NCBI RefSeq assembly: GCF_047718555.1
Contig: NZ_JBDNRK010000011.1
Span: forward strand, 26,209 to 90,208
DNA length: 64,000 nucleotides
Source: Clostridium sp.
Lineage (GTDB): Bacteria > Bacillota > Clostridia > Clostridiales > Clostridiaceae
Direction: 5' to 3'
Part shown: positions 1 through 64,000 of the stretch, piece by piece
Numbering within the stretch: position 1 is the stretch's first letter
Layout: the number at the start of each line of letters is the position of its first letter
Notes under the pieces: generated by a model
Database searches by the model: none
What the model saw: only the letters and a program-made list of their open reading frames with translations
Told to the model about the DNA's origin: nothing
Position numbers and translations under genes: made by a program

Positions 1-657
1 ATAGATCACCACAGAATTGGAGATATTCAAACAGGTTCACCTATATATTTTAGAAATCAACCTATAGGAAGTTCCAGCAGTATAGTAGGTCTAATTTTCT
101 TTGAAAATGGTATAACTCCTTCAAAGAAAGCAGCTGGGCTTTTATGTGGAGCCATAATATCTGATACTTTATTATTCAGATCTCCAACTACAACTGATAC
201 TGATAGAACTATTTTAAAGAAATTAGCTGAAATTGCAGAAATCGATCCTGAAGATTTTGCAAGTAAAATGTTTAAGGCCGGCACTTCTTTAGAAGGTAAA
301 ACTGTAACTGAAATATTTAATCAGGATTATAAGATCTTCAATTTATCTGATTATAAAGTAGGAGTTTCACAGGTTAGCACAATGGATCTTGAAGGCTTTG
401 AACCAACAAAACCTGAAATGATCAATTACATGGAAACTAAAGCTAAAGATGAAAAATTTAATGTACTATTATTACTTTTAACTGATATATTAAAAGGTGG
501 CTCACAGCTTATAGCCGTTGGTCCAGACAGAGACATTGTTTCCAAAGCCTTTGACGTAAAACTTGAAAATAACTCCGCTTATGCCCCAGGAGTGCTTTCC
601 CGAAAGAAACAAGTTATACCACCACTAACAAATACAATTGAAGCATTAAATCAATAA
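1..657 (+). CDS. ppaC: Manganese-dependent inorganic pyrophosphatase, family II (C-terminal part; runs off the left edge)
   Basis: Frame 1 is open from base 1: IDHHRIGDIQTGSPIYFRNQPIGSSSTIV...GAIISDTLLFRSPTTT...SRKKQVIPPL (DHH motif, DHHA2 domain). The ORF track only caught 268-657. Confidence 0.9.
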   Translation: MDHHRIGDIQTGSPIYFRNQPIGSSSSIVGLIFFENGITPSKKAAGLLCGAIISDTLLFRSPTTTDTDRTILKKLAEIAEIDPEDFASKMFKAGTSLEGKTVTEIFNQDYKIFNLSDYKVGVSQVSTMDLEGFEPTKPEMINYMETKAKDEKFNVLLLLLTDILKGGSQLIAVGPDRDIVSKAFDVKLENNSAYAPGVLSRKKQVIPPLTNTIEALNQ

Positions 658-660
658 TAA

Positions 661-711
661 AAAAACACCCGCTTAAGAACGTTAAATTAACATTCTCAAA
701 CGGGTGTTTTT
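661..711. terminator. Bidirectional intrinsic terminator between convergent ppaC and flgG
   Basis: AAAAACACCCG...CGGGTGTTTTT inverted repeat with an inner AGAACGTTAA/TTAACATTCT stem and A/T runs on both sides. Confidence 0.8.
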
Positions 712-755
712 GATTTTCCTTAACACTCTTTAATGAATATGGCAAATTTTTTCAT

Positions 756-1544
756 TTACCTCTTTAAATTATTCACCATTTCCCACATTTGATCTGCAGT
801 AGTTAAACTTTTGGTATTGAGCTCAAAAGCCCTTTGTGCAGATATCATATCAGTCATTTCCTTTGCAATATCTACATTGGAATTTTCCACATAACCCTGC
901 ATTATATTTGTAGTATTAGTAGCAAATATCTGTGCTCCATTTTTAGGTACATATAAATTATCACCTACTGAAGCCATTGAATTATTACCTATAGTGTCAT
1001 ACACATTTATCTTTCCTACAGCTACATTACCATTAGGCTGCTTTATGCTTAAAGTTCCATCCTGTGCAACTACAAAATTATTTTGTGTAAGAGTTACAGG
1101 GCCATTAGTATAATTTACTTCTAATACATTGCCGCTCTTGTCTACCAATCTTCCATTAACATCTAGATTAAAATCACTGCTTCTTTCATAAGCAGCTGTT
1201 CCATTGGGACGAATTACTCTAAAATAACCACTGCCATCCAGAGCTAAATCTGTACTCTGATTAGTTTGTGTGATATTCCCCTGAGAATTATCTCTTATCC
1301 AATCTGTAGCCTTTACTCCTGTGCCATTTTGAGGATCAGCATTAATGCCATTGTTGTTATTAGTATTAGTAGGGTATCCTACTCTCGTTAAGTTTTCATA
1401 TAAAAGATCACTAAATTGTACTTGCTCTGTTTTATAACCATCGGTATCTACATTTGCTATATTATTTGATATTGCATCCAATTTTTGCTGCTGTGCATTC
1501 ATTGCACTTCTGCTTGTCCACATCAATCCATTCACTATAATCAC
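756..1544 (-). CDS. flgG: Flagellar basal-body rod protein FlgG
   Basis: ISNNIANVDTDGYK N-terminal motif, TDLALDGSGYF, C-terminal ENSNVDIAKEMTDMISAQRAFELN. Confidence 0.85.
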   Translation of the reverse strand: MIIVNGLMWTSRSAMNAQQQKLDAISNNIANVDTDGYKTEQVQFSDLLYENLTRVGYPTNTNNNNGINADPQNGTGVKATDWIRDNSQGNITQTNQSTDLALDGSGYFRVIRPNGTAAYERSSDFNLDVNGRLVDKSGNVLEVNYTNGPVTLTQNNFVVAQDGTLSIKQPNGNVAVGKINVYDTIGNNSMASVGDNLYVPKNGAQIFATNTTNIMQGYVENSNVDIAKEMTDMISAQRAFELNTKSLTTADQMWEMVNNLKR

Positions 1545-1559
1545 CTCATATCTAATTAA

Positions 1560-2342
1560 TTATTTTACAGTTCCCACATCATTAACTGCCTGACCTAAAG
1601 TTTCATCTATGGATTGCACAACTTTTTGCTGTGTCTCAAAAGTTCTCATAGTAGACATCATATTTACCATTTCATTTACTGGATTTATATTGGATTGTTC
1701 CAAAGCTTTTTGCTTAACAAAAATATTAGTATTAGTTATTGGATTTTCTCCTTGATATAAATTGTCTCCTACTTTTTTAAGAGTTCTATAATTATTGAAA
1801 TCTACAGTTGACAAGGAATAAGAAGGTTTTCCAGCAATACTTACATTGCCGTATGCATCGCTGATTATTTGTCCATTTCCAACCATAATTCTCTCTTGGT
1901 TTCCCGTATTAATATTCCTTCCCATAACATAATCTCCAGAATCGTTAACTAAATAACCCTGCATATTTACATGAAAATGTCCATCTCTAGTATAATAATT
2001 TTGTCCGCCTGCTCCATTGTCTCTGTTTACAGTAAAAAACCCTCTACCGTCAATGGCAAAATCTGTATTAGAGTCAGTATTTTGTATATTACCTTGAGTA
2101 AAATCTGTTGCAGTTTCATCAATTCTACTGCCTAAACTTAAGCTGCCTATAGTCTGAGGATAATTTTTTCCATATTGAATATTACTTCTATTCTGAATAA
2201 GTACATCATCAAATTTTTTAATGGCAAGATCATCACTTTTAAATCCTACAGTATTTGAATTGGCCATGTTATTTGCTATAACATTTTGTTTAGCTTCTTG
2301 AGTAATCATACCTGAAATAGTTGTATATAAACTTCTTATCAT
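1560..2342 (-). CDS. Flagellar basal-body rod protein, FlgG/FlgF-like paralogue
   Basis: ANNMANSNTVGFK, DFAIDGRGFF, YTRDGHF, LEQSNINPVNEM motifs. Confidence 0.85.
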   Translation of the reverse strand: MIRSLYTTISGMITQEAKQNVIANNMANSNTVGFKSDDLAIKKFDDVLIQNRSNIQYGKNYPQTIGSLSLGSRIDETATDFTQGNIQNTDSNTDFAIDGRGFFTVNRDNGAGGQNYYTRDGHFHVNMQGYLVNDSGDYVMGRNINTGNQERIMVGNGQIISDAYGNVSIAGKPSYSLSTVDFNNYRTLKKVGDNLYQGENPITNTNIFVKQKALEQSNINPVNEMVNMMSTMRTFETQQKVVQSIDETLGQAVNDVGTVK

Positions 2343-2542
2343 TTTTTCACATCCTTATTATTTATTACTTTCATATCCTGTGGATATCTCATACCATAGG
2401 AAGAGGCTTTAGTTTCAATTTCAGCCCTGCTTAAGCTTATAGCTGATTTTGCAGTAATCATAAAGCAAGTTGATATAACCATTCCAATACCAATTCCCAC
2501 AAGAACTTTTCTATCTGAAATAAATTCAATAAAAGCTTTTAT
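2339..2542 (-). CDS. Small single-TM hypothetical protein missed by the ORF track (start codon uncertain)
   Basis: Open frame IKAFIEFISDRKVLVGIGIGMVISTCFMITAK...SSYGMRYPQDMKVINNKDVKK*. It fills the gap in the operon and its TGA overlaps the next ATG (ATGA). Confidence 0.6.
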   Translation of the reverse strand: MKAFIEFISDRKVLVGIGIGMVISTCFMITAKSAISLSRAEIETKASSYGMRYPQDMKVINNKDVKK

Positions 2543-3075
2543 TTTATGTACAATTTTTGTATTAATAGTATTTCCCCCTTGCCAATTCCCAATCTTTCTG
2601 ATATATCCTCAACAGATAAGCCCTCTTTCATAAGCTTTTCTATATCATCAACTTTATCATTATTTATTTCCCTATTATCTATGTATTTAATTTTATCATT
2701 TTCATCAGTAATTTTTGTTTCTGCTGCAGTATTCTTGCCATGAGAAATTTCTATTGAATCCAATTCATTATTTGTTAAAATACTATCTTCCATAGCTTTA
2801 TCATGGATATTTTCTATATCTGAATTATGTATATTTTTATAATTTACCTCAGGACTTATTTGTAATTTATCCTTTAACTCTTCTATTTCCCTTTGAAGAT
2901 CCAGTATTGTCTCTGCAAATTCTTTTCTTACCTTTCCAATTTCCACATCATAATCTTTCACATTAGTTGAAGCCTTATGAAATACATTTTTAAAACTTGT
3001 ATTTTCTCTTTTTACAGCCTTAATATTTACAGCTATCAATAAAATTCCTATAATTAATAGTAAAACTGTAGTCAT
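2539..3075 (-). CDS. Conserved flagellar-operon membrane protein (N-terminal TM, coiled coil, C-terminal HTH-like GLSVEDISERLGIGKGEILLI)
   Basis: ORF track; position downstream of fliA; TM plus HTH-like tail. Confidence 0.7.
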   Translation of the reverse strand: MTTVLLLIIGILLIAVNIKAVKRENTSFKNVFHKASTNVKDYDVEIGKVRKEFAETILDLQREIEELKDKLQISPEVNYKNIHNSDIENIHDKAMEDSILTNNELDSIEISHGKNTAAETKITDENDKIKYIDNREINNDKVDDIEKLMKEGLSVEDISERLGIGKGEILLIQKLYIK

Positions 3076-3090
3076 TAAAGCACCTCCACA

Positions 3091-3816
3091 CTATTCATAT
3101 TTTAGCTTTTTTAAAGCTTGTCTAAGATGAACAATAGCCCTTGAGTGCAGCTGGCAAACTCTAGATTCTGATACAGATAAAATGCTGCCTATTTCTTTCA
3201 AAGTTAAACCTTCATAATAGTATAGAGAAAGTACAGTTTTATCTTTTTCGTTTAGGATATCTAGTGCCTTTGATAAATATTCTATTTTCTCTTTTTCTTC
3301 TAAAGCATTTTCTGGTCTTGGACTATTTTTATCTTCAATGGTTGTAATTATAGGCATATCGTCATCTTCTGAAAAAATCAAGCTTTCCAAAGAAGTTATA
3401 GACATATAATTTATGTAATTTTCAACTTCTGTTATATCTGCCATAGTTCCGCCAAAGGCCTTAGCTATTTCAGCATTTGTAGGATACCTTAAAAGTTTTT
3501 TTTGTAAGTTTTCTACTATTTGATTATATTTATTGAGCTTATCCATAGCACCTTTGGATATAGGACTATTTTTCCTAAGTTCATCTATCATAGCTCCTTT
3601 TATTCTGATAGAAGCATAAGTTGAAAATTTCATACCCTTACTCTTATCAAATTTATTAAGAGCATCCATTAATCCAATCATACCATAACCTATTAAATCC
3701 TCATACTCAATATATTTACTTTTACCTACTATAACTCTAGATGCTATATATTTTACCAATGGAATATATTCCTTAACTATTTCCTCTCTAGTATCAGAAA
3801 TTTCTGGTATAGCCAT
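3091..3816 (-). CDS. fliA: RNA polymerase sigma-28 factor FliA/SigD
   Basis: DLIGYGMIGLMDALNKFD, FSTYASIRIKGAMIDELR, LTLKEIGSILSVSESRVCQLHS. Confidence 0.95.
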   Translation of the reverse strand: MAIPEISDTREEIVKEYIPLVKYIASRVIVGKSKYIEYEDLIGYGMIGLMDALNKFDKSKGMKFSTYASIRIKGAMIDELRKNSPISKGAMDKLNKYNQIVENLQKKLLRYPTNAEIAKAFGGTMADITEVENYINYMSITSLESLIFSEDDDMPIITTIEDKNSPRPENALEEKEKIEYLSKALDILNEKDKTVLSLYYYEGLTLKEIGSILSVSESRVCQLHSRAIVHLRQALKKLKYE

Positions 3817-3831
3817 AACTGGATTGCCCCC

Positions 3832-4512
3832 TTAATTTTTTTTCATCTGTTCACGCATTACCCCAAATACATAAGCTATAATTTTATCCTGAATTTTTGT
3901 CTCAATATTAAAAAATGAAAAACCTGAAATATACAAATTAGTATCCATATCCCTAAATGCTCTCATGCAATTACTGAGTACAAAGATATTTTCATGATCT
4001 AATGCAATTTTTATTATAAATCTATCTCCTGATTTAATCTCTTCCTTGGTCTTTAGTCTGAAGCCTCCACCACTTAAATCAATCATAAGTGCCTTAGTAA
4101 AAGCCTTTGAATCTTTTATGAGACTATTAAATGTACTATCGGAAATATTTTTGTCAACCTTCAAATATTGTACATCCCTTAATAAATTCACTCTAAAAAA
4201 TCTTCTTCTCTGTATCTTTTTTACATCCTTTGGGATAGTTAAAAGTATCATTGGTATTATATCCATACGTCTCCCTATAACATCAGTATTAAAGCCATAT
4301 AAATTATTTTCATTATAATACACAACTGTCACATGATCATTCTTATTAAGTGGTGCATATTCACCATTTAAAATTGGTATACTTATTCCTATATAATCCT
4401 TACCTACATCCTGTATATTGCTCTTATACACCTTATCCTCTATGAGAATTTCACATTTTGCATTTATGCTAAAGTTTACATTAGTACCACTCATCACACT
4501 ATAACTCCTCAC
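3832..4512 (-). CDS. Flagellar brake protein, YcgR/PilZ family (c-di-GMP binding)
   Basis: QRRRFFR and DLSGGG PilZ motifs. Confidence 0.9.
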   Translation of the reverse strand: MRSYSVMSGTNVNFSINAKCEILIEDKVYKSNIQDVGKDYIGISIPILNGEYAPLNKNDHVTVVYYNENNLYGFNTDVIGRRMDIIPMILLTIPKDVKKIQRRRFFRVNLLRDVQYLKVDKNISDSTFNSLIKDSKAFTKALMIDLSGGGFRLKTKEEIKSGDRFIIKIALDHENIFVLSNCMRAFRDMDTNLYISGFSFFNIETKIQDKIIAYVFGVMREQMKKN

Positions 4513-5384
4513 GAAAAAATATTAAATATTTTTTTAAATAATCCCTGTATTCCTGATTTACCCAATTCATTTTCTCTTTCAGAATCACCAATAAGTTTAT
4601 TTGCTATTTTAACAATATCCTGAGCAGCAGCACAATTTGGACTTCCAATTATAAAGGGCTCCTGACTTTTTACTGCCAACACTAATTTTCTGTCCTCAGA
4701 CACATTTCCCACATAGGAAATATCCATTTTTAAAAAATTTTTAACTGCATTTTGAAATTTATTATAGGTTTCTTCTGCTTCCCTTTTATCAAAGGTTCTA
4801 TTTATGACTACCTTGGTCTTAGATTTAATTTTAAAATGAACTACTGCCTTTAAAAGACTATAGGAATCCATGAGTGAAGTAGGTTCTGGTGTTACAATCA
4901 AAATCAATTCATCACAGCAGGATATAAATCCCAATACACTTCTATTTATTCCAGCACCTGTGTCCATTATAATATAATCTAAATCTTCCAAATTTGATAA
5001 TTTATCTAGAAAACTATTTCTTTGTGAATTAGTAATTTCATTTATTCTTGCTACACCAGATCCTCCAGGTAAAAGTTTTACCCCAAAGGGTCCTTCTATG
5101 ACCACATCCTCTATATTTTTGTTATTAAAAATAACATCAAACACATTGTATTTAGGCAAAAATCCCATTAGTACATCATCATTACCCATGCCTATATCTG
5201 CATCAAAAATCAATACCTTTTTTCCCGTTTTTTGAATGGCTATAGACAAATTCACCACAAAATTACTTTTTCCTACTCCACCTTTGCCAGAAGTAACTGT
5301 AATTATCCTTGGTGTTTTTCCAGTTTTGTTAGCTTCATTTCCCTTTACAGCCATTTGCCTTAATCGTTGTGCCTGATCTAACAT
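4509..5384 (-). CDS. flhG: MinD/ParA-family flagellar number regulator FlhG
   Basis: DQAQRLR N-terminus, SGKGGVGKS Walker A, DTGAG; directly after flhF. Confidence 0.9.
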   Translation of the reverse strand: MLDQAQRLRQMAVKGNEANKTGKTPRIITVTSGKGGVGKSNFVVNLSIAIQKTGKKVLIFDADIGMGNDDVLMGFLPKYNVFDVIFNNKNIEDVVIEGPFGVKLLPGGSGVARINEITNSQRNSFLDKLSNLEDLDYIIMDTGAGINRSVLGFISCCDELILIVTPEPTSLMDSYSLLKAVVHFKIKSKTKVVINRTFDKREAEETYNKFQNAVKNFLKMDISYVGNVSEDRKLVLAVKSQEPFIIGSPNCAAAQDIVKIANKLIGDSERENELGKSGIQGLFKKIFNIFS

Positions 5385-6583
5385 ATACTTTCCACTCCCG
5401 TAATGAGATTTACCACATCTTCTACCTTCAATGTATTAATATCATCTGGAACATTTTGTCCAATTGATACATAGCTTAAAGGCTTTTTAGCCTCTTTAAG
5501 TATATTCAATATAGATCCATAGGTTGTAGTCTCATCTAATTTTGTTATTATAACATTATTATAATTCAAAACATTATAACCCTCAACTATAGACTTTATA
5601 TCCCTATTCTTTGTAGTACAGCTCATTACCAAATGTAAGTTTTCAGAATGGGTTTTATCAATAAATGCTCTCAGTTCAGAAATTTGCATTTTATTTTTAC
5701 TACTTCTACCTGTAGTATCCACCAATACTACATCACAATCCCGCATACTCTCCACTGCTGCTTCCATATCCTTTATAGAAAATACCACCTTAAAGGGTAT
5801 TTTCATGATATCTGCATAGGTTTTAAGCTGTTCCACTGCTCCTATTCTGTAGGTATCAACAGTTATAAGCCCTATTTTCTTTTTTTCAATAAGTGCAAAC
5901 CTTCCTGCAAGCTTTGCAATGGTAGTAGTTTTTCCAACTCCAGTAGGTCCTACTAATACAATTACACCCTCTTCATTAATTTCAGAAACCTCAATCATAG
6001 AGCCTAAGACTTTTTTTAATTTTTCCATTTCTTTCATTTCATCATTTTCTAAATTTATTCTATTTATAATTTCTTCTATTACAGCATCTTCCAAATCATA
6101 TTTCTCTAGAGTTTTATATAATTCACTATTATGATTTGAATTTTCATTGCTATTATTTTTTACAATGCCCTTTAATATGTTTTTCATCTCTTGCATCTCT
6201 TTAATAAGATTATCTTCTTTGTCATATTCATCTTTATTAATGTTATAAACTTCTTTAGAAATTTTTCTACTTGTTACAGGGTAATTTAATTTTTCTAAGC
6301 TATTTTTATTACCTATCTGCACATCCATAGCCTTTTTTATAGCCTCTAAACTATTCTCAACAGAATTATGTATAATTTTAGATTTACCTTCATTTATTTC
6401 AGCAGCTTTATCAACATTATCTACCGCCGCAGTAACTTCTATAACCTTTTTTGAAAACAATCCAGTAAATCCCTTTTTTCTTATTTTCCTCTGACTTATT
6501 ATTACTGCGTCCTTTCCCAACTCATACCTTATCCTTGTTACAGCTTCATTCATGCTATTTACAATATATTTTTTTATAACCAT
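5378..6583 (-). CDS. flhF: Flagellar SRP-family GTPase FlhF
   Basis: GPTGVGKTTTIAKLA, DTYRIGAVEQL, DTTGR, TKLDET, GQNVPDD. Confidence 0.95.
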   Translation of the reverse strand: MVIKKYIVNSMNEAVTRIRYELGKDAVIISQRKIRKKGFTGLFSKKVIEVTAAVDNVDKAAEINEGKSKIIHNSVENSLEAIKKAMDVQIGNKNSLEKLNYPVTSRKISKEVYNINKDEYDKEDNLIKEMQEMKNILKGIVKNNSNENSNHNSELYKTLEKYDLEDAVIEEIINRINLENDEMKEMEKLKKVLGSMIEVSEINEEGVIVLVGPTGVGKTTTIAKLAGRFALIEKKKIGLITVDTYRIGAVEQLKTYADIMKIPFKVVFSIKDMEAAVESMRDCDVVLVDTTGRSSKNKMQISELRAFIDKTHSENLHLVMSCTTKNRDIKSIVEGYNVLNYNNVIITKLDETTTYGSILNILKEAKKPLSYVSIGQNVPDDINTLKVEDVVNLITGVESIC

Positions 6584-8652
6584 TATAAGCTGACAACTCC
6601 TTCAGTTTTTATTTCAATTTCATTAGGTACTTCATTGAGGGATAAAACAGTGATATTAGGGAACACCATTTCTATAAGCTTTCTCACTGCCGGCCTTATT
6701 TTAGGTGAAACCAATATTGCCGGTTGATTTTCTGGAAAATATATAGTGTTAAGTACATTTTTTATAGAATCAAGAATTCTTGAGGTAGTATCTGGATCTA
6801 CTGCCGGGAAAGAACCCTGCATAGACTTCTGTATATTATTTGCTATGACATTTTCCACTTCCGGGGCAAAGGTAGCCACAACTATTCTGTTACTTTCATC
6901 TATAAGAGGGTTACATATGCTTCTTCCAAGAGCAATTCTCACATACTCTGTAAGGAGCTCAAGATCCTTAGAGTTTCTTGAATTATCCGCAAGACTTTCA
7001 AGTATAGTCACCATATCTTTAATAGGAACTTTTTCCTTCAATAAATTCTGAAGAACTTTTTGCACCTCTCCAATAGTCATAAGATCCGGTATGAGTTCCT
7101 CTACTACAGCACTATACCGCTCCTTCATTGAATCAATTATAGTTTTAACTTCCTGTCTTCCAAGAAGTTCATAGGAATGTGATTTTATAGTTTCCGTCAA
7201 ATGAGTTACCATTACTGTAGTAGGATCTACCACTGTAAAACCTTTGATTTCCACATCTTCTTTCTGATCCTTATTAATCCATACTGCTGGAAGTCCAAAG
7301 GTAGGCTCAATGGTCTTTATACCTGGTATATCTTCTCCTTCACCGCTTGGGTCCATAGATAAAAGCATACTTGGCATAAGCTCACCCTTAGCTATTACAG
7401 TTCCCCTTATCTTTACCACATACTCGTTGGTCTTTAACTGAAGGTTGTCCCTTATTCTTATAGGCTGAACTACAATGCCCATTTCTATGGCACATTGTCT
7501 TCTTACAGAAGCAATTCTCTGAAGAAGATCTCCTCCAGAAGCCTCATCTGCCAAAGGTATTAATCCATAGCCTATTTCTATTTCCATAGGCTCTACTGAA
7601 ATTAAATTCATTACATTTTCAGGTTCCTTATTTTCCTGCTCAGTCAATTCTATATTCATGTTTTCTTCCTGAATTATCATCTGAGCTTTTTCTTCCCTAT
7701 ACAGCATATAAGCACATATACCACAGGCAACTGCTAAAATAAAGAAGGGTGGGAAAGGAAGTCCCGGTATAAAGCTTAAAAATAAAAGTATAGCAGAAGC
7801 TATGCCTAGAACCTTTGGAAAGCTTGTAAGCTGTCCTACTACCTGTTTACCAAAATCTTCATCATTACCAGATCGTGTTACTAGAATACCTGTAGCAATG
7901 GATATTAAAAGTGCTGGTATCTGACTTACCAGTCCATCACCAATAGTGAGTCTTACATAGGTTTGAGCAGCCTCTGCAATTGGCATACCAAGCTGTACTG
8001 CACCAATTACAATTCCTGCTATGATATTTATCAAAACTATTACAATACTTGCTATGGCATCTCCTTTAACAAATTTAGAAGCACCATCCATTGATCCGTA
8101 AAAATCAGCCTCCTGCTGAATTTTCCTTCTTCTATTTTTAGCTTCTGTATCATCTATAAGACCTGCATTTAAATCTGCATCTATACTCATCTGTTTACCT
8201 GGCATAGCATCCAGAGCAAATCTTGCAGCTACTTCTGCAACTCTTCCAGCACCATTAGTAATTACTATAAACTGTATTACTATTATTATCAAAAATATTA
8301 TTATACCAACCAGATAATTACCGCCTACCACAAAACTTCCAAAGGCATTAATTACATCTCCTGCATTAGCCTGACTTAAAATAAGTCTTGTGGAGGAAAT
8401 ATTAAGTCCCAATCTGAACAAGGTTGTAATAAGAAGCAAAGTTGGAAAAACAGATAACTGAAGTACTTCTGTAGTAAACATAGTTATAAGTATTATAATT
8501 GTAGCAATGGTTATATTTACTACAATTAAAATATCTAACATTGCTGTAGGTAATGGTATTATAATCATAAGTACTATAAACATTACTCCAACGGCTACAA
8601 GAACATCTAGATTATTCTTTAATTTGAAACCTTTATTATTGTCATTACCCAT
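6583..8652 (-). CDS. flhA: Flagellar export apparatus protein FlhA
   Basis: RVAEVAARFALDAMPGKQMSIDADLNAG, FYGSMDGASKFVKGDA. Confidence 0.97.
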   Translation of the reverse strand: MGNDNNKGFKLKNNLDVLVAVGVMFIVLMIIIPLPTAMLDILIVVNITIATIIILITMFTTEVLQLSVFPTLLLITTLFRLGLNISSTRLILSQANAGDVINAFGSFVVGGNYLVGIIIFLIIIVIQFIVITNGAGRVAEVAARFALDAMPGKQMSIDADLNAGLIDDTEAKNRRRKIQQEADFYGSMDGASKFVKGDAIASIVIVLINIIAGIVIGAVQLGMPIAEAAQTYVRLTIGDGLVSQIPALLISIATGILVTRSGNDEDFGKQVVGQLTSFPKVLGIASAILLFLSFIPGLPFPPFFILAVACGICAYMLYREEKAQMIIQEENMNIELTEQENKEPENVMNLISVEPMEIEIGYGLIPLADEASGGDLLQRIASVRRQCAIEMGIVVQPIRIRDNLQLKTNEYVVKIRGTVIAKGELMPSMLLSMDPSGEGEDIPGIKTIEPTFGLPAVWINKDQKEDVEIKGFTVVDPTTVMVTHLTETIKSHSYELLGRQEVKTIIDSMKERYSAVVEELIPDLMTIGEVQKVLQNLLKEKVPIKDMVTILESLADNSRNSKDLELLTEYVRIALGRSICNPLIDESNRIVVATFAPEVENVIANNIQKSMQGSFPAVDPDTTSRILDSIKNVLNTIYFPENQPAILVSPKIRPAVRKLIEMVFPNITVLSLNEVPNEIEIKTEGVVSL

Positions 8653-8667
8653 TTGTTATCTCACCCT

Positions 8668-10497
8668 TTACCTCTTTTTCATTTTATATACTAAAGCCAA
8701 TATTTCTGCCACTGCTTGATACATATCCATAGGGATTTCTCCATCAATATCTACCTTTTCATATATAAGTCTAGCTAATGGCTTATCTTCTATAATTGGC
8801 ACATTATTTTCTTTTGCAATTTCTTTTATCTTAAGAGCTATTCTATCTGCACCCTTTGCCGTTACAAAAGGAGCACTGCTCTCTCCCTCTTTATATTGGA
8901 GAGCTACTGCAATATGAGTAGGATTTGTTACTACCACCGTTGCCTCTGGCACACTTGCCATCATTCTCTTTGAAGACATTTCTCTCATCTTCTGCTTTCT
9001 CTTTGACTTTACTTGAGGGTCTCCCTCATCCTGCTTAAACTCTTCTTTTATTTCCTGCTTTGTCATCTTTAGCTCCTTATTATGCATAAATCTCTGATAT
9101 ATATAATCGGCTATGGCAATAATAAGCATAATCAAACAAATTCTAAATAAAATCCCTACAAAAATTCCCTTTAATGCATAGGGAATTGAAGTAAAGGTCA
9201 GTGTATTCATTATAAGTAAATTATAAAGATTATCTCGTACAAATTGATATCCTACAAAACCAACAATGATTATGAGTATAATATCCTTAAAAAGTTCTAC
9301 CACAGTTCTAGATGAAAAAATCTTTTTAAAACCTGCTATAGGACTTAGTTTTTTTAAATCCGGCTTTAAAGTTTCCGTAGTAAAAATAAAGCCAGACTGA
9401 ATATAATTTGCAAGTATACCTAAAATCATTATAGGCACTGCAAATATGAGAAATATTAAAGCTATATTAGTTATAGCATATATAAGTATATGCTGTATAT
9501 TATTATAATTTAAGTCCATATTTAAAGATGTATTTAAATATGAAAACATCATATTTCTAAGTCTGTCATAAGAAAAATTCCCTAGAGATGTTACTACTAA
9601 AGTAGTTGCCATCAGTGTAAGTGCCAGTGCTACCTCTTTACTCTTAGCTACCTGACCTTTTTTCTTTGCATCACTTTTTTTCTTAGGTGTTGCCTGCTCT
9701 GTTTTGTCTTCCGAGGCAAATATAATAACCGCAGGTATTATATTGTAAAAGCCCTTCCAAAGATCTGGTATTAAACTAAAACCCTGAATTATAAGTTTTA
9801 CTATCTCAGGCAGTATAAGCATAAAAATTGAAAATCCAAGTAGTATTTTAACAGGCATACCAAGTATCATTACATTTAGCTGTGGAACAGTTCTTGAAAC
9901 AAGTCCCATTACTATATCCGTTATTATTAAAACTATTACTATAGGCATAGCAATCTTTATGCCTATTATAAAAAACTCAGCAAATGCATGTAAAGCATAC
10001 ATAGCAGATTCATTACCTAATATAAATTTACCTATATGTACTGTATTATAGCTATCTATAAGTGCTGTTATAAGTATATGATGACCGTCAATTACAAGGA
10101 ACAGTACTACAGTAAGCATAGTTAAGATTCTTTCCACCAAGGTAGCATTACTTTGACTTGTAGGATCAAATATAGTCATCATACTAAATCCAATTTGAAT
10201 ATCCATAAAGTTTCCTGCAATTCTGCCGCAAATAAAAGCTAAATTAGTCAAATATCCAAGTACAAGTCCCGTTATTATTTCTGAGGCACATTGCTCCATA
10301 TAAATCAGTCCATTGTTAATACCTGAAACACTGCTGTAATTTAAAGTTGACATTATAAAGAAAGCAATTATAGCAGAAAAGGCAATTTTAACTGTATTTG
10401 GAAGCCCACTTGGAAAAAGCACCTGCAATGCCACAAAAAAAGTTATAATTCGTAAAAACACCAGAAAAAATGCAGCAAAATAAGAAACCTCTATCAT
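8668..10497 (-). CDS. fliR-flhB: Fused FliR-FlhB flagellar export protein
   Basis: N-terminal FliR (RTVPQLNVMILGMPVK) continues in frame into FlhB (EDKTEQATPKK, EGDPQVKS, TNPTH). Confidence 0.95.
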   Translation of the reverse strand: MIEVSYFAAFFLVFLRIITFFVALQVLFPSGLPNTVKIAFSAIIAFFIMSTLNYSSVSGINNGLIYMEQCASEIITGLVLGYLTNLAFICGRIAGNFMDIQIGFSMMTIFDPTSQSNATLVERILTMLTVVLFLVIDGHHILITALIDSYNTVHIGKFILGNESAMYALHAFAEFFIIGIKIAMPIVIVLIITDIVMGLVSRTVPQLNVMILGMPVKILLGFSIFMLILPEIVKLIIQGFSLIPDLWKGFYNIIPAVIIFASEDKTEQATPKKKSDAKKKGQVAKSKEVALALTLMATTLVVTSLGNFSYDRLRNMMFSYLNTSLNMDLNYNNIQHILIYAITNIALIFLIFAVPIMILGILANYIQSGFIFTTETLKPDLKKLSPIAGFKKIFSSRTVVELFKDIILIIIVGFVGYQFVRDNLYNLLIMNTLTFTSIPYALKGIFVGILFRICLIMLIIAIADYIYQRFMHNKELKMTKQEIKEEFKQDEGDPQVKSKRKQKMREMSSKRMMASVPEATVVVTNPTHIAVALQYKEGESSAPFVTAKGADRIALKIKEIAKENNVPIIEDKPLARLIYEKVDIDGEIPMDMYQAVAEILALVYKMKKR

Positions 10498-10507
10498 TTC
10501 ATCACAC

Positions 10508-10789
10508 CTATCTAGTAATATTTGCTATCATTTCAAATATTCTTTCTGTAAACCCAGTCATCATATGAAGCATCCAAGTACTGGCCACTATTCCTACAAC
10601 CGCTATGGCAATAAGTTTTGGGACAAAGGTAAGAGTCTGCTCCTGTATTTGAGTTGTTGCCTGCATTATGCTTATAATAAGTCCTACCACAACAGATACA
10701 ATTAAAATTGGTGCAGATATTAAGAGTCCTGTGCTTATAGCATCCTTTAATATTCCTAAAAGCATATTTTCTGTCATAATAATTTTCAC
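10508..10789 (-). CDS. fliQ: Flagellar export protein FliQ (likely start MTEN at 10777)
   Basis: QATTQIQEQTLTFVPK motif. Confidence 0.95.
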   Translation of the reverse strand: MKIIMTENMLLGILKDAISTGLLISAPILIVSVVVGLIISIMQATTQIQEQTLTFVPKLIAIAVVGIVASTWMLHMMTGFTERIFEMIANITR

Positions 10790-10790
10790 C

Positions 10791-11597
10791 TCACGAAAAA
10801 CTTAAAATAAGTGATTTAACTACTAAATACCAGCCATCTACCATTACAAATAAGAGAATTTTAAAGGGCAGCGACACCATGGCAGGCGGCACCATGAACA
10901 TACCCATGGACATAAGTATACTGGCCACTACAAAGTCTATAATCATAAAGGGAATAAAGAGCAAAAATCCTATTATAAAGGCCGTCTTCAGTTCACTTAT
11001 TATAAAAGCTGGTATAACAACATGTATTGGCGTATGATCTGTGTCAGTTTTTGGATCCATTTTTGCCGCATCCATAAATAACTGGAGATCCTTCTGCCTT
11101 GTCTGCCTGAGCATAAACTCCTTTAAAGGTTTCTCTCCAGCAGTAATGGCCTGCTGCTGACTTATCTTATTATTTACATAAGGCTGAATGGCATTATTAT
11201 TAATTGTTGTGTATGTAGGCATCATTATAAAAAATGTTAAAAATAGTGCTAGTCCAATTATTACCTGATTAGGTGGTGCACTTTGTGTTCCCAAGGCATT
11301 TTTTAAAAAACCAAGTACTACTATAATTCTTGTAAAGCTGGTAGTCATAATAATTATAGATGGAAGCAAAGTGAGTATTGTAAGCATTATAAGAAGTTTT
11401 ATGTTATCTACATAATCTGTAGGACTTGATGCATTGTCTACAGATACATTTACCTTTGGCACAGGTATAGTTGGAGCTGCATATGTATTTTTTCCAATAA
11501 AAAATATACAAAATAAAATCAAAATAGATATTATACAAGCTTTTTTCTTCATTCTAATCTTCCTCTTTAATCTTAAGTATGTGAAAATAAATAACAA
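10791..11597 (-). CDS. fliP: Flagellar export protein FliP
   Basis: TSFTRIIVVLGFLKNALG, PAFIISELKTAF, MGMFMVPPAMVSLPFK. Confidence 0.97.
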   Translation of the reverse strand: MLFIFTYLRLKRKIRMKKKACIISILILFCIFFIGKNTYAAPTIPVPKVNVSVDNASSPTDYVDNIKLLIMLTILTLLPSIIIMTTSFTRIIVVLGFLKNALGTQSAPPNQVIIGLALFLTFFIMMPTYTTINNNAIQPYVNNKISQQQAITAGEKPLKEFMLRQTRQKDLQLFMDAAKMDPKTDTDHTPIHVVIPAFIISELKTAFIIGFLLFIPFMIIDFVVASILMSMGMFMVPPAMVSLPFKILLFVMVDGWYLVVKSLILSFS

Positions 11598-11665
11598 TTG
11601 AAATATGCTGTCTATATTTTGTATTATACAGGGAAACAGGTCGTAATAATAGTGCTATCATATTG

Positions 11666-12067
11666 CTATTTCTTTTCTTTCCTCACAATTTTATCCTTTA
11701 GTGTTTTTAAAAACTCACTTTTGTCCCCAATGTTCAATTTATCTTTAAAATCCTTATAAAATTCATTAAAATTTTTATATTGAGTCACTGTTTTGGACTC
11801 TTGAATTTTTTTTATTTCTTCACTATATAATTCCATTAGAATTTCCAGCTTGTTTCCACTGCTTGAAAAAACATATCCCTTTTCTCCAATTTGTATTACC
11901 AAAAGGCTGTTTTCCTTTGTAAGGGGAAGTCTCTCTAATACCTTCATGTAGTTTCCATTTTGCATATTTTGCAGCTTATTCCCACCATATTTTATGCTTA
12001 CGTATATTAGAGGTAAAATAACTAAAAGTGCTGCTACAAGCTTTAAAATCATTAACAATATTGGCAT
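11666..12067 (-). CDS. fliO: Flagellar biosynthesis protein FliO/FliZ
   Basis: N-terminal [25 protein letters not shown]; lies between fliL and fliP. Confidence 0.8.
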
Positions 12068-12132
12068 CTACTTACCACCCTTGTTTATTTGCATATTCAA
12101 ATAGACAATTCAATTATTTATTTGAATATGCC

Positions 12133-12636
12133 CTATTGAACTACTAATTCGTCAAAATACACATGGCTTATTTTTCCATTTTTAAGTATTGGATTTACTG
12201 CATTAAGTATCTGCTGTTTTGTATCCTCTATACCCTTTCCAGTAAAATCAGAAGCCTTCTTGCTTCTCAATATACTATTAACTGCATCACTTAAAATAGG
12301 CTTTTTATTTACAGTTTCACTCTCTAACTCACTTTTAAGTTTGCCGCTTTTAGCATCATAGCCAAAACTAACCTTTACCTTTAAATATCTCTGTGCGTCA
12401 GTATCCGATAGATTTACTACAGCTTCATCCAGGGAGTAAGTATTCTCATCTGCTGAGGTAATGGTAACCGCTGAGGCAGTATTATTTGATGCATTACTTG
12501 CATGCAGCTTTGATGCCCCGCCAAAGAAGAAAATATAACTTCCAAAGGCTCCAATTAAAACAATAAGCAGCACTAATAATATTATAATTATTTTACCTAC
12601 TCCATCTGCTTTGTTTCCATTTTTCTTTTCACTCAT
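12133..12636 (-). CDS. fliL: Flagellar basal-body-associated protein FliL
   Basis: TM then VVNLSD..RYLKVKV; VYFDELVVQ C-terminus. Confidence 0.9.
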   Translation of the reverse strand: MSEKKNGNKADGVGKIIIILLVLLIVLIGAFGSYIFFFGGASKLHASNASNNTASAVTITSADENTYSLDEAVVNLSDTDAQRYLKVKVSFGYDAKSGKLKSELESETVNKKPILSDAVNSILRSKKASDFTGKGIEDTKQQILNAVNPILKNGKISHVYFDELVVQ

Positions 12637-12758
12637 AGACTCATCTCCTCTTGTAAATAAATTAAAAATGAATTTTTTAATGTTGTAAATTTATTTACAA
12701 AGTATTGTATTCTCACAATTATTTTATCAATAATAGGTTTAATAAATAAATTTTATAT

Positions 12759-12953
12759 TTATCTATAATTTGAATTATAAATCCTCTTTTTAAATAATAT
12801 TATCTTATCTATAACTTCATCTGCAGTTTCCTCTACCAGATATTTATTTCCATTCATCAGGGTTATTACCGTTTCAGGTATCTCTTCAATCTTTTCAATA
12901 TTATCTGAATTAATTATAAATTCCTTATGATTCATTCCGGTGAGCTTTATCAT
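12759..12953 (-). CDS. flbD: Flagellar protein FlbD
   Basis: MIKLT..N.KEFIINSDNIEKIEEIPETVITL.NG. Confidence 0.9.
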   Translation of the reverse strand: MIKLTGMNHKEFIINSDNIEKIEEIPETVITLMNGNKYLVEETADEVIDKIILFKKRIYNSNYR

Positions 12954-13047
12954 AAATTAACCTGCTTTCTTTAAGTTTGTTTGTGGGCCAGACCCAAATA
13001 CCCACCAGATCTGGCCCACAAAAATTAGTTATAGCCTATGTTTAAAA

Positions 13048-15330
13048 TTATCTTACCAAGTTTATTATATCCTGTAAAACCTGGTCTCCAGTTGTAATAG
13101 TCTTACCATTGGCCTGGAAAGCTCTGCTTGCCACAATCATATCTGTAAATTGCTGAGCCAGGTCTACATTTGACATTTCAAGCATTCCCTGAAGAGTATC
13201 TCCATAACCATTACTGTTATCATCACCACTGGTATTTATACCACTTTTTACAACAGCATCTCCCGAGTTAACTGACACTGCATATAAATTATTTCCCTGC
13301 TTATCTAATCCTGCTGGATTTTTAAAGGAAGCCATAGCAATCTGTCCCAGTGTTGCAACTCTCTTATCTTCAAGAGTAGCAGTTATAACGCCATCCTTAT
13401 CTATAGAAAAACTTGTCACTCTAAGATCCTGTCCTGTAGCAGGGTCGTGTACAGTGTCAGGTATTCTTAAACTCTTTAAGTTGTTATCATAAGAATAAAG
13501 TTCTTTAGTTCCATCTACAAAATTTATAACTCCATTATTAGTTATACTCTCTACTGGAGTACCACCTGACAATTGTCCAGAAGTTGTACCATTTATAGTT
13601 ATTGGTGTACCACCAACCGCTATTGGTTGATTTATTCCCTTTAAAGAAAGCTGATTAGTAAGTGCTGCCTGTACTTGATTTGTAGTTACTGCTCCTGGAG
13701 TTACAAAATCTCCATTTACTGTTATAGTATGTTTATTTGTATCAATATCAACAGAGGTAGTTGTACCTGCTGAAATAGTTCCAATATTAATTGTATATCC
13801 GTTTAAAGCAGATCCTATTCCTGGTGTAAAATTTATTCCTCCAGCAGAAACAGCAATTGGTGCTGCAGCATTAGCTCCTCCATTAATTATATTTGAAGAA
13901 GTGTTTGACAGTAGTGTTGGTGTACCACTTACATTGACATTTGTCCCAAGCGGCAATCCTACTACTGATGATAATGCACCCTGGTAGTCTGCAGCTGACA
14001 TATTGTTTATGTTTCCATTTATAGTTATAACAGTTCCAGCTAAGCTAGCAGTAGCTGGTGTTGGTCCATTAATATTTCCAAATTGTATTGTATATCCTGA
14101 CCAAACTCCATTACCACTAGCATCTTTAAAACTAATATTAAGTCCTCTATAAGATACATTACCGTTAGCATCAATACCATTAGATGGACTAATATTCATA
14201 GGTGAACCACTAACACTTACAGTAGCTCCTGCTGGAAGTGCTGGAACAGCCGTCTGTATGGCAGTTTGTACAGCATTTGCTGTAATGGCATTTGCATTTG
14301 TGAAATCTCCATTTATTGTTATGGTCTGATTTACCGTATCTATATTTGCTGAAATCGGATTAGAACCAGCAGGAATATTTGGTGAAACATTACCAAGTCT
14401 GATAGTATATCCATTTAACTGTGAGCCCTGATTAAAACTAAAAGTAAAGCCCCCTGCTGAAACATTTTGTGGTGCGGCTGGATCTACACCATTTGCATAG
14501 GCACTAGACGCAATTCCATTAATTGGTGTAGAATTTCCAACTACAGAAACGATCTGCGCTATACCAGCCTGAGATAATGCATTATTCACAGCAGTCTGAA
14601 CTCCTGCTGATGAAACCGCATTAACAGCACTAAAATCTCCATTTAATATTATCTTTTTATTAGTCTTATCCACTGTAGCAGTAGCTGTAGTGCCTGCTCC
14701 TACATCACCTAAAGCTATACTGTATCCATTCAAAGCTTCACCAGGTCCAAATTGAAAATTAAAACCTCCAGCATTTATAACATTAGGAGCTGTAGCAGTA
14801 GCTGCAGTATTGGTTGGATCATTTGATAGTGAATATCCCATAATTCTATATCCATTTGAAGTCAAAAGATTTCCCGCATCGTCAAGAGCAAAAGAACCAT
14901 CTCTTGTATATAAAAGCTGACTTCCTGAGGCTGAAAGTGAATTTGCGTCCACATTATGTGATCCCACTGCCTGATTAACATTTATAGTATTATCACGAAA
15001 AATTGCCGGTCCTTTGCCCACCATAAAATAGCCATCACCATCTACAGCAACATCTAGATTTCTATTTGTAGACTGCATTGTTCCCTGACTAACTATAGTA
15101 TCTATACCAGCCAGTTGAGTTCCAAGACCTACCTGACTTGGATTGGTACCACCCTGTGATGTAGAAGCTGACCCTGCATCTGCCACAGTTTGACTTAACA
15201 TATCCTGAAATCTTGTTCTCGATGCTTTAAAAGCCGTAGTTCCCTCGTTGGCTATATTATTACCGATTACGTCCAAAGCTGTCTGATTTGCCTGCATACC
15301 TGATATTCCTGAATTCAATGATCTTAACAT
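13048..15330 (-). CDS. flgE: Flagellar hook protein FlgE (760 aa, expanded central region)
   Basis: IGNNIANEGTTAFK, YTRDGSF, GMLEMSNVDLAQQFTDMIVASRAFQAN; follows flgD. Confidence 0.93.
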   Translation of the reverse strand: MLRSLNSGISGMQANQTALDVIGNNIANEGTTAFKASRTRFQDMLSQTVADAGSASTSQGGTNPSQVGLGTQLAGIDTIVSQGTMQSTNRNLDVAVDGDGYFMVGKGPAIFRDNTINVNQAVGSHNVDANSLSASGSQLLYTRDGSFALDDAGNLLTSNGYRIMGYSLSNDPTNTAATATAPNVINAGGFNFQFGPGEALNGYSIALGDVGAGTTATATVDKTNKKIILNGDFSAVNAVSSAGVQTAVNNALSQAGIAQIVSVVGNSTPINGIASSAYANGVDPAAPQNVSAGGFTFSFNQGSQLNGYTIRLGNVSPNIPAGSNPISANIDTVNQTITINGDFTNANAITANAVQTAIQTAVPALPAGATVSVSGSPMNISPSNGIDANGNVSYRGLNISFKDASGNGVWSGYTIQFGNINGPTPATASLAGTVITINGNINNMSAADYQGALSSVVGLPLGTNVNVSGTPTLLSNTSSNIINGGANAAAPIAVSAGGINFTPGIGSALNGYTINIGTISAGTTTSVDIDTNKHTITVNGDFVTPGAVTTNQVQAALTNQLSLKGINQPIAVGGTPITINGTTSGQLSGGTPVESITNNGVINFVDGTKELYSYDNNLKSLRIPDTVHDPATGQDLRVTSFSIDKDGVITATLEDKRVATLGQIAMASFKNPAGLDKQGNNLYAVSVNSGDAVVKSGINTSGDDNSNGYGDTLQGMLEMSNVDLAQQFTDMIVASRAFQANGKTITTGDQVLQDIINLVR

Positions 15331-15423
15331 ATTATACCTCCATTAATTTAAATTTATTTTATGGTATACTTTTTTGGGTTTCCATCAATCCACCCTTTGT
15401 AACTTCCTTTATTAAGGTCCAGT

Positions 15424-15813
15424 TTAAAGTAAAACCACACTATCCACATTGGTAAAAACATTATTTTTAGCGGATTCTTTATCAACAGCTGTTATTACAG
15501 TTCTGTTTTTTACACTAGTCACAAGTGCCACATCCTTATACAATATGACAGAGTTTGTACATCCCTTTTTCTCTGCCTTATTTATGCCTTCATTTATATT
15601 TTTCATATCCTGCTCATTAAAACTTATATTTCTGCTATTAAGTCTTTCTTCAGCATGCTTTGACATAATAAAGCTATCATTTTTACTAATTTCATCCTTT
15701 AATATGTTATTAAAATTTAAATTAGTTTTAATTTTTTCAGATACTTTTTTTTGTGAAAAGCCTTCAATTGGTTCTATAGGATAAACTTGTCCATTTATTA
15801 CTCTATAACTCAT
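15424..15813 (-). CDS. Conserved flagellar-operon protein (TIGR02530-like)
   Basis: SKHAEERLNSRNI, VTSVKNRTVITAVD, NVFTNVDSVV; lies between flgD and flgE. Confidence 0.8.
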   Translation of the reverse strand: MSYRVINGQVYPIEPIEGFSQKKVSEKIKTNLNFNNILKDEISKNDSFIMSKHAEERLNSRNISFNEQDMKNINEGINKAEKKGCTNSVILYKDVALVTSVKNRTVITAVDKESAKNNVFTNVDSVVLL

Positions 15814-15822
15814 ATTTAACCT

Positions 15823-16497
15823 TTATTCATTACTTGAGTCAGTACTATCAGTTGATGTAGTACTTTTATTAGTATCTGTGGAATCTGATGTAGTACTGGT
15901 TCCAGTGTTATTATTTGTACTAGTATTGGATGAAGTACTACTATTTGTACTAGTACTGGATGAGGTACTAGTAGTACTATTACTTGTACCACTTCCTGAT
16001 GTGGTATTACTGCTTGTACTATCACCATCAGATTTAGTCCCTGGATTAACCTGTGTAATATCTCCATAATCAAAATCTTTAGTAATAGCTTTTCCATTGT
16101 CAGTAGTATCTACAGATAATGTTATTGCATCACCATCTTTTGTTACGGATTTAACTATACCCATATAGTTATTTCCTAAGCTGTCCAGCGAATTAAATTT
16201 AACATTTACACCAATAAGATTAGCTGCTGAATTCAGCGTCATAGTTGAATTCAAATTTGCCATCTGCTCCAGAGATGAAAACTGTGCAAGTTGTGCAACA
16301 TACTGGGTTGAATCCTGATTACTGCTATTTGTTGGATCCTGATTGGATAGTTCAGCTGAAAGTATCCTTAAAAATGAATTTTTGTCAATTTCCTGACCCT
16401 TTTTTACGATCTTTGTACCTTTATTTGTAGCCCCAGAACTTGTAACCGCTGACTGGTAACCTGTAAGAATGGGTGTACCATTAGTTGTATTAGCCAT
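15823..16497 (-). CDS. flgD: Flagellar hook capping protein FlgD with Ser/Thr-rich tail
   Basis: FLRILSAELSNQDPTN, YVAQLAQFSSLEQM. Confidence 0.92.
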   Translation of the reverse strand: MANTTNGTPILTGYQSAVTSSGATNKGTKIVKKGQEIDKNSFLRILSAELSNQDPTNSSNQDSTQYVAQLAQFSSLEQMANLNSTMTLNSAANLIGVNVKFNSLDSLGNNYMGIVKSVTKDGDAITLSVDTTDNGKAITKDFDYGDITQVNPGTKSDGDSTSSNTTSGSGTSNSTTSTSSSTSTNSSTSSNTSTNNNTGTSTTSDSTDTNKSTTSTDSTDSSNE

Positions 16498-16509
16498 AAT
16501 ATACCTCCT

Positions 16510-19035
16510 TTATACTAAAACATTAACATTATTATTTTCAGCTATTTCATTTTCTAATTTATCCTGGCTTTCATTTAAATTATTATTTAAATTTAAATTA
16601 CTGCTCTGATTATTAGTGTTTTCATTTTGTCTGCCATCAAACTGACTAAAATTACTGTTGTTACTGAAATAAGTTGTATCATTGTTGTATATATTTATAT
16701 CCAGACTGTGTATCTTAATATGGTTATTATTTAAGCTATTACTTATTTCATGTAAATTAGAATTCAACAGATTATAAGCATCCTTGTTAGTTGCAGTTAT
16801 AGTTGCTTTCATAATACCACTATCTGAGGTTATCTTTATCATTACTTCTCCTAATTCCTTTGGCATTATTTTTACAGTCATATCTTTTACATTATTGTCT
16901 TCCATATAACTTAAACTTTTAATTATATCTGAAGTAAAATTAGTTTTATTTATTACCGTTGGCTGTATATCTTCATTTTGTCTGCTGCCATTGGCATTGT
17001 TCAATGTAAACTGATTCATAATATTAATTACTTTAGAATATTGGTTGTCAGAATTATCATTATTTATAAGTTGTCTCAAAAAATCATTATCTTTATTTTG
17101 TGACAAATTATCTGCTGACAATGATTTGTTAACTGATGTCTTATTATTTTCATTTAAATTCTCAAGTTCTGATAAAATATTCTTTAATGTGCTTATTTCT
17201 TTAGCATCTAACAGACTACTATTTTTATTTTCCTGTGGATTCTCTAGGATACCATTTTTTGTACTATCTGAAGTTCCATCTGTCTTAATTTGATTTATAT
17301 GATTCTGCTGCAAAATACCAGATGTATTAATCAATTCTAAAGATTTCAAATTAGTAGTAGTTTGTGATATACTTTGATTTTCACCATCAATATTTTTAAT
17401 GTTATTGCCAGCATTGATGATATTATCATTACCTAACAAATCATTTCCTGACAATGATTCATTAACTGATGTCTTATCATTTCCATTTAAATTCTCAAGT
17501 TCTGATAAAATACTTTTCAATGTGCTTATTTCCTTAGCATTTAGTAAACTATTATTTTTATCTTCCTCGCTGCTATTTTGTATGGCAAGTACCTTAGAGG
17601 AATTTTTTAGATTTAATTTATCAGATAAAAAATTATTTTTATTAGCAGCTAAACTACCCTCACTGTGAGCTCCAAAAGAAATTACTTTCTTTAACTCATT
17701 CACTATACGTCCTATAAATTTTTCATCACCTAAAGTCTCACCTATTTCAATTTGGTTTATATGGTTCTGCTGGAAAATATCAGATGTATTAATCAATTCT
17801 AAAGATTTCAAATTAGCAGTAGTTTGTGATATACTTTGATTTTCACCATCAATATTTTTAATGTTATTGCCAGCATTGATGATATTATCATTACCTAACA
17901 AATCATTTCCTGACAATGATTCATTAACTGATGTCTTATCATTTCCATTTAAATTCTCAAGTTCTGATAAAATACTTTTCAATGTGCTTATTTCCTTAGC
18001 ATTTAGCAGACTATTATTTTTATCTTCCTCGCTGCTATTTTGTATTCCAAATACCTTAGAAGAATTTTTTAGATTTAATTTATCAGATAAAAAATTGTTT
18101 TTATTAGCAGCTAAACTAGTTTCACTGTGAGTTCCAAAAGAAATTACTTTCTTTAACTCATTCACCATATGTCCTATGAATTTTTCATCACCTAAAGTCT
18201 CATCTATTTCAATTTGGTTTATATGGTTCTGCTGCAAAATATCAGATGTATTAATCAATTCTAAAGATTTCAAATTAGCAATAGTTTGTGATATACTTTG
18301 ATTTCCAAAATCAATATTTTTAATGTTATTGCTAGCATTGATGATATTATCATTACCTAACAAATCATTTCCTGACAATGATTCATTAACTGATGTATTG
18401 TCATTTCCATTTAAATTCTCAAGTTCTGATAAAATACTTTTCAATGTGCTTATCTCTTCATTACTCAATACACTATTGTTTTTATTATCTTGTATATTCT
18501 CTAAATCAACATTTTTTGTACCGTCTGAAATACCCTTAATATCTGATATAATTAAAGAAATTTTAGAATTTATGTCATTCAATGAAAATTTATTCTCTCC
18601 AGCGGCTATAGTGTCTACTTGTTTTATACTATCAACGAATTCATTTATTACAGATGAATTACTATCTGTAATGCTTTCCTTCTGAATATTAACTGCCTTT
18701 GACTGCTGACACATCAAAGCAAGTAGTTCTTGAATATTTTGTCCTATTTTTCCAAGCAATTGTTTCTTACTGGAAATGTCTTTTAAATTATTGTGTTCAT
18801 CAGATTTTTCTACGGTATTATCATCTTTATCTGATGATGAACTACCCAAATCATTACTATATAAATCAACTTTGTCACCTGACTTACTATCTGATGCTTC
18901 ACCTAAAAAATCTTGAAATTTCGAACTATTGCTATTTTTAACCGCCTTATTTCCTTTTGTTACATTAGAGACAGCAATTATATCCTTAATACTAGTTGAT
19001 ATATTTATTTCACTCACCCTTTCACCTCCTTTCAA
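16510..19035 (-). CDS. fliK: Flagellar hook-length control protein FliK (841 aa, internally repeated)
   Basis: C-terminal MTVKIMPKELGEVMIKI T3S4 motif; lies between fliJ and flgD. Confidence 0.9.
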   Translation of the reverse strand: MKGGERVSEINISTSIKDIIAVSNVTKGNKAVKNSNSSKFQDFLGEASDSKSGDKVDLYSNDLGSSSSDKDDNTVEKSDEHNNLKDISSKKQLLGKIGQNIQELLALMCQQSKAVNIQKESITDSNSSVINEFVDSIKQVDTIAAGENKFSLNDINSKISLIISDIKGISDGTKNVDLENIQDNKNNSVLSNEEISTLKSILSELENLNGNDNTSVNESLSGNDLLGNDNIINASNNIKNIDFGNQSISQTIANLKSLELINTSDILQQNHINQIEIDETLGDEKFIGHMVNELKKVISFGTHSETSLAANKNNFLSDKLNLKNSSKVFGIQNSSEEDKNNSLLNAKEISTLKSILSELENLNGNDKTSVNESLSGNDLLGNDNIINAGNNIKNIDGENQSISQTTANLKSLELINTSDIFQQNHINQIEIGETLGDEKFIGRIVNELKKVISFGAHSEGSLAANKNNFLSDKLNLKNSSKVLAIQNSSEEDKNNSLLNAKEISTLKSILSELENLNGNDKTSVNESLSGNDLLGNDNIINAGNNIKNIDGENQSISQTTTNLKSLELINTSGILQQNHINQIKTDGTSDSTKNGILENPQENKNSSLLDAKEISTLKNILSELENLNENNKTSVNKSLSADNLSQNKDNDFLRQLINNDNSDNQYSKVINIMNQFTLNNANGSRQNEDIQPTVINKTNFTSDIIKSLSYMEDNNVKDMTVKIMPKELGEVMIKITSDSGIMKATITATNKDAYNLLNSNLHEISNSLNNNHIKIHSLDINIYNNDTTYFSNNSNFSQFDGRQNENTNNQSSNLNLNNNLNESQDKLENEIAENNNVNVLV
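17290..18470. repeat. About 2.5 copies of a 462-bp (154-aa) tandem repeat inside fliK
   Basis: Matching blocks at 17401/17863/18325 and 17331/17793/18255 (period 462). Confidence 0.92.
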
Positions 19036-19486
19036 ATTTTCTTATAAACCCATACAATGCAAATTCGTCATTAGCTTTTTGTTCAGCTAAATTCTGTTCT
19101 CTAACAAACCTAGCCTTTTGCTTATCTCTTAAAATTTCCACGGTCTTTCTGTCTATCTGCTTTTGCTTAAGTTCCTCCCTATGCTGATCTAGTTGAGTTT
19201 CTTTATTTGTAAGTTCCCTACTGGCCTGATCAATGCAACCTGAAAGAGAGTTTAAATAAGCCTGTGTCATTTTTTGCTGAACAATGGAACCGTATTTTCT
19301 TTCTTCGCTGAATTTTTTATAATTATCATTTAATTTTTCAAGACTTTTCTCTGCATTAATTTTTTCCTGCTGTGATTTTTTAAAATTAATTTTGCTCTCT
19401 TCTTCTTCATCTTTTCTTATATCTAAAAGCTTTTGAAGCCTGAATTTAAAGTTTTCCATAATATTTACCTCTCGTAAATAAATCAA
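19022..19486 (-). CDS. fliJ: Flagellar export chaperone FliJ (likely start MENFK at 19459)
   Basis: FKFRLQKLLDIR; EQKANDEFALYGF. Confidence 0.9.
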   Translation of the reverse strand: MIYLREVNIMENFKFRLQKLLDIRKDEEEESKINFKKSQQEKINAEKSLEKLNDNYKKFSEERKYGSIVQQKMTQAYLNSLSGCIDQASRELTNKETQLDQHREELKQKQIDRKTVEILRDKQKARFVREQNLAEQKANDEFALYGFIRKFERR

Positions 19487-20805
19487 CTAAACATCTGAAC
19501 CAGTTTATTTCTACTTTCTTCAAAATTCGACTTTTCATTTATTTCCTGCTTCAAATAATTAACAATATGATCATGATAATGTATTGCTATATCTATCTTT
19601 TTATTGCTTCCCCTCACATAGGCCCCTAAGTTTATTAAATCCTCAGAATCATGATAGGTTGCAAGTAAATCTCTGGCGGCAGAAGCTGCCTGTTTGTGAT
19701 CATCATCGGCTATTTCTGACATAAGTCTGCTTATACTTTTCAAGGTATCAATAGCAGGATAATGGTTTTTTGCAGCTAAATCCCTTGATAATACTATATG
19801 ACCATCCAAAATACCCCTTACAGCATCTGCTATAGGTTCGTTAAAATCATCTCCATCTACAAGCACTGTATAGAAAGCAGTAATAGAACCCTTATCTGAC
19901 ATACCAGACCTCTCCATAAGCCTTGGAAGCATAGCAAAAACAGAAGGTGTATATCCTTTAGTAGCTGGAGGCTCTCCAATAGCAAGTCCAATTTCTCTCT
20001 GAGCCATAGCGAATCTTGTGACAGAATCCATCATGAGTATAACTTTTTTCCCTTGATCCCTAAAATATTCTGCAATGGCTGTAGCTGTAAAAGCTCCCTT
20101 TAATCTTACCAAGGCAGGTCTATCTGAAGTAGCACACACTATAATTGACTTCTTCATTCCTTCCTCACCAAGATCTTTTTCGATGAAGTCAAGAACTTCT
20201 CTTCCTCTTTCACCTATAAGAGCTATTACATTTACATCAGCCTTAGCTTCTCTTGCTATCATACCTAAAGTTGTACTTTTTCCTACTCCACTACCTGCAA
20301 ATATTCCTACTCTTTGACCTTCACCACAAGTTAAAAATCCGTCTATAGCTCTTACACCTGTATACATTACATCTTTTATTCTTCTCCTTTTAAGTGGATC
20401 AGGAGGGTCGCTGTCAAGCTTGTAATAGCTGCCCCTATCTATTTTTACATTGTCCAAAGGCTTACCAAGACCATCTAGCACTCTTCCAAAAAGTTCGTCT
20501 GAACATTTAACATTAAGAGGTTTTCCAGTAGGCACAACTCTGCATCCTGATGCTATTCCTATAAGCTCACCTAAGGGCATTAATATTATATTTTTCTCTC
20601 TAAACCCTACCACTTCACATTCTACAGGAGTATTTTTCTCATTATATATTTTACAAACTTCACCTACAAAGGCTTTGATTCCTTCTACTTCAATAGTAAG
20701 ACCTATTACCTTACTAACTACGCCTTCCACATAGGCTGTACTGCACTCTTCTACTTTTCTCATCAATGCATTAAAGTCCAAAGAAATCATATGTATTCTC
20801 CTCAT
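19483..20805 (-). CDS. fliI: Flagellar export ATPase FliI
   Basis: GIFAGSGVGKST, LIGERGREV, MDSVTRFAMAQRE. Confidence 0.97.
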   Translation of the reverse strand: MRRIHMISLDFNALMRKVEECSTAYVEGVVSKVIGLTIEVEGIKAFVGEVCKIYNEKNTPVECEVVGFREKNIILMPLGELIGIASGCRVVPTGKPLNVKCSDELFGRVLDGLGKPLDNVKIDRGSYYKLDSDPPDPLKRRRIKDVMYTGVRAIDGFLTCGEGQRVGIFAGSGVGKSTTLGMIAREAKADVNVIALIGERGREVLDFIEKDLGEEGMKKSIIVCATSDRPALVRLKGAFTATAIAEYFRDQGKKVILMMDSVTRFAMAQREIGLAIGEPPATKGYTPSVFAMLPRLMERSGMSDKGSITAFYTVLVDGDDFNEPIADAVRGILDGHIVLSRDLAAKNHYPAIDTLKSISRLMSEIADDDHKQAASAARDLLATYHDSEDLINLGAYVRGSNKKIDIAIHYHDHIVNYLKQEINEKSNFEESRNKLVQMFS

Positions 20806-20857
20806 TATGTGTCTTCAAATAAATAACTAATCAATATATTTATTTTTTTAAGATACA

Positions 20858-21637
20858 TTAATTCATAAGTTCTTCTTTTATCTTTTCTAAACCTATACTT
20901 ATACTCAATTCAATCTTGCCATTGTCCTTTTCAATAATGGCACTGTCATTCTCTATGAAATTATCTTCTATAACAAATATCTCACCTTTTAAAGGTATTT
21001 GTTTCTTCCAAAGTTCCACAGCATCACTTAGTGAATTATAATGAAGACTGTTGCATTTTATAATTATAAGAGCACTATTTTTAGCTGTAGACACTGCATC
21101 ATAGATCATGTCATCAATGCCCTGTTCTTCTTTAACTTCTCTCTTTAAAATTTGCTTAGCGATAAAAAGAGCCAATTCTTTTATATTTACTTGCTTATCC
21201 AAAAGATATTTTTCATATTGGATTTTTGCACTATTAATAAGATTAGAAGCATTGTTTTCAGCATTAGACATAATATTATCAGCTTCTGCTTTGTTTTTTT
21301 CTATAGTTTCATTGTAAGAATCATTATAGCCCTGCTGTTTTCCTTCTTCATAGCCTTTATTATGGGCTTCATTTTTCATAAACTCAGCATCATTAATAGC
21401 TTTAACCCTTATGTCTTCTGCTTCTAATTTTGCCTTTTCTATAATAGCCTTAGCAATTTCATCAAATTTATCTATATTTTCACTACCATTATTTTTTATT
21501 ATATCTTTAATTTCTTCCAAAGACTGCTGCTTCTCTTCTATATTACTTTCTGTAATTATTTCTTTTTTCCCTTGAGCAATTACTTTAGTATTCTTAATAA
21601 CACTAGACGATAATGGCATCTTCTCCACCTCTCGCAA
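20858..21637 (-). CDS. fliH: Flagellar assembly protein FliH
   Basis: KGYEEGKQQGY repeats; lies between fliG and fliI. Confidence 0.85.
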   Translation of the reverse strand: MREVEKMPLSSSVIKNTKVIAQGKKEIITESNIEEKQQSLEEIKDIIKNNGSENIDKFDEIAKAIIEKAKLEAEDIRVKAINDAEFMKNEAHNKGYEEGKQQGYNDSYNETIEKNKAEADNIMSNAENNASNLINSAKIQYEKYLLDKQVNIKELALFIAKQILKREVKEEQGIDDMIYDAVSTAKNSALIIIKCNSLHYNSLSDAVELWKKQIPLKGEIFVIEDNFIENDSAIIEKDNGKIELSISIGLEKIKEELMN

Positions 21638-22616
21638 TTACTATTTCACCGGCGTCATCCAATCTTCTTATTATGCCAACAATCTTCTGCTGTGCCTTTT
21701 CCACATCAAGAAGCCTTACTGGACCCAGGAACTCTATATCCTCCTTTAGTGCAGTAGAAGCTCTCTTAGATTGATTTCTGAAGATACAGTTTGCCACCTC
21801 TTCTGAAGAGCCTTTAAGTGCCAATGCCACATCCTTATTATCAAGCTCTCTAAGAACTCTTTGTATAGAAACATCATCCATAGTAACAATATCCTCAAAT
21901 ACAAACATAGATTGCTTAATTTTTTCAGCAAGTTCTTGATCCTCTTTTTCAAGTTCTTCTGTAATGTTCTTTTCAGTAGTTCTATCCACCTGATTAAGAA
22001 TGTCAACTATTGTTTCCACTCCTCCAAGTACAGTTACATCAGATCTAACCACGGAGGACAATTTAGTATTCAACACCTTTTCAATTTCCTTTATTACCAT
22101 AGGCGATGTATTACTCATAGTTGCAATTCTATAGGCTACTTCACCCTGAAGCTCTTCTGATAAAGCTGACAGTATCTGACCTGCTTTATCAGCTTGAAGG
22201 TAACAAAGTATAAGTGCTATAGTTTGTGGATGCTCACTATTAATTACATTTAACAATTGATGAGCATCCGCTTTTCTTGCAATAGAAAAGGGTCTATACT
22301 GTTCTGTAGCCTCTACAACTTTTTCTAATATTTCTTTAGCCCTTTGACTTCCAAGAGCCTTTGAAAGTAGATCTTTTGCATATTCAATTCCACCTTCAAG
22401 TAAATACTCTTTAGCCTTATTCATTTCTATAAACTCTGCCAGTATTCCCTGTCTTTGCTCTTTTGTAACAGAAGTCATATTTGCTATTTCATAGGTAATC
22501 TTTTGTATTTCCCTTTCAGGTAATCTTTTTATTATTCCTGCCGATGTCTCCGGCCCCAAAGTTATAAACAGTATAGCAGCCTTTTGTATTCCAGTTAATT
22601 TTTTATCAGTAGCCAT
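21603..22616 (-). CDS. fliG: Flagellar motor switch protein FliG
   Basis: KAAILFITLG, EHPQTIALIL, MFVFEDI, GPVRLLDVEKAQ. Confidence 0.97.
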   Translation of the reverse strand: MATDKKLTGIQKAAILFITLGPETSAGIIKRLPEREIQKITYEIANMTSVTKEQRQGILAEFIEMNKAKEYLLEGGIEYAKDLLSKALGSQRAKEILEKVVEATEQYRPFSIARKADAHQLLNVINSEHPQTIALILCYLQADKAGQILSALSEELQGEVAYRIATMSNTSPMVIKEIEKVLNTKLSSVVRSDVTVLGGVETIVDILNQVDRTTEKNITEELEKEDQELAEKIKQSMFVFEDIVTMDDVSIQRVLRELDNKDVALALKGSSEEVANCIFRNQSKRASTALKEDIEFLGPVRLLDVEKAQQKIVGIIRRLDDAGEIVIARGGEDAIIV

Positions 22617-22622
22617 ATACCA

Positions 22623-24212
22623 TCACCCCTCATTTTCTGAAATCCAAGCCTTAACGACATCAGCAACCTGATCTGGTTTCGTGCTAGCATATTTTTTAAC
22701 TTCGTTTTCTATATGTGATTTTTCATCTTCCTGTTCAAAGTCTATAGGATCATATTTAACCTGTTCCTTTGGTACTATACTGTCATCAATTATAGCATCA
22801 AGACTTGTAGTCTCATCTTCATCTTCTTCTGCTGCTTTTCTTCTCCTTCGCACTAGCACAATTATACCTGCTGCAATTGCAGCTATTACAGCTGCAGCCC
22901 CTATGCCAATTGCAGTATATAGTCTCATTCTTTGCTGTTGCTGAGCCTGCTGATTCATCTGATTTAATGCGTTTCTTGCATTATTTTGAAGTGTAGTATC
23001 AAATCTCATTCCCTCAACACTAATACTGTCACCTCTTTGCTGATTAAAACCTACAGCCTGATTTACTATATTGTTTATAGATGCCTGTTCATTTGCGGGT
23101 ATATTAGCTTCATTCACCACTATAGAAACTGTTAACCTGTTTATATTTCCAGGTGCTACTTCTGTTTTTGTTTCCACTCTATTGGTGTCATAATTTCTAA
23201 TGGTTTCGTTATGGGTGGCATTACCATTATTATTGTTATTATTATTAACTATTTGATTAGAATTAACATTATTATTTGTAGGACTTGCCCCTGCTGCTGC
23301 AGTAGTACCACCTGGAGTCACGTCATTAGTATTATGTTCACTTATTACTGTTGGATTGCTTATAGTTGTAGAATTTTGCTGAGTGGAATCAAAATTCATA
23401 TCAGCATGAACCTGTACTTTAACATTATCCCTGCCATAAATAGGTACTAATTGATTTAATACTTTTTCTTGAAGTTGTTGTTCTTCCTTTGCCTCTATAT
23501 CATTTCTTTGAGCAGTAGTTGCAGACACATCTTGATTGCTGCTGTTATTTAAGTCACTACTTAGTAAGGTCATATTGTCATCTACCACCTGTACATCATT
23601 GGGTGATAAATTCTTAACCCCTCCAGATACTAAGGATACAATTGCCTTTACTTGATTTTTAGTTAAAGTTTGTCCTGGTTTCATCTTTAAAAATACAGAA
23701 GCCTTAGCAAGAGAGCCATCTCTAACAAAAACTGAATTATCTGGCATAACTATTTGAACTCTTGCATTGTCAATCTGTGGGAAACCTTTAATAGTCCTCT
23801 CCAGTTCTCCTTCCAATGCCCTCTGATACTGTACATTAAACTGCTGATCTGTCATTCCAAGCTGACTGCTGTTATCAAATAGTTCAAAACCTACACTGCC
23901 GCCTTTTATTGAAGTAGCATATTGTAATCTTAAATCATCTACTTTGTTTTCCGGTACATAAATAGTGTTTGTACTGGAATCTACTTTATATTCCACTTTA
24001 TCTGATTTTAATTTAGTTATGATGGCAGCTGAATCATTGGCATCCATATTGGAAAATAACACTCCATATTTTGTTTTACTTGAAGTTATGCCAAATACCG
24101 TTATAGCTGCTATTAATCCCACAATTAAAACGCCAATTACTATCTGCTTAGTTCTGCTTAAATCTAACCATTTATTTTTAAGCTTACCAAAAGTCTCTAA
24201 AAGCTTATTCAT
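22623..24212 (-). CDS. fliF: Flagellar MS-ring protein FliF
   Basis: GFELFD, RALEGELERTI, two TM segments, KPDQVADVVKAW. Confidence 0.95.
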   Translation of the reverse strand: MNKLLETFGKLKNKWLDLSRTKQIVIGVLIVGLIAAITVFGITSSKTKYGVLFSNMDANDSAAIITKLKSDKVEYKVDSSTNTIYVPENKVDDLRLQYATSIKGGSVGFELFDNSSQLGMTDQQFNVQYQRALEGELERTIKGFPQIDNARVQIVMPDNSVFVRDGSLAKASVFLKMKPGQTLTKNQVKAIVSLVSGGVKNLSPNDVQVVDDNMTLLSSDLNNSSNQDVSATTAQRNDIEAKEEQQLQEKVLNQLVPIYGRDNVKVQVHADMNFDSTQQNSTTISNPTVISEHNTNDVTPGGTTAAAGASPTNNNVNSNQIVNNNNNNNGNATHNETIRNYDTNRVETKTEVAPGNINRLTVSIVVNEANIPANEQASINNIVNQAVGFNQQRGDSISVEGMRFDTTLQNNARNALNQMNQQAQQQQRMRLYTAIGIGAAAVIAAIAAGIIVLVRRRRKAAEEDEDETTSLDAIIDDSIVPKEQVKYDPIDFEQEDEKSHIENEVKKYASTKPDQVADVVKAWISENEG

Positions 24213-24229
24213 CTCATGCGCTCCCTATA

Positions 24230-24550
24230 TTACACTTGCATTCTGTTTAATTCCTGATATGCCTCAACAATTTTATTTCTAACTTGCACTGCCAATTGAA
24301 GAGACATCTGTGCTTCCTGTCCTGAAAGCATAACCTGATGTACATCCACATTGTCCCCTTGTATGAATTGGTTAGTAATATTATCTGCAGCCACCTGTTG
24401 AGCATTAACTCCATCTAGCTTATCCTTTAATATAGAAGAAAAATCTAAACCACCATTGGTGTCAGTATTCACATTATTATTTGTGTTTGTTCCTACCATA
24501 CTATCTAGCTTTGCTATGCTGTTACTTGGAATAAATTGATTTATATTCAT
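24230..24550 (-). CDS. fliE: Flagellar hook-basal body protein FliE
   Basis: DVHQVML..QEAQMSLQLAVQVRNKIVEAYQEL.RMQV. Confidence 0.95.
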   Translation of the reverse strand: MNINQFIPSNSIAKLDSMVGTNTNNNVNTDTNGGLDFSSILKDKLDGVNAQQVAADNITNQFIQGDNVDVHQVMLSGQEAQMSLQLAVQVRNKIVEAYQELNRMQV

Positions 24551-24561
24551 AATTATCGCCT

Positions 24562-24996
24562 CTACCTTCCTATTCCTAATGCTGCTGAAAACATACTCTT
24601 TTCTGCTCCTATAGCGCTTACATTAGCTTCATAGGCCCTTGTGGAGGATATTAAATCTGCCATCTCATTTAATATATCTACATTGGGCATTGAAACATAG
24701 CCATTGGCATCTGCATCTGGATCACCTGGATCATAAACCCGTTTAAGGGGGGAATTATCATTCACAATTCCAACAGCCTTAACGCCCTTTAACTGATTTT
24801 CATACTGGCCAGTACCTAGATTCAGTTCTTTATCCAGATTTTCCTGGAATACAGCTATCTTTCTTCTATAAGGCTGCCCTGTTTGTTCACTTCTTGTAGT
24901 ATTCACATTAGCTATATTGGATGAAATTGTATCCATTCTCAGTCGTTCAGCAGAAAGACCACTAGAACTAATATTCAAAGCATTGAAAGCTCCCAT
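24562..24996 (-). CDS. flgC: Flagellar rod protein FlgC
   Basis: [37 protein letters not shown]. Confidence 0.96.
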
Positions 24997-24999
24997 TTA

Positions 25000-25404
25000 T
25001 TAATTACCTCCAGTTATTACATATTTTTTAGCGGAAATCATGCCATTGGCCTTATTTATTAATGCTTCATACATTAATGTATTTTGCGCTTGATTAGCCA
25101 TTTCAGCATCAATATCTACATTATTTCCATCATTTTTCATACTGGCTGTAGTATCCTGTTTCACGCTGATTTCTCCAAAACCGCTTCCATCACTCATGTG
25201 CAAAGGATTATCCTTTTTCATAGTTATATTATCCATACTATTCTTAAGAGTATCCTCAAAGGATACATAATATCCTTTATAACCTGCAGTATTGACATTC
25301 GCTACGTTATTAGTTATAACCTGTCCTCTCGTACTTGCTGCATCCAAGGATTTTTTAACTAAATCATAGGTAAATTGGCTTTGAGAAATGTTACCAATCG
25401 ACAC
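25000..25404 (-). CDS. flgB: Flagellar rod protein FlgB
   Basis: NNVANVNTAGYK, DGNNVDIDAEM. Confidence 0.95.
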   Translation of the reverse strand: MSIGNISQSQFTYDLVKKSLDAASTRGQVITNNVANVNTAGYKGYYVSFEDTLKNSMDNITMKKDNPLHMSDGSGFGEISVKQDTTASMKNDGNNVDIDAEMANQAQNTLMYEALINKANGMISAKKYVITGGN

Positions 25405-25851
25405 AATATCATCTCCAATCTTGACATTAAATTATTTATTATTATTAAATTCTTCAATATATGCTACTTTTAATTATATGATAAATTATATTACATAATA
25501 ATACAATATTTGTTATTAATAAATTTTTTCTAATATTCACATAAATTTTAAACTTAAAAAATAATGTTATTAAAATTTAAATTTAAATCATAAAACTATT
25601 ATAGTAAACTTTTATTAAATATTCTATAAAATTATTTAAATTTATATATATATTAATAAAATTTTACAAATGTTTTACCACATTAAGGCACTTTTATAGC
25701 TTTTATGTAATTTTTATGTAATTTTTGTCATTTAGTAGAACTTCTTTGTACTGTCACCCATAAATAAAGTTCTATATATAAGATAAGCTTTTTGCTGCAA
25801 ATTTAAATATTCACTTTATAAAATATTTAAATTAAAAATACAATAATATAA

Positions 25852-25895
25852 AAAAGCTGATGTTTTTAGCTCCTAAACTAAAAATATCAGCTTTA
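25852..25895 (-). terminator. Terminator downstream of the second flagellin gene
   Basis: AAAGCTGATGTTTTTAG / CTAAAAATATCAGCTTT inverted repeat. Confidence 0.75.
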
Positions 25896-25936
25896 AACTT
25901 CTATATGATTGATTAAAATCAATAAAATACTACATC

Positions 25937-26809
25937 TTATCTAACTCGACTTAATATATTTAATATGTCCTGAGGAAATTTGTTTGTCTGTACCATCATC
26001 GCTATGCCTGCATCTACCAATATACCTGATTTAGAGTATTCCATTATTTCAGTAGCTATATCTGCATCACTTATACTGCTGTCTGCATCTTGAATCTTAT
26101 CAGATATTTCATTAGTGTTATTAAAACTATCATTGAATCTATTCTCTATTCCACCATAAACACTTCTAGCATGTACTACATTCTCTATAGCTGAATCCAC
26201 TAAACTAAGATTTGCATCTACAGAATTTTTAGATACATCTACAGTATCTAAAGTATTCCCTGTGGAATCCTGCATACCTGTTGTAACATTAAATCTTGGT
26301 ATAACAACACTATCTCCCGGATTTGCACCTACTGCTGCAGTTATTGTGGAGGCTGGATTTTTATTGTCATAAGGCACTCCACTTGTTGGTGAACTGGCAT
26401 TCAATAGTTTAACACCATTGAATTCAGTATTGTTTGCTGTATTATTAATATCCTGTTTTATCTGATCAATTTCCAGCTGAATATTTTTCTTATCTTCATC
26501 TGTGATCCCCGCTGCCCCAGAAGATACAACAAGTTGCCTCATTCTTTGAAGATCATCACTTATATTGTTCATACCACCTTCTGCTGCCTGCAACATACTT
26601 ATTCCATCCTGTGAATTTTTTGCCCCAGCTTGAAGTCCACGTATTTGCATATTCATTTTTTCACTTTTAGCCATAGCATTGGGGTCATCCTGTGCACTAT
26701 TTATTTTCTTCCCTGAACTTAATCTATTTAAAGCTCCGCTTTGATTATTAAGGTTTTTTGTATATGCATAATATATATTTAATGATGCTAAGTTATGACT
26801 TAATCTCAT
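25937..26809 (-). CDS. Short flagellin (290 aa), second flagellin paralogue
   Basis: LNRLSSGKKINSAQDD, LQRMRQL, TEFNG, ISDADIATEIMEY. Confidence 0.92.
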   Translation of the reverse strand: MRLSHNLASLNIYYAYTKNLNNQSGALNRLSSGKKINSAQDDPNAMAKSEKMNMQIRGLQAGAKNSQDGISMLQAAEGGMNNISDDLQRMRQLVVSSGAAGITDEDKKNIQLEIDQIKQDINNTANNTEFNGVKLLNASSPTSGVPYDNKNPASTITAAVGANPGDSVVIPRFNVTTGMQDSTGNTLDTVDVSKNSVDANLSLVDSAIENVVHARSVYGGIENRFNDSFNNTNEISDKIQDADSSISDADIATEIMEYSKSGILVDAGIAMMVQTNKFPQDILNILSRVR

Positions 26810-26847
26810 TTTATCAACTCCACTTAAAATGTTTTTTACTTTCTATA

Positions 26848-26875
26848 ATTATCGAAGAATTTAAATGAAGCTTTA
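26848..26875 (-). promoter_or_regulatory. Sigma-28 promoter of the short flagellin
   Basis: Minus strand TAAA-N16-TCGATAAT. Confidence 0.75.
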
Positions 26876-26921
26876 TACCACTAGAGTAAAATTTTTAATT
26901 TTCCAAATTAACGCCATATAA

Positions 26922-26945
26922 TTCCAAGTCACAGTTACCCTAGTG
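26922..26945. repeat. Palindromic island site, copy 1 (flanks B.X)
   Basis: TTCCAA-GTCACAGTTAC-CCTAGTG; 21/22 identical to 41078-41099. Confidence 0.8.
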
Positions 26946-28139
26946 CAAGATTTTTGCCAACGGAGTGAGCTTGCTACTCTCTTCACCTTCCATTTCTAAC
27001 TTAAATCCATTTATCTCTACATCTTCACTTAATTCAATTACAAGGCATCTAGTACCATTTTTATTAACAACTTGTTTAACTGAACTTAAATCTCTTGGAT
27101 TAATAATTATACTAGTATCTTCATTTTCAATTTTTATGGATTTACTTTTAAAATCTGGAATTATATTTTTTACCTTAAACTCGTAATCTCCTCCACAGAT
27201 TTCTTCAAAAGAACTTTCTAAAACTTCAGTATTCTCTATTCCACTATCTTCTAAAACCCTCTTAATTTCTTTCATATTCATAGTAGGTTCCTCTTCGTCC
27301 ATACTATCTTCTAATTTTTCATTTATTTTTTCATAAATTTCCTGCATAGCATCAGCTTTTATTTTATCACCAATTACATCATTCAATATAGCATTAAATC
27401 TCTCTTTTTCTTCTACAGCAGTCTGTTTTATACTACAATTTAAAACCTCTTCAACAAATTTCAAATTCAATTGTTTTGATTTTGAAGAATAATATACAAC
27501 TTTATTTACATCCATATTTCCATCACTAAAACTAGGAAACATAAATCCATCTAAAGGTGAATTTAAATTTATTGTAGTATCTAAGGCAGAATTAGGTTTA
27601 AAGGCCCTTTCTTCATAGTCAAATTTCAAAACTCTTTTAGGAATATCTACTTTGTTTATACTACATAAAATGAACTGGATAGCTTGTACAGAATCTTCTA
27701 TTGATTCATCTATTTCTTCTCTTCTTTTCTTGCTTCCTTTGTAGTACTCAGCTTTTACAAAATTTATTACTATATCTGTGTCATATGTATAGTTTTGAGA
27801 TATTTTTTCTACTATTTTATCAGCATATTCTGCTACCCTTTCTTCTGAACTCAATGCCTTATATAATACATTTTGTGTACTTTCTACTAAGTTTTCACTG
27901 TTAAAATCCAATTCAAATATTTTTGTATCTATGGTTCCAGTAAGAATCTTTTTAAAATTATTTAAATAAAGTTCCTTTTTCTCAATTTCTAACATATCAA
28001 AATAACTAAGTTCTTTTTTTATAATTTCATTATTGTCTTTTTTTAAATATATACTATATACTTCTTTTATAGACATCATATAGCTGTTTAATTTAAATTC
28101 TTTTCTTAAGTCAGCCAAATCTTTTTTATTCATAATCAT
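26940..28139 (-). CDS. DUF4317-like protein
   Basis: MNKKDLADLRKEFK.. N-terminus, LDGFMFPSFSD, acidic C-terminus; family recognised from memory. Confidence 0.7.
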   Translation of the reverse strand: MIMNKKDLADLRKEFKLNSYMMSIKEVYSIYLKKDNNEIIKKELSYFDMLEIEKKELYLNNFKKILTGTIDTKIFELDFNSENLVESTQNVLYKALSSEERVAEYADKIVEKISQNYTYDTDIVINFVKAEYYKGSKKRREEIDESIEDSVQAIQFILCSINKVDIPKRVLKFDYEERAFKPNSALDTTINLNSPLDGFMFPSFSDGNMDVNKVVYYSSKSKQLNLKFVEEVLNCSIKQTAVEEKERFNAILNDVIGDKIKADAMQEIYEKINEKLEDSMDEEEPTMNMKEIKRVLEDSGIENTEVLESSFEEICGGDYEFKVKNIIPDFKSKSIKIENEDTSIIINPRDLSSVKQVVNKNGTRCLVIELSEDVEINGFKLEMEGEESSKLTPLAKILH

Positions 28140-28343
28140 TACCTCAGCTTTCTCTTTAGGATAATTACATCCTAATAATATAAATTTAAGACTCCAATTT
28201 ATAATTTTATGCCAATAAATATTATTCTACTCAAAAGCTATAAATCCTCTAAAAATTCTATTTGCCTAATACAATGTCCGAATTATAATGCTAATGACCC
28301 TGAGATGATTGTTAAACTAAATTTTCATCCCAAGGGTCATACT

Positions 28344-29943
28344 TTAAGAGTAAACTTCCACAATTTTCTTTTCCTTTTCATTAATTTTAACCGTTACTTC
28401 TTCTACCTTTCCTGCCACTCCTTTAACTTTTCTAAAATCAAATATTAAAAGATAGCCTTGTTCTAACCCATACTGCTCTAAATATTTGCCTAGTTGTACA
28501 AGTCCTTTTTCATGATACTTATCTCCACGCCATATTTTCAGCTCCAATATATACATCTTTTTATTATAAGTTATAGCTATATCAAACCTTTTCTCTTCTC
28601 CACCTTTTCTCTTCTCCACCTTTTACTTCCTTAAAGGCAAAACCTGTGCCATTTATTATAGGACTTAAAAAAGCAAGAAATAATAATCTTCCATCTTCTT
28701 CTAAAAAGCCTTCTCTTCTCTCTGAATACTCATGTTTCATGAAATACTGAAACTTTAATAATACTTTAGCTATATCCAGGCTTCCATCTTTTTTTATAAA
28801 TTCTGATCTTTCATTGTAAAAACCTAAATTCGTAGAAGTCTCTATTATAGAACTCATATAATCGTATATTTTTTGTTCGTAAATTCTATTATGAAGCTTT
28901 AATTTTCCCTGCTCATCCTTAAATATTCCATATATTACACCCAAGTTTATAGTAGAATTATCTTTATTATAAGTAATTTCACTACCATCTACCGTTATCT
29001 TCTTTATCAATTCTTTTAAAGCAATATTATTTTCTAGATTTTTGATCAAACTATCAAAATTAGTATTGCTATCTTTTAAAAATTCTTTAACAGCTCTGTC
29101 CATATATTCCTTATCCCACTTTAGTTGTTTTATATCCATAATTTTTTCATCTATTATTTTACAAAGCTTACTCACAAGAAAAGGATATCCTGAAGTGTAA
29201 AAATAAAGTCTATCTGAAAAATACTCTTTATCTAATTTTACTCCTTTATTTTTTATGTAATCTTCCAACATAGTACCTATTTCTTCCTTTGAAAAACTCA
29301 TATCCACATCAAAATCTGAAGCTATATTCCAAGGACTGTTGTATTTGTGCTCTTCATCTGATCTTATCTTTAGTTTTAAACTCTTTACATCATGTACACC
29401 TGCTAATATTACACTATGAAAAGTCTTATCTTTCCCCGAATTTCTAAGTAAATATTTGTTTCTCAACATACCTAAAAAGCTCAAAAACATCTGATTGTTA
29501 CTGCTTTTATCTACTTCATCTATCATAATTACTACTTTTTTATTAACTTTTATAATGAACTTTGTTATAGCTCTTGATAAATCATTAAATGTCTGAATTT
29601 TATTCTTTTGTTCTTCCAAAAAGTCAGCCAAATCTTCATAATGTAAAAATAAGCTATCAGCCACTATTTGTAAAAATACTTTTACAAAGCGCTGCTCTTC
29701 TTGAAAAATCAAATCTCCTACACCTTCAAAGCTTATTGATATAGTTAAGTACTCAATATTTTTATCAAGGTTTTTTTCAAGCATATATAAAGTGGTTGTT
29801 TTTCCGTACTGCCTTGGTCTGTTTATTATAAAATACTCTTCATTTTCTATGAACTCCATTATATCATTTAATTTTTCTGATATATCTACCATATAATGCT
29901 TCTCTGGTATACATGTCCCCGTAACATTAAATTTCTTTTCCAT
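28344..29943 (-). pseudogene. AAA-like ATPase fused to a PD-(D/E)XK nuclease-like domain, frameshifted by a 16-bp tandem duplication
   Basis: RPRQYGKTT Walker A, IDEVD Walker B. Removing one ACCTTTTCTCTTCTCC copy restores FKEVKGGEEKRFDIAITY..ILELK..G..QL..YL. Confidence 0.88.
28586..28617. repeat. Perfect 16-bp tandem duplication causing the frameshift
   Basis: ACCTTTTCTCTTCTCC at 28586-28601 and 28602-28617. Confidence 0.95.
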
Positions 29944-30067
29944 TATTCTCTCACCCCACTTCTTGTATATATTTTACCACATTACATAACTCTTTAAACA
30001 CAAAAAAACTGCAAAATATAAAGTCTACAGTTTCCTCATTTTCATCCATTACATCAGCTCATTCACA

Positions 30068-30105
30068 TTTACTATTTTTTTCAAGTAACAGTTATCGTTA
30101 CAAAT
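30068..30105. repeat. Palindromic island site, copy 2 (flanks A.Y)
   Basis: TTTACTATTTTTTTCAA-GTAACAGTTAT-CGTTACAAAT. Confidence 0.7.
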
Positions 30106-30107
30106 AA

Positions 30108-30269
30108 GGCATTGAAAAAGGCAAAGAAGAAACTACCGTGAATCTTTTGAAGCTTGTAATCGATACAGAAATTATAGCTAAAAGCACAGGTTTAAGTTTA
30201 GAAAAAATACTTGAACTTAAGAAAAAATATGAAAACCAGAAGTTTAAGGATAATAAAAATAGAGACTAA
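30108..30269 (+). pseudogene. C-terminal remnant resembling Rpn/PD-(D/E)XK transposase-like protein tails
   Basis: GIEKGKEETTVNLLKLVIDTEIIAKSTGLSLEKILELKKK; no start codon, preceded by TAA, begins about 12 bp after the site core. Confidence 0.65.
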
Positions 30270-30299
30270 CATTGAAATATCAATTCTTTGTTAGTCTCT
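30261..30299. terminator. Hairpin between the convergent Rpn remnant and the Y1 transposase
   Basis: AGAGACTAACA / TGTTAGTCTCT 11-bp stem. Confidence 0.65.
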
Positions 30300-30321
30300 T
30301 TGAATATTAGCCTAATAACAT

Positions 30322-30876
30322 TTAACTAAACTTACTAATTGCAGACTCAACAAATCCCTTATACAATTCTCTATTCTTGTCTTTAAAATATGATAATATT
30401 TTATCACTACAACTTAATTTTTCTTTTTCATTACCAATGTACATAGAATAACTACTCCATTTATAAAATTCTGGTTTTTGGACCATCTTTGCTCTTACAG
30501 GATTTAAATGAATATATCTACTGGCCTCTAATACATAATTATCTTCCTGCATTATTTCTGCATTATACCTATCTTGAAATAAATGTCCTACATAATTATA
30601 TTTGTTATTAAAGTTTCTTGCATAAGACTTATTTATTCGGCTCATTAAATACCATATATGTTTTTCATTTGTTTTTATTTGAAGATGAATATGATTTGTC
30701 ATTAGAGTATACACAATAAGCTCATAACTATTCTCATAATAATCCATAGCTTCTTTCAAGTTTTCCAAATAAACTAAATAATCCTGATCATCTTTAAATA
30801 TATCACTTCTCCTATTCCCCCTACAGGTTACATGATACATTGCGTTAGGATACCATAGTAATTTTTTCTTTGGCAT
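30322..30876 (-). CDS. REP-associated-type HUH (Y1) tyrosine transposase (RAYT-like), apparently intact
   Basis: YHVTCRGNRR, MTNHIHL (HUH), GHLFQDRY, YIHLNPVRA, YKWSSY. RBS GGGGAG precedes MPKKK at 30876 (track start 30894). Confidence 0.88.
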   Translation of the reverse strand: MPKKKLLWYPNAMYHVTCRGNRRSDIFKDDQDYLVYLENLKEAMDYYENSYELIVYTLMTNHIHLQIKTNEKHIWYLMSRINKSYARNFNNKYNYVGHLFQDRYNAEIMQEDNYVLEASRYIHLNPVRAKMVQKPEFYKWSSYSMYIGNEKEKLSCSDKILSYFKDKNRELYKGFVESAISKFS

Positions 30877-32363
30877 TGAATTCTCCCCATTCACTTTATT
30901 CTTATAGGAAGGTACGAAAAGAAGTCGCTAATTATTAGTGTTTCATTGGAAACTGCGTTAGTTACTAGGCGTATCCCCGCTTGAAGCCGCACTCTGAGTA
31001 ATCGGTTTGTAGATTGCATGAGAGTTAAGTACCTAATGGCATTGCTTTACGCAGAAGCAATACTGGGTTAGGGGAAAAATGGAAAGTATAAACGTAGAGT
31101 TGAACCTTTGTAATCTTCGTCAAAGAAGATAAGCGTACTGCGAAGTAACAAGCTTAATATGGATAGAAAAGATTGAATCGTCCTCCAATCGTGCAGTAAC
31201 CCATATATCCATCGGAGTAGAGAAGGATGCTTACCCATTTGAATCTAATATTAGTGGAACTTGGTAAGCCCTTTGTGTTCCTCGAGAGAGGTAGGGTAAT
31301 CGTAAGAAAACTACAATACCAGAGAGCAAAGGAGTGTGGAGAAAGCGAATGCCAGTAGGACGAAAGTCCAGGGGAAAGAATAACCTGCTGGATAGGGTTT
31401 GATAACCCGCTCGAAAGAGGGCAGACTTCCACATGGTCATCAACACGAAAAAAAACGTAAAGAAGAATCTTTTTAAGGAGAAACATGTTTTGAAAACTAT
31501 TAAAAAATTTAATACGTCGGCTGTTTCTCCACATATACAGGACTGGACGCTAATTAACTGGAAGAAAGTATGTCAATATGTGAAGAAACTTCGCCAACGG
31601 ATTTTTCGTGCCGAACAGTTGGGACAGAAAAGAAAAGTAAGAAAGCTTCAAAGACTAATGATTAGAAGTAATGCTAATTTGTTAATGTCAATTAAAAGAG
31701 TTACACAAAATAACAAAGACAAACGAACTGCTGGTGTTGATGCTGAGATTATACTCACTTCAAGTGACAGATTGAGATTATATAACCTTCTCAAGGGGTA
31801 TAATATTAAATATATTATACCTAAGCCAGCAAAAAGATTATACATACCCAAGAAAAATGGTAAAATGCGTCCTTTAGGAATACCGGTCATAAAAGATAGG
31901 ATATTTCAAAATATTGTTAAAAATGCTTTGGAGCCACAATGGGAAGCGAGATTTGGACCTTCTTCATATGGATTCAGACCTAAGCGAAGCGCCCAGGATG
32001 CTATTGTCAACCTATTCACTAAGCTATCATCTAGGAGTACAAGGCAATAGATATTTGAAGGTGACTTCAAGGGATGTTTTGATAATCTCAATCATCAATA
32101 TATTATGGATAGTTTAACGGGATTCCCTGCTAAAGAAACTATATATAAATGGTTAAAAGCAGGATATGTTGATAATAACTCATTTAATAATACAGATTCT
32201 GGCACTCCTCAAGGTGGTTTATGCAAAGCTTCGCATAATCCGCCTTATGCAAAGAAAGTAATTATGCAAAGTAAACTTTGAAATATCGCATACTTACTGA
32301 CTCTCTTTTTGGTTTACTTTGCATAATCTTCGTCAATGATAATAGAGTGAAAACTCAAAATTA

Positions 32364-33618
32364 TTGAAGGAGGTATTTCTTTTGAAAAAGAAACCACTTA
32401 ATGAATTATTACAGGACTTAGAGCAGGAACTGCTACGATTAGGCTACACAGAGGGTTCTATGAAATTTTATCATAACCGCTGGGAAAAAATCATAAAATT
32501 CGCAGAAGAGCGTAATGAGACTTATTACTCAGAACAACTGGGGATAGACTTTGTTGAGAAACATTTTCAGATTTTTAAAAAGGATTTCGATAAAACCTTG
32601 TGCCAGAAAGATACTCAAGAACTTCGCATCATCAGAATGATTGGAGATTTCCAACTCCATAATACCGTTTTAAGGCGATACTATAAACACAAACAACTTT
32701 TGATTGACCCTTACTATATGAAGTATAAGTAGTAATTTCAAAAATCACTGCAAATCCAAAGATTACTCAAAGGTGACTGTTGATCACTACGTAAATCAAG
32801 CAGAGCGATTTATGGATTACTTGCTTTCGCAAGGCATATATGATTGTCGTAATATGAGTCTCTCAATTATTCATGGCTATATCAAAACATTAGCTGGATA
32901 TACTTACAAAACTGTGGAACAGAATATCTGCTCTATCCGTGCATTTTTAAGATATCTTCTGGAACAGGACATTTTAAAAACTGATTTAGCTGCAAAAACA
33001 CCAATGGTTCAAGCCCGTAAACAGACAAGAATTCCCTCTGTGTGGACAAAGGAAGAACTAAGCGCACTTATAGGTGCTATTGACCGTGGTAGTCCAAAAG
33101 GGAAAAGGGATTATGCCATTATCCTTCTAGCTTGTATGTTGGGACTTAGGGTTACTGATATCAAGAACCTGACTTTTGACTGCTTTCACTGAGAAGAAAA
33201 AAGGCTGATATTTACCCAGTCCAAGACAAGAGAAACAGTTATACTCCCAATTCGATCCGAATTGGGATGGGCTGTCATTGATTATCTGAAATATGGTAGA
33301 CCGAAGGTTGATTCATCCATCATATTTGTAAGGCATATGGCGCCATTCCTACCTTTTTCAGAAGGAGACCACTTAGCTCAACTAATACAAAATTATATGA
33401 GAACAGCGCATCTGCCTACGTTGAAAAAGCGTCGTGGTATGCACTCTCTCCGCCATACGGCTACATCGAAAATGCTTGAGCAGGGCACATCTCTAGTAGT
33501 CATTTCAGATATCCTTGGTTATACAGATACTGACTCAACATCAGTTTATTTGAAAGTGGATGTAGCTAAACTGAAGGAATGTTGCCTGGATACTGCGGAG
33601 GTAAGTGCCCATGAGTAA
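32364..33618 (+). pseudogene. RIT recombinase A (frameshift near 32720; TGA at 33190-33192)
   Basis: Three ORF pieces join into one integrase: RDYAIILLA..LGLRV.DI, HSLRHT, ISDILGY. Confidence 0.88.
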
Positions 33619-34597
33619 TTATATTTTCAAAGGACCATTTGCAGAGAATATAGAAAACCACGTAAAATTAAAACAGGCTATCGGTTATAAGTACAATACT
33701 GAAGCAGATCATCTATTACGGTTCTCTACATTTACTGCTAAAAAGTATCCTGAAGCAAAAGAGCTTACAAAGGAAATTGTTATGGACTGGTGCTCGAAAA
33801 AGAGTTATGAGGCACAGGCCAATCAGTGTTCAAGAGCTTCTATACTACGGCAGTTTGCTATATATATGGATAGCATAGATATGAATCCATACATAATTCC
33901 AAAAGGCTATTTTCAAGTTGAAGAACACTATATTCCATATATTTATACTGTAGATGAATTACAGCGTTTTTTCAATGAGACAGACAAGTGTCATTATGTC
34001 AACGAATGCCCATATCGACATTTAATTATGCCTGTATTCTTCCGAATGGTTTACTCATGCGGTCTTCGTTCTTCGGAAGCAAGACTCCTTAAAGTAGAAG
34101 ATGTAAATCTTGACACAGGGGTACTAACCATTCAGCATTCCAAGAAGGATAACTGTCGTTTTGTTCCAATGTCTGATGAATTAACAAGATGCTGCCGCGA
34201 TTACTCCAATAATGTACATATGACGTCAAAGCGAAGCGATTTCTTTTTTCCGGGATTGAATAATAAGCCTATGACTATAGTTAATGTATATCATAACTTT
34301 CGACGATTCTTATGGAAGGCTGGTATTTCCCATGGAGGTCGCGGCAAAGGACCTCGTGTTCACGACTTCCGCCATACTTTTGCATGCCACTGTCTTAAAC
34401 AATGGGTTCTCCAAGGAAAGGATCTTTCGGTTTACCTTCCAGTGTTAAAGACATATATGGGACATGATTCCTTTGAGGAAACTGCATATTATCTTAGAAT
34501 GACTGCTGATGTATTCCCGGATATATCAATTAAGTTGGAAGGAAGCTTTCCTGGTATTATTCCTAAGTTAGAAGGTGCTGACCATGAGACCAACTGA
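33611..34597 (+). CDS. RIT recombinase B (tyrosine recombinase), intact
   Basis: YSCGLRSSEA, HDFRHTFA, YMGHDSFEETAYY. Confidence 0.9.
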   Translation: MSNYIFKGPFAENIENHVKLKQAIGYKYNTEADHLLRFSTFTAKKYPEAKELTKEIVMDWCSKKSYEAQANQCSRASILRQFAIYMDSIDMNPYIIPKGYFQVEEHYIPYIYTVDELQRFFNETDKCHYVNECPYRHLIMPVFFRMVYSCGLRSSEARLLKVEDVNLDTGVLTIQHSKKDNCRFVPMSDELTRCCRDYSNNVHMTSKRSDFFFPGLNNKPMTIVNVYHNFRRFLWKAGISHGGRGKGPRVHDFRHTFACHCLKQWVLQGKDLSVYLPVLKTYMGHDSFEETAYYLRMTADVFPDISIKLEGSFPGIIPKLEGADHETN

Positions 34598-35597
34598 TTT
34601 TGCAATCCACCTTACAGGATTTCTGTCCGAATATCTTCCAAAACAAAAGAATGCAAGTAAGAATACGATAGTATCATACCGAGATACTTTCAAGCTATTG
34701 ATTAGATACTGTAATGAGCAGAGAAATATACATGTTGAAAAGCTAAATCTAAGCATGCTAACGCATGAATTGATTATAGGGTTCCTTGAATGGCTAGAAA
34801 CAGATAAAAAATGTAGAATTTCTACTAGAAATCAACGCCTTGCGGCTATACATTCCTTTTTTCGCTATGCACAGTACGAGGAACCAGAAGGAATTCTTCA
34901 TTTCCAAAAGGTAATTTCTCTGCCGATTAAAAAGGCACAAAAGTCATCGATACCCCATCTAACACCTGAAGCTATGCAAGTCTTATTATCTCAGCCAGAT
35001 AAAACTACTGCAAAAGGACGTAGAGATTTAACGCTTTTAGATATCCTTTATGATTCCGGATGTAGGGTACAGGAACTTGCTGATCTTAGGGTACGTGATG
35101 TTGTATTGAGCAATCCGGCAGCTCTTATTCTTACTGGAAAAGGAAATAAAATTCGCAGAGTTCCTCTTATGAAAAATACACTTACTTTATTGGAACACTA
35201 CATTCAGGAGAATTCCCTTAATAAACTTTGGAAAAGCGATTATCCTTTGTTTACAAACAAACAACATAACAAGCTTTCTAAAGAGGGAATTGCATATATT
35301 ATTTCTCAGCATGTACATTCAGCAAGAAGGATCTCAACGATAGTGCCCGAAAAAGTAACACCTCATATGTTTCGGCATAGCAAGGCAATGCACCTTCTTC
35401 AAGCTGGTGTCAATCTAATATATATACGATATTTCTTAGGTCATGAGGACATCAAAACCACAGAAATCTATGCCAAGTGTGATACCGAATTAAAACGTCA
35501 GGCCATTGAGAACGCATATCCTGATTTAGTTGACAGCAACTTACCTGATTGGAGTGAAGATTCAGCGTTGCTTGATTGGCTTTCCAAGTTAAAGTAG
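34584..35597 (+). CDS. RIT recombinase C (tyrosine recombinase), intact
   Basis: YDSGCRVQEL, GKGNKIRRVP, PHMFRHSKAMHLL, FLGHEDIKTTEIYA. Confidence 0.92.
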   Translation: MRPTDFAIHLTGFLSEYLPKQKNASKNTIVSYRDTFKLLIRYCNEQRNIHVEKLNLSMLTHELIIGFLEWLETDKKCRISTRNQRLAAIHSFFRYAQYEEPEGILHFQKVISLPIKKAQKSSIPHLTPEAMQVLLSQPDKTTAKGRRDLTLLDILYDSGCRVQELADLRVRDVVLSNPAALILTGKGNKIRRVPLMKNTLTLLEHYIQENSLNKLWKSDYPLFTNKQHNKLSKEGIAYIISQHVHSARRISTIVPEKVTPHMFRHSKAMHLLQAGVNLIYIRYFLGHEDIKTTEIYAKCDTELKRQAIENAYPDLVDSNLPDWSEDSALLDWLSKLK

Positions 35598-37089
35598 TCA
35601 GATATTATGCAAAGTAAATCCTACAACAATCCATCTAAATCAGTGCTTAGCTAGGTTTACTTTGCATAATCATCAACTTTGCATAAGGATAGCTTGTCTC
35701 ACCTCCGCTAGCCAATATAGCACTACATGGTATGGAAGAAGAACTGGGCATTAGATACTATCTCAATAGAGGAAGACGTTATTTAGCTAGGAATTCGGTT
35801 GGAGTAACAATCTATGCTGATGATTTTGTAGTTGTATGCAAAACAAAAGAAGAAGCCACAAATATGTATGAAAAGCTTAAACCATATCTTGATAAAAGAG
35901 GATTAAAGCTTGCAGATGATAAAACAAAAGTTACACATATTAGTGAAGGATTTGATTTTCTTGGATTTAATCTGAGACAGTGTAAAACTAATAGTAAGAT
36001 GCAACTACTAATAAAACCATCAAAGGCAAGTGTAAAAAAAGCCAGGGAAACGATATAAGAATGTTTTTACACAAATGCTAGGGAAATCAGTTGGAGACCT
36101 AATTGCAAAGCTGAACCCTATAATTAGGGGCATAGGAAACTACTGGTCAAGTCAAGTTGCAAAGAAGATATTCGAAAATCTGGATATGTATATATGGATT
36201 AATACAAGAAAGCATTTGAAACATTTACACCACAACAAGCCATTTAAATGGATTTACAGAAAGTACTTCAAAGCTGATCATACGGGCATCAGCAGAGCTA
36301 AATGGATATTGACAGACCCTCATGATAACAAAACTCAGTTATTTAAGATGAGCTGGATACCGATAGTAAGACATGCTGTAGTTAAGTATAAGAATAGTCC
36401 TGATGATGCCAATTTAAAAGAGTATTTTGAGAAAAGAGACAAAAAGGAGTTCATAAGGGATAATGTTTTGAGTAGAAGGAAAATGGCAAAACGCAGCAAT
36501 TATAAGTGTAGAGTATGTAAACAATCATTAGTTGGAGCAGAGCCTTTAAAGATTAATCAAATTGTACCTCGCATATTAGGCGGTGATGAACTTTATGATA
36601 ACTTAGAATTGTTACATCAAAGTTGTCAGAAACAACATCAATCACTACTTGTAAAATACGGTGGAGGAAGACATTTAACAGCAATAATAAAATACTCCCA
36701 TAATAATCAAGTAGAACTCAACAGCCAAGAAGGATACAGATTAATGAAAGAGACATTTAAGAAATTTAAATACCAACTTGTTTGAGATAAAAGATGGCTT
36801 GAGCCGTATGTTTTGTAAGGAACAAGTACGGTTCTTAGGCGAGAAAGAAGTAGTAATCCTTCCAACTTAGCGGGAACGTACATAGATTTATGTAAATCAA
36901 ATCTATGTACGTTCTTTTTATGTATATATAGCTGGTAATAATGGAAATAATATCATTAAAATATTGTGAGAGGAGTAGAAATATATGAAGATTTTAGTTT
37001 TACCATAGTGTTAGTATAAAAGTGTAGACACAAAGGAATAGATTTACAGAAGTGATAAAATAAAAATAAGGGAAGGAAAGTGTCTACAG

Positions 37090-37359
37090 ATGGGAAGAAC
37101 AGTTAAAAGCTATACAGAAGAATATAAGAACACAATAGTTGAATTATTTAACAATGGGAAAACGTATAAAGAACTTAACAGCGAATATGGAGTACCAAAA
37201 AGTACTATAAGACAGTGGGTAAATAAAGTAGAGAAAAGAAATGATGGAACTGAAGAAAAAGAGAATAATATAAAAGAAATACTTAAAAGAGATGCTCTTC
37301 TTCAAGAGGAGAATGAAATATTAAAAAAAGCATTGTCCATATTCGCAAAGGCAAAATAG
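37090..37359 (+). CDS. IS3 OrfA (HTH)
   Basis: YTEEYK..IVEL..GK....L..EYGV..STIRQW; A7G slippery run at 37323-37330. Confidence 0.9.
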   Translation: MGRTVKSYTEEYKNTIVELFNNGKTYKELNSEYGVPKSTIRQWVNKVEKRNDGTEEKENNIKEILKRDALLQEENEILKKALSIFAKAK

Positions 37360-38258
37360 AAGAAATATATAAGTTCATTGATATCTACAAGCAATATTAC
37401 TGCAGAAAAATAAAAAAGTACTTCAGCATAAAGATAATGTGTAAAACTCTTGGAATAAGCAGAGCTGCATACTATAAGCATATGCATAGAAAGCCATCTA
37501 AATGGGAGAAAGAAGATAAAATACTGGACAAAAGAATATATCAAGAATATAAGGATTCTAAAGGAATATACGGAGCACCAAAAATTTGCGAAAAATTGAT
37601 GAAAAAAGGTTTTAATCCAAGTCTTAAAAGAGTTCAAAGAAGAATGAAGAAGATGAATATAAAATCCATTATAATAAAGAAATGGAAAGCATACAATACC
37701 AGCAAAAAAAGAGTAGAGCAAAAAGAAAATCTAATAAAAGAAAACTTTACAGCCAGTACAATAAACGAGAAGTGGCTTACAGATATAACTTACATTTATA
37801 CACTGGAAGATGGATGGTGTTACCTAGCATCTGTATTTGACTGCTATAGTGCTAAGATAATAGGATGGTGCTTTTCAAAAAATATTGATGCTAGTATGGC
37901 TTTACAAGCTATTAAGAATGCCGTAAATAGTCAAAACCCTAATTACGAAACTCTTATAATTCATAGTGATTTAGGTTCACAATATACAAGCAGTGAGGTT
38001 GAAGGATACTTTAATGAATTAGGCATACGTCATTCTTACAGTAAAAAAGGCTATCCATATGATAATTCACCTCAAGAATCATTTCATGCTTCACTTAAGA
38101 AAGAAGAAAAATTGATGAATAAATATAAGAATTTTTATAAAGCTAAAATATGCATTTTTCAATATATTGAAGCATGGTACAACAGAAAAAGAATACATAG
38201 TAGATCAGGATTTATTACTCCACAACAATATGAAGATATTGCTAGAAAATCTGCTTAA
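37356..38258 (+). CDS. IS3 OrfB DDE transposase (in the -1 frame relative to OrfA)
   Basis: WLTDITY, HSDLGSQY, DNSPQESFHASLKKE, WYNRKRIHS. Confidence 0.92.
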   Translation: MEEIYKFIDIYKQYYCRKIKKYFSIKIMCKTLGISRAAYYKHMHRKPSKWEKEDKILDKRIYQEYKDSKGIYGAPKICEKLMKKGFNPSLKRVQRRMKKMNIKSIIIKKWKAYNTSKKRVEQKENLIKENFTASTINEKWLTDITYIYTLEDGWCYLASVFDCYSAKIIGWCFSKNIDASMALQAIKNAVNSQNPNYETLIIHSDLGSQYTSSEVEGYFNELGIRHSYSKKGYPYDNSPQESFHASLKKEEKLMNKYKNFYKAKICIFQYIEAWYNRKRIHSRSGFITPQQYEDIARKSA

Positions 38259-39753
38259 ATGTTTATAAAAAAAGTGTCTACACTATTGACATAAATCCAC
38301 CAGATATAGATTTAAATAAAGAAGTTAATAAGTGCAAAAGCATGGAAGATTTAGTTGGAAAAAACAGATTAATGCAGCGATTGTTTGGGAATATTATTCA
38401 GCAATTTTTAGAAGCTGAAATGGAAGATCAAAGTATGATAGAGATTTAAATGATGATAAAAATTATAGAAATGGTTATACACCTAAAAACGTTAAGACTA
38501 GTTTTGGTGATGTCAAAGTTGATGTACCTAGAGATCGTAGATCTGAGTTTGAACCTAAAATTGTTAAAAAATATGAGACTGTATGCAATGAACTTGATAA
38601 AAAAGTAATTGGACTCTATGCAAGAGGTATGCCTGTAGATGACATAAAGTCTGAAATTGATGAGCTTTACGGGGTAGATATTTCTCCTGCAATGATCTCT
38701 AAGATAACTGATAAAGTCATGAATACAGCTATTGCTTGGAAAAATAGGGCGTTAGAGCCCGTTTATCCTATTGTATATATGGATGCTATACATTTTAAAG
38801 TTAAAGAAGATCATCAGATTATAAATAAAGCTGCTTATATATGTATGGCTTTGGGCCTGAAAGGTTATAAAGACATCTTAGGCATATGGATTGGTGAACA
38901 AGAAAGTGCTAAGTTTTGGCTGTCAGTATGTAATGACCTCAGAAATAGAGGCGTTAAAGATATAATTATAGGATGTATGGATGGTCTTAAAGGACTACCT
39001 GATGCCATTAAGACTGTTTTCATGATATAAATATACAAAGCTGTATAATTCATCAGATAAGAAACTCTATAAAATATATTGCATCTAAAGATAGTAAAGA
39101 GTTTATGAAAGATCTTAAAAATGTTTATAAGGCTGTTAATGAAAATATAGCGGCTAACGCCCTGTAAACTCTCGAAGAGACGTGGGGAGATAAATATTCT
39201 ATAGTAATAGATTCATGGAATAATAATTGGGAAAATCTATCTACTTATTTCAATTTTCCTCCGGAAATAAGAAAAATAATATACACTACTAATGCTATTG
39301 AGGGATTCAATAGACAATTAAGAAAATTTACTAAGATAAGAACTACATTTCCTACGGATAATTCTTTGAGAAAAGCTCTTTACCTTGCTACAGAACAAAT
39401 TATGACTAAGTGGACTTCTCCATCACCTAATTGGGCTTATACTTTAGCTCAGCTAACTTTGATGTTTAAAGATAGGCTTGAGCAATATATATAAACAATA
39501 CAAATAAAAGCTTGTACTATTTTATTTATGAATAAAAATGCTATTTTTACAAATAATAATAAGAAATAAAAGCTATATAAACTCATTCTTTAGTATTATC
39601 ATATAATTTAAAAATTACTACAGGAATAATTTCCCATAGTAATTTCCAATTTAAAAGTAGCTAGTCTATTTTATTTTACACAAACTTATGAACGTTCTCA
39701 ACTTAGCCGACAATTATTGACATAGTATTTATTTTTAAACCGGTCATTTTATT

Positions 39754-39780
39754 TTCCAAGTCACTGTTACCCTTGCAAAT
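39754..39780. repeat. Palindromic island site, copy 3 (flanks B.Y)
   Basis: TTCCAA-GTCACTGTTAC-CCTTGCAAAT. Confidence 0.75.
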
Positions 39781-39823
39781 TCTGTTTTTACTATCCAATG
39801 CTATAACTTGCACTGTTAATTCC

Positions 39824-39859
39824 TTTACTATTTTTTCCCAAGTTACAGCTACCCTAGTG
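39824..39859. repeat. Palindromic island site, copy 4 (flanks A.X)
   Basis: TTTACTATTTTTTCCCAA-GTTACAGCTAC-CCTAGTG. Confidence 0.75.
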
Positions 39860-39957
39860 TTCTCAGTCTTTGAAGATTTACCATCCGCAACTAATGATTC
39901 TTCAAATTCTATTACGATTTTTTCAGCAGCTACTTCAATAGTAGTATTAGCATCCAT
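39860..39957 (-). pseudogene. N-terminal stub resembling a tyrosine-recombinase SAM-like domain, truncated at site copy 4
   Basis: IEFEESLVADGKSSKTE resembles integrase starts (F..YL..DGKS.KTI.SY); the frame then runs into the site sequence. Confidence 0.55.
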
Positions 39958-39962
39958 TGCTA

Positions 39963-40308
39963 TTACTCCAAATACTTTAGCAATTCTTTGGGTGTTAGTT
40001 CCAGTGATATCAGTAGGCTTATGCTGTAGTCACTGCTAAGAAGCATTAGGGAGTTAGTATATTTGTCACCATTGGAGCAGGTTATTACATCTACATACTC
40101 TGGTAGGTTACTTTCCATGCTTTCTAATAGCTTTCAAATCCTCACCTGTTTCTGCTATTAGAATGTATCCACCTAAATCATGTTCTGCATCTCTTTGATT
40201 TCCGTAGTTTTCATCAAGAATTGCTGCAATCTCCAATGCTTTTGCTACTACCTCCGCTGGTAGATTTTTTAGAAGCCCTTCTTCTCTTTTATTAGCTATC
40301 ATTATCAT
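39963..40308 (-). pseudogene. Hypothetical protein, frameshifted near 40110
   Basis: ..LDENYGNQRDAEHDLGGYILIAE.. continues in another frame as NLPEYVDVITCSNGDKYTNSLMLLSSDYSISLLISLELTPKELLKYLE*, ending 5 nt before the stub ATG. Confidence 0.7.
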
Positions 40309-40796
40309 GGTTATCTCCTCCTTGAATTCTATTTCTATTATTCAAGGTAATAATATATATTTGATTATTCCATGATTACAGGTACAAAAAAATAGCCTAA
40401 GATAGATTTTACTCCATCTTAGGCTTTTACCAGTTCACTGCATTATTTAGATTATGCAGTGAAGATTTTATTACTGATTTTCCGTTAGTCATTGTACTGC
40501 AATAGTTGTTACTACTGCAACCACTACAGAATAGTTTTGCAGTGAACCCAATTTTTCTACTCTAAAAATCGGCACTATCAGCACTATTGTAATCCTATTT
40601 TTTACAGTGTCAACAATGTCGGTATTTTAGGCTTAGAGAGGTGTTCCCACAACATCTTCAATTCACTTCCACTGACTACCTCTATTTTAGAGGACAGTAG
40701 GGCTAATAAGGCTGTGCCCTGATTGCCCTACAAAATACAAGTAGCCTTCATAGCAAAAATGAGCGTCAATAGCCTTTTTTCTATAGTCACTGATGC

Positions 40797-41051
40797 TCAT
40801 TCAAGTATTTTTCCATCTTCTATTTTTCTGATTTCTCCATCTATTGCTTTAACCTGTGCTGCTAAGTCGTTTAGCCTAGCATTTAGTTCTTCCAATTCAC
40901 CTACAGTAAGATTATCATGCTTAGACTTCTCTGCTAACTCTCTCATTTGCAGCAGCTTATCTTCAATAATGTCCAACATCTTCTGCCTGTACTGAACCCA
41001 CTGCAATTCCTTTTCTAATTGTTGCTTTAGTCCTTCTTTTTCATTCATCAC
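40797..41051 (-). CDS. Small coiled-coil protein resembling the flagellin N-terminal D1 helices
   Basis: MLDIIEDKLLQMRELAEKSKHDNLT..LEELNARLNDLAAQVKAI aligns by eye to FliC ALNETTSILQRMRELSVQASNDTLN..RGQIQKEVNQLTSEIDRI. Confidence 0.7.
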   Translation of the reverse strand: MMNEKEGLKQQLEKELQWVQYRQKMLDIIEDKLLQMRELAEKSKHDNLTVGELEELNARLNDLAAQVKAIDGEIRKIEDGKILE

Positions 41052-41064
41052 ATCAACTCATTCA

Positions 41065-41099
41065 TTTACCATTTTTCCCAAGTAACAGTTACCCTAGTG
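41065..41099. repeat. Palindromic island site, copy 5 (flanks A.X; perfect core)
   Basis: TTTACCATTTTTCCCAA-GTAACAGTTAC-CCTAGTG. Confidence 0.8.
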
Positions 41100-41120
41100 G
41101 GGTGCGAAGCAGCCTACTTA

Positions 41121-41678
41121 CTACTTCAATCTTTTTAACTTTTTCTCAATTTTCTCAATTTCATTTTTCATTTCTTTAATTTGTTCATTAATGTAAATAT
41201 TTTCGGTTGCACTCCACCATTTCAATAATTCATCTTTATTATCCTCAACTTTATCTTTATATGATTTAATAGGGTAAATAGAATCCAAATTAGTATAAAT
41301 CTTATGAAAACTTATTAATTTGTCATATTCTGTAGCACTAAGTTTAGCTTTTAAAATATTAATGTAAGCTATCCATTCTTTATCTGAATATATTGTATAC
41401 ATCCCAGTTAATACTATACTAACAACACCATCAATGCAATTTTCCTTTAAATAATTAATATTTTGAGCAGCTTGTGTGTGAAAATCTTCTGATACTTTAT
41501 TTATTCTATTTATTTCATGAAAAATTATATTTTTAGATTGTATGCTATTTCTTCTATTATTCATGATGTTTGTTATTTTAAAAGTAATAAATGAAATAAT
41601 AATTGGAAGGAAAAATCCTGAAATAAATAGTTTATAAAAATCATTGCTTAGTATTACAACTAATACATTTTTCAACAT
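41121..41678 (-). CDS. AT-rich hypothetical membrane-anchored protein
   Basis: 185 aa, N-terminal hydrophobic segment, good RBS (GGAGG); family not recognised. Confidence 0.65.
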   Translation of the reverse strand: MLKNVLVVILSNDFYKLFISGFFLPIIISFITFKITNIMNNRRNSIQSKNIIFHEINRINKVSEDFHTQAAQNINYLKENCIDGVVSIVLTGMYTIYSDKEWIAYINILKAKLSATEYDKLISFHKIYTNLDSIYPIKSYKDKVEDNKDELLKWWSATENIYINEQIKEMKNEIEKIEKKLKRLK

Positions 41679-41755
41679 TTTAATCCTCCATCTAACTTAA
41701 AGAAGCCAGAGTTGTTCACCCTGACTCCTTAATAATCCTATTGTAAGTTTATCAA

Positions 41756-43120
41756 TTATCTTAATAATTGAAGAACTTGTTGTGGTTGTTGGTTAGCTTG
41801 AGCAAGCATAGCTTGAGCAGCTTGGCTAAGAATGTTGTTCTTAGAGAATGTTGACATTTCTTTAGCCATGTCTACGTCTCTGATTCTTGATTCGGCTGAT
41901 GTCATGTTTTCACTTGATGTTCCTAAATTAGCTATAGTATGCTCTAATCTATTACTATAAGCACCTAATTTAGCTCTTTCATCTGATACTTTGTCAATAG
42001 CTGTCTGTATAGTCGTAATAGCAGCTGTAGCTTTAGTAGCTGATGTTACATCTATATTATTTACACCTAAAGCAGCAGAACGCATATCATTTACATTTAC
42101 ATTTATTGTTTGGCCTTCATTAGCTCCTATTTGGAAAGTTAAACTATTATCTGCTACTGTTAATTCAAATGTATCGGCATTTGCTGTTCCTGCAGTATCT
42201 ATTTTTGTACCATCTAAACTTCCACCAGTTAAAGTAACTTGAGCACCATGCTTACTATCTGAAATAACTGCTGTAACACCAGCAGGTAAAGAAGTTATAT
42301 TAGCATTTGTACCAGCTGTAGATGCTCCTACAACAGTTGCTGCAGTTCCTGTAGCAGTAAGGGTATATCCTGAACCGTAATCATTAGCTGTAAAAGTAAG
42401 TGCACCTGCTGCTACAGAAGTAGTAAAACCAATTTCGCTTGATTTTGCATTTATAGCTGCAGCCATATCTGCTGCAGCTGTGTTTTGAGCAAAATTAAAA
42501 GAAACACCATTCAACACTAAGTTAGTTGCACCTGCTGCTGTAACACCTGCAACAGCTGCACCTGCTGCTACTGATGTTTTAGTTGCTGCAGCAGTCACTG
42601 TAATACCAGCATAAGTACCACCAATAGCTAAATCACCAGTGTTTAAAACATTTACTTTATTTCCAGTAGCTGTAAAAGCTGTTACTTCAGCAGCTTTGCC
42701 TGAAGAACCATTCAATAAAGTTTTGGTGTTGAATTCTGTAGTATTCCCAATTCTATCAATTTCACTAGTTAACTGATTTACTTCTTTTTGTATTTGTCCC
42801 CTGTCTGTATCATTTAGTGTATCATTTGAAGCTTGAACTGACAACTCTCTCATTCTTTGAAGAATGGAAGTAGTTTCATTAAGCGCACCTTCAGCAGTTT
42901 GCACTAATGAAATACCATCTTGTGCATTACTTGAAGCTTGGTCTAATCCTCTGATTTGACCTCTCATTTTTTCAGATATAGCTAATCCTGCTGCGTCATC
43001 TGATGCACTATTAATTCTAAGACCTGAAGAAAGTTTTTGCATTGATTTGCTTGCATTTGTAGCATTGATATTTGCATTTCTAATAGCATTGTTAGCTGCT
43101 AAATTGTGATTAATTATCAT
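41756..43120 (-). CDS. fliC: Major flagellin (454 aa)
   Basis: MIINHN..LSSGLRINSASDDAAGLAISEKMRGQIRGL; SRIRDVDMAKEM; QQPQQVLQLLR. Confidence 0.97.
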   Translation of the reverse strand: MIINHNLAANNAIRNANINATNASKSMQKLSSGLRINSASDDAAGLAISEKMRGQIRGLDQASSNAQDGISLVQTAEGALNETTSILQRMRELSVQASNDTLNDTDRGQIQKEVNQLTSEIDRIGNTTEFNTKTLLNGSSGKAAEVTAFTATGNKVNVLNTGDLAIGGTYAGITVTAAATKTSVAAGAAVAGVTAAGATNLVLNGVSFNFAQNTAAADMAAAINAKSSEIGFTTSVAAGALTFTANDYGSGYTLTATGTAATVVGASTAGTNANITSLPAGVTAVISDSKHGAQVTLTGGSLDGTKIDTAGTANADTFELTVADNSLTFQIGANEGQTINVNVNDMRSAALGVNNIDVTSATKATAAITTIQTAIDKVSDERAKLGAYSNRLEHTIANLGTSSENMTSAESRIRDVDMAKEMSTFSKNNILSQAAQAMLAQANQQPQQVLQLLR

Positions 43121-43144
43121 AATAAATTCCTCCTTGATTTTAAA

Positions 43145-43163
43145 GTGGACATCCTTGTTCCAC
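43145..43163 (-). promoter_or_regulatory. CsrA-binding hairpin in the fliC leader
   Basis: GTGGA-ACAAGGATG-TCCAC: GGA loop matching the CsrA consensus just upstream of the AGGAGG RBS, as in Bacillus hag; csrA and fliW are in the window. Confidence 0.75.
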
Positions 43164-43404
43164 TGTTTTTTATTTATAGTTAAGCTCTTTGAGCCTACTA
43201 ACTAGATTTTGTTGCTTTTCAACTTGTACTTGTTGACATCTTGTTGCATCTTTGCTGAATTTCATCATCCAGTGTTATCAATGCTTCATGGGCATTGATA
43301 ACAAAATGCTGACTTTCAACACTTCGGCAACCTTCTACCATCATAAAATAAATTAGTTCTCTATAACTTCTATTTTTTATTTTCATCTTTTGTTCTATAT
43401 TTAC

Positions 43405-43432
43405 TTTATCGTATATCTAATATTTTACTTTA
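43405..43432 (-). promoter_or_regulatory. Sigma-28 promoter of fliC
   Basis: TAAA-N16-ACGATAAA, about 285 nt upstream of the ATG. Confidence 0.7.
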
Positions 43433-43491
43433 TAACTTTTTCTAATTTTCTATAATATTTTTTATCTTATATTTTTTTATTTTAAAACTTT

Positions 43492-43833
43492 CTATATTTT
43501 TTTGCTGAATATTACTGTTTTGCCATACAAACTCTTATTGTAGCTATTATTAGCATTCCTTGACACAGAAATCTTTTCCATTTCTGTTCGTAACTTTTCC
43601 TTTTTTTCTGTCATTACGTCCTTTAATCTTTTTTCAATATCAGCTAGTTCAATTTCATTACTAATTGAATTAAATTCCTTCTTAGAACAATTTAAGTTTC
43701 CTATGGCATCTAAAATATTCTGTCTCTTCTGCATAAATTCATCTATTTTATCTAATTTACCACAGTAGAGATTATTTATAATATCTATTGTGACAATTTT
43801 ATAATCATCTAAATACTGTTTTAATGTATTCAT
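43492..43833 (-). CDS. Flagellar chaperone-like protein (FliT-like), likely start MNTLK
   Basis: Helical 113 aa after fliD; KRQNILDAI; RBS GGAG before 43833 (track start 43893). Confidence 0.55.
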   Translation of the reverse strand: MNTLKQYLDDYKIVTIDIINNLYCGKLDKIDEFMQKRQNILDAIGNLNCSKKEFNSISNEIELADIEKRLKDVMTEKKEKLRTEMEKISVSRNANNSYNKSLYGKTVIFSKKI

Positions 43834-43855
43834 CTTACTTCTCCAATCTAAAAGG

Positions 43856-43928
43856 CAGTTGAAAGTAGAGAGTAAATAGTTAATAATTTCCAATCTATTC
43901 TTAAACTGTCAATTATCAACTTTCGACT
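43856..43928. repeat. Degenerate heptamer-arm palindromic element
   Basis: CAGTTGA AAGTAGA GAGTAAA TAGTTAA ... TCAATTA TCAACTT TCGACTA. Confidence 0.55.
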
Positions 43929-43963
43929 AATAAAAAATTTCTTTTAAATTTTTTATTTCAGTA

Positions 43964-45682
43964 TTACATACCAAGCTGTGAAAGCATAGATTGCTGTGAA
44001 TTCAATTGAGTCAGTGCAGTTTCTAGTGCGGAAAACTGTTTATAATATTTTTCCTGCTGATCACTAAACTCAGTATTAAGTTTTTTAAGCAACTGTGTTT
44101 GTTGATACAACTGATCTGGAAGTGTATTATTTCCGCCACCTCCATAAAGGCTATAATTATCTTGGTAATTTGCATATTTTGTTAATATGGCACTATTTAG
44201 AGTTACATTTGTATTACCAGCATTGTTTTCAAATATCCTTTTAATTCTGGTAAAAATTCCATCTTCTTTATATTGTGTAGTACTGCTATCATAATTTGTT
44301 TCGCCATCAGTAGCCGCTGACACATTAGTGAACATCTTTAATATTTGATCACTACTACTTGATATGGCTGCTTTTAGCTTAGATGAATCTACTATATAAA
44401 TATGTGCAGGTTTAGTATAGTCAGTTTTCGATGTATCCAATCCGATACTGTTGCTACCATAAGATCCAAATGAAAACCCAGCATTATTTACAGCTGTGGT
44501 AAATGCTGTCCTAAGATCATTAAGTAGCTTGCTAAGATTATCATCATTTCTAAGAATACCAACCTTAGCTTTAGTTTCCCAAGCTGTAATTTGTGAATCA
44601 CTCATAGAACTTTTTTGTGCATCCGTTAAAGGTTGATAATTATTATCTTTTTTTTCATCAATTTTTGTTTGAATTTCATCTACTATAGTATTATATTTGT
44701 CAATAAAGCTTTTAATTTTATCATATACCTTTTGAGTATCAGAACCCACATTAACTGATACTACTGAAGAAGGATTGGTAGGGTCTGAGCTTAAGCTTGA
44801 CAAGTTATAATTCATTCCGTCTATAGTAAAATTGTTAGTTGACTGGTTAGTAACATTAACTCCAGATGTTTCTCCAGGTGGTGTAATTGTTACATCTGCA
44901 TTTTGACCATGTACTACTGTACCTACCGTATACTCGCCCAAAATACTACTTAAACTTGCTGTAGTCCCACTATTTATTGTTAAACTTGAAGAAGTTCCTG
45001 TAGTAGTGGTATTTAATTTAAAACCACCAGTAAGTTCACTAAAACTTGCTTTTACAAGTCCTCCACCTTGATTGTTTATAGCATTAACTAAGTCTCCTAA
45101 TGTAGAATTACCATCTGTATTATCTAAGGTAACATTAACATCACTAGTCCCTACCTTTAATGCCAATTGAATAGAACCACTTAGTGAACCTATATCCGTC
45201 AATTTTGTAGAAAGTGTTGCTTTTGTTGTTGTTTGAGTACTTGGTGCATATACTGTATTACTTACCCCTGCACCAGCAGCTAACTGTTTAACATGTATTG
45301 AGTATGTCCCTGTTTGAGCTCCAACTCCTGGAGTAAAAGTGGCTACTGATGTGTCAACTGTAGATGTACCAACACCACTTACTGTAAATGGTGAAAAATT
45401 TGTGGATGATAAGATATTTGTATCTGAACTACCTGTGTCAAAAAAGGAACTTTGCAAATCCTTAATATCCTTAATAATCCCCTGATAAGCATCCTGCTTC
45501 CACTGTATTGCCTGTTGATCCTGCTTTGCCTTATCAATTTTACTCTGCTCTGCTATCATCATTTTTTTAACCATAGCATCTACATCTAGTCCAGATGCCA
45601 TACCAGTTATTCTAAGCAATTGTCCGCCACCAGCACCTGTCATACCACTAGGTGTTGATGTTGTTGAAGATATATCACTCAT
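43964..45682 (-). CDS. fliD: Flagellar filament cap protein FliD
   Basis: LRITGMASGLDVDAMV, YQPLTDAQK, QFSALETALTQLNSQ. Confidence 0.95.
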   Translation of the reverse strand: MSDISSTTSTPSGMTGAGGGQLLRITGMASGLDVDAMVKKMMIAEQSKIDKAKQDQQAIQWKQDAYQGIIKDIKDLQSSFFDTGSSDTNILSSTNFSPFTVSGVGTSTVDTSVATFTPGVGAQTGTYSIHVKQLAAGAGVSNTVYAPSTQTTTKATLSTKLTDIGSLSGSIQLALKVGTSDVNVTLDNTDGNSTLGDLVNAINNQGGGLVKASFSELTGGFKLNTTTTGTSSSLTINSGTTASLSSILGEYTVGTVVHGQNADVTITPPGETSGVNVTNQSTNNFTIDGMNYNLSSLSSDPTNPSSVVSVNVGSDTQKVYDKIKSFIDKYNTIVDEIQTKIDEKKDNNYQPLTDAQKSSMSDSQITAWETKAKVGILRNDDNLSKLLNDLRTAFTTAVNNAGFSFGSYGSNSIGLDTSKTDYTKPAHIYIVDSSKLKAAISSSSDQILKMFTNVSAATDGETNYDSSTTQYKEDGIFTRIKRIFENNAGNTNVTLNSAILTKYANYQDNYSLYGGGGNNTLPDQLYQQTQLLKKLNTEFSDQQEKYYKQFSALETALTQLNSQQSMLSQLGM

Positions 45683-45705
45683 TTAAATCTCTCCTTCCTT
45701 TTATT

Positions 45706-45875
45706 CAGTTAAGAGTTAAAAGGGAAGAGTGAAGAGTTATGGATAATTTTTCTCCGCTTCACTGCGGAAAATTTAAATTAAAGATTTTTAGCACAGCTAA
45801 AAATCATCCTACACTTCTAACTCTTAATTCTTAACTCTTAGCTATTTCTCTCTTTAATCTTTTAACTCTTAATTG
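45706..45875. repeat. Heptamer-arm palindromic dispersed element with two internal hairpins (copy A)
   Basis: 7-bp periodic arms (AGTTAAG / CTCTTAA) flanking TCCGC-ttcact-GCGGA and ATTTTTAGC-aca-GCTAAAAAT. Confidence 0.8.
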
Positions 45876-45880
45876 TTTTT

Positions 45881-46264
45881 TTATTTTCCCTTAGAAACCT
45901 TATACGCCTCTTTCCACATATCCCTAACCTGCTCAATAAAAGGCATGGCCTCATCTAAAGTTTCAACACTCTTCTTCATATTAGCCTCTGTAAGCTTTTC
46001 TACTATAAATTGATACAATGCCCTTAAGCTTTCTCCCCAATTTCCAGCCTTTGAAACATCTAGAGATGCCATAAGTTCATAAAATATATCCTGAGTTTTA
46101 ACTAAATTCTTATGTGACTCCTGTATATTCTTATCCAGTAAAGCTTGTCTTGCTTTACCAGCAAATTTCACTGCTCCGCCTAAAAGCATCAGCAATAACT
46201 GTTCTTTAGAAGCAAAATTAACACTGTTATTTTTGTAAGTATTATAGGCATTAGCTGCGTACAT
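45881..46264 (-). CDS. fliS: Flagellar chaperone FliS
   Basis: AYNTYKNNSV..ASKEQLLLML, QDIFYELMASLD, LRALYQF. Confidence 0.95.
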   Translation of the reverse strand: MYAANAYNTYKNNSVNFASKEQLLLMLLGGAVKFAGKARQALLDKNIQESHKNLVKTQDIFYELMASLDVSKAGNWGESLRALYQFIVEKLTEANMKKSVETLDEAMPFIEQVRDMWKEAYKVSKGK

Positions 46265-46275
46265 AACTATACCTC

Positions 46276-46566
46276 CTATTTTTTTGTATCCAAATATATA
46301 CCAATATCCTCCAAGCTGACCTTACTATCCTTAAAAGCATCCACTTCTAGGCTTTCACTTTTAACAGCCTGGACAATAATTTTCTTTTTACCTTTTTTAA
46401 ACTTTGACATTACCTGCTCAAATTTATCGTCTCTACTATTATCGTTTTTATCTGAATTAACTTTATTTATTTTTACATTTCCATTACTGTGTACTTTACC
46501 TTCTTTTCTCTTCTCGTTAATTCTCTGTCTTATTTCCACATCTATTTTATTTAATCTGAATTCCAT
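46276..46566 (-). CDS. Hypothetical flagellar-operon protein
   Basis: ORF with RBS, lies between flaG and fliS. Confidence 0.65.
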   Translation of the reverse strand: MEFRLNKIDVEIRQRINEKRKEGKVHSNGNVKINKVNSDKNDNSRDDKFEQVMSKFKKGKKKIIVQAVKSESLEVDAFKDSKVSLEDIGIYLDTKK

Positions 46567-46586
46567 AGAAACACCCCCAAGAAATG

Positions 46587-46733
46587 CAGTTGAGAGTTAA
46601 AAGTGAATAGTGAAGAGTTATAGATAATTTTTCTACGTTTCACTGAGAAAAATTTAAATTTCAATTAAAAATTTTTAGCAAAGCTAAAAATCATCCTAAA
46701 CTATTAACTCTTAATTCTTAACTCTTCACTCTA
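46587..46733. repeat. Heptamer-arm palindromic dispersed element (copy B)
   Basis: Colinear with 45706-45875: same arms and the same TTTTTAGC..GCTAAAAATCATCCTA core. Confidence 0.8.
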
Positions 46734-47108
46734 CTAAGCTTTCTTATCCATTATAATCCCTACTGAATTATAAAGATTTTCCATAGCATCTACTACTTGT
46801 TTTGCTGGTATTTGTGTTACTACTTCATCTGTTTTGTTGTCCATTATCTTTATTACTGCATTCCACATGCCTTTGTGAGCTTCATATTCTACATGAGTAT
46901 TTTCTCCATCCAAAAGCTTATTCATTTTATCTACAACATCTTTTACTTGACTTTCTGTAATTTGTCCGTCTTGAGTTTTATTTTCAGCACTATTTTGTTT
47001 GCCATTATTTGAATTACTTGTATTTACATATACATTTTTTTCATTACTGATAGTTTGTGACGATCCTGAAGTTGCTAGTCTTCCTTGACTAATGTTGCTA
47101 ACATCCAT
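46734..47108 (-). CDS. flaG: FlaG family protein
   Basis: VDKMNKLL..ENTHVEY..H....VIKIMD.KTDEVV.QIP. Confidence 0.85.
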   Translation of the reverse strand: MDVSNISQGRLATSGSSQTISNEKNVYVNTSNSNNGKQNSAENKTQDGQITESQVKDVVDKMNKLLDGENTHVEYEAHKGMWNAVIKIMDNKTDEVVTQIPAKQVVDAMENLYNSVGIIMDKKA

Positions 47109-47130
47109 ATTAACACACCTCTATTTTAAA

Positions 47131-47355
47131 TTATTTTTTTATATTCTTTAAAATCGATTTTTCAAAAACTACCGCATTTTTGTTTTCTTCCTCTACTTCC
47201 TTGTAGAGTTCTCCGCGAAGGATTACTACTTCCTTTGGAGCATCTATTGCAATCTTCACAGAGCCATCATCTATTTTTATAATTTTAACTTCTATATTAT
47301 CTCCTATACGTATGGATTCATCTTTCTTTCTTGTAATTACGAGCATAAAACTCAC
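47131..47355 (-). CDS. csrA: Carbon storage regulator CsrA (likely start MLVI at 47346)
   Basis: [22 protein letters not shown]; [13 protein letters not shown]. Confidence 0.95.
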
Positions 47356-47777
47356 TCCTTAAATAAGGGATACTTTATTTCATATTTTTCATCATTTAGT
47401 ATTATTTGTTCCCCTAATTTAGTCTTTATATTTATTACTATAGGAGCCTTTAAATTAGAAGTTATTTTTGATACCTCTGAGCTTAAAGTAACTGTGTTAA
47501 AGATTAAAACATCCTTTTCTTCTTTTATATCTAAGTCCTTTAGCACAGCATCATTTAGTTCTATTTCATAGTCTTTTTTTACATTAAAAGGTGATACAAC
47601 TATAAAACCTATATTATTATCCTCTACAGAATGCAGCACACTGAAAAAATCATTTTCTTCCGCAGGAAAGAGTACAAATTTTTTTAAATCCTGAAAACCT
47701 GGAATTCCCTTTTTAAAATATATTATTTCTTCTTCCTTGTATTCAATTGTTCCATGATATTTTGTTTTAAGCTCCAT
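47352..47777 (-). CDS. fliW: Flagellar assembly factor FliW (likely start MELKT)
   Basis: [29 protein letters not shown]. Confidence 0.92.
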
Positions 47778-47797
47778 AAAATTCACCCTTCTATTTA

Positions 47798-47839
47798 TGA
47801 GTTGAAAGTTGGCAGTCACTTTCAACTTTCAATTCTCCA
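47798..47839. repeat. Minimal heptamer-arm palindrome
   Basis: GAGTTGAAAGTTG / CAACTTTCAATTC, 12/13 inverted match, 7-bp period. Confidence 0.65.
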
Positions 47840-47845
47840 CTGCTT

Positions 47846-48886
47846 CTATCTAAGGTAGTCCAAAAGTGAAGGTTGCAGCACCCTTGCACTGGTCTGAAGT
47901 GCTGCGGTGTATACAGTTTGAGCCGTAGCATACTCCATAGTCTTTTGGGTTATATCTATATCCTCTGTCTTTGATAGTATTGTAGTGAGATTTTGCGTTT
48001 GAGCATCATTACTATCAGCTGCATCTTTCATTCTATTTGCCTTTGCTCCTACCTCTGAACGAAGTCTCAATACATTATTAGCTGCATCCTGTATACCTTG
48101 TAAATCAGCTGTAGTTAAAAGGCTTGTAGGGCTGGCAGCTCCCGATGCTGGCGCTGAGCCATCTGCATTTTTTCCATCTAAATGATTTACAATGGACTGA
48201 AGTAAATCTTTTAAATCTGTAGGACTACTTGGTGAAGAAGTTCCGCTGCCATATTGTAAAATATCTGTGGCAGATACACTGTAATCCATGGTAACTCCCT
48301 GGGATATTTCTGTAGAAAGCTTTTGCTGTATCATGCCAAGGGCCTTATTATTCTGGTTAAGCTGTGCCGCTGTAAGGGTTACACCATTAGCAGTGCTATT
48401 AGGCAAATTATACATTAGTTGTGTGTTTCCATTACTATCTGTAATTGCAGCAGTAGCTTTTGCATCTGATCTTGTGCCTGAAAATATATATTTCCCATCA
48501 AAATTAGTATTCAGTGTTTGAGAAAGACCACTTATTATCTGATTTATTTCATCCTTTACAGATTGATTTTCATCATTACTGTATCCAGGATCTCCAGTAG
48601 AAACTAAAAGTTCATTTATTCGAGAGAGAGCGTTTCCTACCTGACCTAAAGTGGTATCCGTAGTATCAAGCCAATTAGAAGCATCCTTTATATTACTTTT
48701 GTATTGGGAATTGGCACCCAGCTGTGAATTAAGCTGCATAGATCTTGAAGCTATAAAGGGGTCATCTGATGCTTTGCTTATAAGTTTTCCTGATGTCATC
48801 TGCTGCTGTATTTTTTGCATATTTTGAAGATTATTCTGCATATCAGATAAAAAATTATTTGTTAACATATTATTTGTAATTCTCAT
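47846..48886 (-). CDS. flgL: Hook-filament junction protein FlgL
   Basis: MRITNNM, TSGK.ISKASDDP, GKYIFSG, YTAALQTSARVLQPSLLDYL. Confidence 0.95.
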   Translation of the reverse strand: MRITNNMLTNNFLSDMQNNLQNMQKIQQQMTSGKLISKASDDPFIASRSMQLNSQLGANSQYKSNIKDASNWLDTTDTTLGQVGNALSRINELLVSTGDPGYSNDENQSVKDEINQIISGLSQTLNTNFDGKYIFSGTRSDAKATAAITDSNGNTQLMYNLPNSTANGVTLTAAQLNQNNKALGMIQQKLSTEISQGVTMDYSVSATDILQYGSGTSSPSSPTDLKDLLQSIVNHLDGKNADGSAPASGAASPTSLLTTADLQGIQDAANNVLRLRSEVGAKANRMKDAADSNDAQTQNLTTILSKTEDIDITQKTMEYATAQTVYTAALQTSARVLQPSLLDYLR

Positions 48887-48937
48887 ATTTTCACCTCTTA
48901 TAATTTATAGAAGGTATCTTTTCCACCTAAAATAAAG

Positions 48938-50797
48938 TTATTGTATTAATCCAATGACTACATCTAAAAGCTGGGAAACTGTTGATATAACCTTTGCATT
49001 TGCCTGATAGGCATGCTGATATTGAATTAAATTAGCCATTTCCTCATCAATTGATACCCCGGATACAGAATCCCTGGATTGTTGAAAACTCTGCAGCAAG
49101 GAAGTCTGATTTGCAACCACTCTTTGCGCCTGCTGCCCCTGAACTGCTAATTTATCTACTGTATTCTTAAAATAATCATCCATAGTCATTCCATCACTAC
49201 TGTTTTGTACTGTTCCAACACCGTTGCCATCCGGAGCAAGAGATGTTATAAAATCACTTCTTGTAGTACTGGAATTAATATTCTGTACTGAAGTAATTAC
49301 GTCCCTTAATTGTGCAACTGCAAGAGCTCTCTTTCCATCTGATACTCCATCTATATCATTTTTACTTTTATAAGCAAATTGGTCATCATGAGTAGAGACT
49401 TTAATTTTCATAACATCACTTAAAATTTCTTTGTTTATACTAATGTTTCCAGCAGTTATATTAACCTCATTATTTAAAGTCTCACCTAAATTGCTTAAAA
49501 CAGCCTTTCCATTACTATCAGTAGAGTAGGCTGCTGAAGCAGAATTTACAAAGAATGGCATATAATCAGCATCTGGAGGATTAGTCTGCAGTGGATTTTG
49601 AGGATCTCCAACGCTTGTTCTTCCACTTACTACTGCATTAACTGTAAATGCCAGAGACTTTGCCATTTTATTCAATTGATCTGTGTAGTTATCAATGTCC
49701 TGTTGTACTGACATGGCTCCCTGTAACTCTCCATTATCAGGAGTAAACAATTTGAGCTGTGAAAAATCCACAGGATCATTTTGCGTTTTGCCATGACCAT
49801 TACTGTTACCAGCTTCATCCACAGAAGCACCTATAGCAAATCCATTACTGTCAGCCCACAATACTCTATTTTCATCGAGTTGCTTTGCTTTATCTGCGTC
49901 CATGCCAGATACATACACTTCTACCTTATTTGCATCTGTAGTTGTATCTCCATTTTTATAATAGGTTATCTTATATTCACCTGAATTTCCCACCTGCTGA
50001 ATATCACTGATATATGAAAATCTTTTTACGTTAGTATTGCCTTGTCCTTGAATCAATGAAGCATCAGTAATTCCGGCTGTGTTTGTGGGTTTTAAATTTA
50101 TTCCATCATAACTCTGCTTATCTACAGCAATATTAAAATCCTCACTTAATTTATCTAACAATGAATCTCTTTTATCCATAAGATCATTTGGTTCATTTCC
50201 AGAAGTCTTAACACTAATTATCTGATTATTAAGACTGTCTATCTGGTTAAGCATACCATTAATTTGTACTACTTGATTCTGTAAAAAAGACTGTGAATCC
50301 TGTTTTAAACTTTGCATTTGATTATAAGCCTGATTTAATGAATTTGCCAATGCAGATGACTGCTGTGCTACAACAGTTCTTGTATCTGAACCCTGAGGTT
50401 GTTTTGACAGTTCCTGCCAGGAGTCAAAAAACTTACCCATTAAATTGGATATACCATTATCACTAGGTTCATTAAATATACTTTCTACTTGACTTAAATA
50501 ATTATCTCTTGTTTCATAGGTACCCTTTGTACTGGTTTCGTTTCTTACCTGATAATCAAGAAAATCATCTCTAACTCTTTGTATAGCTGTAGCCGTAGCA
50601 CCAGTTCCTACCTGGGCACCGCTTATGGCATTAACTGATGGCATATTATAGGGACTGTTTGATTCTATAACCGCTCTTTGTCTTGTATATCCTTCCGTAT
50701 TTGCATTTGCTATATTATGTGAAGTAACATCAATAGCCTTTTGCTGGGCTGATATACCACTAGTTGCAATATTAAAAGTTGAAAATAATCCTGCCAT
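48938..50797 (-). CDS. flgK: Hook-filament junction protein FlgK
   Basis: TSHNIANANTEGYTRQR, SVSGVSIDEEMANLIQYQHAYQANAK. Confidence 0.96.
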   Translation of the reverse strand: MAGLFSTFNIATSGISAQQKAIDVTSHNIANANTEGYTRQRAVIESNSPYNMPSVNAISGAQVGTGATATAIQRVRDDFLDYQVRNETSTKGTYETRDNYLSQVESIFNEPSDNGISNLMGKFFDSWQELSKQPQGSDTRTVVAQQSSALANSLNQAYNQMQSLKQDSQSFLQNQVVQINGMLNQIDSLNNQIISVKTSGNEPNDLMDKRDSLLDKLSEDFNIAVDKQSYDGINLKPTNTAGITDASLIQGQGNTNVKRFSYISDIQQVGNSGEYKITYYKNGDTTTDANKVEVYVSGMDADKAKQLDENRVLWADSNGFAIGASVDEAGNSNGHGKTQNDPVDFSQLKLFTPDNGELQGAMSVQQDIDNYTDQLNKMAKSLAFTVNAVVSGRTSVGDPQNPLQTNPPDADYMPFFVNSASAAYSTDSNGKAVLSNLGETLNNEVNITAGNISINKEILSDVMKIKVSTHDDQFAYKSKNDIDGVSDGKRALAVAQLRDVITSVQNINSSTTRSDFITSLAPDGNGVGTVQNSSDGMTMDDYFKNTVDKLAVQGQQAQRVVANQTSLLQSFQQSRDSVSGVSIDEEMANLIQYQHAYQANAKVISTVSQLLDVVIGLIQ

Positions 50798-50810
50798 TAT
50801 TACACCTCAC

Positions 50811-51230
50811 TTATCTTCCCATTTTCCCAAGAGAATTATAGGTTTTTAAATTTTTGTTTGGACTGAATATATTTAATACTCTGTTTGTAAATACTAAGCC
50901 CTGCCTGAATAAAAGTTCATTACTTTCTTTTTGAACTTTTATTTCCTCTAAAAGTTTTTTTATATTTCTATAATTGTTTTCCATTTCCTCATCTTTAAAG
51001 GACTTTATCAAAACATTCATGGAGTTTGCACCGGTAATTTTTCTTCTTTCCACCTCAAACCCCGCAATAGTTCTGTTATTACTCTCTATAGTTTTAACTA
51101 TATTTTCAAGTTGAAAAATATCATTTTTCAGAAAGAGTTCATGCTGCTTTTCCAAGGATTTAAGAAGTTCTTCCAAAGCCTTGTATTCCTTTACCATTAC
51201 ATTCTTCAGCTGTTCTTTCATACTAGACAC
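50811..51230 (-). CDS. flgN: Export chaperone FlgN
   Basis: Helical protein between flgM and flgK; NELLFRQGL.F. Confidence 0.8.
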   Translation of the reverse strand: MSSMKEQLKNVMVKEYKALEELLKSLEKQHELFLKNDIFQLENIVKTIESNNRTIAGFEVERRKITGANSMNVLIKSFKDEEMENNYRNIKKLLEEIKVQKESNELLFRQGLVFTNRVLNIFSPNKNLKTYNSLGKMGR

Positions 51231-51507
51231 CTTTTCCCTTTATGTGATCCAAAAGTTTTTGTGCCACTAGTTTGGAGTCTCTATTATAAGTTCCGTTTTC
51301 CACTTGTTTTTTTATCTCAGCAAGCTTTGCCTTTGAAGTTCCAATTTTTTCTTCTGTGGAGTATGCACTAAGACTCTTACCAAGCTTTGATATTTCCAGT
51401 GAGTCTTTAGCTGATTTTTCCGGGGTTTTATTTTCAGAAACATTTTTGCTGCTATTATTGTTATACATCTGTAAAACCTTTCCTAAACCCACTCCATTTA
51501 TTTTCAT
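51223..51507 (-). CDS. flgM: Anti-sigma-28 factor FlgM
   Basis: DSLEISK; KLAEIKKQVENGTY..DSKLVAQKLL. Confidence 0.92.
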   Translation of the reverse strand: MKINGVGLGKVLQMYNNNSSKNVSENKTPEKSAKDSLEISKLGKSLSAYSTEEKIGTSKAKLAEIKKQVENGTYNRDSKLVAQKLLDHIKGKGV

Positions 51508-51577
51508 ATTAATACACTCCCTACCTTAGGCCTGTGACAATAAATAATTTTCCAAGCCTTTGTATTATCTTAGTTTT

Positions 51578-51605
51578 ATTATCGTTATTTTAATATTAAA
51601 GTTTA
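51578..51605 (-). promoter_or_regulatory. Sigma-28 promoter of the flgM operon
   Basis: TAAA-N16-ACGATAAT. Confidence 0.75.
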
Positions 51606-51715
51606 GTGTTAGTATTACAAAATAATTAGACCTTTGTCAACAATTTTTTTATTAAATTGCAATTTGTGATGGTAATATTTTCACACTAGTGGCGTAATTT
51701 TTCTATATATGTAAA

Positions 51716-51757
51716 AAAATATACATTTGTAAAAAAACTTTTACAAATGTATATTTT
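51716..51757 (-). terminator. Terminator after fliY
   Basis: AAAATATACATTTGTAAAA / TTTTACAAATGTATATTTT perfect inverted repeat. Confidence 0.8.
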
Positions 51758-51769
51758 AATAGAGAATTT

Positions 51770-52954
51770 CTATCTTCCCAAACTTCTAACTCTATCATCA
51801 TTGCTCACAATACTGGATATTCTAACTCCAAAATTTTCATCTACTACTACCACTTCGCCATAGGCTATCTTTTTACCATTGACTAGTATTTCTACAGGCT
51901 CCTCTGCAAGCTTATCCAGTTCTATAAGAGAGCCTGTACCTAAGTTTAAAATTTCCTTTATATTTTTTTTAGTTCTTCCAAGAACTACGGAAATATCTAG
52001 AGGTACATCTAATATTAAGTCAATATTTTTTGGTTCAGCATAAATAGATTTGTCCTGCAGCGGTTGAAAATTCGCCTTTTGTACTTCTACCTGGGGCTGT
52101 GGAGTTTCAATTGGTTTTTCTACAATTCTACTCTGAGCCTGCTCATAATTTACATTGTTTTCAGATTGATACTGCACTGAAGGCTGGCTTTTTAATTCTG
52201 CTGTTTGATTATCAGCTGCAGTCTCATTATTGGTATTTTCAGATTCACTATCTTCAGACTGCACACCCATCATAATTGAACTGAGTTTTTTACCTGTAGA
52301 TATTGGAAGTATCTGCATAATGCTGCTATCTACCAGATCTCCTATAGTTATTCTGAAGGCAACTTCAATTATTTGCTCATCATCAGTTATTCCTGCTGAC
52401 AATTTTTGAGTGTCACTATTAATTATTTCTGAAGTTGGTGGAGAAATATTTACTTCTCTAAGAAGCATAGTAGCCATAGCTGTTGCTGCAGAACCTATCA
52501 TCTGATTCATAGCCTCAGAAACTGCACTGAGTTCAATTTCTGACAGCTCTACAGTGTTAACATGTCCGTCTCCACCCATCATCAAATTTGCTATAACCCC
52601 AGCATCAGTAACCTTCATTATAAGAAGATTTTCTCCAACTATACCACTGGTATACTGTACATCTAAAGCAATGTTTGGAACCTGAAACTGAGCTCTTAGT
52701 TCCTTCAAGGTTGTAATAGTAACTACAGGAGTAGTTATATTAACCTGCTGATTTATTATGGTAGACAGTGCCGTTGATGCTGATCCCATAGATATATTCC
52801 CAATTTCACCAAGCATATCCTTTTCTATATCTGAAAGAATATCATTCTTCTCTATTTCTTCTTCATTTTGAGAAGTAGATCCACCATTTAAAAGTGAATC
52901 TATTTCCTCCTGTGAAAGAAAACCATCACTCATAATTTTCCACATCCTTATCAA
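51770..52954 (-). CDS. fliY: Flagellar switch phosphatase FliY (CheC domain plus FliN/SpoA domain)
   Basis: LSQEEIDSLL, GEIGNISMG, EAMNQMIG, C-terminal LDVPLDISVVLG..GEVVVVDENFGVRI. Confidence 0.93.
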   Translation of the reverse strand: MIRMWKIMSDGFLSQEEIDSLLNGGSTSQNEEEIEKNDILSDIEKDMLGEIGNISMGSASTALSTIINQQVNITTPVVTITTLKELRAQFQVPNIALDVQYTSGIVGENLLIMKVTDAGVIANLMMGGDGHVNTVELSEIELSAVSEAMNQMIGSAATAMATMLLREVNISPPTSEIINSDTQKLSAGITDDEQIIEVAFRITIGDLVDSSIMQILPISTGKKLSSIMMGVQSEDSESENTNNETAADNQTAELKSQPSVQYQSENNVNYEQAQSRIVEKPIETPQPQVEVQKANFQPLQDKSIYAEPKNIDLILDVPLDISVVLGRTKKNIKEILNLGTGSLIELDKLAEEPVEILVNGKKIAYGEVVVVDENFGVRISSIVSNDDRVRSLGR

Positions 52955-53921
52955 TAATATCTAAAATTTGTACTCCCATGCTTTTTCCTATGACTCCTGG
53001 TTTTCCTGTATAATGCACATTTCCATCTATGAAAACAGAAACCGGATCACTACATTTACTGTTAAGAGTAATTACATCACCTACGGAAAGCTTTAAAAAT
53101 TCATCTACTGTAATACTGGCACTTCCTAAAGTTGCAACCAATGGCACATCTACAATATTTAGTCTGTCCTTTAATTTTTCTCTTGATTGATTAACTATAG
53201 TTTCATCATTTTCCTGATACCAATATTGAACTACCAGTTTATCCAATACCTTTTCTATACTCAAATAAGGTATACATATATTTATAAAAGTGCTGCTATC
53301 GGCCATTTCAACAGAAAAAGTTATAAGTGCTACAGGTTCATGAGGCGCTAGAGTTTGGTTTAAAGCGGGGTTAGTTTCTAGGGCTTCTATTTCTGGTTTA
53401 ACTTCTAATACATCTCCCCAAGCAAGCTTCAAATTTGATATTAATTCTTGATTGATTTTCGTAATAATATTTTTATCGATATCCGTAAATTCCTTTGATT
53501 TATATTTACCGTAGCCATTTCCACCAAGTAGAATATCTATTATCTGATATACAAACTGAGGATTTGTCTCAAACAATATAGAGCCACTAAGCGGAGGCAT
53601 TTTAAAAATCGTAAGAATGGTTGGATTTGGTATAGAATGAATAAACTCTTCATAGGTTATCTGTTCGACAGATTCAATCTTCACCTTCACATTGCTTCTT
53701 ACCTGAGCTGTAAGATAATTTGAAATAATCCTGGCATAATTATCGTGTATGAGTTCAAGTGTTCTTATATGATCTTTAGAAAACTTTTGAGGACTTCTAA
53801 AATCATAAAGCTTAACCTTTTGCTTTTCCTCTTCCTTTGGAATTTCTTCTGGCTTTAGTTCACCAGAGGATAAGGCAGATAAAAGAGCATCTATTTCATT
53901 TTGAGATAAAACGTCTGCCAT
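52926..53921 (-). CDS. fliM: Flagellar switch protein FliM
   Basis: MADVLSQNEIDALLSAL, YDFRSPQKFSKD, CIPYLSIE. Confidence 0.97.
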   Translation of the reverse strand: MADVLSQNEIDALLSALSSGELKPEEIPKEEEKQKVKLYDFRSPQKFSKDHIRTLELIHDNYARIISNYLTAQVRSNVKVKIESVEQITYEEFIHSIPNPTILTIFKMPPLSGSILFETNPQFVYQIIDILLGGNGYGKYKSKEFTDIDKNIITKINQELISNLKLAWGDVLEVKPEIEALETNPALNQTLAPHEPVALITFSVEMADSSTFINICIPYLSIEKVLDKLVVQYWYQENDETIVNQSREKLKDRLNIVDVPLVATLGSASITVDEFLKLSVGDVITLNSKCSDPVSVFIDGNVHYTGKPGVIGKSMGVQILDIIDKDVENYE

Positions 53922-53951
53922 TTTCTCCCCTCATTTCTCTAAATTTGTGCT

Positions 53952-54368
53952 TTATTTAGCAATCAATCTATCAATATCAATAAAAGTTACTACTCTATCT
54001 TTAAAATTTATAATTCCCTTTACATAGGATTTTTTTGTATCTTCTTTAATATTTTCTATTATATTTTCATCTATTTCCAAAACTTCATCTACCTGATCCA
54101 CTGAAATGGCTATAAGTTCATCCTCAAGCTTTAATATTATTACACTTTGCTGGTCAGCTTCACTTTTTTCTGAATCCAAAAGCAAATTTATATCTAAAAG
54201 AGAGATTACAGTACCTCTCAAATTAATCAAGCCCTTTACATACTCTGGTGCTTTTGGAACTTTAGTTACTGTTACAGCTTCGCTGATAGTCTGAACCTTT
54301 GAGGTTTCCACCGCAAATTGTTCATTTTTCAACTTAAAAATAACTACCTGCACATTTTTCACCTCCAA
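53952..54368 (-). CDS. cheW: Chemotaxis coupling protein CheW
   Basis: VTKVPKAPEYVKGLINLRG. Confidence 0.92.
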   Translation of the reverse strand: MEVKNVQVVIFKLKNEQFAVETSKVQTISEAVTVTKVPKAPEYVKGLINLRGTVISLLDINLLLDSEKSEADQQSVIILKLEDELIAISVDQVDEVLEIDENIIENIKEDTKKSYVKGIINFKDRVVTFIDIDRLIAK

Positions 54369-54407
54369 CTAAGGTATTTATAGAAAATACCTTATATTCC
54401 ACAAAAC

Positions 54408-54776
54408 TTAACCTATAGCTTTTCTAATTGCTTCAAGTACTCTGTCTGCCTGAAAAGGCTTAACAATAAAGTCTTTTGCCCCTGCCTTTATAGCATCCAT
54501 TACCATAGTTTGCTGTCCCATGGCACTGCACATAATTACCCTTGCAGTTGGATCAAATTCCTTTATTGCCTTTACAGCTTCTATGCCATCCATATCTGGC
54601 ATAGTTATATCCATAGTAACTACATCTGGTCTTTCCTTTTTATAAAGTTCTACAGCTTTTAATCCATTACTAGCTTCTCCTGTTACCTCAAATCCATTTT
54701 TTTCCAGTATGTCCTTTATCATCATTCTCATAAAAGCAGCATCATCAACAATTAATACTTTTGCCATTTTATACAA
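54408..54776 (-). CDS. cheY: Chemotaxis response regulator CheY
   Basis: VLIVDDAAFMR, DITMPDMDG, CSAMGQ, FIVKPF. Confidence 0.96.
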   Translation of the reverse strand: MYKMAKVLIVDDAAFMRMMIKDILEKNGFEVTGEASNGLKAVELYKKERPDVVTMDITMPDMDGIEAVKAIKEFDPTARVIMCSAMGQQTMVMDAIKAGAKDFIVKPFQADRVLEAIRKAIG

Positions 54777-54784
54777 CCTCCAAA

Positions 54785-55387
54785 TTAATTTACTCCTAAT
54801 GTATTTAATATTTTTTCTAATGAACCGGGCATAGGTATATAATAAAAATGCCCGCTTATTTTATTTAAATCCTCTTGTAAAAATTCTGTTTCAAAATCCA
54901 GCACATTATCATCAAATTGGCCGGCTTCAATAAAACTAGTAGAAAGAATAGCGGCCATCATGTCGTAGCTTACAGCTGGTACCGATGGTGTTATAGTGAG
55001 ATTTGTAAACCTACTTATGGCATTCATGTAAGAAGCAGATATTATATTTCCTATTTCAGCCACTACTGAAGCTCCCATTTCACTTAGTTCCTCTTCCTGC
55101 GTACCTGTCAGTGTCTTAATTATATCAAAAGCTATCTCTTTTTCAAATATAAACAGAATATTTCCTGGTGTATCTCCCAAAACTCTTACAATAACCCCAA
55201 CAGCTATTTTCTCTGCATCAATTTTTGTAAATACAGATTCCAGAGGAATTACATTTACCGAGGGAACAGTCATGTCCACTTTTTTGTTTAGAAGGCTGGA
55301 TAGAGCTGTAGCTGCATTTCCTGCTCCTATATTACTTACTTCCTTAAGTGCATCCAGCTGCATTGGCGTAAACTGTGAGTAATCCAT
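54785..55387 (-). CDS. cheC: CheY-P phosphatase CheC
   Basis: EVSNIGAGNAA, EIGNII. Confidence 0.93.
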   Translation of the reverse strand: MDYSQFTPMQLDALKEVSNIGAGNAATALSSLLNKKVDMTVPSVNVIPLESVFTKIDAEKIAVGVIVRVLGDTPGNILFIFEKEIAFDIIKTLTGTQEEELSEMGASVVAEIGNIISASYMNAISRFTNLTITPSVPAVSYDMMAAILSTSFIEAGQFDDNVLDFETEFLQEDLNKISGHFYYIPMPGSLEKILNTLGVN

Positions 55388-55398
55388 TGATTCACCTC

Positions 55399-57474
55399 CT
55401 ATACAAAGGCGGCAACATCAAGAATGAGAGTTACAAATCCATCTCCAAGTATTGTTGCCCCTATATATTCCTTAAGCTGCTTTAAAGTTTTGCCCAGTGG
55501 CTTTATTACAATATCCTGTTGACCTTGAAGTGAATCCACAAGGAGTCCTGCACTTTTTTCCCCCACATTAACTATTACTATGTAAACTTTATCCTTATTT
55601 GTCTTTGGAAGCCCCAAACGTTCGTTGACTCTTATTATAGGAAGTACCTTGCCTCTATACACAATAACTTCTTTATTGTTAGTTCTTTTTATATCTTCCT
55701 CTTTATAATCGATAACGCTGTCAATATAGTTTAATGAAATTGCTAAGCTTTCCTCCCCTACTTTTACTAGAAGAGCAGTTATTATCTGAAGAGTTAGAGG
55801 TAATTTTATGGTGAAGGTTGAACCTTCTCCTTCCTCACTGCTGGTATCTACAGTGCCTCCAAGAGCTGAAATCTTTGTCTTAACCACATCCATACCAACT
55901 CCTCTTCCTGAAATATCTGTAACAGTTTCATTGGTACTGAAGCCCTGGGCAAAGATAAGATTTTTAATATCATTTTCATTCATCCCAGCAGTATTAATAC
56001 CTACTTTTTCTGCCTTTGCTCTAACTTTTTCTACATCTATACCTGCACCATCATCTTGAACCTTTATTACTGCTTTAGTACCTTCCTGATAAGCTATTAA
56101 CCTTATCTTTCCTACTGCATCTTTACCATTAGAGATTCTCTCCTCCTTGGATTCAATACCATGATCCGCTGCATTTCTTATAAGATGAATTAAAGGTTCT
56201 CCAATTTCATCAATAACAGTTCTATCAAGTTCTGTGTCCTGTCCTTCTATGATAAGTTCCATCTCCTTATCCAATTCTACAGATAAATCCCTTACCATCC
56301 TTGGAAATCTGTTAAAAACAGTGTCCAGTGGAAGCATTCTGATTTTCATAACAAGATCCTGCAGATCATTTGTAGTTCTGGCCACTTGTTCTATAGTTTC
56401 ATTAAGTTCTGTAAGCTTATAATTACTGCTTATTTGTTCAAGCCTTGTCCTATTTATTACCAGTTCAGAAACCATATTTAAAAATTTATCTAATCTTTCA
56501 AGATCTACCCTTACAGACTGATGAATTTTTTTATGATTTTCTGGAGGTTTTTTTTGTGTATTTTCAGTGCCTACCTTAGTTTTTACCTGAGGCTGTACAG
56601 CTTTTACTTCAGTTTTTTCCACCGCTTTTTTAACTTGCTTTTCCACTTTATAATCATTATAATAAGCTTTTATAGTATTTTCATCTACATTAGTTATTTC
56701 AATCTTATCAATTTCTGAAATATCCTCTAATATTTTTTTAGTATCCTCTTTAGAACTTCCAGTTAAATATAGAAGTTGTATTTCAAAATCAAAATTTTCA
56801 TTTTCCAAATCCTCTGTACTTGGAATAGACTTGATAATTTCTCCACTTTCCTCAAGGCTCTTAAATATTAAGAAAGAGCGGGCAGATTTTAGCAGAGTTG
56901 TCTCACTAAGCATTATAGTAATTTCCAGAGCATTATAACCCTTGTCTAGTGCCTGCTTTATCACATTTGTGTCATATTCATTTAATTGTATTTTACCAGC
57001 TCTTCCATTGTCCTTTAAAGCTTTCTCCTCTTCACCATTTAGCTCCTCCTCCTGCTGCAGCTCTTTAGCTGCTATTTCCTCAGAAGAATTCATAGCATTT
57101 TTAGATATATCCTCAAGCTTGTCCATAATATCTTCCACAGGTATTTCTTCTTCTTCACCATTTGATATATTATCTACCATTCTTTCTAAGGTATCAAGAC
57201 ATTTAAATAATACTGTAACTACTTTTTGAGTGACCTTGAGTTCTCCATTTCTAAATTCTGAAAGCACATCTTCCATTTTATGAGTGAGCTCTGCCATTCT
57301 ATTAAAACCCATAGTTGCTGCCATACCCTTTATGGTATGTGCAACTCTAAATATTTCATTTAATTTATCTACATCCTCTGGTTCTTGTTCCAACTGTAGA
57401 AGCACTTCATTTAACCTTTGTAGATTATCCATTGATTCTTCCAAAAACATTGACAAATATTGTGAAGTATCCAA
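55399..57474 (-). CDS. cheA: Chemotaxis histidine kinase CheA
   Basis: FRVAHTIKGM, HLIRNAADHGIE, DISGRGVGMDVV. Confidence 0.97.
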   Translation of the reverse strand: MDTSQYLSMFLEESMDNLQRLNEVLLQLEQEPEDVDKLNEIFRVAHTIKGMAATMGFNRMAELTHKMEDVLSEFRNGELKVTQKVVTVLFKCLDTLERMVDNISNGEEEEIPVEDIMDKLEDISKNAMNSSEEIAAKELQQEEELNGEEEKALKDNGRAGKIQLNEYDTNVIKQALDKGYNALEITIMLSETTLLKSARSFLIFKSLEESGEIIKSIPSTEDLENENFDFEIQLLYLTGSSKEDTKKILEDISEIDKIEITNVDENTIKAYYNDYKVEKQVKKAVEKTEVKAVQPQVKTKVGTENTQKKPPENHKKIHQSVRVDLERLDKFLNMVSELVINRTRLEQISSNYKLTELNETIEQVARTTNDLQDLVMKIRMLPLDTVFNRFPRMVRDLSVELDKEMELIIEGQDTELDRTVIDEIGEPLIHLIRNAADHGIESKEERISNGKDAVGKIRLIAYQEGTKAVIKVQDDGAGIDVEKVRAKAEKVGINTAGMNENDIKNLIFAQGFSTNETVTDISGRGVGMDVVKTKISALGGTVDTSSEEGEGSTFTIKLPLTLQIITALLVKVGEESLAISLNYIDSVIDYKEEDIKRTNNKEVIVYRGKVLPIIRVNERLGLPKTNKDKVYIVIVNVGEKSAGLLVDSLQGQQDIVIKPLGKTLKQLKEYIGATILGDGFVTLILDVAAFV

Positions 57475-57488
57475 AGTACTCTTCCCCC

Positions 57489-58256
57489 TTACAGCTTTCT
57501 ATAAATAAAAGTAGACGCTTTTTCAAAACCATAATCTCTGTAATTATATATGCTTTCTGTTGCCCCTACAAATAACAAGCCATCTTTTTTTAACGAACTG
57601 CTAAATTTTTGATATATTTTCTCTTTTATGTCCTGATTAAAATATATTACTACATTCCTACATACAATTAAATCAAAATTCTTTTCATAATCCTGAAGTA
57701 TTAAATCATGCTTCTTAAATGTTACCATGTTCTTAATGCTTGTGTCTATAAGATATTTATCCCCTGCTAGCTTAAAATATCTATCCCTATATTCTTTTTC
57801 TACATTTTTCATTTCAGATAATGTATACTCACCTTTTTTTGCTCTTTCTAAAATAGTTGTATCAATATCCGTGGCTATTATTGATGGCTTATTCACATTT
57901 TTTAAATTGTCAAAAATTATGGCCAGTGAATAAGGCTCTGCTCCTATAGAACAAGCAGCACTCCAAACTTTTAGATTCTGATTTTTTTCCTTTACATATA
58001 TTTCAATTTCTCTTTCAAGTTCTTTGAATAATTCTGGATTTCTAAAAAATTCTGTTACATTTATAGTAATAAAATCCAAAAATTTTTGTCTTTGAGCATA
58101 ATCAGTTTTTAAAAGTTTTACATAATCATCAATACTGCTTATGCCAATTCTTGACATCAAGCTTAAAATTCGTCTGTGAAGCTGGTTTGACTTATAGGCG
58201 AATAAATTTATTCCAAAATATTTTAAGACCCAATCTTTAAACTGCTCTAAATCCAT
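57489..58256 (-). CDS. cheR: Chemotaxis methyltransferase CheR
   Basis: INVTEFFR, WSAACSIGAEPYS, CRNVVIYF. Confidence 0.95.
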   Translation of the reverse strand: MDLEQFKDWVLKYFGINLFAYKSNQLHRRILSLMSRIGISSIDDYVKLLKTDYAQRQKFLDFITINVTEFFRNPELFKELEREIEIYVKEKNQNLKVWSAACSIGAEPYSLAIIFDNLKNVNKPSIIATDIDTTILERAKKGEYTLSEMKNVEKEYRDRYFKLAGDKYLIDTSIKNMVTFKKHDLILQDYEKNFDLIVCRNVVIYFNQDIKEKIYQKFSSSLKKDGLLFVGATESIYNYRDYGFEKASTFIYRKL

Positions 58257-58258
58257 TA

Positions 58259-59326
58259 CTACCTCCTGATTCCATGAACTATTTTTATAATTTCCTGCGC
58301 AATTTTATCAAGGGGTATTACGAAATCTACAGCACCTGTTTCATAGGCCATTTTAGGCATGCCATAGATAACGCAAGTGGATTCATCTTCTGATATTGTT
58401 ATTCCACCCTTTTGCTTTATTACCTTGGTACCTTCTGCACCATCTTTTCCCATTCCAGTTAAAACTACACTTATAATTTTATTTTTAAAAACTTCTGAAG
58501 CAGATTTAAATAACTTATCTACAGCTGGTCTAACTCCCCATATAGCTGGCTCTTTATTTAAATGAATCCTGCCATCACTTTTTACTTCCATATGAAAACC
58601 TCCAGGTGCCACATAAGCTATATTCTTTTCATATATCTCACCTTCCTTGGCTTCAACTACCTCTATCTCACTATTAGAATTTAATCTTTCTGCAAAAGCC
58701 TTTGTAAAACCTGCTGGCATATGCTGAACAATAAAGATTGGGACGCCTATATTCTTTGGAAATTTTGTAATTACATTGTATACCGCCTTAGGCCCTCCTG
58801 TAGATGCACCAATAACCACAGCTTCAATACCTGAAAAAGAAATCTTATCAATCTTATCCTTATAATTTTCCTGCTTAGAATCTACTGATAATTTCTTTAC
58901 CCTGCAATTACCTCTGCTTAAACATTCCTGAAAAGCAGCTCTTACCTTTAAAACCAACTCATCCTGAACTTTATTAATATCTATAGATATAGCCCCTGAG
59001 GGCTTAGAGATAAAGTCAAAAGCACCTAATCCCAGGCATTCCATAGTTAGTCTTGTACTCTCTTTTGTGAAACCACTCAACATAATTACAGGTAAATTTA
59101 TATTACATTTTTTTAGTTCCTTTAGAGTATCGATACCATTCATAATGGGCATTTCCACATCAAGAGTAATAACATCTAAATTTAGTTTTTTAATCTTTTC
59201 AAGTGCATCCTGCCCATTTCTAGCTGTATCTACAACATAAATGTCTGATTTTTCATTTAACATATCAGATACTATTTTTCTCATTAATGCTGAATCATCA
59301 ACTACTAAAACCTTTATGCTTTCCAA
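58259..59326 (-). CDS. cheB: Chemotaxis methylesterase CheB
   Basis: Receiver domain plus GASTGGP, QHMP, LTGMGKDG. Confidence 0.96.
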   Translation of the reverse strand: MESIKVLVVDDSALMRKIVSDMLNEKSDIYVVDTARNGQDALEKIKKLNLDVITLDVEMPIMNGIDTLKELKKCNINLPVIMLSGFTKESTRLTMECLGLGAFDFISKPSGAISIDINKVQDELVLKVRAAFQECLSRGNCRVKKLSVDSKQENYKDKIDKISFSGIEAVVIGASTGGPKAVYNVITKFPKNIGVPIFIVQHMPAGFTKAFAERLNSNSEIEVVEAKEGEIYEKNIAYVAPGGFHMEVKSDGRIHLNKEPAIWGVRPAVDKLFKSASEVFKNKIISVVLTGMGKDGAEGTKVIKQKGGITISEDESTCVIYGMPKMAYETGAVDFVIPLDKIAQEIIKIVHGIRR

Positions 59327-59381
59327 ATAATATCACTCCATTTACATCCTCAGTTTTCACTTATATTTATCTTCATAGAAC

Positions 59382-59873
59382 TTAAATTTCTTTTATGCCA
59401 AGCCCTACAGTTCTTATTTGAACAATAAAGTCTGAAGTGTGAAGAATCATGGTTCTCCCTTTATTGCCACCCACATCTTCACTTAATATGGGTATATTAA
59501 ATTCTCTTAATACATTTTTCACAGCTATGCTGTTTCTCTTTCCAATATCCATATTCATACTTTTATCAGTAAAATTAAACATAGATGCTCCACCAGCAAT
59601 TTTAGCCTTTATATTTCTTACATTAGATCCTTGTTCTGCCATTTTTTCTATCAAAATAGGTATAGCAAGATCAGCAAATTTTTTTTCATTTGTAATGTTA
59701 TTGAATTGGCTGCTATCCGGCAGCATTATATGAGCTAATCCCCCTATTTTTTTATACTTATCATATAGAGCAATACCAACACAGGAACCAAGCCCAACAG
59801 TTATTATTCTATCTGGCGGATAGGCTAAATTTAAATCGGCTATCCCTACTCTTATCTCTTTTACCTCATCCAT
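59382..59873 (-). CDS. cheD: Chemoreceptor glutamine deamidase CheD
   Basis: GLGSCVGI, HIMLP, KIAGGA. Confidence 0.95.
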   Translation of the reverse strand: MDEVKEIRVGIADLNLAYPPDRIITVGLGSCVGIALYDKYKKIGGLAHIMLPDSSQFNNITNEKKFADLAIPILIEKMAEQGSNVRNIKAKIAGGASMFNFTDKSMNMDIGKRNSIAVKNVLREFNIPILSEDVGGNKGRTMILHTSDFIVQIRTVGLGIKEI

Positions 59874-59900
59874 ATACTCACCTTATCAATCTTCTATATT

Positions 59901-60347
59901 CTATATTAGTATTTTCTCTTCTTCAGTTAGAATATTGGATAACCTTAAGAAGATAATTATCTTTTCATCTATTTTTATTAAGCCCTTAATATATCTTTTA
60001 GAAATTCCACCTACTACCTCTGGTGCTTCTTCCATATCCTTAATATTTATATCTTTTACTTCTGAGACTACATCTACAATAATTCCAAATTTACTTTCCT
60101 TTTGCTTTGAAACTATGATTTTAGAATTCTCATTTATACTGTTTTCTGCCATATTAAATCTTTTTGATAGAGAAATGACTGGAAGAATTTTACCTTCATA
60201 ATTTATTACACCATCTACAAATTCCGGTGAATCAGGTAACTTTGTAGTTTTTTCATATCCCAGTATTCTCTCTACTTCCATAATATCTGCTGCATAATAT
60301 TCACCATTTATATTAAAAATCAATATTTTCAGCTCTTTGCCATCCAT
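59901..60347 (-). CDS. cheW: Chemotaxis coupling protein CheW (second copy)
   Basis: TKLPDSPEFVDGVINYEG; FGIIVDVV. Confidence 0.9.
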   Translation of the reverse strand: MDGKELKILIFNINGEYYAADIMEVERILGYEKTTKLPDSPEFVDGVINYEGKILPVISLSKRFNMAENSINENSKIIVSKQKESKFGIIVDVVSEVKDINIKDMEEAPEVVGGISKRYIKGLIKIDEKIIIFLRLSNILTEEEKILI

Positions 60348-60510
60348 AATTATACCCTCCTATCAATATTACACTTTACTAAACTTAAATGGACTATCCA
60401 TTGACCTACTGCTGCCATACTTAACTTTGAACAGCTGCTAGCCATGAGATAATAGTAATTTATCAGCCAGAATCTCATGCGGCATCACTGGCATAAGCTT
60501 CAGCTAGTAA

Positions 60511-62067
60511 TCAGATAATAGTTTTATCAACTACAATTTCTCTATTACTGTTTAAATAAGCATGTATTTCTTTACCTGGTACTTCCAATATGTATTCTAT
60601 ATTATCTATGATAAATATTGTATTGGCATAGGCCTTTTTTACATATATATGACCATTTCTTTCAACAGAAATCCTTGTTGACACACCACTTGGGCTTCCA
60701 ACTACGCCGCATCTGACTTCACGTCCAGCTTTAATTAGTCCCCCTCTTGAAACACTGTCATCATCTTTAAATATTATATAATCCTTAGCTATAAGTGTTG
60801 ATACATATTCACCCTTACCATTAATTGTTATACTGCCAGAACTTTCAATTGTGGAGTCTTGACAATAAGAAATATCAATGTTTGCAGGTACTATAGCAAA
60901 CCTTTTAATACTCTCTATATTTCTATCTATTACAGAAATAATTTCAAATAATTCTTGAGAGCTTTTTATTCCCAGTGGAGCTAAATTAAATAGTTTTTCT
61001 CTAAATAATTTAGACATATATTCATCATTATTTATAAGTTCAGTGCATAGTTTCAATATACTCTTAAATCTGTTTTCCAGTAATAATTTTATCATTTGTC
61101 CATAAGAAATATCATTTTGCAATATATTTAATCTCTGCATTTGCCTAGCAGCATTAATTAGATTCAAAATATTGTTTTTTAAATTTGATAGTGTATTTGA
61201 ATCTCTAATTCTTGTTGTATCTTCTCCACCTGATATAATTGTAGAAAAAAGCACATTTCCTTTAACTATAACATTTCCTTTTGCAATAATTTTTGACTTC
61301 TCTATATCTTTTTTAATTTCCACAAAATCTCCAGATTCTACCACCATATCTTCTTTAACTGTTCCATCTATCAATATTGCACCATCAAACTTTATATTTC
61401 CAGTTTTAATATCTACATCTGAAGTTATTTCATGTAATTTATGTACACAGAATGTATCCCCTAGAAAGGTTGGCCTCCCCTCTATTAAAGCAAAGATCTT
61501 ATTTTCATCTTTAACGCTGCAACCTGCTCCTACCCTAAGATTAATTCTTTTACCAGGCTTATGTTCTACACTATTTCCATATACATCCTTACCATCACTT
61601 CCATCTATCCCCTTATGTCTTACCGCAATTACTGTGTCTTTTTGCACGTAATCAACAAAGCCTATACTTTTAAAATCTACCCTGCCACTGCTATCTTCTA
61701 TAAACTCCTTAGTACTGTCTGTTTTAAATCTGATTTCTAAAGAATCATCAATACCGTTTACTGGTTCTTTTCCCTTAGCAATCAATAAATTTTTTACTCC
61801 ATCTGTATTACTGCACTTTTTTAAAGCATCTTCTAAAATTCCGTAGATTATTCCATTATCTTTCAATTGTTTTCTAATTTCTTCCGGTGAATAAACTTGC
61901 AAATTTATGTGTTTTTTTTCAGTATGATTTGATATAGGCTTATCCTTATACAAATCATTATTAAGCTTGTGAATTTCAGGTATATAATTTATATTTATAT
62001 GTACTTCCATATTATTAGGACTAGTTAAAATTTCTAATTTTCTTATAGCATCATATGCTCCATCCAT
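60511..62067 (-). CDS. FapA/DUF342 family flagellar assembly protein (likely start MDGAY)
   Basis: IAKGKEPVNGID, VDFKS, DVDIKTGNIKFDG repeats. Confidence 0.85.
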   Translation of the reverse strand: MDGAYDAIRKLEILTSPNNMEVHININYIPEIHKLNNDLYKDKPISNHTEKKHINLQVYSPEEIRKQLKDNGIIYGILEDALKKCSNTDGVKNLLIAKGKEPVNGIDDSLEIRFKTDSTKEFIEDSSGRVDFKSIGFVDYVQKDTVIAVRHKGIDGSDGKDVYGNSVEHKPGKRINLRVGAGCSVKDENKIFALIEGRPTFLGDTFCVHKLHEITSDVDIKTGNIKFDGAILIDGTVKEDMVVESGDFVEIKKDIEKSKIIAKGNVIVKGNVLFSTIISGGEDTTRIRDSNTLSNLKNNILNLINAARQMQRLNILQNDISYGQMIKLLLENRFKSILKLCTELINNDEYMSKLFREKLFNLAPLGIKSSQELFEIISVIDRNIESIKRFAIVPANIDISYCQDSTIESSGSITINGKGEYVSTLIAKDYIIFKDDDSVSRGGLIKAGREVRCGVVGSPSGVSTRISVERNGHIYVKKAYANTIFIIDNIEYILEVPGKEIHAYLNSNREIVVDKTII

Positions 62068-62153
62068 TACATGCACTCCAATTAAATACAGCATAGAAAA
62101 ATAAATAATAGTTTTTTATTTCTCTGAAGCTGCTCAAATTACACTTTATTTAT

Positions 62154-62181
62154 TATATCGTAAAAGTCTAAATAAACTTTA
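62154..62181 (-). promoter_or_regulatory. Sigma-28 promoter of the fapA-che operon
   Basis: TAAA-N16-ACGATATA. Confidence 0.7.
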
Positions 62182-62251
62182 TAATCAATTTTTTTAGATT
62201 AAATGAGTTTTTTATCTAAATTGTGACATAATCTCAATTCCCATAATATTC

Positions 62252-63088
62252 TCAGTTTTCTACATCAGAAAGTCTTCTTAAATGCAGCGCTAAATAACCA
62301 ATTTCATCTTCAGGTACTTTCACAGAAAATAAAGCATCTATCCTTAAAGCCAGTTTTATAGCAATATCATACTCCTTAGAAAGCTTATCCTTTATATTAT
62401 CTAATAATAAATTCTTTATGGTTTTACCCTTTAGTATCCTCTCCAGCATAAAATTTATATGAGTTAGGGTTCTAGCATATTCTAAAGAATTTTTATCTAT
62501 AGATACTCCTATTAATTTTTCAATAATATCCATGATCTCTTTAATCTTTTTTGTATGTTCCAGATGAACGCCTATTCCCTTCTCTGTAATTGCGGCTTGA
62601 ATATGAAGACATATAAACCCAATTTCATCTTCTGAAAGCTTAGAATTAAATCTCTCATTAATCATTTTTAAGGCTTTAGTGGCAATAGAATATTCCACTG
62701 GATACAAAACCTTTAATTCATTTAAAAAGGGATTTTCTATTTTTATATTTTTTTCCATACGCCTTAAAGAAAAATTTATATGATCTGGCAAGGAAACATG
62801 TAAGGAACTACTTAGCTTCAATGACAAATCCTTTTCCGCCATGCATATTATTTCCTCTGAAAGACCTATAATTTTATTATCAATGGTTTCCAAAACCTTA
62901 TCATAATTATTAGCTACCTCTGCAGTCTCTCCTATGAATACCTTTTCAATCCTACTACTTGGTACTGCACTTCCCTTATGAAAATCAAATCCAATTCCAT
63001 TTCCAATAAGTATAAAATCAATGTTGTCTTTTTGGGCTATGACAACATTGTTATTTAATACTTTTTTTATTATTGCATCCTCAACCAT
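62252..63088 (-). CDS. BglG/GlcT-family transcriptional antiterminator (CAT plus two PRD domains)
   Basis: IKKVLNNNVV, G.GIGF, LPDHINF, EDEIGFICLH, EDEIGYLALH. Confidence 0.9.
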   Translation of the reverse strand: MVEDAIIKKVLNNNVVIAQKDNIDFILIGNGIGFDFHKGSAVPSSRIEKVFIGETAEVANNYDKVLETIDNKIIGLSEEIICMAEKDLSLKLSSSLHVSLPDHINFSLRRMEKNIKIENPFLNELKVLYPVEYSIATKALKMINERFNSKLSEDEIGFICLHIQAAITEKGIGVHLEHTKKIKEIMDIIEKLIGVSIDKNSLEYARTLTHINFMLERILKGKTIKNLLLDNIKDKLSKEYDIAIKLALRIDALFSVKVPEDEIGYLALHLRRLSDVEN

Positions 63089-63315
63089 TGTATCCTCCGC
63101 ATAATTTCAAAATATATTGCACAAAATTATTAATGTTATTATAACATATTGTTTACATATTTGGTTAAAAGCTTTAACTGGTTAATGTACAAAAATCTTC
63201 ACTCTAATTTATATGTTATTAATTGATAATAATTATCTATTCATATATAATATGTTTATAGTAGTTTTTACTTTAAGTATGGAATAATTTTTTTACCTTT
63301 AAGGAGGTTTTTATT

Positions 63316-64000
63316 ATGAAAACAACAACTAAGATATCAATAATAGGTGCAGGCTTTGTTGGATCAACTACTGCCTTTGCCCTTATAGATGAAGGTCTTG
63401 CTTCAGAAATTGTAATAGTAGACATTAATAAGGATAAGGCTGAAGGTGAAGCAATGGATTTATCCCATGGTGTATCTTTTGTTAAGCCAGCAATTATTAA
63501 AGCTGGAGACTATGCGGACACCAATAATTCAGATATTGTTATAATAACAGCTGGTGCTCCACAAAAGCCTGGAGAAACCAGACTTGACCTTATAAATAAA
63601 AATTATAAAATAATGAATTCCATAGTTCCTGAAGTTGTAAAGTATAGTCCAAATTCAATATTATTGGTAGTTTCTAATCCAGTAGATATATTGTCTTATA
63701 TAACTTATAAAATTTCAGGATTTCCAAAAGAAAGAGTTATTGGCTCTGGTACGGTTCTGGATACTTCAAGATTTAAATATATGCTAGGTGATCACTTTAA
63801 TATAGATACAAGAAATATCCACACTTATATAATGGGTGAACATGGTGATTCAGAAATAGCTACCTGGAGCATAACTAATATAGCAGGCCTGGACATCGCT
63901 GAATATTGCAGCAGATATTGCAACAAGTGTGATGGGAATATACGATATAAAATTCATGAAAATGTAAAAAATGCAGCCTATGAAATCATTAATAAAAAAG
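63316..64000 (+). CDS. ldh: L-lactate dehydrogenase (runs off the right edge)
   Basis: [54 protein letters not shown]; AAGGAGG RBS. Confidence 0.93.

What the first reader, a model, noticed from the sequence alone, without database searches (positions are those of the whole stretch)
26922..41099. Candidate cassette-exchange system: five co-oriented palindromic sites whose flanks occur in all four combinations
Seen: an 11-bp core related to GTAAC-N-GTTAC starts at 26928 (GTCACAGTTAC), 30085 (GTAACAGTTAT), 39760 (GTCACTGTTAC), 39842 (GTTACAGCTAC) and 41082 (GTAACAGTTAC). Left flanks are A (TTTACYATTTTT..CAA) or B (TTCCAAGTCAC). Right flanks are X (CCTAGTG) or Y (CSTTRCAAAT). The combinations are B.X, A.Y, B.Y, A.X, A.X. 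Sites sit at gene-block edges: they abut the DUF4317 stop, cut the integrase stub, precede the Rpn remnant and precede the mini-flagellin RBS. Established: reciprocal half-site swaps (A.X x B.Y giving A.Y + B.X) mark site-specific crossover in a core. Inference: the 3.1-kb ATPase-nuclease plus DUF4317 block between A.Y and B.X entered as an A.X circle into a B.Y site, so this may be an integron-like or REP-like cassette array at the flagellin locus. I do not recognise it as a described system.
Basis: partly seen in the sequence, partly recalled or inferred. Interest (0 to 1): 0.85.

Follow-up and report, generated by a model that had tools for sequence, protein, structure and literature searches.

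The report
Repeat sites of a clostridial Y1-transposase
The five sites are real copies of a 36-base repeat that, across Clostridium species, brackets a REP-type (RAYT-like) tyrosine transposase gene in the flagellin region and sits where related strains differ, so it is more likely that enzyme's DNA target than an integron-like crossover site.

Summary
All five sites exist, are co-oriented and exceed chance. A profile built only from relatives' copies finds exactly these five in 64 kb. They belong to a repeat family found in at least 12 Clostridium species or MAGs. Its gene-sense (window minus strand) consensus is cccACT-AGGGTAACTGTGACTTGG-gAAAAAyAGTAAA.

X is the foot of an optional upstream hairpin. 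A is the conserved 3' part of the repeat. Y is the T-tract of a terminator hairpin. B is not a class.

Direct copies bracket a RAYT-like Y1 (HUH) transposase gene in four other genomes. They also do so in the window once an 8.8-kb IS/intron insertion is removed. This gene lies in the flagellin hypervariable region in five species.

Structural differences between close strains end at the 5' edge of a core: three of three indels in C. pasteurianum and one island boundary in C. butyricum.

Best reading, partly inferred: a REPtron-like system in which Y1 cuts single-stranded DNA at the core edge and rejoins it to other ends. Reciprocal core crossover and the "circle insertion" of the ATPase block are not supported. 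I rate it a new variant of a known kind, of moderate to high interest.

The parts
41060..41122 (-). Site 5: the most complete copy. It has upstream hairpin-1 (41096-41119, AAGTAGG..CCCCACT) plus the 36-nt core and its A-rich tail, 25 nt upstream of the cc83 start codon.
   Evidence: (E = 6.5e-13)
40797..41048 (-). cc83: an 83-aa coiled-coil gene restricted to Clostridium. It is the cargo of the site-cc83-terminator module and lies in flagellin loci next to YjfB in other species.
   Evidence: The link to flagellin is weak (E = 4).
40755..40800 (-). Hairpin-2: the intrinsic terminator of cc83 (stem plus TTTTT) and the right end of the repeated module. Its T-tract forms the 'Y' flank when another core follows.
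39819..39861 (-). Site 4: core plus A-rich tail. It truncates a tyrosine-recombinase N-terminal stub (39860-39957) at ...AACACT|AGGG. The region from site 4 to site 3 is orthologous to C. pasteurianum L036 2381-2454.
   Evidence: (E = 2.9e-6)
39738..39778 (-). Site 3: a Y-type core (central A, preceded by ..TTTGCA). It is the site originally just upstream of the Y1 leader.
   Evidence: (E = 2.7e-5)
39712..39755 (-). The 5' half of the Y1 leader (ATGACCGGTTTAAAAATAAATACTATGTCAATAATT). It is contiguous with the 3' half in C. pasteurianum.
   Evidence: L036 5895-5963 is contiguous with 5964-6539
30938..39711 (.). An 8.8-kb secondary insertion that splits the Y1 leader. It carries an IS256-like fragment, an IS3, and a group II intron RT ORF interrupted by three tyrosine-recombinase genes. 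It is flanked by an AATAATT direct repeat, and GC skew reverses inside it.
30322..30911 (-). RAYT-like Y1 (HUH) transposase gene (ORF 30322-30894; probable ATG at 30876) with the 3' half of its leader. The HUH residues (H68, H70) and the Y127-x3-NP motif are intact.
30106..30241 (+). Rpn/Transposase_31 gene fragment inserted between the Y1 3' end and site 2, replacing the site that overlaps the Y1 stop codon in relatives.
   Evidence: 87.5% identity to L036 102-237
30031..30105 (-). Site 2: a degenerate core (ACGATAACTGTTACTTGA) with a T-rich upstream flank, followed by the 5' remnant of a cc83 paralogue (ATGGATGAAAATGAGG...).
   Evidence: (E = 6.7e-4)
28344..29943 (-). AAA-ATPase_like plus PD-(D/E)XK gene, split here into 453 and 91 aa but intact (527 aa) in C. 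pasteurianum. It is a conserved neighbour of Y1.
26940..28139 (-). DUF4317 gene. Its stop codon is the TAG of CACTAGG in site 1. The gene is absent from the syntenic loci examined.
26922..26945 (-). Site 1: CACT plus a perfect 18-nt core. The right side is truncated after TTGGA. It lies about 60 nt upstream of the sigma-D-like promoter of flagellin 25937-26809.
   Evidence: E = 4.6e-8

Best explanation
The five sites are copies of the 36-nt 5'-terminal sequence of a family of small repeated modules. An optional 24-nt hairpin may precede it. The family is found in a clade of Clostridium. It comprises three forms: a hairpin-1/core/cc83-gene/terminator-hairpin module, about 130-nt miniature derivatives that have lost the ORF, and a core/leader/Y1/core unit that encodes a RAYT-like (REP-type, class 2) HUH tyrosine transposase.

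The unit resides in the flagellin hypervariable region. I propose that it works like a REPtron. Y1 recognises the core, with or without the hairpin, on the strand that is single-stranded at the replication fork. It cuts at or within a few nucleotides of the core's 5' edge and stays covalently attached to the 5' phosphate of the core side. It then reseals that end to a heterologous 3'-OH. The results would be one-ended deletions, insertions, duplications and module spread. This would explain why unrelated genes abut the cores and why the locus is a patchwork.

Shown: the family, its module structure, the bracketing of Y1, the conserved flagellar location, and the breakpoints at core edges. Inferred: that Y1 is the enzyme, which strand is active, and the polarity and chemistry of the reaction.
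For: - Family: a scan of 185,579 species genomes gave 32 loci, about 24 of them Clostridium, several with arrays. I counted 67-68 distinct copies with an invariant or near-invariant 18-mer.
- Y1 bracketing: direct copies flank Y1 in L017, L020, L036 and L039. Truncated versions occur in L026 and L028. The Y1 ORF ends in a stop codon that lies inside the downstream site in three genomes.
- Window reconstruction: L036 5895-5963 and 5964-6539 are contiguous in C. pasteurianum. They match window 39779->39712 and 30911->30338, which are separated here.
- Enzyme: Y1 is intact and class-2-like, with HUH and Y-x3-NP invariant (signature from PMC6006769). Its best PDB match is E. coli TnpA_REP, 4ER8. 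Some sources name homologues RayT.
- Location: Y1 lies in flagellin loci in C. pasteurianum, C. autoethanogenum, C. butyricum, Clostridium sp. JN-1 and the window.
- Breakpoints in C. pasteurianum: L036 and L037 differ by 11 mismatches in 7,003 nt and have three internal indels. Each indel has its right boundary 7 nt upstream to 1 nt inside the first core base, and an arbitrary left boundary. By my arithmetic, about 12 sites x 9 nt / 7,003 nt gives 0.015 per event, or about 4e-6 for all three.
- Breakpoint in C. butyricum: L040 and L041 become 98.5% identical exactly at the left edge of that species' diverged version of the site, about 120 nt upstream of a Y1 gene.
- Breakpoints versus the window: homology blocks between the window and L036 start within 6 nt of core starts.
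- Mini-modules align to the two ends of the window's site5-cc83-terminator module.
- Orientation: 56 of 68 copies are co-oriented with local genes. The window's gene strand is the G-rich, leading-strand sequence and hence the lagging-strand template. This is the strand IS200/IS605-type enzymes act on (PMC3333891, introduction).
- Precedent: E. coli TnpA_REP cleaves at loosely specified positions near REPs and rejoins strands, which was proposed to generate BIME diversity (PMC3333891).
Against: - There is no direct evidence that Y1 acts on these sites.
- The core is not a hairpin. Hairpin-1 is present in only about half of the copies and shows little covariation: 2 double changes, and 84.5% pairing that largely reflects sequence conservation.
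- Copies are mostly direct, not the inverted doublets of REPINs/BIMEs.
- The three indel junctions are not at one phosphodiester bond, and they do not fit the C|T rule of E. coli TnpA_REP.
- Y1 scores below NCBIfam's REP_Tyr_transpos cut-off (62 vs 80 bits).
- The core sits at a fixed short distance upstream of the cc83 and YjfB start codons in several species. That would also fit an RNA or expression role.
- In the window all five copies lie within 14 kb, so genome-wide dispersal is unproven for this organism.
- Copies in one locus are not independent observations.
Confidence: 0.55

Rival explanations
1. One reading: an integron-like cassette array. A site-specific recombinase (an integrase or Y1) crosses over reciprocally inside the palindromic core, so cassettes excise as circles and reinsert, shuffling half-sites.
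For: Sites are co-oriented, lie between gene blocks and form arrays in relatives: at least 12 in 12.5 kb in L036, and many on one MAG contig. The genes between them are accessory, including toxin-antitoxin pairs, McrBC-like genes, HipA and nucleotidyltransferases. Upstream and downstream flank types combine freely.
Against: The flank classes have other explanations. None of three real indel junctions is core-to-core. One junction keeps a partial site directly followed by a complete one. The palindrome is not the conserved feature. The only integrase-like sequence touching a site is a stub of about 33 codons, and the three intact recombinase genes lie in a nested insertion on the other strand. 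The ATPase block is a long-standing neighbour of Y1 in four other genomes. No attC-like R''/L''-L'/R' architecture is present.
Confidence: 0.1
2. The core is mainly an expression or RNA element of a small flagellar gene module. Possible roles are a 5'-UTR or intercistronic processing site, a regulator binding site, or a three-frame translational stop, with hairpin-1 stabilising the upstream 3' end. Copies would arise by ordinary duplication and decay of cc83, YjfB and Y1 genes, and Y1 would be just a neighbour.
For: The core lies a fixed 15-25 nt upstream of cc83 or YjfB start codons in the window, C. magnum, C. pasteurianum, C. autoethanogenum, Clostridium sp. JN-1 and metagenome contigs. No promoter separates it from the start codon, so it would be transcribed. 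The sense strand carries stop codons in all three frames. The 18-mer is better conserved than the neighbouring coding sequence.
Against: Many copies have no downstream ORF (mini-modules and type-a copies) or lie in non-flagellar islands. The indels between near-identical strains cluster at core edges. No Rfam family matches. No sigma-70-like promoter lies in the sites. This model does not explain why both ends of Y1 carry a copy.
Confidence: 0.2
3. The copies are passive repeats: relics of tandem or segmental duplication of a Y1-cc83 unit. They act only as short homologies or as fork-stalling structures for host recombination, with no dedicated enzyme.
For: The C. pasteurianum and window loci contain many decayed partial copies of leader, Y1 N-terminus and cc83. 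One indel shows 3-nt microhomology.
Against: Homology-driven events should give core-to-core hybrids, which are not seen. The 18-mer is identical across species whose Y1 proteins are only 60-85% identical, while the flanks decay. That argues for selection on a recognition sequence. The diverged C. butyricum Y1 comes with a diverged site.
Confidence: 0.12

Closest known systems
REP/BIME sequences with their RAYT (TnpA_REP), i.e. the REPtron of E. coli, Pseudomonas and others
   Same: Both have an HUH Y1 protein with the class-2 Y-x3-NP signature, usually at low copy number. The gene is bracketed by copies of a short repeat that also occurs elsewhere in the genome. An imperfect hairpin with a conserved internal mismatch lies next to a conserved tetranucleotide (CTAG here, GTAG there). 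Both show loosely positioned breakpoints and local diversification. The gene location appears to be inherited vertically.
   Different: Here the conserved unit is a 36-nt non-hairpin sequence, and the hairpin is optional. Copies are almost all direct and co-oriented with genes, not inverted doublets. Copy number appears low (units to tens). The unit is tied to one genomic region, the flagellin hypervariable region. Copies often overlap stop codons or truncate genes rather than being strictly extragenic. The protein is below the curated RAYT cut-off.
IS200/IS605 insertion sequences and their miniature derivatives (PATEs)
   Same: Both use Y1 HUH chemistry. Both ends lie on the same strand, with different subterminal hairpins (hairpin-1 at the left, hairpin-2 at the right of the cc83 module). 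There are no inverted terminal repeats and no target duplication at cores. Miniature derivatives arise by internal deletion. Orientation is biased relative to replication. A short sequence, (C)ACT, recurs just 5' of the left end, as a target tetranucleotide would.
   Different: The transposase is class-2 (REP-type), not TnpA_IS200. The gene does not appear to move as a unit with its ends. No precise empty site or excision was seen. The right end is not sharply defined.
Integron cassette arrays (attC sites, IntI)
   Same: Both are co-oriented arrays of short conserved sites separating diverse accessory genes, including toxin-antitoxin pairs. Recombination substrates are probably single-stranded.
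   Different: There is no IntI-type integrase, no attI and no attC symmetry. The junctions are one-ended rather than core-to-core.
One-ended rolling-circle elements (IS91/ISCR, HUH Y2)
   Same: One boundary is fixed at a specific end sequence and the other is variable, so adjacent DNA of variable length is captured or deleted.
   Different: The enzyme class differs (two tyrosines, much larger protein). No ori/ter ends were identified here. The resemblance is by behaviour only.

Membership tests
REP/RAYT (REPtron) | HUH-Y1 protein of class 2, with an HuH motif and the Y-x3-NP signature (PMC6006769) | tested here: met
   H68 and H70 are invariant, and so is Y127-I-H-L-N131-P132, in 14 homologues including the window protein. 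The best solved-structure match is TnpA_REP 4ER8, with a weak E-value of 0.032.
REP/RAYT (REPtron) | Protein passes the curated RAYT model (NCBIfam NF047646) | tested here: not met
   62.4 bits against a cut-off of 80. Pfam Y1_Tnp passes, 43.5 against 23.
REP/RAYT (REPtron) | Gene flanked on both sides by copies of a repeat that also occurs elsewhere in the genome | tested here: met
   Seen in L017, L020, L036 and L039, and in the window after removing the 8.8-kb insertion. Copies occur on other contigs of the same MAGs.
REP/RAYT (REPtron) | The repeat is an imperfect palindrome (hairpin) with a 5' GT[AG]G | tested here: inconclusive
   The core is not a hairpin. The adjacent hairpin-1 (AGTGGG..CCCACT, with a conserved mismatch) is present in about half of the copies and is preceded on the other strand by CTAG, not GTAG.
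REP/RAYT (REPtron) | Repeats occur as inverted doublets (REPIN/BIME) | tested here: not met
   Only 3 of 17 multi-copy loci have mixed orientation (L005, L020, L021). The rest are direct.
REP/RAYT (REPtron) | Tens to hundreds of extragenic copies dispersed genome-wide | not testable with these tools
   Only 8-16 kb loci could be fetched. One MAG contig has at least 14 copies, and the window has 5 within 14 kb.
REP/RAYT (REPtron) | The enzyme binds and cleaves the repeat as single-stranded DNA | not testable with these tools
   This needs biochemistry.
IS200/IS605 and derived MITEs | TnpA of class 1 (IS200 type) carried between the two ends | tested here: not met
   The class-2 signature and the 4ER8 best hit argue against it. 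No IS608- or ISDra2-type structure was matched.
IS200/IS605 and derived MITEs | Insertion 3' of a fixed tetra- or pentanucleotide, without target duplication, and precise excision | tested here: inconclusive
   (C)ACT precedes AGGG in most copies, including those with unrelated upstream genes. No filled/empty pair with precise ends was found, and the indel ends vary from -7 to +1.
Integron | IntI-type tyrosine recombinase with attI next to the array | tested here: not met
   Only a truncated recombinase stub abuts site 4. The intact recombinase genes lie in a nested insertion on the opposite strand. None was seen next to the arrays in L036-L044.
Integron | Cassette gain or loss by recombination between two sites, leaving one hybrid site | tested here: not met
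   None of the three indels between L036 and L037 is core-to-core.
Transcription-factor operator or regulon motif | Motif at a fixed position upstream of functionally related genes across the genome | tested here: inconclusive
   The distance to the cc83 and YjfB start codons is fixed. However, many copies have no downstream gene or lie in unrelated islands.

The most novel reading that the evidence does not exclude
A RAYT-type Y1 enzyme and its 36-nt site form a gene-capture and shuffling system that is integron-like in function but mechanistically different. One-ended single-strand cleavage and joining at the core edge would build and remodel co-oriented arrays of accessory genes. This system would be the resident engine of the flagellin/flagellar-glycosylation hypervariable region across Clostridium, and of defence-type islands in some species.
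Probability: 0.25. Interest if true: 0.85.

Novelty: new variant of a known kind. Interest (0 to 1): 0.6.

Why it matters
The region between flgB and fliD is described as a hypervariable hotspot for foreign DNA throughout Clostridium. The paper I read on this notes "transposase sequences" there but names no site or enzyme (PMC13317340).

This analysis gives a concrete, testable candidate: a conserved Y1 gene resident in that region and a sharply conserved 36-nt sequence at which strain differences begin.

RAYT proteins have been noted in Clostridia only in passing. The survey that reports them there found that the RAYT group concerned has only weakly abundant flanking repeats (PMC5581495). A direct-repeat, non-palindromic, gene-abutting variant would broaden what a REP system can look like. 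It would also link such a system to surface-antigen (flagellin glycosylation) diversity.

Tried and rejected
- Coding-remnant idea. The cores read T-R-V-T-V-T-W-E on the sense strand, and some of the variation falls at third codon positions. I dropped this because the conserved 36-mer has stop codons in all three frames, sits in many unrelated contexts, and the variable bases are simply the N positions of GTNAC-N-GTNAC.
- Known RNA families. There were no Rfam hits at gathering score in the window or in 16 loci, and only noise at E <= 1.
- Promoter. No sigma-70-like match lies inside any site. I saw no sigma-D or sigma-54 consensus by eye.
- Phage origin. There were 0 exact matches to the 18-mer in 2.9 million viral contigs.
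- E. coli C|T cleavage rule. It does not fit the three indel junctions.
- Hairpin-1 covariation. Only 2 double changes were found, so this is not decisive.
- "Mini-flagellin". BLASTP of cc83 against the 454-aa flagellin is not significant (E = 4). A few source annotations call homologues "flagellin-like FlgL".
- Exact-protein look-ups for the 84-aa ORF and for DUF4317 found nothing.
- A single-sequence PDB search with Y1 found nothing. The profile search was needed.
- The metagenome scan added only 7 loci.

Full report
**1. Observation**

The five cores are at the stated coordinates with the stated flanks. A degenerate pattern search gives five hits, all on the + strand, against 1.07 expected. 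None of 100 shuffles reaches five. The local genes run on the minus strand:
- flagellin 25937-26809
- DUF4317 26940-28139
- a split AAA-ATPase_like/PD-(D/E)XK gene 28344-29943
- a Y1_Tnp gene 30322-30894
- an 83-aa coiled-coil gene, here called cc83, 40797-41048
- a 185-aa gene, and flagellin 41756-43120

I therefore read the sites on the minus ("sense") strand, for example site 5 as CACT-AGGGTAACTGTTACTTGG-GAAAAATGGTAAA.

**2. The sites belong to a genus-level repeat family**

One scan of species-representative genomes with the degenerate 21-mer returned 32 loci. About 24 are Clostridium: C. grantii, C. bowmanii, C. lacusfryxellense, C. magnum and several MAGs, some with many co-oriented copies. 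The rest look like chance hits.

The consensus is cccACT-AGGGTAACTGTGACTTGG-gAAAAAyAGTAAA, and its 18-mer is invariant or nearly so. A profile built only from the relatives' copies finds exactly the five window sites (E = 6.5e-13 to 6.7e-4) and nothing else in 64 kb. The 18-mer is absent from 2.9 million viral contigs and rare in metagenome contigs. No Rfam family matches.

**3.

- X (CCTAGTG on the + strand) is CACT plus the foot of a 24-nt hairpin, AAGTGGG-N8-12-CCCACT. About half of the copies have it, and it never occurs without the core. Its stem is 84.5% paired, against 32-48% for slid controls. Covariation is weak, and there is a conserved internal mismatch.
- A is the conserved 3' third of the repeat (gAAAAAyAGTAAA).
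- Y is the T-tract plus (G/T)CA that follows a second hairpin, hairpin-2.
- B is not a class. It is TT plus a variable core base. Site 3's right side is A-like with a deletion, and site 1 is truncated on the right.

The four "combinations" therefore do not indicate reciprocal exchange.

**4. Module structure**

Hairpin-2 is the intrinsic terminator of cc83. Many relatives' copies carry a roughly 130-nt "type-b" form. It aligns to window 41125->41053 (hairpin-1, core, 5'-UTR) and then jumps to 40804->40757 (the last cc83 codons plus the terminator). These are miniature derivatives of a hairpin-1/core/cc83/hairpin-2 module that have lost the ORF. The full module, with a core 15-25 nt upstream of the cc83 or YjfB start codon, recurs in C. 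pasteurianum, C. autoethanogenum, C. magnum, Clostridium sp. JN-1 and metagenome contigs.

**5. Link to the Y1 gene**

Direct copies bracket homologues of the window's Y1 gene in L017, L020, L036 (C. pasteurianum) and L039 (C. autoethanogenum). L026 and L028 carry truncated versions. In three genomes the Y1 stop codon lies inside the downstream copy.

In the window the upstream copy is site 3. In C. pasteurianum the stretch core-leader-Y1 is contiguous (L036 5895-5963 followed directly by 5964-6539). In the window it is split into 39779->39712 and 30911->30338. The split is caused by an 8.8-kb block (30938-39711) that holds an IS256-like fragment, an IS3, and a group II intron RT ORF interrupted by three recombinase genes. 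The block is flanked by an AATAATT repeat, and the sign of the GC skew reverses inside it. Downstream of Y1, an Rpn gene fragment (30106-30241) has replaced the copy that should overlap the stop codon, and it abuts site 2.

The window's Y1 keeps every invariant residue, including HUH and Y-x3-NP. The latter is the class-2 (TnpA_REP) signature given in PMC6006769. Its best structural relative by sequence profile is E. coli TnpA_REP, 4ER8, at a weak E = 0.032. It falls below NCBIfam's RAYT cut-off.

**6. Conserved genomic home**

The Y1 gene lies inside the flagellin/flagellar-glycosylation region in C. pasteurianum (84% identical), C. autoethanogenum, C. butyricum (two paralogues) and Clostridium sp. 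JN-1. Its neighbours there are YjfB, cc83, flagellins and the same AAA-ATPase_like gene. That region is described as a genus-wide hypervariable hotspot containing "transposase sequences", with no site defined (PMC13317340).

**7. Breakpoints**

(a) Two C. pasteurianum-type sequences share an identical Y1 protein and differ by 11 mismatches in 7,003 nt. They have three internal indels of 55, 281 and 20 nt. Every one has its right boundary at the 5' edge of a core:
- |CACTAGGG
- the same boundary, or up to 3 nt further upstream
- CTA|TGGTAAC

The left boundaries fall in a terminator, inside another site, and in the 3' end of the ATPase gene. By my arithmetic the chance expectation is about 4e-6. 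None of the three is core-to-core.

(b) Two C. butyricum strains are unrelated upstream and 98.5% identical downstream of a point that is the left edge of that species' diverged site (tcgca|ATGCTACCTGCTATCTAGTG versus ttct|ATGCAACCTGC...). The point lies about 120 nt before Y1. The site has diverged along with a 64%-identical Y1.

(c) Homology blocks between the window and C. pasteurianum start within 6 nt of the core starts of sites 5, 4, 3 and 2.

(d) Unrelated genes run into cores. Nine copies supply the stop codon of an upstream ORF of at least 60 codons. Site 4 cuts a recombinase stub.

**8. Mechanism (inference)**

The breakpoints have one fixed end at the core's 5' edge and one arbitrary partner. 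This is the behaviour expected if an HUH enzyme nicks there, remains on the 5' phosphate of the core side, and is resolved by a foreign 3'-OH. HUH Y1 enzymes form 5'-phosphotyrosine intermediates. E. coli TnpA_REP cleaves at loosely specified positions around REPs and transfers strands (PMC3333891).

Of 68 copies, 56 are co-oriented with local genes. In the window the sense strand is the G-rich strand and hence the lagging-strand template. This is consistent with action on single-stranded DNA, but it does not discriminate between models.

**9. Weaknesses**

- There is no enzymology.
- The cut position is not fixed and does not follow the C|T rule.
- The core is not a hairpin.
- The fixed spacing to the cc83 and YjfB start codons leaves room for an RNA or expression role.
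- Whole-genome dispersal could not be measured.

**10. Verdict**

The best description is a REPtron-like Y1/repeat system of unusual form: direct, non-palindromic, gene-abutting and module-forming. It is resident in the clostridial flagellin hypervariable region and sits at strain-level breakpoints.

Noticed in passing
window 30938-39711: An 8.8-kb composite insertion lies in the Y1 leader. It holds an IS256-like fragment (about 38629-39700), an IS3 (37090-38258), and a group II intron RT ORF split into 31433-32050 and 35732-36785 by three consecutive tyrosine-recombinase genes (32364-35597). It is flanked by an AATAATT direct repeat, and the GC skew changes sign inside it.
   Followed up: partly
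window 40394-40613 (minus strand): There is a near-consensus promoter (TTGACA-16-TACAAT, 40613-40586) and a strong intrinsic terminator (13-bp stem plus a T run, 40425-40394) upstream of the 66-aa ORF 40108-40308. This could be a leader/attenuator or a small RNA. There is no Rfam match. The 401-nt stretch 40400-40800, which also includes the cc83 terminator, folds with z = -5.2.
   Followed up: partly
window 40714-40735 (minus strand): A possible sixth, degenerate core (TTTTGTAGGGCAATCAGGGCAC) lies right after the T-tract of the cc83 terminator, where Y-type cores sit in relatives. It is below the nhmmer threshold.
   Followed up: no
window 28344-29943; L028, L036, L039, L044: An AAA-ATPase_like plus PD-(D/E)XK gene neighbours the Y1 gene in five genomes. 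It is intact (527 aa) in C. pasteurianum but split into 453 and 91 aa in the window. It may be a functional partner of Y1.
   Followed up: partly
window about 26845-26870 (minus strand): A sigma-D/sigma-28-like promoter (TAAAG-N15-TCGATA) lies between site 1 and the 290-aa flagellin gene. I read it by eye only.
   Followed up: no
L004, L006, L008, L011, L013, L027 (Clostridium MAGs): At least seven paralogous copies of a core plus a roughly 150-nt leader are followed by McrB/McrC-like genes (often truncated), next to HipA-like and other defence-type genes. The core family is therefore also spread through non-flagellar islands.
   Followed up: partly
L040 3545-3609, 7351-7415, 8819-8883 (C. butyricum): A diverged site variant (CGCAATGYWACCTGCTATYTRGTG) occurs three times: upstream of a Y1 gene, a TPR-glycosyltransferase gene and a flagellin gene. 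The first two copies are followed by a shared promoter-like and RBS segment of about 80 nt.
   Followed up: partly
L005 4938-4988; L020 6235-6352: These are rare inverted arrangements. In L005 two cores flank one hairpin and form a roughly 50-nt perfect palindrome. In L020 an inverted pair is about 100 nt apart, downstream of Y1. Both resemble REPIN doublets.
   Followed up: no

Follow-up and report, generated by a model that had tools for sequence, protein, structure and literature searches.

A RAYT-like HUH-Y1 gene flanked by direct copies of a 30-nt site in flagellin loci of Clostridium

A gene for a RAYT-like HUH-Y1 enzyme lies between two flagellin genes of a Clostridium genome, and comparison with other genomes supports its being part of a small module of about 0.68 kb: a 30-nt site, a leader of about 65 nt, the Y1 gene and a second 30-nt site, the two sites being direct copies. 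In hypervariable regions beside and between flagellin genes, copies of the same site, always on the gene strand, stand between small accessory genes as well. The finding of two flanking direct repeats across species suggests that the enzyme may act on them.

Results

A predicted RAYT-like enzyme in a flagellar region

The window, the whole 64-kb stretch of DNA that was analysed, is a low-GC flagellar region (GC about 32%) with its genes on the minus strand. It holds FliD (43964-45682) and two flagellin genes (41756-43120 and 25937-26809), each with its own sigmaD-type promoter (TAAA-N15-nnCGATAA). Between the flagellin genes lie a 185-aa ORF, an 84-aa coiled-coil ORF, further small ORFs, a DUF4317 gene, the Y1 gene and, next to Y1, an AAA-ATPase/PD-(D/E)XK gene that is frameshifted relative to its 527-aa orthologue. 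The damage to this neighbour agrees with an earlier remark, made from the sequence of the window, that Y1 is the only undamaged DNA-processing gene of the backbone.

The Y1 reading frame can start at a GTG (30894) or an ATG (30876) and its stop ends at 30322 (Table 1). The ATG is the start common to all homologues aligned, with the Shine-Dalgarno (SD) sequence GGGGAG 7 nt 5' of it. The protein matches Pfam Y1_Tnp (PF01797) at 43.5 bits (E 4e-11, cutoff 23). It has 1775 database relatives; among those listed the lengths are 145-231 aa and Clostridium predominates, and no close relative was found on plasmid or phage records. In an alignment of 22 homologues, a family of 180-197 aa, the window protein is not truncated and has all invariant residues (H62, Y121, N125, P126). 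The HUH motif reads N61-H62-I-H64-L, with H62 invariant and H64 nearly invariant among the 22. Y121, likewise invariant, opens the motif Y121-I-H-L-N125-P126, and by its sequence position it is the presumptive catalytic-type tyrosine on the C-terminal helix. This is the 'Y---NP' signature that defines class 2, the RAYT-like class, of Quentin et al. 2018 (PMC6006769).

A search of PDB sequences with the single Y1 sequence found no relative; it took a family profile and a fold search to reach any. The profile aligns weakly (E 0.034) to E. coli TnpA_REP (4ER8), pairing the HUH motif with EHMHC of 4ER8 and YIxxNPV with YIYINPV of TnpA_REP. Foldseek gave 4ER8 as the top match (E 2.6e-8, TM 0.68/0.75) of an AlphaFold (AF2) model of Y1 (pLDDT 88, pTM 0.86), followed by the ISDra2, IS608 and IS200 transposases, and all known Y1 transposase structures were matched at E < 1e-3. 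Against the NCBIfam RAYT equivalog NF047646 the protein scores 62.4 bits, below the cutoff of 80. No TnpB-like ORF adjoins the gene among the ORFs of the window. Open frame, motifs, Pfam match and predicted fold agree with the initial annotation, which had described an intact RAYT-like HUH-Y1 transposase with no TnpB partner: by sequence and model, the gene encodes an intact RAYT-like HUH-Y1 enzyme of class 2.

Table 1. Positions in the window of the Y1 gene, its leader, the sites and the elements inserted around them
Feature	Position	Strand	Basis or remark
Site core GGTAACTGTGACTTGG	26924..26939	-	CACTAG prefix holds DUF4317 stop codon (TAG)
Degenerate site core GATAACTGTTACTTGA	30081..30096	-	225 nt past Y1 stop
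Rpn-like (Transposase_31) gene, 3' remnant	30106..30241	+	87.5% identical to C. pasteurianum gene end
Y1 gene, HUH-Y1 RAYT-like class 2, 184 aa, intact	30322..30876	-	ORF, Pfam, alignment, predicted fold
Proximal Y1 leader, conserved, CTTCCTATAAGAATAAAGTGAATGGGGAGAATTCA, SD included	30877..30911	-	L001 alignment
Group II intron, antisense to Y1; 3' end approximate	30912..36875	+	GTACG 5' end at 30912
Three tandem tyrosine-recombinase genes, RIT-like trio, nested in intron RT gene	32364..35597	+	
IS3-family element; orfA 37090-37359, orfB 37437-38258	about 37001..38293	+	Terminal inverted repeats
IS256-family (Transposase_mut) element, 5'-truncated, stop-riddled	38294..39711	+	
Distal Y1 leader: site tail + ...TCAATAATT	39712..39755	-	Parted from proximal leader by insertion
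Site core GGTAACAGTGACTTGG, 5' site of Y1 module	39756..39771	-	17-mer search
Site core GGTAGCTGTAACTTGG	39838..39853	-	17-mer search
Site core GGTAACTGTTACTTGG, weak hairpin before it	41078..41093	-	Heads 84-aa coiled-coil gene 40797-41051

An 8.8-kb stack of mobile elements splits the leader

Joining 30911 to 39712 had been proposed on the assumption of a removable intron. The join is exact to the base against L001, the orthologous C. pasteurianum locus, whose Y1 protein is 84% identical: L001 5895-5963 corresponds to window 39779-39712 and 5964-6539 to 30911-30338, and no base is missing or extra. The insertion breaks the conserved Y1 leader between AATAATT and CTTCC. A group II intron is indeed present, but it is one part of a larger insert: 30912-39711 (8.8 kb) is a stack of mobile elements, not a single intron. 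As the intron runs antisense to Y1, it cannot be spliced from the Y1 transcript.

The RT/maturase/HNH ORF of the intron is in two pieces, 31433-32050 (RVT_N/RVT_1) and 35732-36785 (RVT_1/GIIM/HNH), and the first gene of the tyrosine-recombinase trio nested in it is itself split into three ORFs. Intron domains V/VI (36799-36871) match RF00029 at 38.6 bits (E 7e-5), just below the gathering score of 40; at gathering thresholds Rfam returned no family in the whole window. The IS3-family element has the terminal inverted repeats TGTTAGTATAAAAGTGTAGACAC and GTGTCTACACTATTGACA, the right inverted repeat of the IS256-family element abuts the Y1 leader, and a further 125 nt or so of the insert, with a perfect hairpin, fall outside the named elements. 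The ends of the insertion are thus of two kinds, an intron 5' end and an IS256-type inverted repeat, and the junction is nonetheless seamless.

A linear 30-nt site

A 17-mer search found five copies of the site in the window against 0.08 expected. All are on the gene strand and all lie within 14 kb of the 64 kb. The site had been written as GTAAC-N-GTTAC, a form that has one exact match in the window and was replaced by an empirically derived core; GTAAC and GTTAC with a variable gap gave two window matches, no more than chance. A consensus built from 79 non-redundant copies, from the window and other Clostridium loci, reads (CAC)TAG, then GGTAACTGTGACTTGG-gAAAAAtAGTAA, with a sharp 5' edge, about 30 conserved bases and a conserved 3' tail. 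This consensus is not palindromic: it has two pentamers GTNAC in which the middle bases vary. It carries a stop in all three reading frames, and upstream ORFs often end inside it, as DUF4317 does in the window, Y1 in several species and a flagellin gene in L141. A hairpin, AGTGGG-loop-CCCACT, precedes 18 of the 79 copies, and the predicted folding of the sites flanking Y1 is no stronger than that of shuffled sequence (z -0.1 to +1.0). Inverted pairs of sites are rare (L064; L008 6237/6350). Sites cluster in other loci as well as in the window. The core sequence was found in no paper of the literature searched, and such arrays are likewise undescribed there.

Could the site be a cis-acting expression element within operons, serving RNA processing or stability or binding a regulator such as CsrA just 5' of the ribosome-binding site, with the mosaic of genes around it the product of ordinary homologous recombination and duplication and of no dedicated enzyme? 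The site is always co-oriented with the genes, it starts about 43 nt 5' of YjfB-type and 84-aa starts with the SD right after it, its GGGA motif lies about 18 nt from the GGA of the SD, and the loci are flagellar, one of them with a csrA gene. Against this, the window has no Rfam match, the best-conserved part of the site, GGTAACTGTGAC, has neither GGA nor structure, and the copy at 26924-26939 precedes the sigmaD-type promoter region of the second flagellin gene instead of lying in it. Genes that have nothing to do with flagella are framed by the site too, in non-flagellar contexts (L008, L159). An expression element would leave unexplained both the copy at the Y1 stop and the indels at site edges described below, and we regard this explanation as improbable.

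The module in the window is crippled

After the join, the first base of the core at 39771-39756 stands 95 nt upstream of the Y1 ATG. A core had been predicted about 85 bp upstream; the site is there, at a somewhat greater distance. The other half of the predicted bracket, a core past the stop, also exists, 225 nt downstream, but this site at 30085 is not the module's own. The core at 30096-30081 is followed by a remnant of the 5' end of an 84-aa cassette gene (30031-30080), and the Rpn-like remnant, on the opposite strand, separates it from Y1. The homology of the window Y1 to its orthologues stops at codon ~179. By these alignments the site at 30085 belongs to another module, that of the 84-aa gene remnant, and the 3' site of the Y1 module, which orthologues have at the stop codon, has been lost and replaced by the Rpn-like remnant. 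The reading frame of the window Y1 is intact while its module is crippled, the 5' site split off and the 3' site replaced.

With five sites in 5.4 kb of backbone, any gene there would lie between two of them, so that bracketing in the window alone means little and could be the chance outcome of a dense repeat array. The bracketing is significant because other genomes show it.

Site and gene occur together in loci chosen by protein

We took contigs of homologues picked by protein identity alone and left out of the count several positive loci that had been found through the site. A positioned site was present upstream of Y1 in seven of the 12 loci, these seven at 65-100% identity, with a second direct copy in five, and all loci at 75% identity or more were positive. 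The enrichment near close homologues that the initial annotation proposed to look for is seen, and its own refuting condition, homologues without the flanking motif, does not refute it; some homologues at or below 66% are without the site.

The site starts 91-107 nt 5' of the ATG in the window, L001, L008, L010, L159, L164 and L165, and the second copy is at the stop or within about 30 nt of it in L001, L008, L010, L164 and L165. C. pasteurianum (84%) has one site ~98 nt upstream and one over the stop codon, in an array of 14 sites in 12.5 kb. C. grantii (75%) has sites 94 nt upstream and 32 nt downstream, and a 70% homologue in a housekeeping context has the upstream site only. The clearest arrangement is that of C. 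autoethanogenum (78%, L010), where 16.5 kb of sequence hold two sites only, 93 nt upstream of Y1 and right after its stop. Two further contigs, L164 (65%; 9.8 kb) and L165 (66%; 12.6 kb), also hold only two repeat copies, both flanking Y1, and both of these Y1 genes lie between flagellar genes. The 70% homologue and L164 are on metagenome or assembly contigs. Their repeats have diverged (GGTAACAGTKACCTRG; GTGACAGGYACYTGTAAAA) and match between the two flanks of their own gene. A motif-free search for flanking repeats recovered the same direct pairs above shuffled controls, and the best inverted repeats flanking Y1 in that search were no better than shuffles. Around the C. autoethanogenum module, scans for sigma-70 promoters and terminators did no better than shuffles, and no promoter came up in the leader.

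Other loci have eroded sites only, one with a homologue at 71% (L162/163) and one at 63% (L011). No site was found at the 66% homologue L158, nor at those of C. scatologenes and C. estertheticum (61%), both of which lie directly upstream of comM/dprA. Homologues at 61-66% identity may thus be without any site (L012, L158, L160).

Equal geometry and distance in many genomes, including loci with two sites in all, refute chance as the source of the bracketing; we give that explanation next to no credence.

Site and gene occur together in loci chosen by site

In the opposite direction, metagenomes scanned with the core and part of the tail yielded 26 loci. Y1, whole or as a fragment, is present in eight of them and one more has only the Y1 leader, which amounts to about seven independent loci. 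The site starts exactly 93 nt 5' of the ATG in five of them. Decayed or truncated copies of Y1 retain the upstream site (L060, L136 and a 5' remnant at L001 3248-3325); C. pasteurianum has one intact Y1 and one remnant in the 12.5 kb of L001. A Clostridium genome typically has one or few such Y1 genes (per-replicon counts, PMC5581495), and even against this low number the enrichment of Y1 at site-selected loci is large. A scan of genome contigs with a 16-mer holding two degenerate positions was unspecific and gave at least six usable Clostridium loci; among the matches listed, most were single chance matches in unrelated phyla.

In a Pfam census of 120 ORFs within 3 kb of sites in the site-selected loci, Y1_Tnp was the commonest family. 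Nucleotidyltransferase/HEPN toxin-antitoxin families, glycosyltransferases, PDDEXK_2 and flagellin came next, and neither Phage_integrase nor Resolvase was among the 25 commonest families listed.

These neighbours raise the question of whether Y1 is itself a passenger cassette, with the sites serving other machinery: an unlinked site-specific recombinase, the Rpn-like PD-(D/E)XK nuclease, or RecA acting on 30-nt repeats. Unrelated genes are bounded by sites in many cases with no Y1 in the 1-14 kb of sequence, and Y1 could on this view be no more than the most successful of the cassettes. Toxin-antitoxin pairs, an AAA-ATPase, DUF4317, YjfB and the 84-aa protein are all framed in this way, and most site-bearing loci lack Y1 in the sequence at hand. 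PDDEXK_2/Transposase_31 is near sites too, as three of the 120 ORFs, with one in L001 and the remnant in the window. A passenger, on the other hand, would not be expected to be the commonest neighbour of the site and at a fixed 91-95 nt from it, nor to own the only pair of sites in three loci, nor to have diverged together with mutually matching repeats; and tyrosine and serine recombinase families are missing from the 25 commonest listed near sites. We think a passenger role for Y1 unlikely, though it deserves to be taken seriously.

Turnover at the sites

We compared a C. pasteurianum isolate with a metagenome contig that is 99.2-99.8% identical to it. The pair differs by three indels of more than 50 nt, two of which end exactly at a site edge. 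The first, of 54 nt, ends at +16 of the core. The second, of 281 nt, comprises two more sites and a cassette remnant and runs between +19 of one site and the CACTAG prefix of the next. The left end is at +16 to +19 of one site in these cases, and the right end at -6 or -7 of the site after it. These are non-equivalent positions in the two sites, unlike simple reciprocal site-specific exchange, and placing the crossovers from flank comparisons and the two C. pasteurianum indels gave no consistent single cut position. Such irregular end-points speak for the passenger explanation. Short tandem arrangements of the form core-(1-3 nt)-CACTAG-core recur.

Assembled contigs of four metagenome runs, aligned to window 25500-43500, showed no joints. 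These contigs had only loose ends, a sign that the sample contains further copies of the site and the inserted elements.

Discussion

On balance, the Y1 enzyme probably recognises and cuts the site sequence. Our reasons for this reading, drawn from sequence and from analogy with related enzymes, are guilt by association, the fixed geometry, the loci that hold only their own pair of sites, and the co-variation of gene and repeat. Y1 would recognise the 30-nt sequence on one DNA strand and would use its HUH/tyrosine centre to cut and rejoin it, in the manner of the TnpA enzymes of IS200/IS605 and of TnpA_REP at their own sites. Any stretch between two sites, the Y1 gene included, could in this way be cut out, inserted or lost, leaving solo sites and short 'empty' tandem sites behind. 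IS608-type enzymes act on the lagging-strand template. The strand that carries the Y1 gene is the G-rich one, the lagging-strand template, which is no more than compatible with Y1 acting there. It is important to remember that structurally characterised Y1 enzymes recognise hairpins. The sites flanking Y1 have none, so that action on them would depart from the Y1 enzymes studied so far, and this counts against the reading, as do the contigs without joints, the sites that bound unrelated genes, the homologues at 61-66% identity that have no site and the non-equivalent indel end-points.

The nearest known systems are the REPtrons of E. coli and Pseudomonas, in which RAYT/TnpA_REP genes are flanked by REP or REPIN sequences (PMC3116915, PMC8266576, PMC6006769). 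The Clostridium module shares with them the enzyme class (HUH with Y---NP, 4ER8 as the top fold match) and the lack of a TnpB partner. In both, the gene is flanked by a short sequence that is also found elsewhere, and each diverged gene has its own variant. The repeats themselves are different. REPs are imperfect palindromes that form a stem-loop, have a 5' GT[AG]G foot and usually occur as inverted pairs, a definition that the Clostridium sites fail: they are non-palindromic, mostly without a hairpin and without the foot, and the two at the gene are direct copies. In the sequences compared, the sites also cluster in one hypervariable locus and bound whole genes, where REPs are dispersed at high copy. 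The initial annotation's view of the sites as REP-like substrates does not survive this comparison.

TIRtrons (TIRYT) have flanking inverted repeats, often with a GGGGWSAS motif (Di Nocera 2013, PMC3733652), whereas the flanks of the Clostridium Y1 are direct repeats of another sequence. RAYT group 1 has been reported in Clostridia and nearly all of it is assigned to subclass 2.1 (Bertels 2017, PMC5581495), for which a survey found no REP-like repeats near the genes (Quentin 2018, PMC6006769). With both TIRtrons and subclass 2.1 the Clostridium system has in common RAYT-like genes outside the classic REP hosts, without canonical REPs and with repeats of moderate copy number. Its Y1, which may or may not belong to subclass 2.1, differs from the genes of that survey in having positioned repeats.

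The likeness to the IS200/IS605 elements (IS200, IS608, ISDra2) and to their non-autonomous derivatives, the PATEs, lies in the module. At about 0.7 kb it is the size of IS200 and has a single Y1 gene, its ends share direct sequence on one strand with a strand-specific orientation and no visible target duplication, and there are units without a transposase that are bounded by the same ends. Unlike those elements, it encodes a class 2 Y1 (Y---NP) and not one of the IS200 class, conserved subterminal hairpins are missing from its ends, a set of identical copies was not seen, and its units form tandem arrays of cargo genes.

Such arrays invite comparison with integrons and CALINs. Both have co-oriented, small and mostly promoterless accessory genes with one site each, toxin-antitoxin pairs included, and both have short empty units. 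Group II introns that target attC have been reported inserted antisense to cassettes (PMC7923331), and the intron in the window is antisense to cassettes as well. The differences are equally plain. There is no IntI beside the array, and the tyrosine recombinases of the window are found only inside the nested insertion; the sites are linear and of 30 nt where attC sites are structured palindromes of 57-141 nt; and the candidate enzyme is an HUH nuclease that is itself carried as a cassette. We offer only tentatively, as a possibility with the odds against it, that the Clostridium flagellin loci contain an integron-like cassette system run by a cassette-borne HUH-Y1 nuclease that acts on a linear 30-nt site on one strand. 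In such a system Y1 would shuffle, insert and delete toxin-antitoxin pairs, small motility proteins and glycosylation genes, and would co-evolve with its site.

Of the bacterial species sampled, about a quarter have RAYT-like Y1 genes. Only the REP-associated RAYT subclasses have a known DNA substrate, and for the largest subclass, reported in Clostridia, published surveys found no repeat (PMC6006769). The Y1 clade described here comes with a precisely positioned, co-varying and non-palindromic repeat. If Y1 acts on this site, hairpins would no longer be the limit of the substrates known for HUH-Y1 enzymes. Such action would also explain how genes come and go in the hypervariable regions of Clostridium that hold flagellin and flagellar-glycosylation genes, those of the industrial species C. 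autoethanogenum and C. pasteurianum among them. Were the integron-like reading true, the site would be the first defined DNA substrate for the large and so far function-less RAYT group 1/subclass 2.1.

Genes adjoining the sites

A gene for an 84-aa coiled-coil protein, to which no family was assigned, stands repeatedly and in several species directly 3′ of sites, the ~30-nt repeats of core and tail that flank Y1 (HUH-Y1, RAYT-like) genes. About 43 nt separate the start of the site from its start codon, and other sites are trailed by 5′ stubs of the same gene, which ranked second in frequency among the cassettes, after Y1 and the AAA-ATPase. Small YjfB_motility genes (31–60 aa) are also recurrently found 3′ of a site; where the core is intact, their ATG lies about 43 nt from the site start, with an SD in between. 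Beside two Y1 homologues (71% in L163 and 66% in L165) the YjfB_motility gene directly follows Y1.

In a further comparison locus, L141, a flagellin ORF terminates within a site, its last Arg and stop codon being the AGG TAA of the core. The site, with Y1 behind it, has therefore replaced the extreme 3′ end of the flagellin gene. In the window, a frameshift breaks the AAA-ATPase_like gene, which has a C-terminal PD-(D/E)XK part, into two ORFs (453 and 91 aa); its orthologue in C. pasteurianum (88% DNA identity) is a single 527-aa ORF.

The insertion in the Y1 leader and non-coding features

The 8.8-kb insertion in the leader of the window’s Y1 gene has two different ends, the 5′ end of a group II intron and an IS256-type inverted repeat, and the leader neither gained nor lost a base at the junction. 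Nested inside the intron’s RT gene is a RIT-like tandem of three tyrosine recombinases, the first split into three ORFs, the second and third (330 and 340 aa) apparently intact. The site array of C. grantii has at its edge two RT genes from group II introns, related to the window’s intron, and such introns therefore recur in these regions.

Just 3′ of the intron end, GTACATAGATTT...AAATCTATGTAC forms a perfect hairpin, with GTTC after it. In C. pasteurianum its 15-mer AAATCTATGTACGTT is also the direct repeat bordering an insertion polymorphism of 80 nt; this could represent a small mobile element or a target motif of an intron.

Downstream of fliD, two intergenic direct repeats of ~140 nt each (88–92% identical, spaced 881–887 nt apart) are unrelated to the site family. 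The ~400 nt between the 66-aa and 84-aa ORFs, with no ORF of at least 50 aa on the gene strand, matched no Rfam family.

Positions of features in the window and in comparison loci (L-numbers)
Feature	Window	Comparison loci
84-aa gene	40797-41051	L001 2599-2841, 5655-5852; L060; L163
84-aa gene remnant	30031-30080	
YjfB_motility genes near sites		L011 1990-6394; L150; L153; L163 740-919; L165 6612-6791
Flagellin ORF ending in site		L141 375-1214
AAA-ATPase_like gene	28344-29943	
Insertion, intron 5′ end	30912	
Insertion, IS256-type inverted repeat	39711	
Tyrosine-recombinase trio	32364-35597	
Group II intron RT genes		L008 12162-14205
Hairpin with GTTC	36876-36916	
15-mer in C. pasteurianum		L001 9306-9320; corresponding stretch of L148
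fliD-downstream repeats	45703-45839; 46584-46726	
Stretch between 66-aa and 84-aa ORFs	40330-40720	

Y1 relatives beside comM and dprA

Sites are absent at the Y1 paralogues (61% identity) of C. scatologenes (L012 8001-10140) and C. estertheticum (L160 6001-9221). Both paralogues lie directly upstream of comM (yifB) and dprA, and that of C. estertheticum overlaps comM. ComM and DprA both act on single-stranded DNA in transformation, and this adjacency hints at a host-related role for the 61%-identity branch of the Y1 family.

Follow-up and report, generated by a model that had tools for sequence, protein, structure and literature searches.

A degenerate group II intron with RIT, IS256-family and IS3-family insertions, and recurrence of its RIT lineage at the PQGG codons of intron reverse transcriptase genes

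The window analyzed here, a 64,000-nucleotide stretch of Clostridium sp. DNA, carries a composite locus that lies between two flagellin genes; the chromosome is low in GC and Clostridium-like. The ends of the composite, 30912 (GTACG...) and 39711 (...GCCGAC), were taken straight from the sequence, and its features are as follows.

30912..39711, + strand: entire composite locus, the degenerate group II intron with its RIT, IS256-family and IS3-family insertions
31433..32218, + strand: N-terminal part of the reverse transcriptase (RT)/maturase gene, up to the codons CAA GGT GGT (QGG)
32213..32218, + strand: S1, the 6-mer GGTGGT, two Gly codons of PQGG and the proposed 6-bp overlap of the attachment site
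32219..35692, + strand: RIT element, 3474 bp, on the same strand as the RT gene; intact introns read GGN GGG/CTT GTC across the insertion point
32219..32238, unstranded: 20-bp palindrome, TTATGCAAAG followed by CTTCGCATAA, with one mismatch; in relatives it always adjoins the target on its PQGG side
32239..32244, + strand: S2, TCCGCC, an inverted copy of the 6-mer
32243..32276, + strand: left terminal inverted repeat, 34 nt, with two TTATGCAAAG arms 7 nt apart
32364..33618, + strand: ritA pseudogene
33605..34597, + strand: ritB, open, 330 aa, overlapping ritA by 14 nt
34575..35597, + strand: ritC, open, 340 aa, overlapping ritB by 23 nt
35655..35688, + strand: right terminal inverted repeat, 34 nt, 85% complementary to the left one
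35687..35692, + strand: S3, GGATAG, third copy of the 6-mer, differing at two positions from the GGNGGN of relatives
35693..36785, + strand: C-terminal part of the RT/maturase gene (YADD, GIIM, HNH-like), stop codon at 36783-36785
36799..36871, + strand: domain V (36801-36834) and the 5′ portion of domain VI, which the IS256-family insertion splits
36864..36871, unstranded: 8-bp target duplication AACTTAGC, left copy, holding the domain VI branch-point A
36872..39699, + strand: IS256-family element, 2828 bp including the IS3-family element (own length 1531 bp)
37003..37005, unstranded: CCA target duplication of the IS3-family element, left copy, Pro codon 7 of the IS256 transposase gene
37006..38299, + strand: IS3-family element, 1294 bp
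37090..37359, 37324..37330 and 37437..38258, + strand: IS3 orfA, A7 slippery run and orfB
38300..38302, unstranded: CCA target duplication, right copy
39700..39707, unstranded: 8-bp target duplication AACTTAGC, right copy
39708..39711, + strand: CGAC, the final four bases of the intron

The intron's own segments (30912-32218, 35693-36871 and 39708-39711) amount to 2490 bp once the inserts are removed, and they are colinear, at 85-87% identity, with four intact introns (L001-L004), from which the rebuilt intron departs by three single-base indels and no others. The read-through RT scores 342 bits against TIGR04416 (cut-off 300) and contains the Pfam domains RVT_N, RVT_1 (positions 1-205, matched in a single stretch over the RIT junction), GIIM and HNH. 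It is 625 aa long and aligns without internal gaps, at 83-86% identity, with intact relatives of 625 aa, or of 606 aa from a later start codon. Two lesions were found in the gene, a TGG>TAG change (Trp to stop) at 32048-32050 and an extra T at 36056 that shifts the frame. In its interrupted state domain V reaches 38.6 bits with RF00029, for which the gathering score is 40 and the colinear relatives score 46.7-54.7. None of the Rfam D1-D4 models, which were searched to class the intron, matched this lineage. Its sequence is colinear with that of its relatives, but a search for exon-binding and intron-binding pairs (EBS/IBS) as a sign of homing at this site gave no convincing assignment. With the bacterial group II introns of the RT-maturase-HNH type, whose relatives occur in Clostridium estertheticum, C. 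botulinum and Natronincola, the window copy shares the order RVT_N, RVT_1, GIIM, HNH, a probable domain V, a domain VI that, once rebuilt, is predicted to fold with a bulged A, the length of 2.49 kb and the 3′ AC. It differs from them in its 5′ end, which is GUACG and not the GUGCG of the relatives (the group expectation being GUGYG...AY), in an RT gene that is interrupted by a 3.5-kb insert and bears both a nonsense codon and a frameshift, and in the split domain VI.

The boundaries of the IS256-family element, which begins GGGAACGT... and ends ...ACGTTCTC, were fixed by comparison with the related loci L044, L045 and L047. The element matches NF033543 with 395 bits (cut-off 150) as well as PF00872, and has the Mutator-type DDE transposase, the imperfect terminal repeats and the 8-bp duplication of its family (8-9 bp); compared with the family, the window copy is a wreck, its transposase gene having lost 13 bp after 38430 and 1 bp in the T-run at 39017-39020, and carrying a CAA>TAA change at 39165-39167. 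For the IS3-family element (NF033516, 269 bits, cut-off 160), model positions 1-85 are covered by orfA and 106-369 by orfB (the 269-bit match), and both genes are intact, as is the A7 slippery site that opens the -1 frame into orfB. An orfA (HTH)/orfB (rve) pair, an A7 run for -1 frameshifting, a 3-bp duplication and a right end in CA (...CCA) are common to this element and the IS3 family. The left tip departs from the family's 5′-TG...CA-3′ termini, reading TAGTGT in the window and TGATGC in the siblings L168 and L170, and this TA may impair mobility. Near-identity DNA searches of the RIT and IS3 elements against plasmids returned nothing useful; looking up the exact sequences gave no record for RitC and, for IS3 OrfB, the same locus only.

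It had been predicted from the sequence that four nested mobile elements at this locus can be removed base-exactly, and every figure given for the removals stands, as does the predicted intron length of about 2.49 kb. Cutting 37006-38302 (the 1294-bp IS3-family element and one CCA) restores the start of the IS256 transposase gene, which in the intact relatives (proteins P0121 and P0122, 91-93% aa identity; DNA loci L044-L047, 88%) reads ATGAAG..TTAGTTTTACCAGATATAGAT, ungapped over the IS3 junction. Cutting 36872-39707 (2828 bp and one 8-bp duplication) restores a domain VI that, together with domain V, is colinear with that of the intact relative L004 and adopts the same fold, with the branch-point A bulged. 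Cutting 32219-35692 (the 3474-bp RIT) restores the RT frame, the remainder reading CAA GGN GGG CTT GTC TCA as in the four intact introns. The rebuilt elements are thus colinear with intact homologues over all three junctions. We considered whether the nest could be a chimera of repeats assembled from a metagenome, because the only public runs matching the window are food-fermentation metagenomes and further IS256-like copies occur in the same community. Contigs of four runs cross the junctions at 100% identity, one of them, of 7875 bp, covering 31338-39212, indicating that the structure is not an assembly artefact of the window; moreover, depth equals that of the flanks, and each junction shows the duplication expected of its family and restores colinear host sequence. 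A chimera is therefore extremely improbable.

The insertions are real and exact, but the nest is three deep and not four, with the RIT lying beside the IS256-family element. Of the chronology proposed from the nesting, the intron preceding both the RIT and the IS256-family element, and the latter preceding the IS3-family element, holds. As the RIT and the IS256-family element are separate insertions side by side in the intron, nesting says nothing on their mutual order. The further proposal that damage follows depth is borne out as a trend in the expected direction, with no pairwise comparison reaching p<0.05: disabling lesions number two in the RT gene, three in IS256, two in the RIT and none in IS3, and private replacements at positions invariant among relatives are 17/327, 6/268, 14/450 and 1/118, respectively. 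An IS3 coding region of 1.1 kb would be expected to be free of lesions about one third of the time.

RIT elements were described by Van Houdt et al. 2009/2012 (PMC3414803) and Smyshlyaev et al. 2021 (PMC8138268). Common to them are an overlapping trio of tyrosine recombinase genes, with a long ritA (about 410-430 aa) followed by ritB and ritC, some 3.45 kb between 34-nt inverted repeats, the hallmark of these elements (PMC10214605), and a palindrome adjoining one repeat. The window element conforms to this plan. Its inverted repeats span 3446 bp, corresponding to contigs of 3446-3448 bp in relatives, Pfam Phage_integrase is found in all three gene products, and the order and sizes of ritA, ritB and ritC are the same in eight relatives and in pHG1, with whose RitC the window protein is 46% identical. 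The window copy is nevertheless dead, for ritA is broken. Its 410-aa read-through product (416-429 aa in the eight relatives with intact RitA), in which the SAM-like domain begins only at residue 117, in keeping with the additional N-terminal region (a putative second core-binding region) expected of RitA, is interrupted by a frameshift near 32716-32728 and a TGG>TGA change at 33190-33192, and carries a His>Tyr change at 33520-33522 in a residue invariant among the relatives. In the open ritB, four private replacements fall at invariant positions.

To see where related RITs reside, we examined their flanks in other genomes and metagenomes. Among genomes of several phyla, 20 of the 21 readable flanks of RitC relatives are RT genes cut between (P)QG(G/S) and xxSPxLxN, and at 14 of 15 metagenome junctions containing the TTATGCAAAG arm the RIT immediately follows the PQGG codons of an RT gene in a group II intron. 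Removal of the insert left an open RT frame at all nine loci (9/9), and at three of these the rebuilt protein matches GIIM as well as the Pfam RVT_1 model over its entire length. Two of the loci are flanked by RNA domains of group II introns, and on an annotated RefSeq plasmid the RIT trio adjoins a CDS labelled 'group II intron maturase-specific domain'. Specificity is not absolute, as one relative (L028) lies inside the gene of an IS1182-like transposase. Judged from these junctions, at which the recurrence is observed directly, the PQGG codons of RT genes in group II introns are the specific target of the RIT lineage. Ricker et al. are said to have published the main survey of RIT elements in 2013. 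Within the searchable literature, outside which that survey falls (Ricker et al. 2013, Plasmid 70:226), no earlier report of PQGG target specificity was found.

These data bear on how the locus arose. All three elements, the RIT included, might have landed at random in an intron that was already dead, and have been kept there since they cost the host nothing. The intron does carry lesions of its own, and neither the IS256-family nor the IS3-family element shows any choice of target: IS256 relatives sit in varied contexts and IS3 siblings in unrelated ones, one with a 3-bp CAT duplication. For the RIT, however, chance is excluded by the return to the same codon boundary at those independent junctions, in differing intron lineages and phyla, and the host RT genes are otherwise intact at some loci, so that random landing of all three is unlikely. 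The part of the original prediction that sees in the dead intron a safe landing site is accordingly wrong for the RIT, whose lineage targets PQGG in otherwise intact RT genes too. Since RT genes elsewhere (L025, L011 and L015, in other genomes) are full-length and open once the RIT is removed, the RIT may itself have killed the window RT and need not have arrived after its death; on this inference it would have entered the intron while the RT was still functional. Neutral persistence within dead DNA is a reasonable reading for the IS256-family and IS3-family elements.

Shared descent offers another explanation for the association, if an intron already bearing the RIT was dispersed by retrohoming as one composite, the RT being supplied in trans. 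Group II introns accept cargo in domain IV, as is known from targetron work, and this tolerance would favor such a spread; at a single locus, the order RIT into intron, then intron into site, is possible. Three observations speak against it: the host RTs belong to clearly different lineages, with flanks such as NLSPLLSNIMLNELDKE, VISPILANIYLHYVLD, IISPLLANIALHGME and ILSPLLSNIVLNELDWW; similarity among the RITs is 70-80%; and the single genome of Neobacillus sp. PS3-12 contains four near-identical RIT copies in four different RT lineages and in both orientations. We regard spread by shared descent as highly unlikely. The comparative evidence instead suggests that related RITs inserted independently in different lineages and in both orientations. 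We therefore favor, with a probability of roughly 0.85, a single degenerate group II intron that received three insertions, a RIT at its lineage-specific site, an IS256-family element and then an IS3-family element. The IS256-family element would have transposed into domain VI, generating the 8-bp duplication, and the IS3-family element later into codon 7/8 of its transposase gene, generating the 3-bp duplication. Point mutations, afterwards or partly before, would have put the RT, the IS256 transposase and ritA out of action, leaving the IS3-family element as the only one whose genes are all still open.

Every RIT copy has the same layout of 6-bp target, 20-bp palindrome, inverted 6-mer, element and 6-mer again, and the 6-mers follow the target, since at QGS targets (GGTTCT in L013, GGTTCG in L120) all three copies are alike. 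This uniformity points to conservative site-specific recombination through a 6-bp overlap, presumably by way of a circular intermediate. In the mechanism that we propose, the RIT would integrate directly after the PQGG codons of the RT gene, the attachment site of its lineage, with GGNGGN as the overlap. The partner would be a circular RIT whose joined ends form a palindromic double core (arm, 6-mer, arm, arm, inverted 6-mer, arm), either core of which could be used. Use of either core would account for the occurrence of both orientations, which are about equally frequent among oriented junctions (14 versus 17), for the palindrome on the PQGG side and for the three 6-mers. At L128, between two tandem RITs, the order repeat, 6-mer, palindrome, inverted 6-mer, repeat has the predicted form of the junction, and the archetypal RIT of pHG1 shares this layout, with a perfect 32-bp palindrome abutting the inverted repeat. 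No circular form, empty site, excision joint or intermediate state was found in the assembled contigs of the runs that hold the window, nor any excision joint in the assembled contigs of runs of an apparently active relative. A strand-bias rule, by which the inner 6-mer would equal the outer one in one orientation only, was rejected on the 31 oriented junctions (seven same and seven different in one orientation, eight same and nine different in the other). The GGATAG of S3 in place of GGNGGN needs either two substitutions or another origin, for example a carried-over footprint as in Tn554/SE elements.

The Tn554, SE and GInt elements (PMC10214605) likewise have several tyrosine recombinases acting together, and are site-specific, with no ordinary target duplication and with 6-bp end sequences that may differ. 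They belong to other protein families and have other gene sets, the window RIT having no TnpC or Srap counterpart; the RIT, by contrast, possesses symmetric inverted repeats and a palindromic module, and a strand-biased footprint rule did not hold for it. For RIT elements, target specificity has been given as 'not tested' and transposition has never been reproduced (PMC10214605), and the only targets mentioned in the searchable papers, a Tn6049-like transposase gene and radC (PMC3414803), are anecdotal. Compared with these published RITs, the window lineage has a defined target, the PQGG codons with a 6-bp sequence that is present three times. Targeting of one element by another has a precedent in the group IIC-attC introns, which reside in integron attC sites (PMC3001079); in these, as in twintrons, one selfish element lands on a conserved feature of another. 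The RIT differs from them in being a tyrosine recombinase element that invades the coding sequence of a motif in its host element's own enzyme.

As a nest the locus is unremarkable, since cleanly separable nested insertions have often served to order events. RITs, by contrast, are widespread and have been on record since 2009, and a defined attachment site would make their movement directly testable and would account for their many copies over distant phyla. For annotation, insertion at this site accounts for many group II intron RT genes that are recorded as 'split' or 'partial' and adjoin integrase trios. It also provides a clear example of a selfish element specialised on the stretch that encodes a catalytic motif of another. 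It is an even bet, in our estimation, that RITs in general are circle-integrating, site-specific parasites of mobile elements, each lineage having a 6-bp overlap and arms matched to the codons of a conserved enzyme motif of another element; the targets would include PQGG in intron RTs, RYYG in IS91-type Y2 transposases, the Walker B motif LLIIDE of the IS21 helper IstB, and rve integrases. If so, their landing sites would be abundant, horizontally travelling and neutral to the host, and RITs would be natural killers of introns and insertion sequences.

The composite at 30912–39711 reads directly as the 5′ end of a group II intron, the reverse transcriptase (RT) frame from 31433, three tyrosine-recombinase genes (ritA, ritB and ritC of a recombinase in trio, or RIT, element), the remaining RT, pieces of an IS256-type transposase enclosing an IS3-type element, and the last intron bases. 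Each of the four elements belongs to a known family.

Elements of the composite at 30912–39711 (+) and their family matches.
30912–32218, 35693–36871 and 39708–39711 (+): group II intron; read-through RT, Pfam RVT_N, RVT_1 (model 1–205, one stretch), GIIM and HNH; NCBIfam TIGR04416, 342 bits (cut-off 300)
32219–35692 (+): RIT; Pfam Phage_integrase in each of the three recombinases; NCBIfam Xer-like, under the Xer cut-offs
36872–39699 (+): IS256-family element; read-through protein, Pfam Transposase_mut; NCBIfam NF033543, 395 bits (cut-off 150)
37006–38302 (+): IS3-family element and one CCA; Pfam HTH_Tnp_1 and rve; NCBIfam NF033516, 269 bits (cut-off 160)

A flagellar locus surrounds the nest, with flagellin genes on either side (25937–26809 and 41756–43120), and the strands are opposed, the host genes lying on the minus strand and all four elements on the plus strand. 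Small ORFs without matches, DUF4317 and an AAA-ATPase-like gene share the stretch from flagellin to flagellin (25937–43120) with the nest, and this stretch has the appearance of a variable island within the flagellar locus. A Y1 gene (IS200-like or REP-associated tyrosine transposase-like; 30322–30894, minus strand; NF047646, 62 bits, under the cut-off of 80) starts 17 bases from the intron 5′ end, and the 8.8-kb composite now lies between this gene and its upstream region. No second copy of the intron, RIT, IS256 or IS3 element was found elsewhere within the window. The public sequencing runs matching the window were food-fermentation metagenome runs only; the nest was reproduced at 100% identity and flank-level depth in contigs of four of them, which contained no alternative joints at the nest.

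The original prediction that the elements can be removed base-exactly, at sizes that it specified, holds in every number: when the rebuilt elements were aligned to intact homologues, they were colinear with them across all three junctions. Joining the three intron segments gave a 2490-bp intron with 85–87% DNA identity to four intact introns (L001–L004) and three single-base indels in total, including the +T at 36056 that causes the RT frameshift. The read-through RT is 625 aa long, and its intact matches, of exactly 625 aa or of 606 aa with a start codon further downstream, are 83–86% identical and align with zero internal gaps, the RIT junction reading TPQGG-L-VSP. Because intact introns have CAA GGN GGG CTT GTC TCA at this junction, the RIT insert is exactly 32219–35692 (3474 bp). 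The RT lesions are a Trp replaced by a stop codon and the frameshift, between ARETI and KNVF. At the IS256 junction, the intact intron L004 has GGCGAGAAAGAGGGAGTAATCCCTCTGACTTAGCCGAC and the rebuilt window intron GGCGAGAAAGAAGTAGTAATCCTTCCAACTTAGCCGAC; both fold into domains V and VI, the latter with an A bulged out seven bases before the 3′ end. In the interrupted state, the Rfam domain V/VI model at 36799–36871 scored 38.6 bits, slightly under the threshold of 40. The ribozyme part has likewise drifted; the intron 5′ end (30912–30921) is GTACGAAAAG, where all relatives have GTGCGACAAG, and a T is inserted in domain I at 31095. In the intron protein, the HNH-like region (36530–36640) carries Gln at the expected catalytic His positions (INQIVP, SCQ), which is a lineage trait and not decay, since Gln is also found there in most intact relatives.

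The IS256-family element was compared with intact relatives (proteins P0121 and P0122, 91–93% identity; DNA loci L044–L047, 88% identity), whose transposase starts M-K-x-L-x-L-P-D-I-D with one Pro only. Taking out 37006–38302 (1294 bp and one CCA) restored this sequence base for base. The element spans 2828 bp between GGGAACGT (36872) and ...CGTTCTC (39699) and is flanked by an 8-bp duplication, AACTTAGC. Its lesions comprise the loss of 13 bp after 38430 and of 1 bp in the T-run at 39017–20, as well as CAA>TAA at 39165–67. At its left end (36874–36914), the first 16 bases are repeated inverted just inside (GAACGTACATAGATTT ... AAATCTATGTACGTTC), forming a hairpin that is kept in L044–L047. 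IS3 siblings (L168–L170), 96–97% identical in DNA and located in unrelated contexts, share the right end ...AAATCCA with the window copy, and a 3-bp duplication was seen at one of them. The left end of an IS3-family element normally must be TG. The window copy has intact genes and an atypical left tip, TAGTGT at 37006–37011 versus TGATGC in the siblings, that is, three changes in six bases.

The nesting of the four elements is real, although its depth is three: the intron received RIT and IS256 as separate insertions, and IS3 lies inside IS256. A relative chronology had been proposed, of which it stands that the intron came first and that IS3 is later than IS256, but nesting gives no order for RIT versus IS256. 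Damage, which had been said to follow nesting depth, is graded in the expected direction, but none of the pairwise tests among RT, RIT, IS256 and IS3 reached p<0.05, and at the pooled rate, the absence of lesions from the IS3 coding region of 1.1 kb is unsurprising. Measured against eight intact relatives, ritA is frameshifted, contains a stop from TGG>TGA and has Tyr at a position where His is invariant.

Damage in the four elements (disabling lesions; private replacements where relatives are invariant).
RT: 2; 17/327
RIT: 2; 14/450
IS256: 3; 6/268
IS3: 0; 1/118

The dead intron had also been viewed as a safe landing site. For the RIT, this idea gives way to active targeting, with the RT gene of the intron as the target. 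Scanning RitC relatives in one genome per species yielded 38 loci, 30 of which were 64–89% identical over the matched segment, in Firmicutes, Deltaproteobacteria-like lineages, a spirochaete and candidate phyla; many of the loci are contigs of 3.45 kb, which repeats present in multiple copies would be expected to give. The RIT lies inside an RT gene at 20 of the 21 readable flanks, one side ending ...G(T/V)PQG(G/S) and the other beginning xxSPxL(A/S)N. Only L028 departs from this: there, the element follows a GGAGG sequence within an IS1182-like transposase gene. Read in the RT sense, the layout is constant: the target 6-mer (GGNGGN), a 20-bp palindrome (arms TTATGCAAAG and CTTTGCATAA), the inverted 6-mer, and then the element, in which 34-bp inverted repeats enclose the rit genes, whose orientation may be either, followed by the 6-mer again and the remaining RT. 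The third 6-mer of the window RIT, GGATAG, is odd compared with GGNGGN. At targets with QGS instead of QGG, all three 6-mers change accordingly (GGTTCT in L013, GGTTCG in L120). Removal of the RIT, palindrome and 6-mer copies regained an open RT frame in 9/9 loci. The rebuilt RT was full length, with RVT_1 in one stretch and GIIM, at L025, L011 and L015, and the first two are flanked by group II intron RNA domains. In the Dehalobacter locus L025 (2514–10983), the intron D1–D4 match lies ~2 kb farther from the RT start than expected; this intron may carry a second insertion or adjoin a second intron. One Neobacillus genome has four near-identical RIT copies in four different RT lineages, and on a RefSeq plasmid of Bacillus sp. 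S3 the trio adjoins a CDS annotated as a group II intron maturase-specific domain protein.

Metagenome contigs scanned for the exact palindrome gave 120 loci. Junctions with the window's arm sequence were of the RT type in 14 of 15 cases; those with one arm mismatch were so in 14 of 22 by the automatic test (15 with L104, read by eye), and those with two or more had different targets. The two RIT orientations were about equally frequent (14 versus 17), and the larger set did not bear out a strand-bias rule for the 6-mers that the first loci had suggested. Other RIT-like elements (metagenome contigs L089, L090, L125, L055 and L138; L111; L048) have the same 20-bp palindrome with different arms and 6-mers, and occupy conserved positions of other mobile-element genes, for example after RYYG of IS91-type Y2 transposases (TACGGA), after the Walker B LLIIDE of IstB of IS21 (GATGAA) and within an rve integrase (AATCGC). 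Further groups have the 6-mer TGGCCG, or GGCTTG with the arm TAATGAAAAG.

The archetypal RIT of plasmid pHG1 likewise has a palindrome abutting the inverted repeat, a perfect one of 32 bp, and Van Houdt et al. noted an "overlapping palindromic sequence" (PMC3414803). According to the papers searched, RIT movement has never been reproduced and target specificity was "not tested" (PMC10214605); hairpin intermediates have been proposed (PMC5737581). The literature searched, to which Ricker et al. 2013 does not belong, makes no mention of RITs together with group II introns or reverse transcriptase.

Judging from these junctions, RITs probably integrate by recombination of a circle carrying a double core site with a 6-bp overlap. 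Joining of the ends in an excised circle would create the series repeat, 6-mer, arm, arm, inverted 6-mer, repeat. This series would contain two identical core sites facing opposite ways, and either of them could recombine with a target sharing the 6-bp overlap to give exactly the observed products. Recombination by either core would place the rit genes in either orientation, leave the spare core (palindrome and inverted 6-mer) always on the side of the conserved PQGG codons, and generate three copies of the 6-mer. Variation of the 6-mer is mostly at the two wobble positions, which fits overlap mismatches being tolerated or segregated. No RIT circle or empty site is shown; at L128 (4640–4700), two different RITs stand in tandem with a joint of the predicted form, repeat-GGTGGT-palindrome-ACCACC-repeat, and the target of the second was apparently the junction of the first. 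L141, L149 and probably L023, L086 and L091 have the palindrome at both RIT ends and lie between two upstream RT halves in head-to-head arrangement, and a single copy, L171 (NZ_CP039728.1), has no palindrome and two downstream RT halves as flanks. The two configurations resemble the reciprocal products that inversion between copies of opposite orientation would give, and RITs may therefore rearrange genomes. The nest itself is ordinary; the result that deserves follow-up is the target of the RIT.
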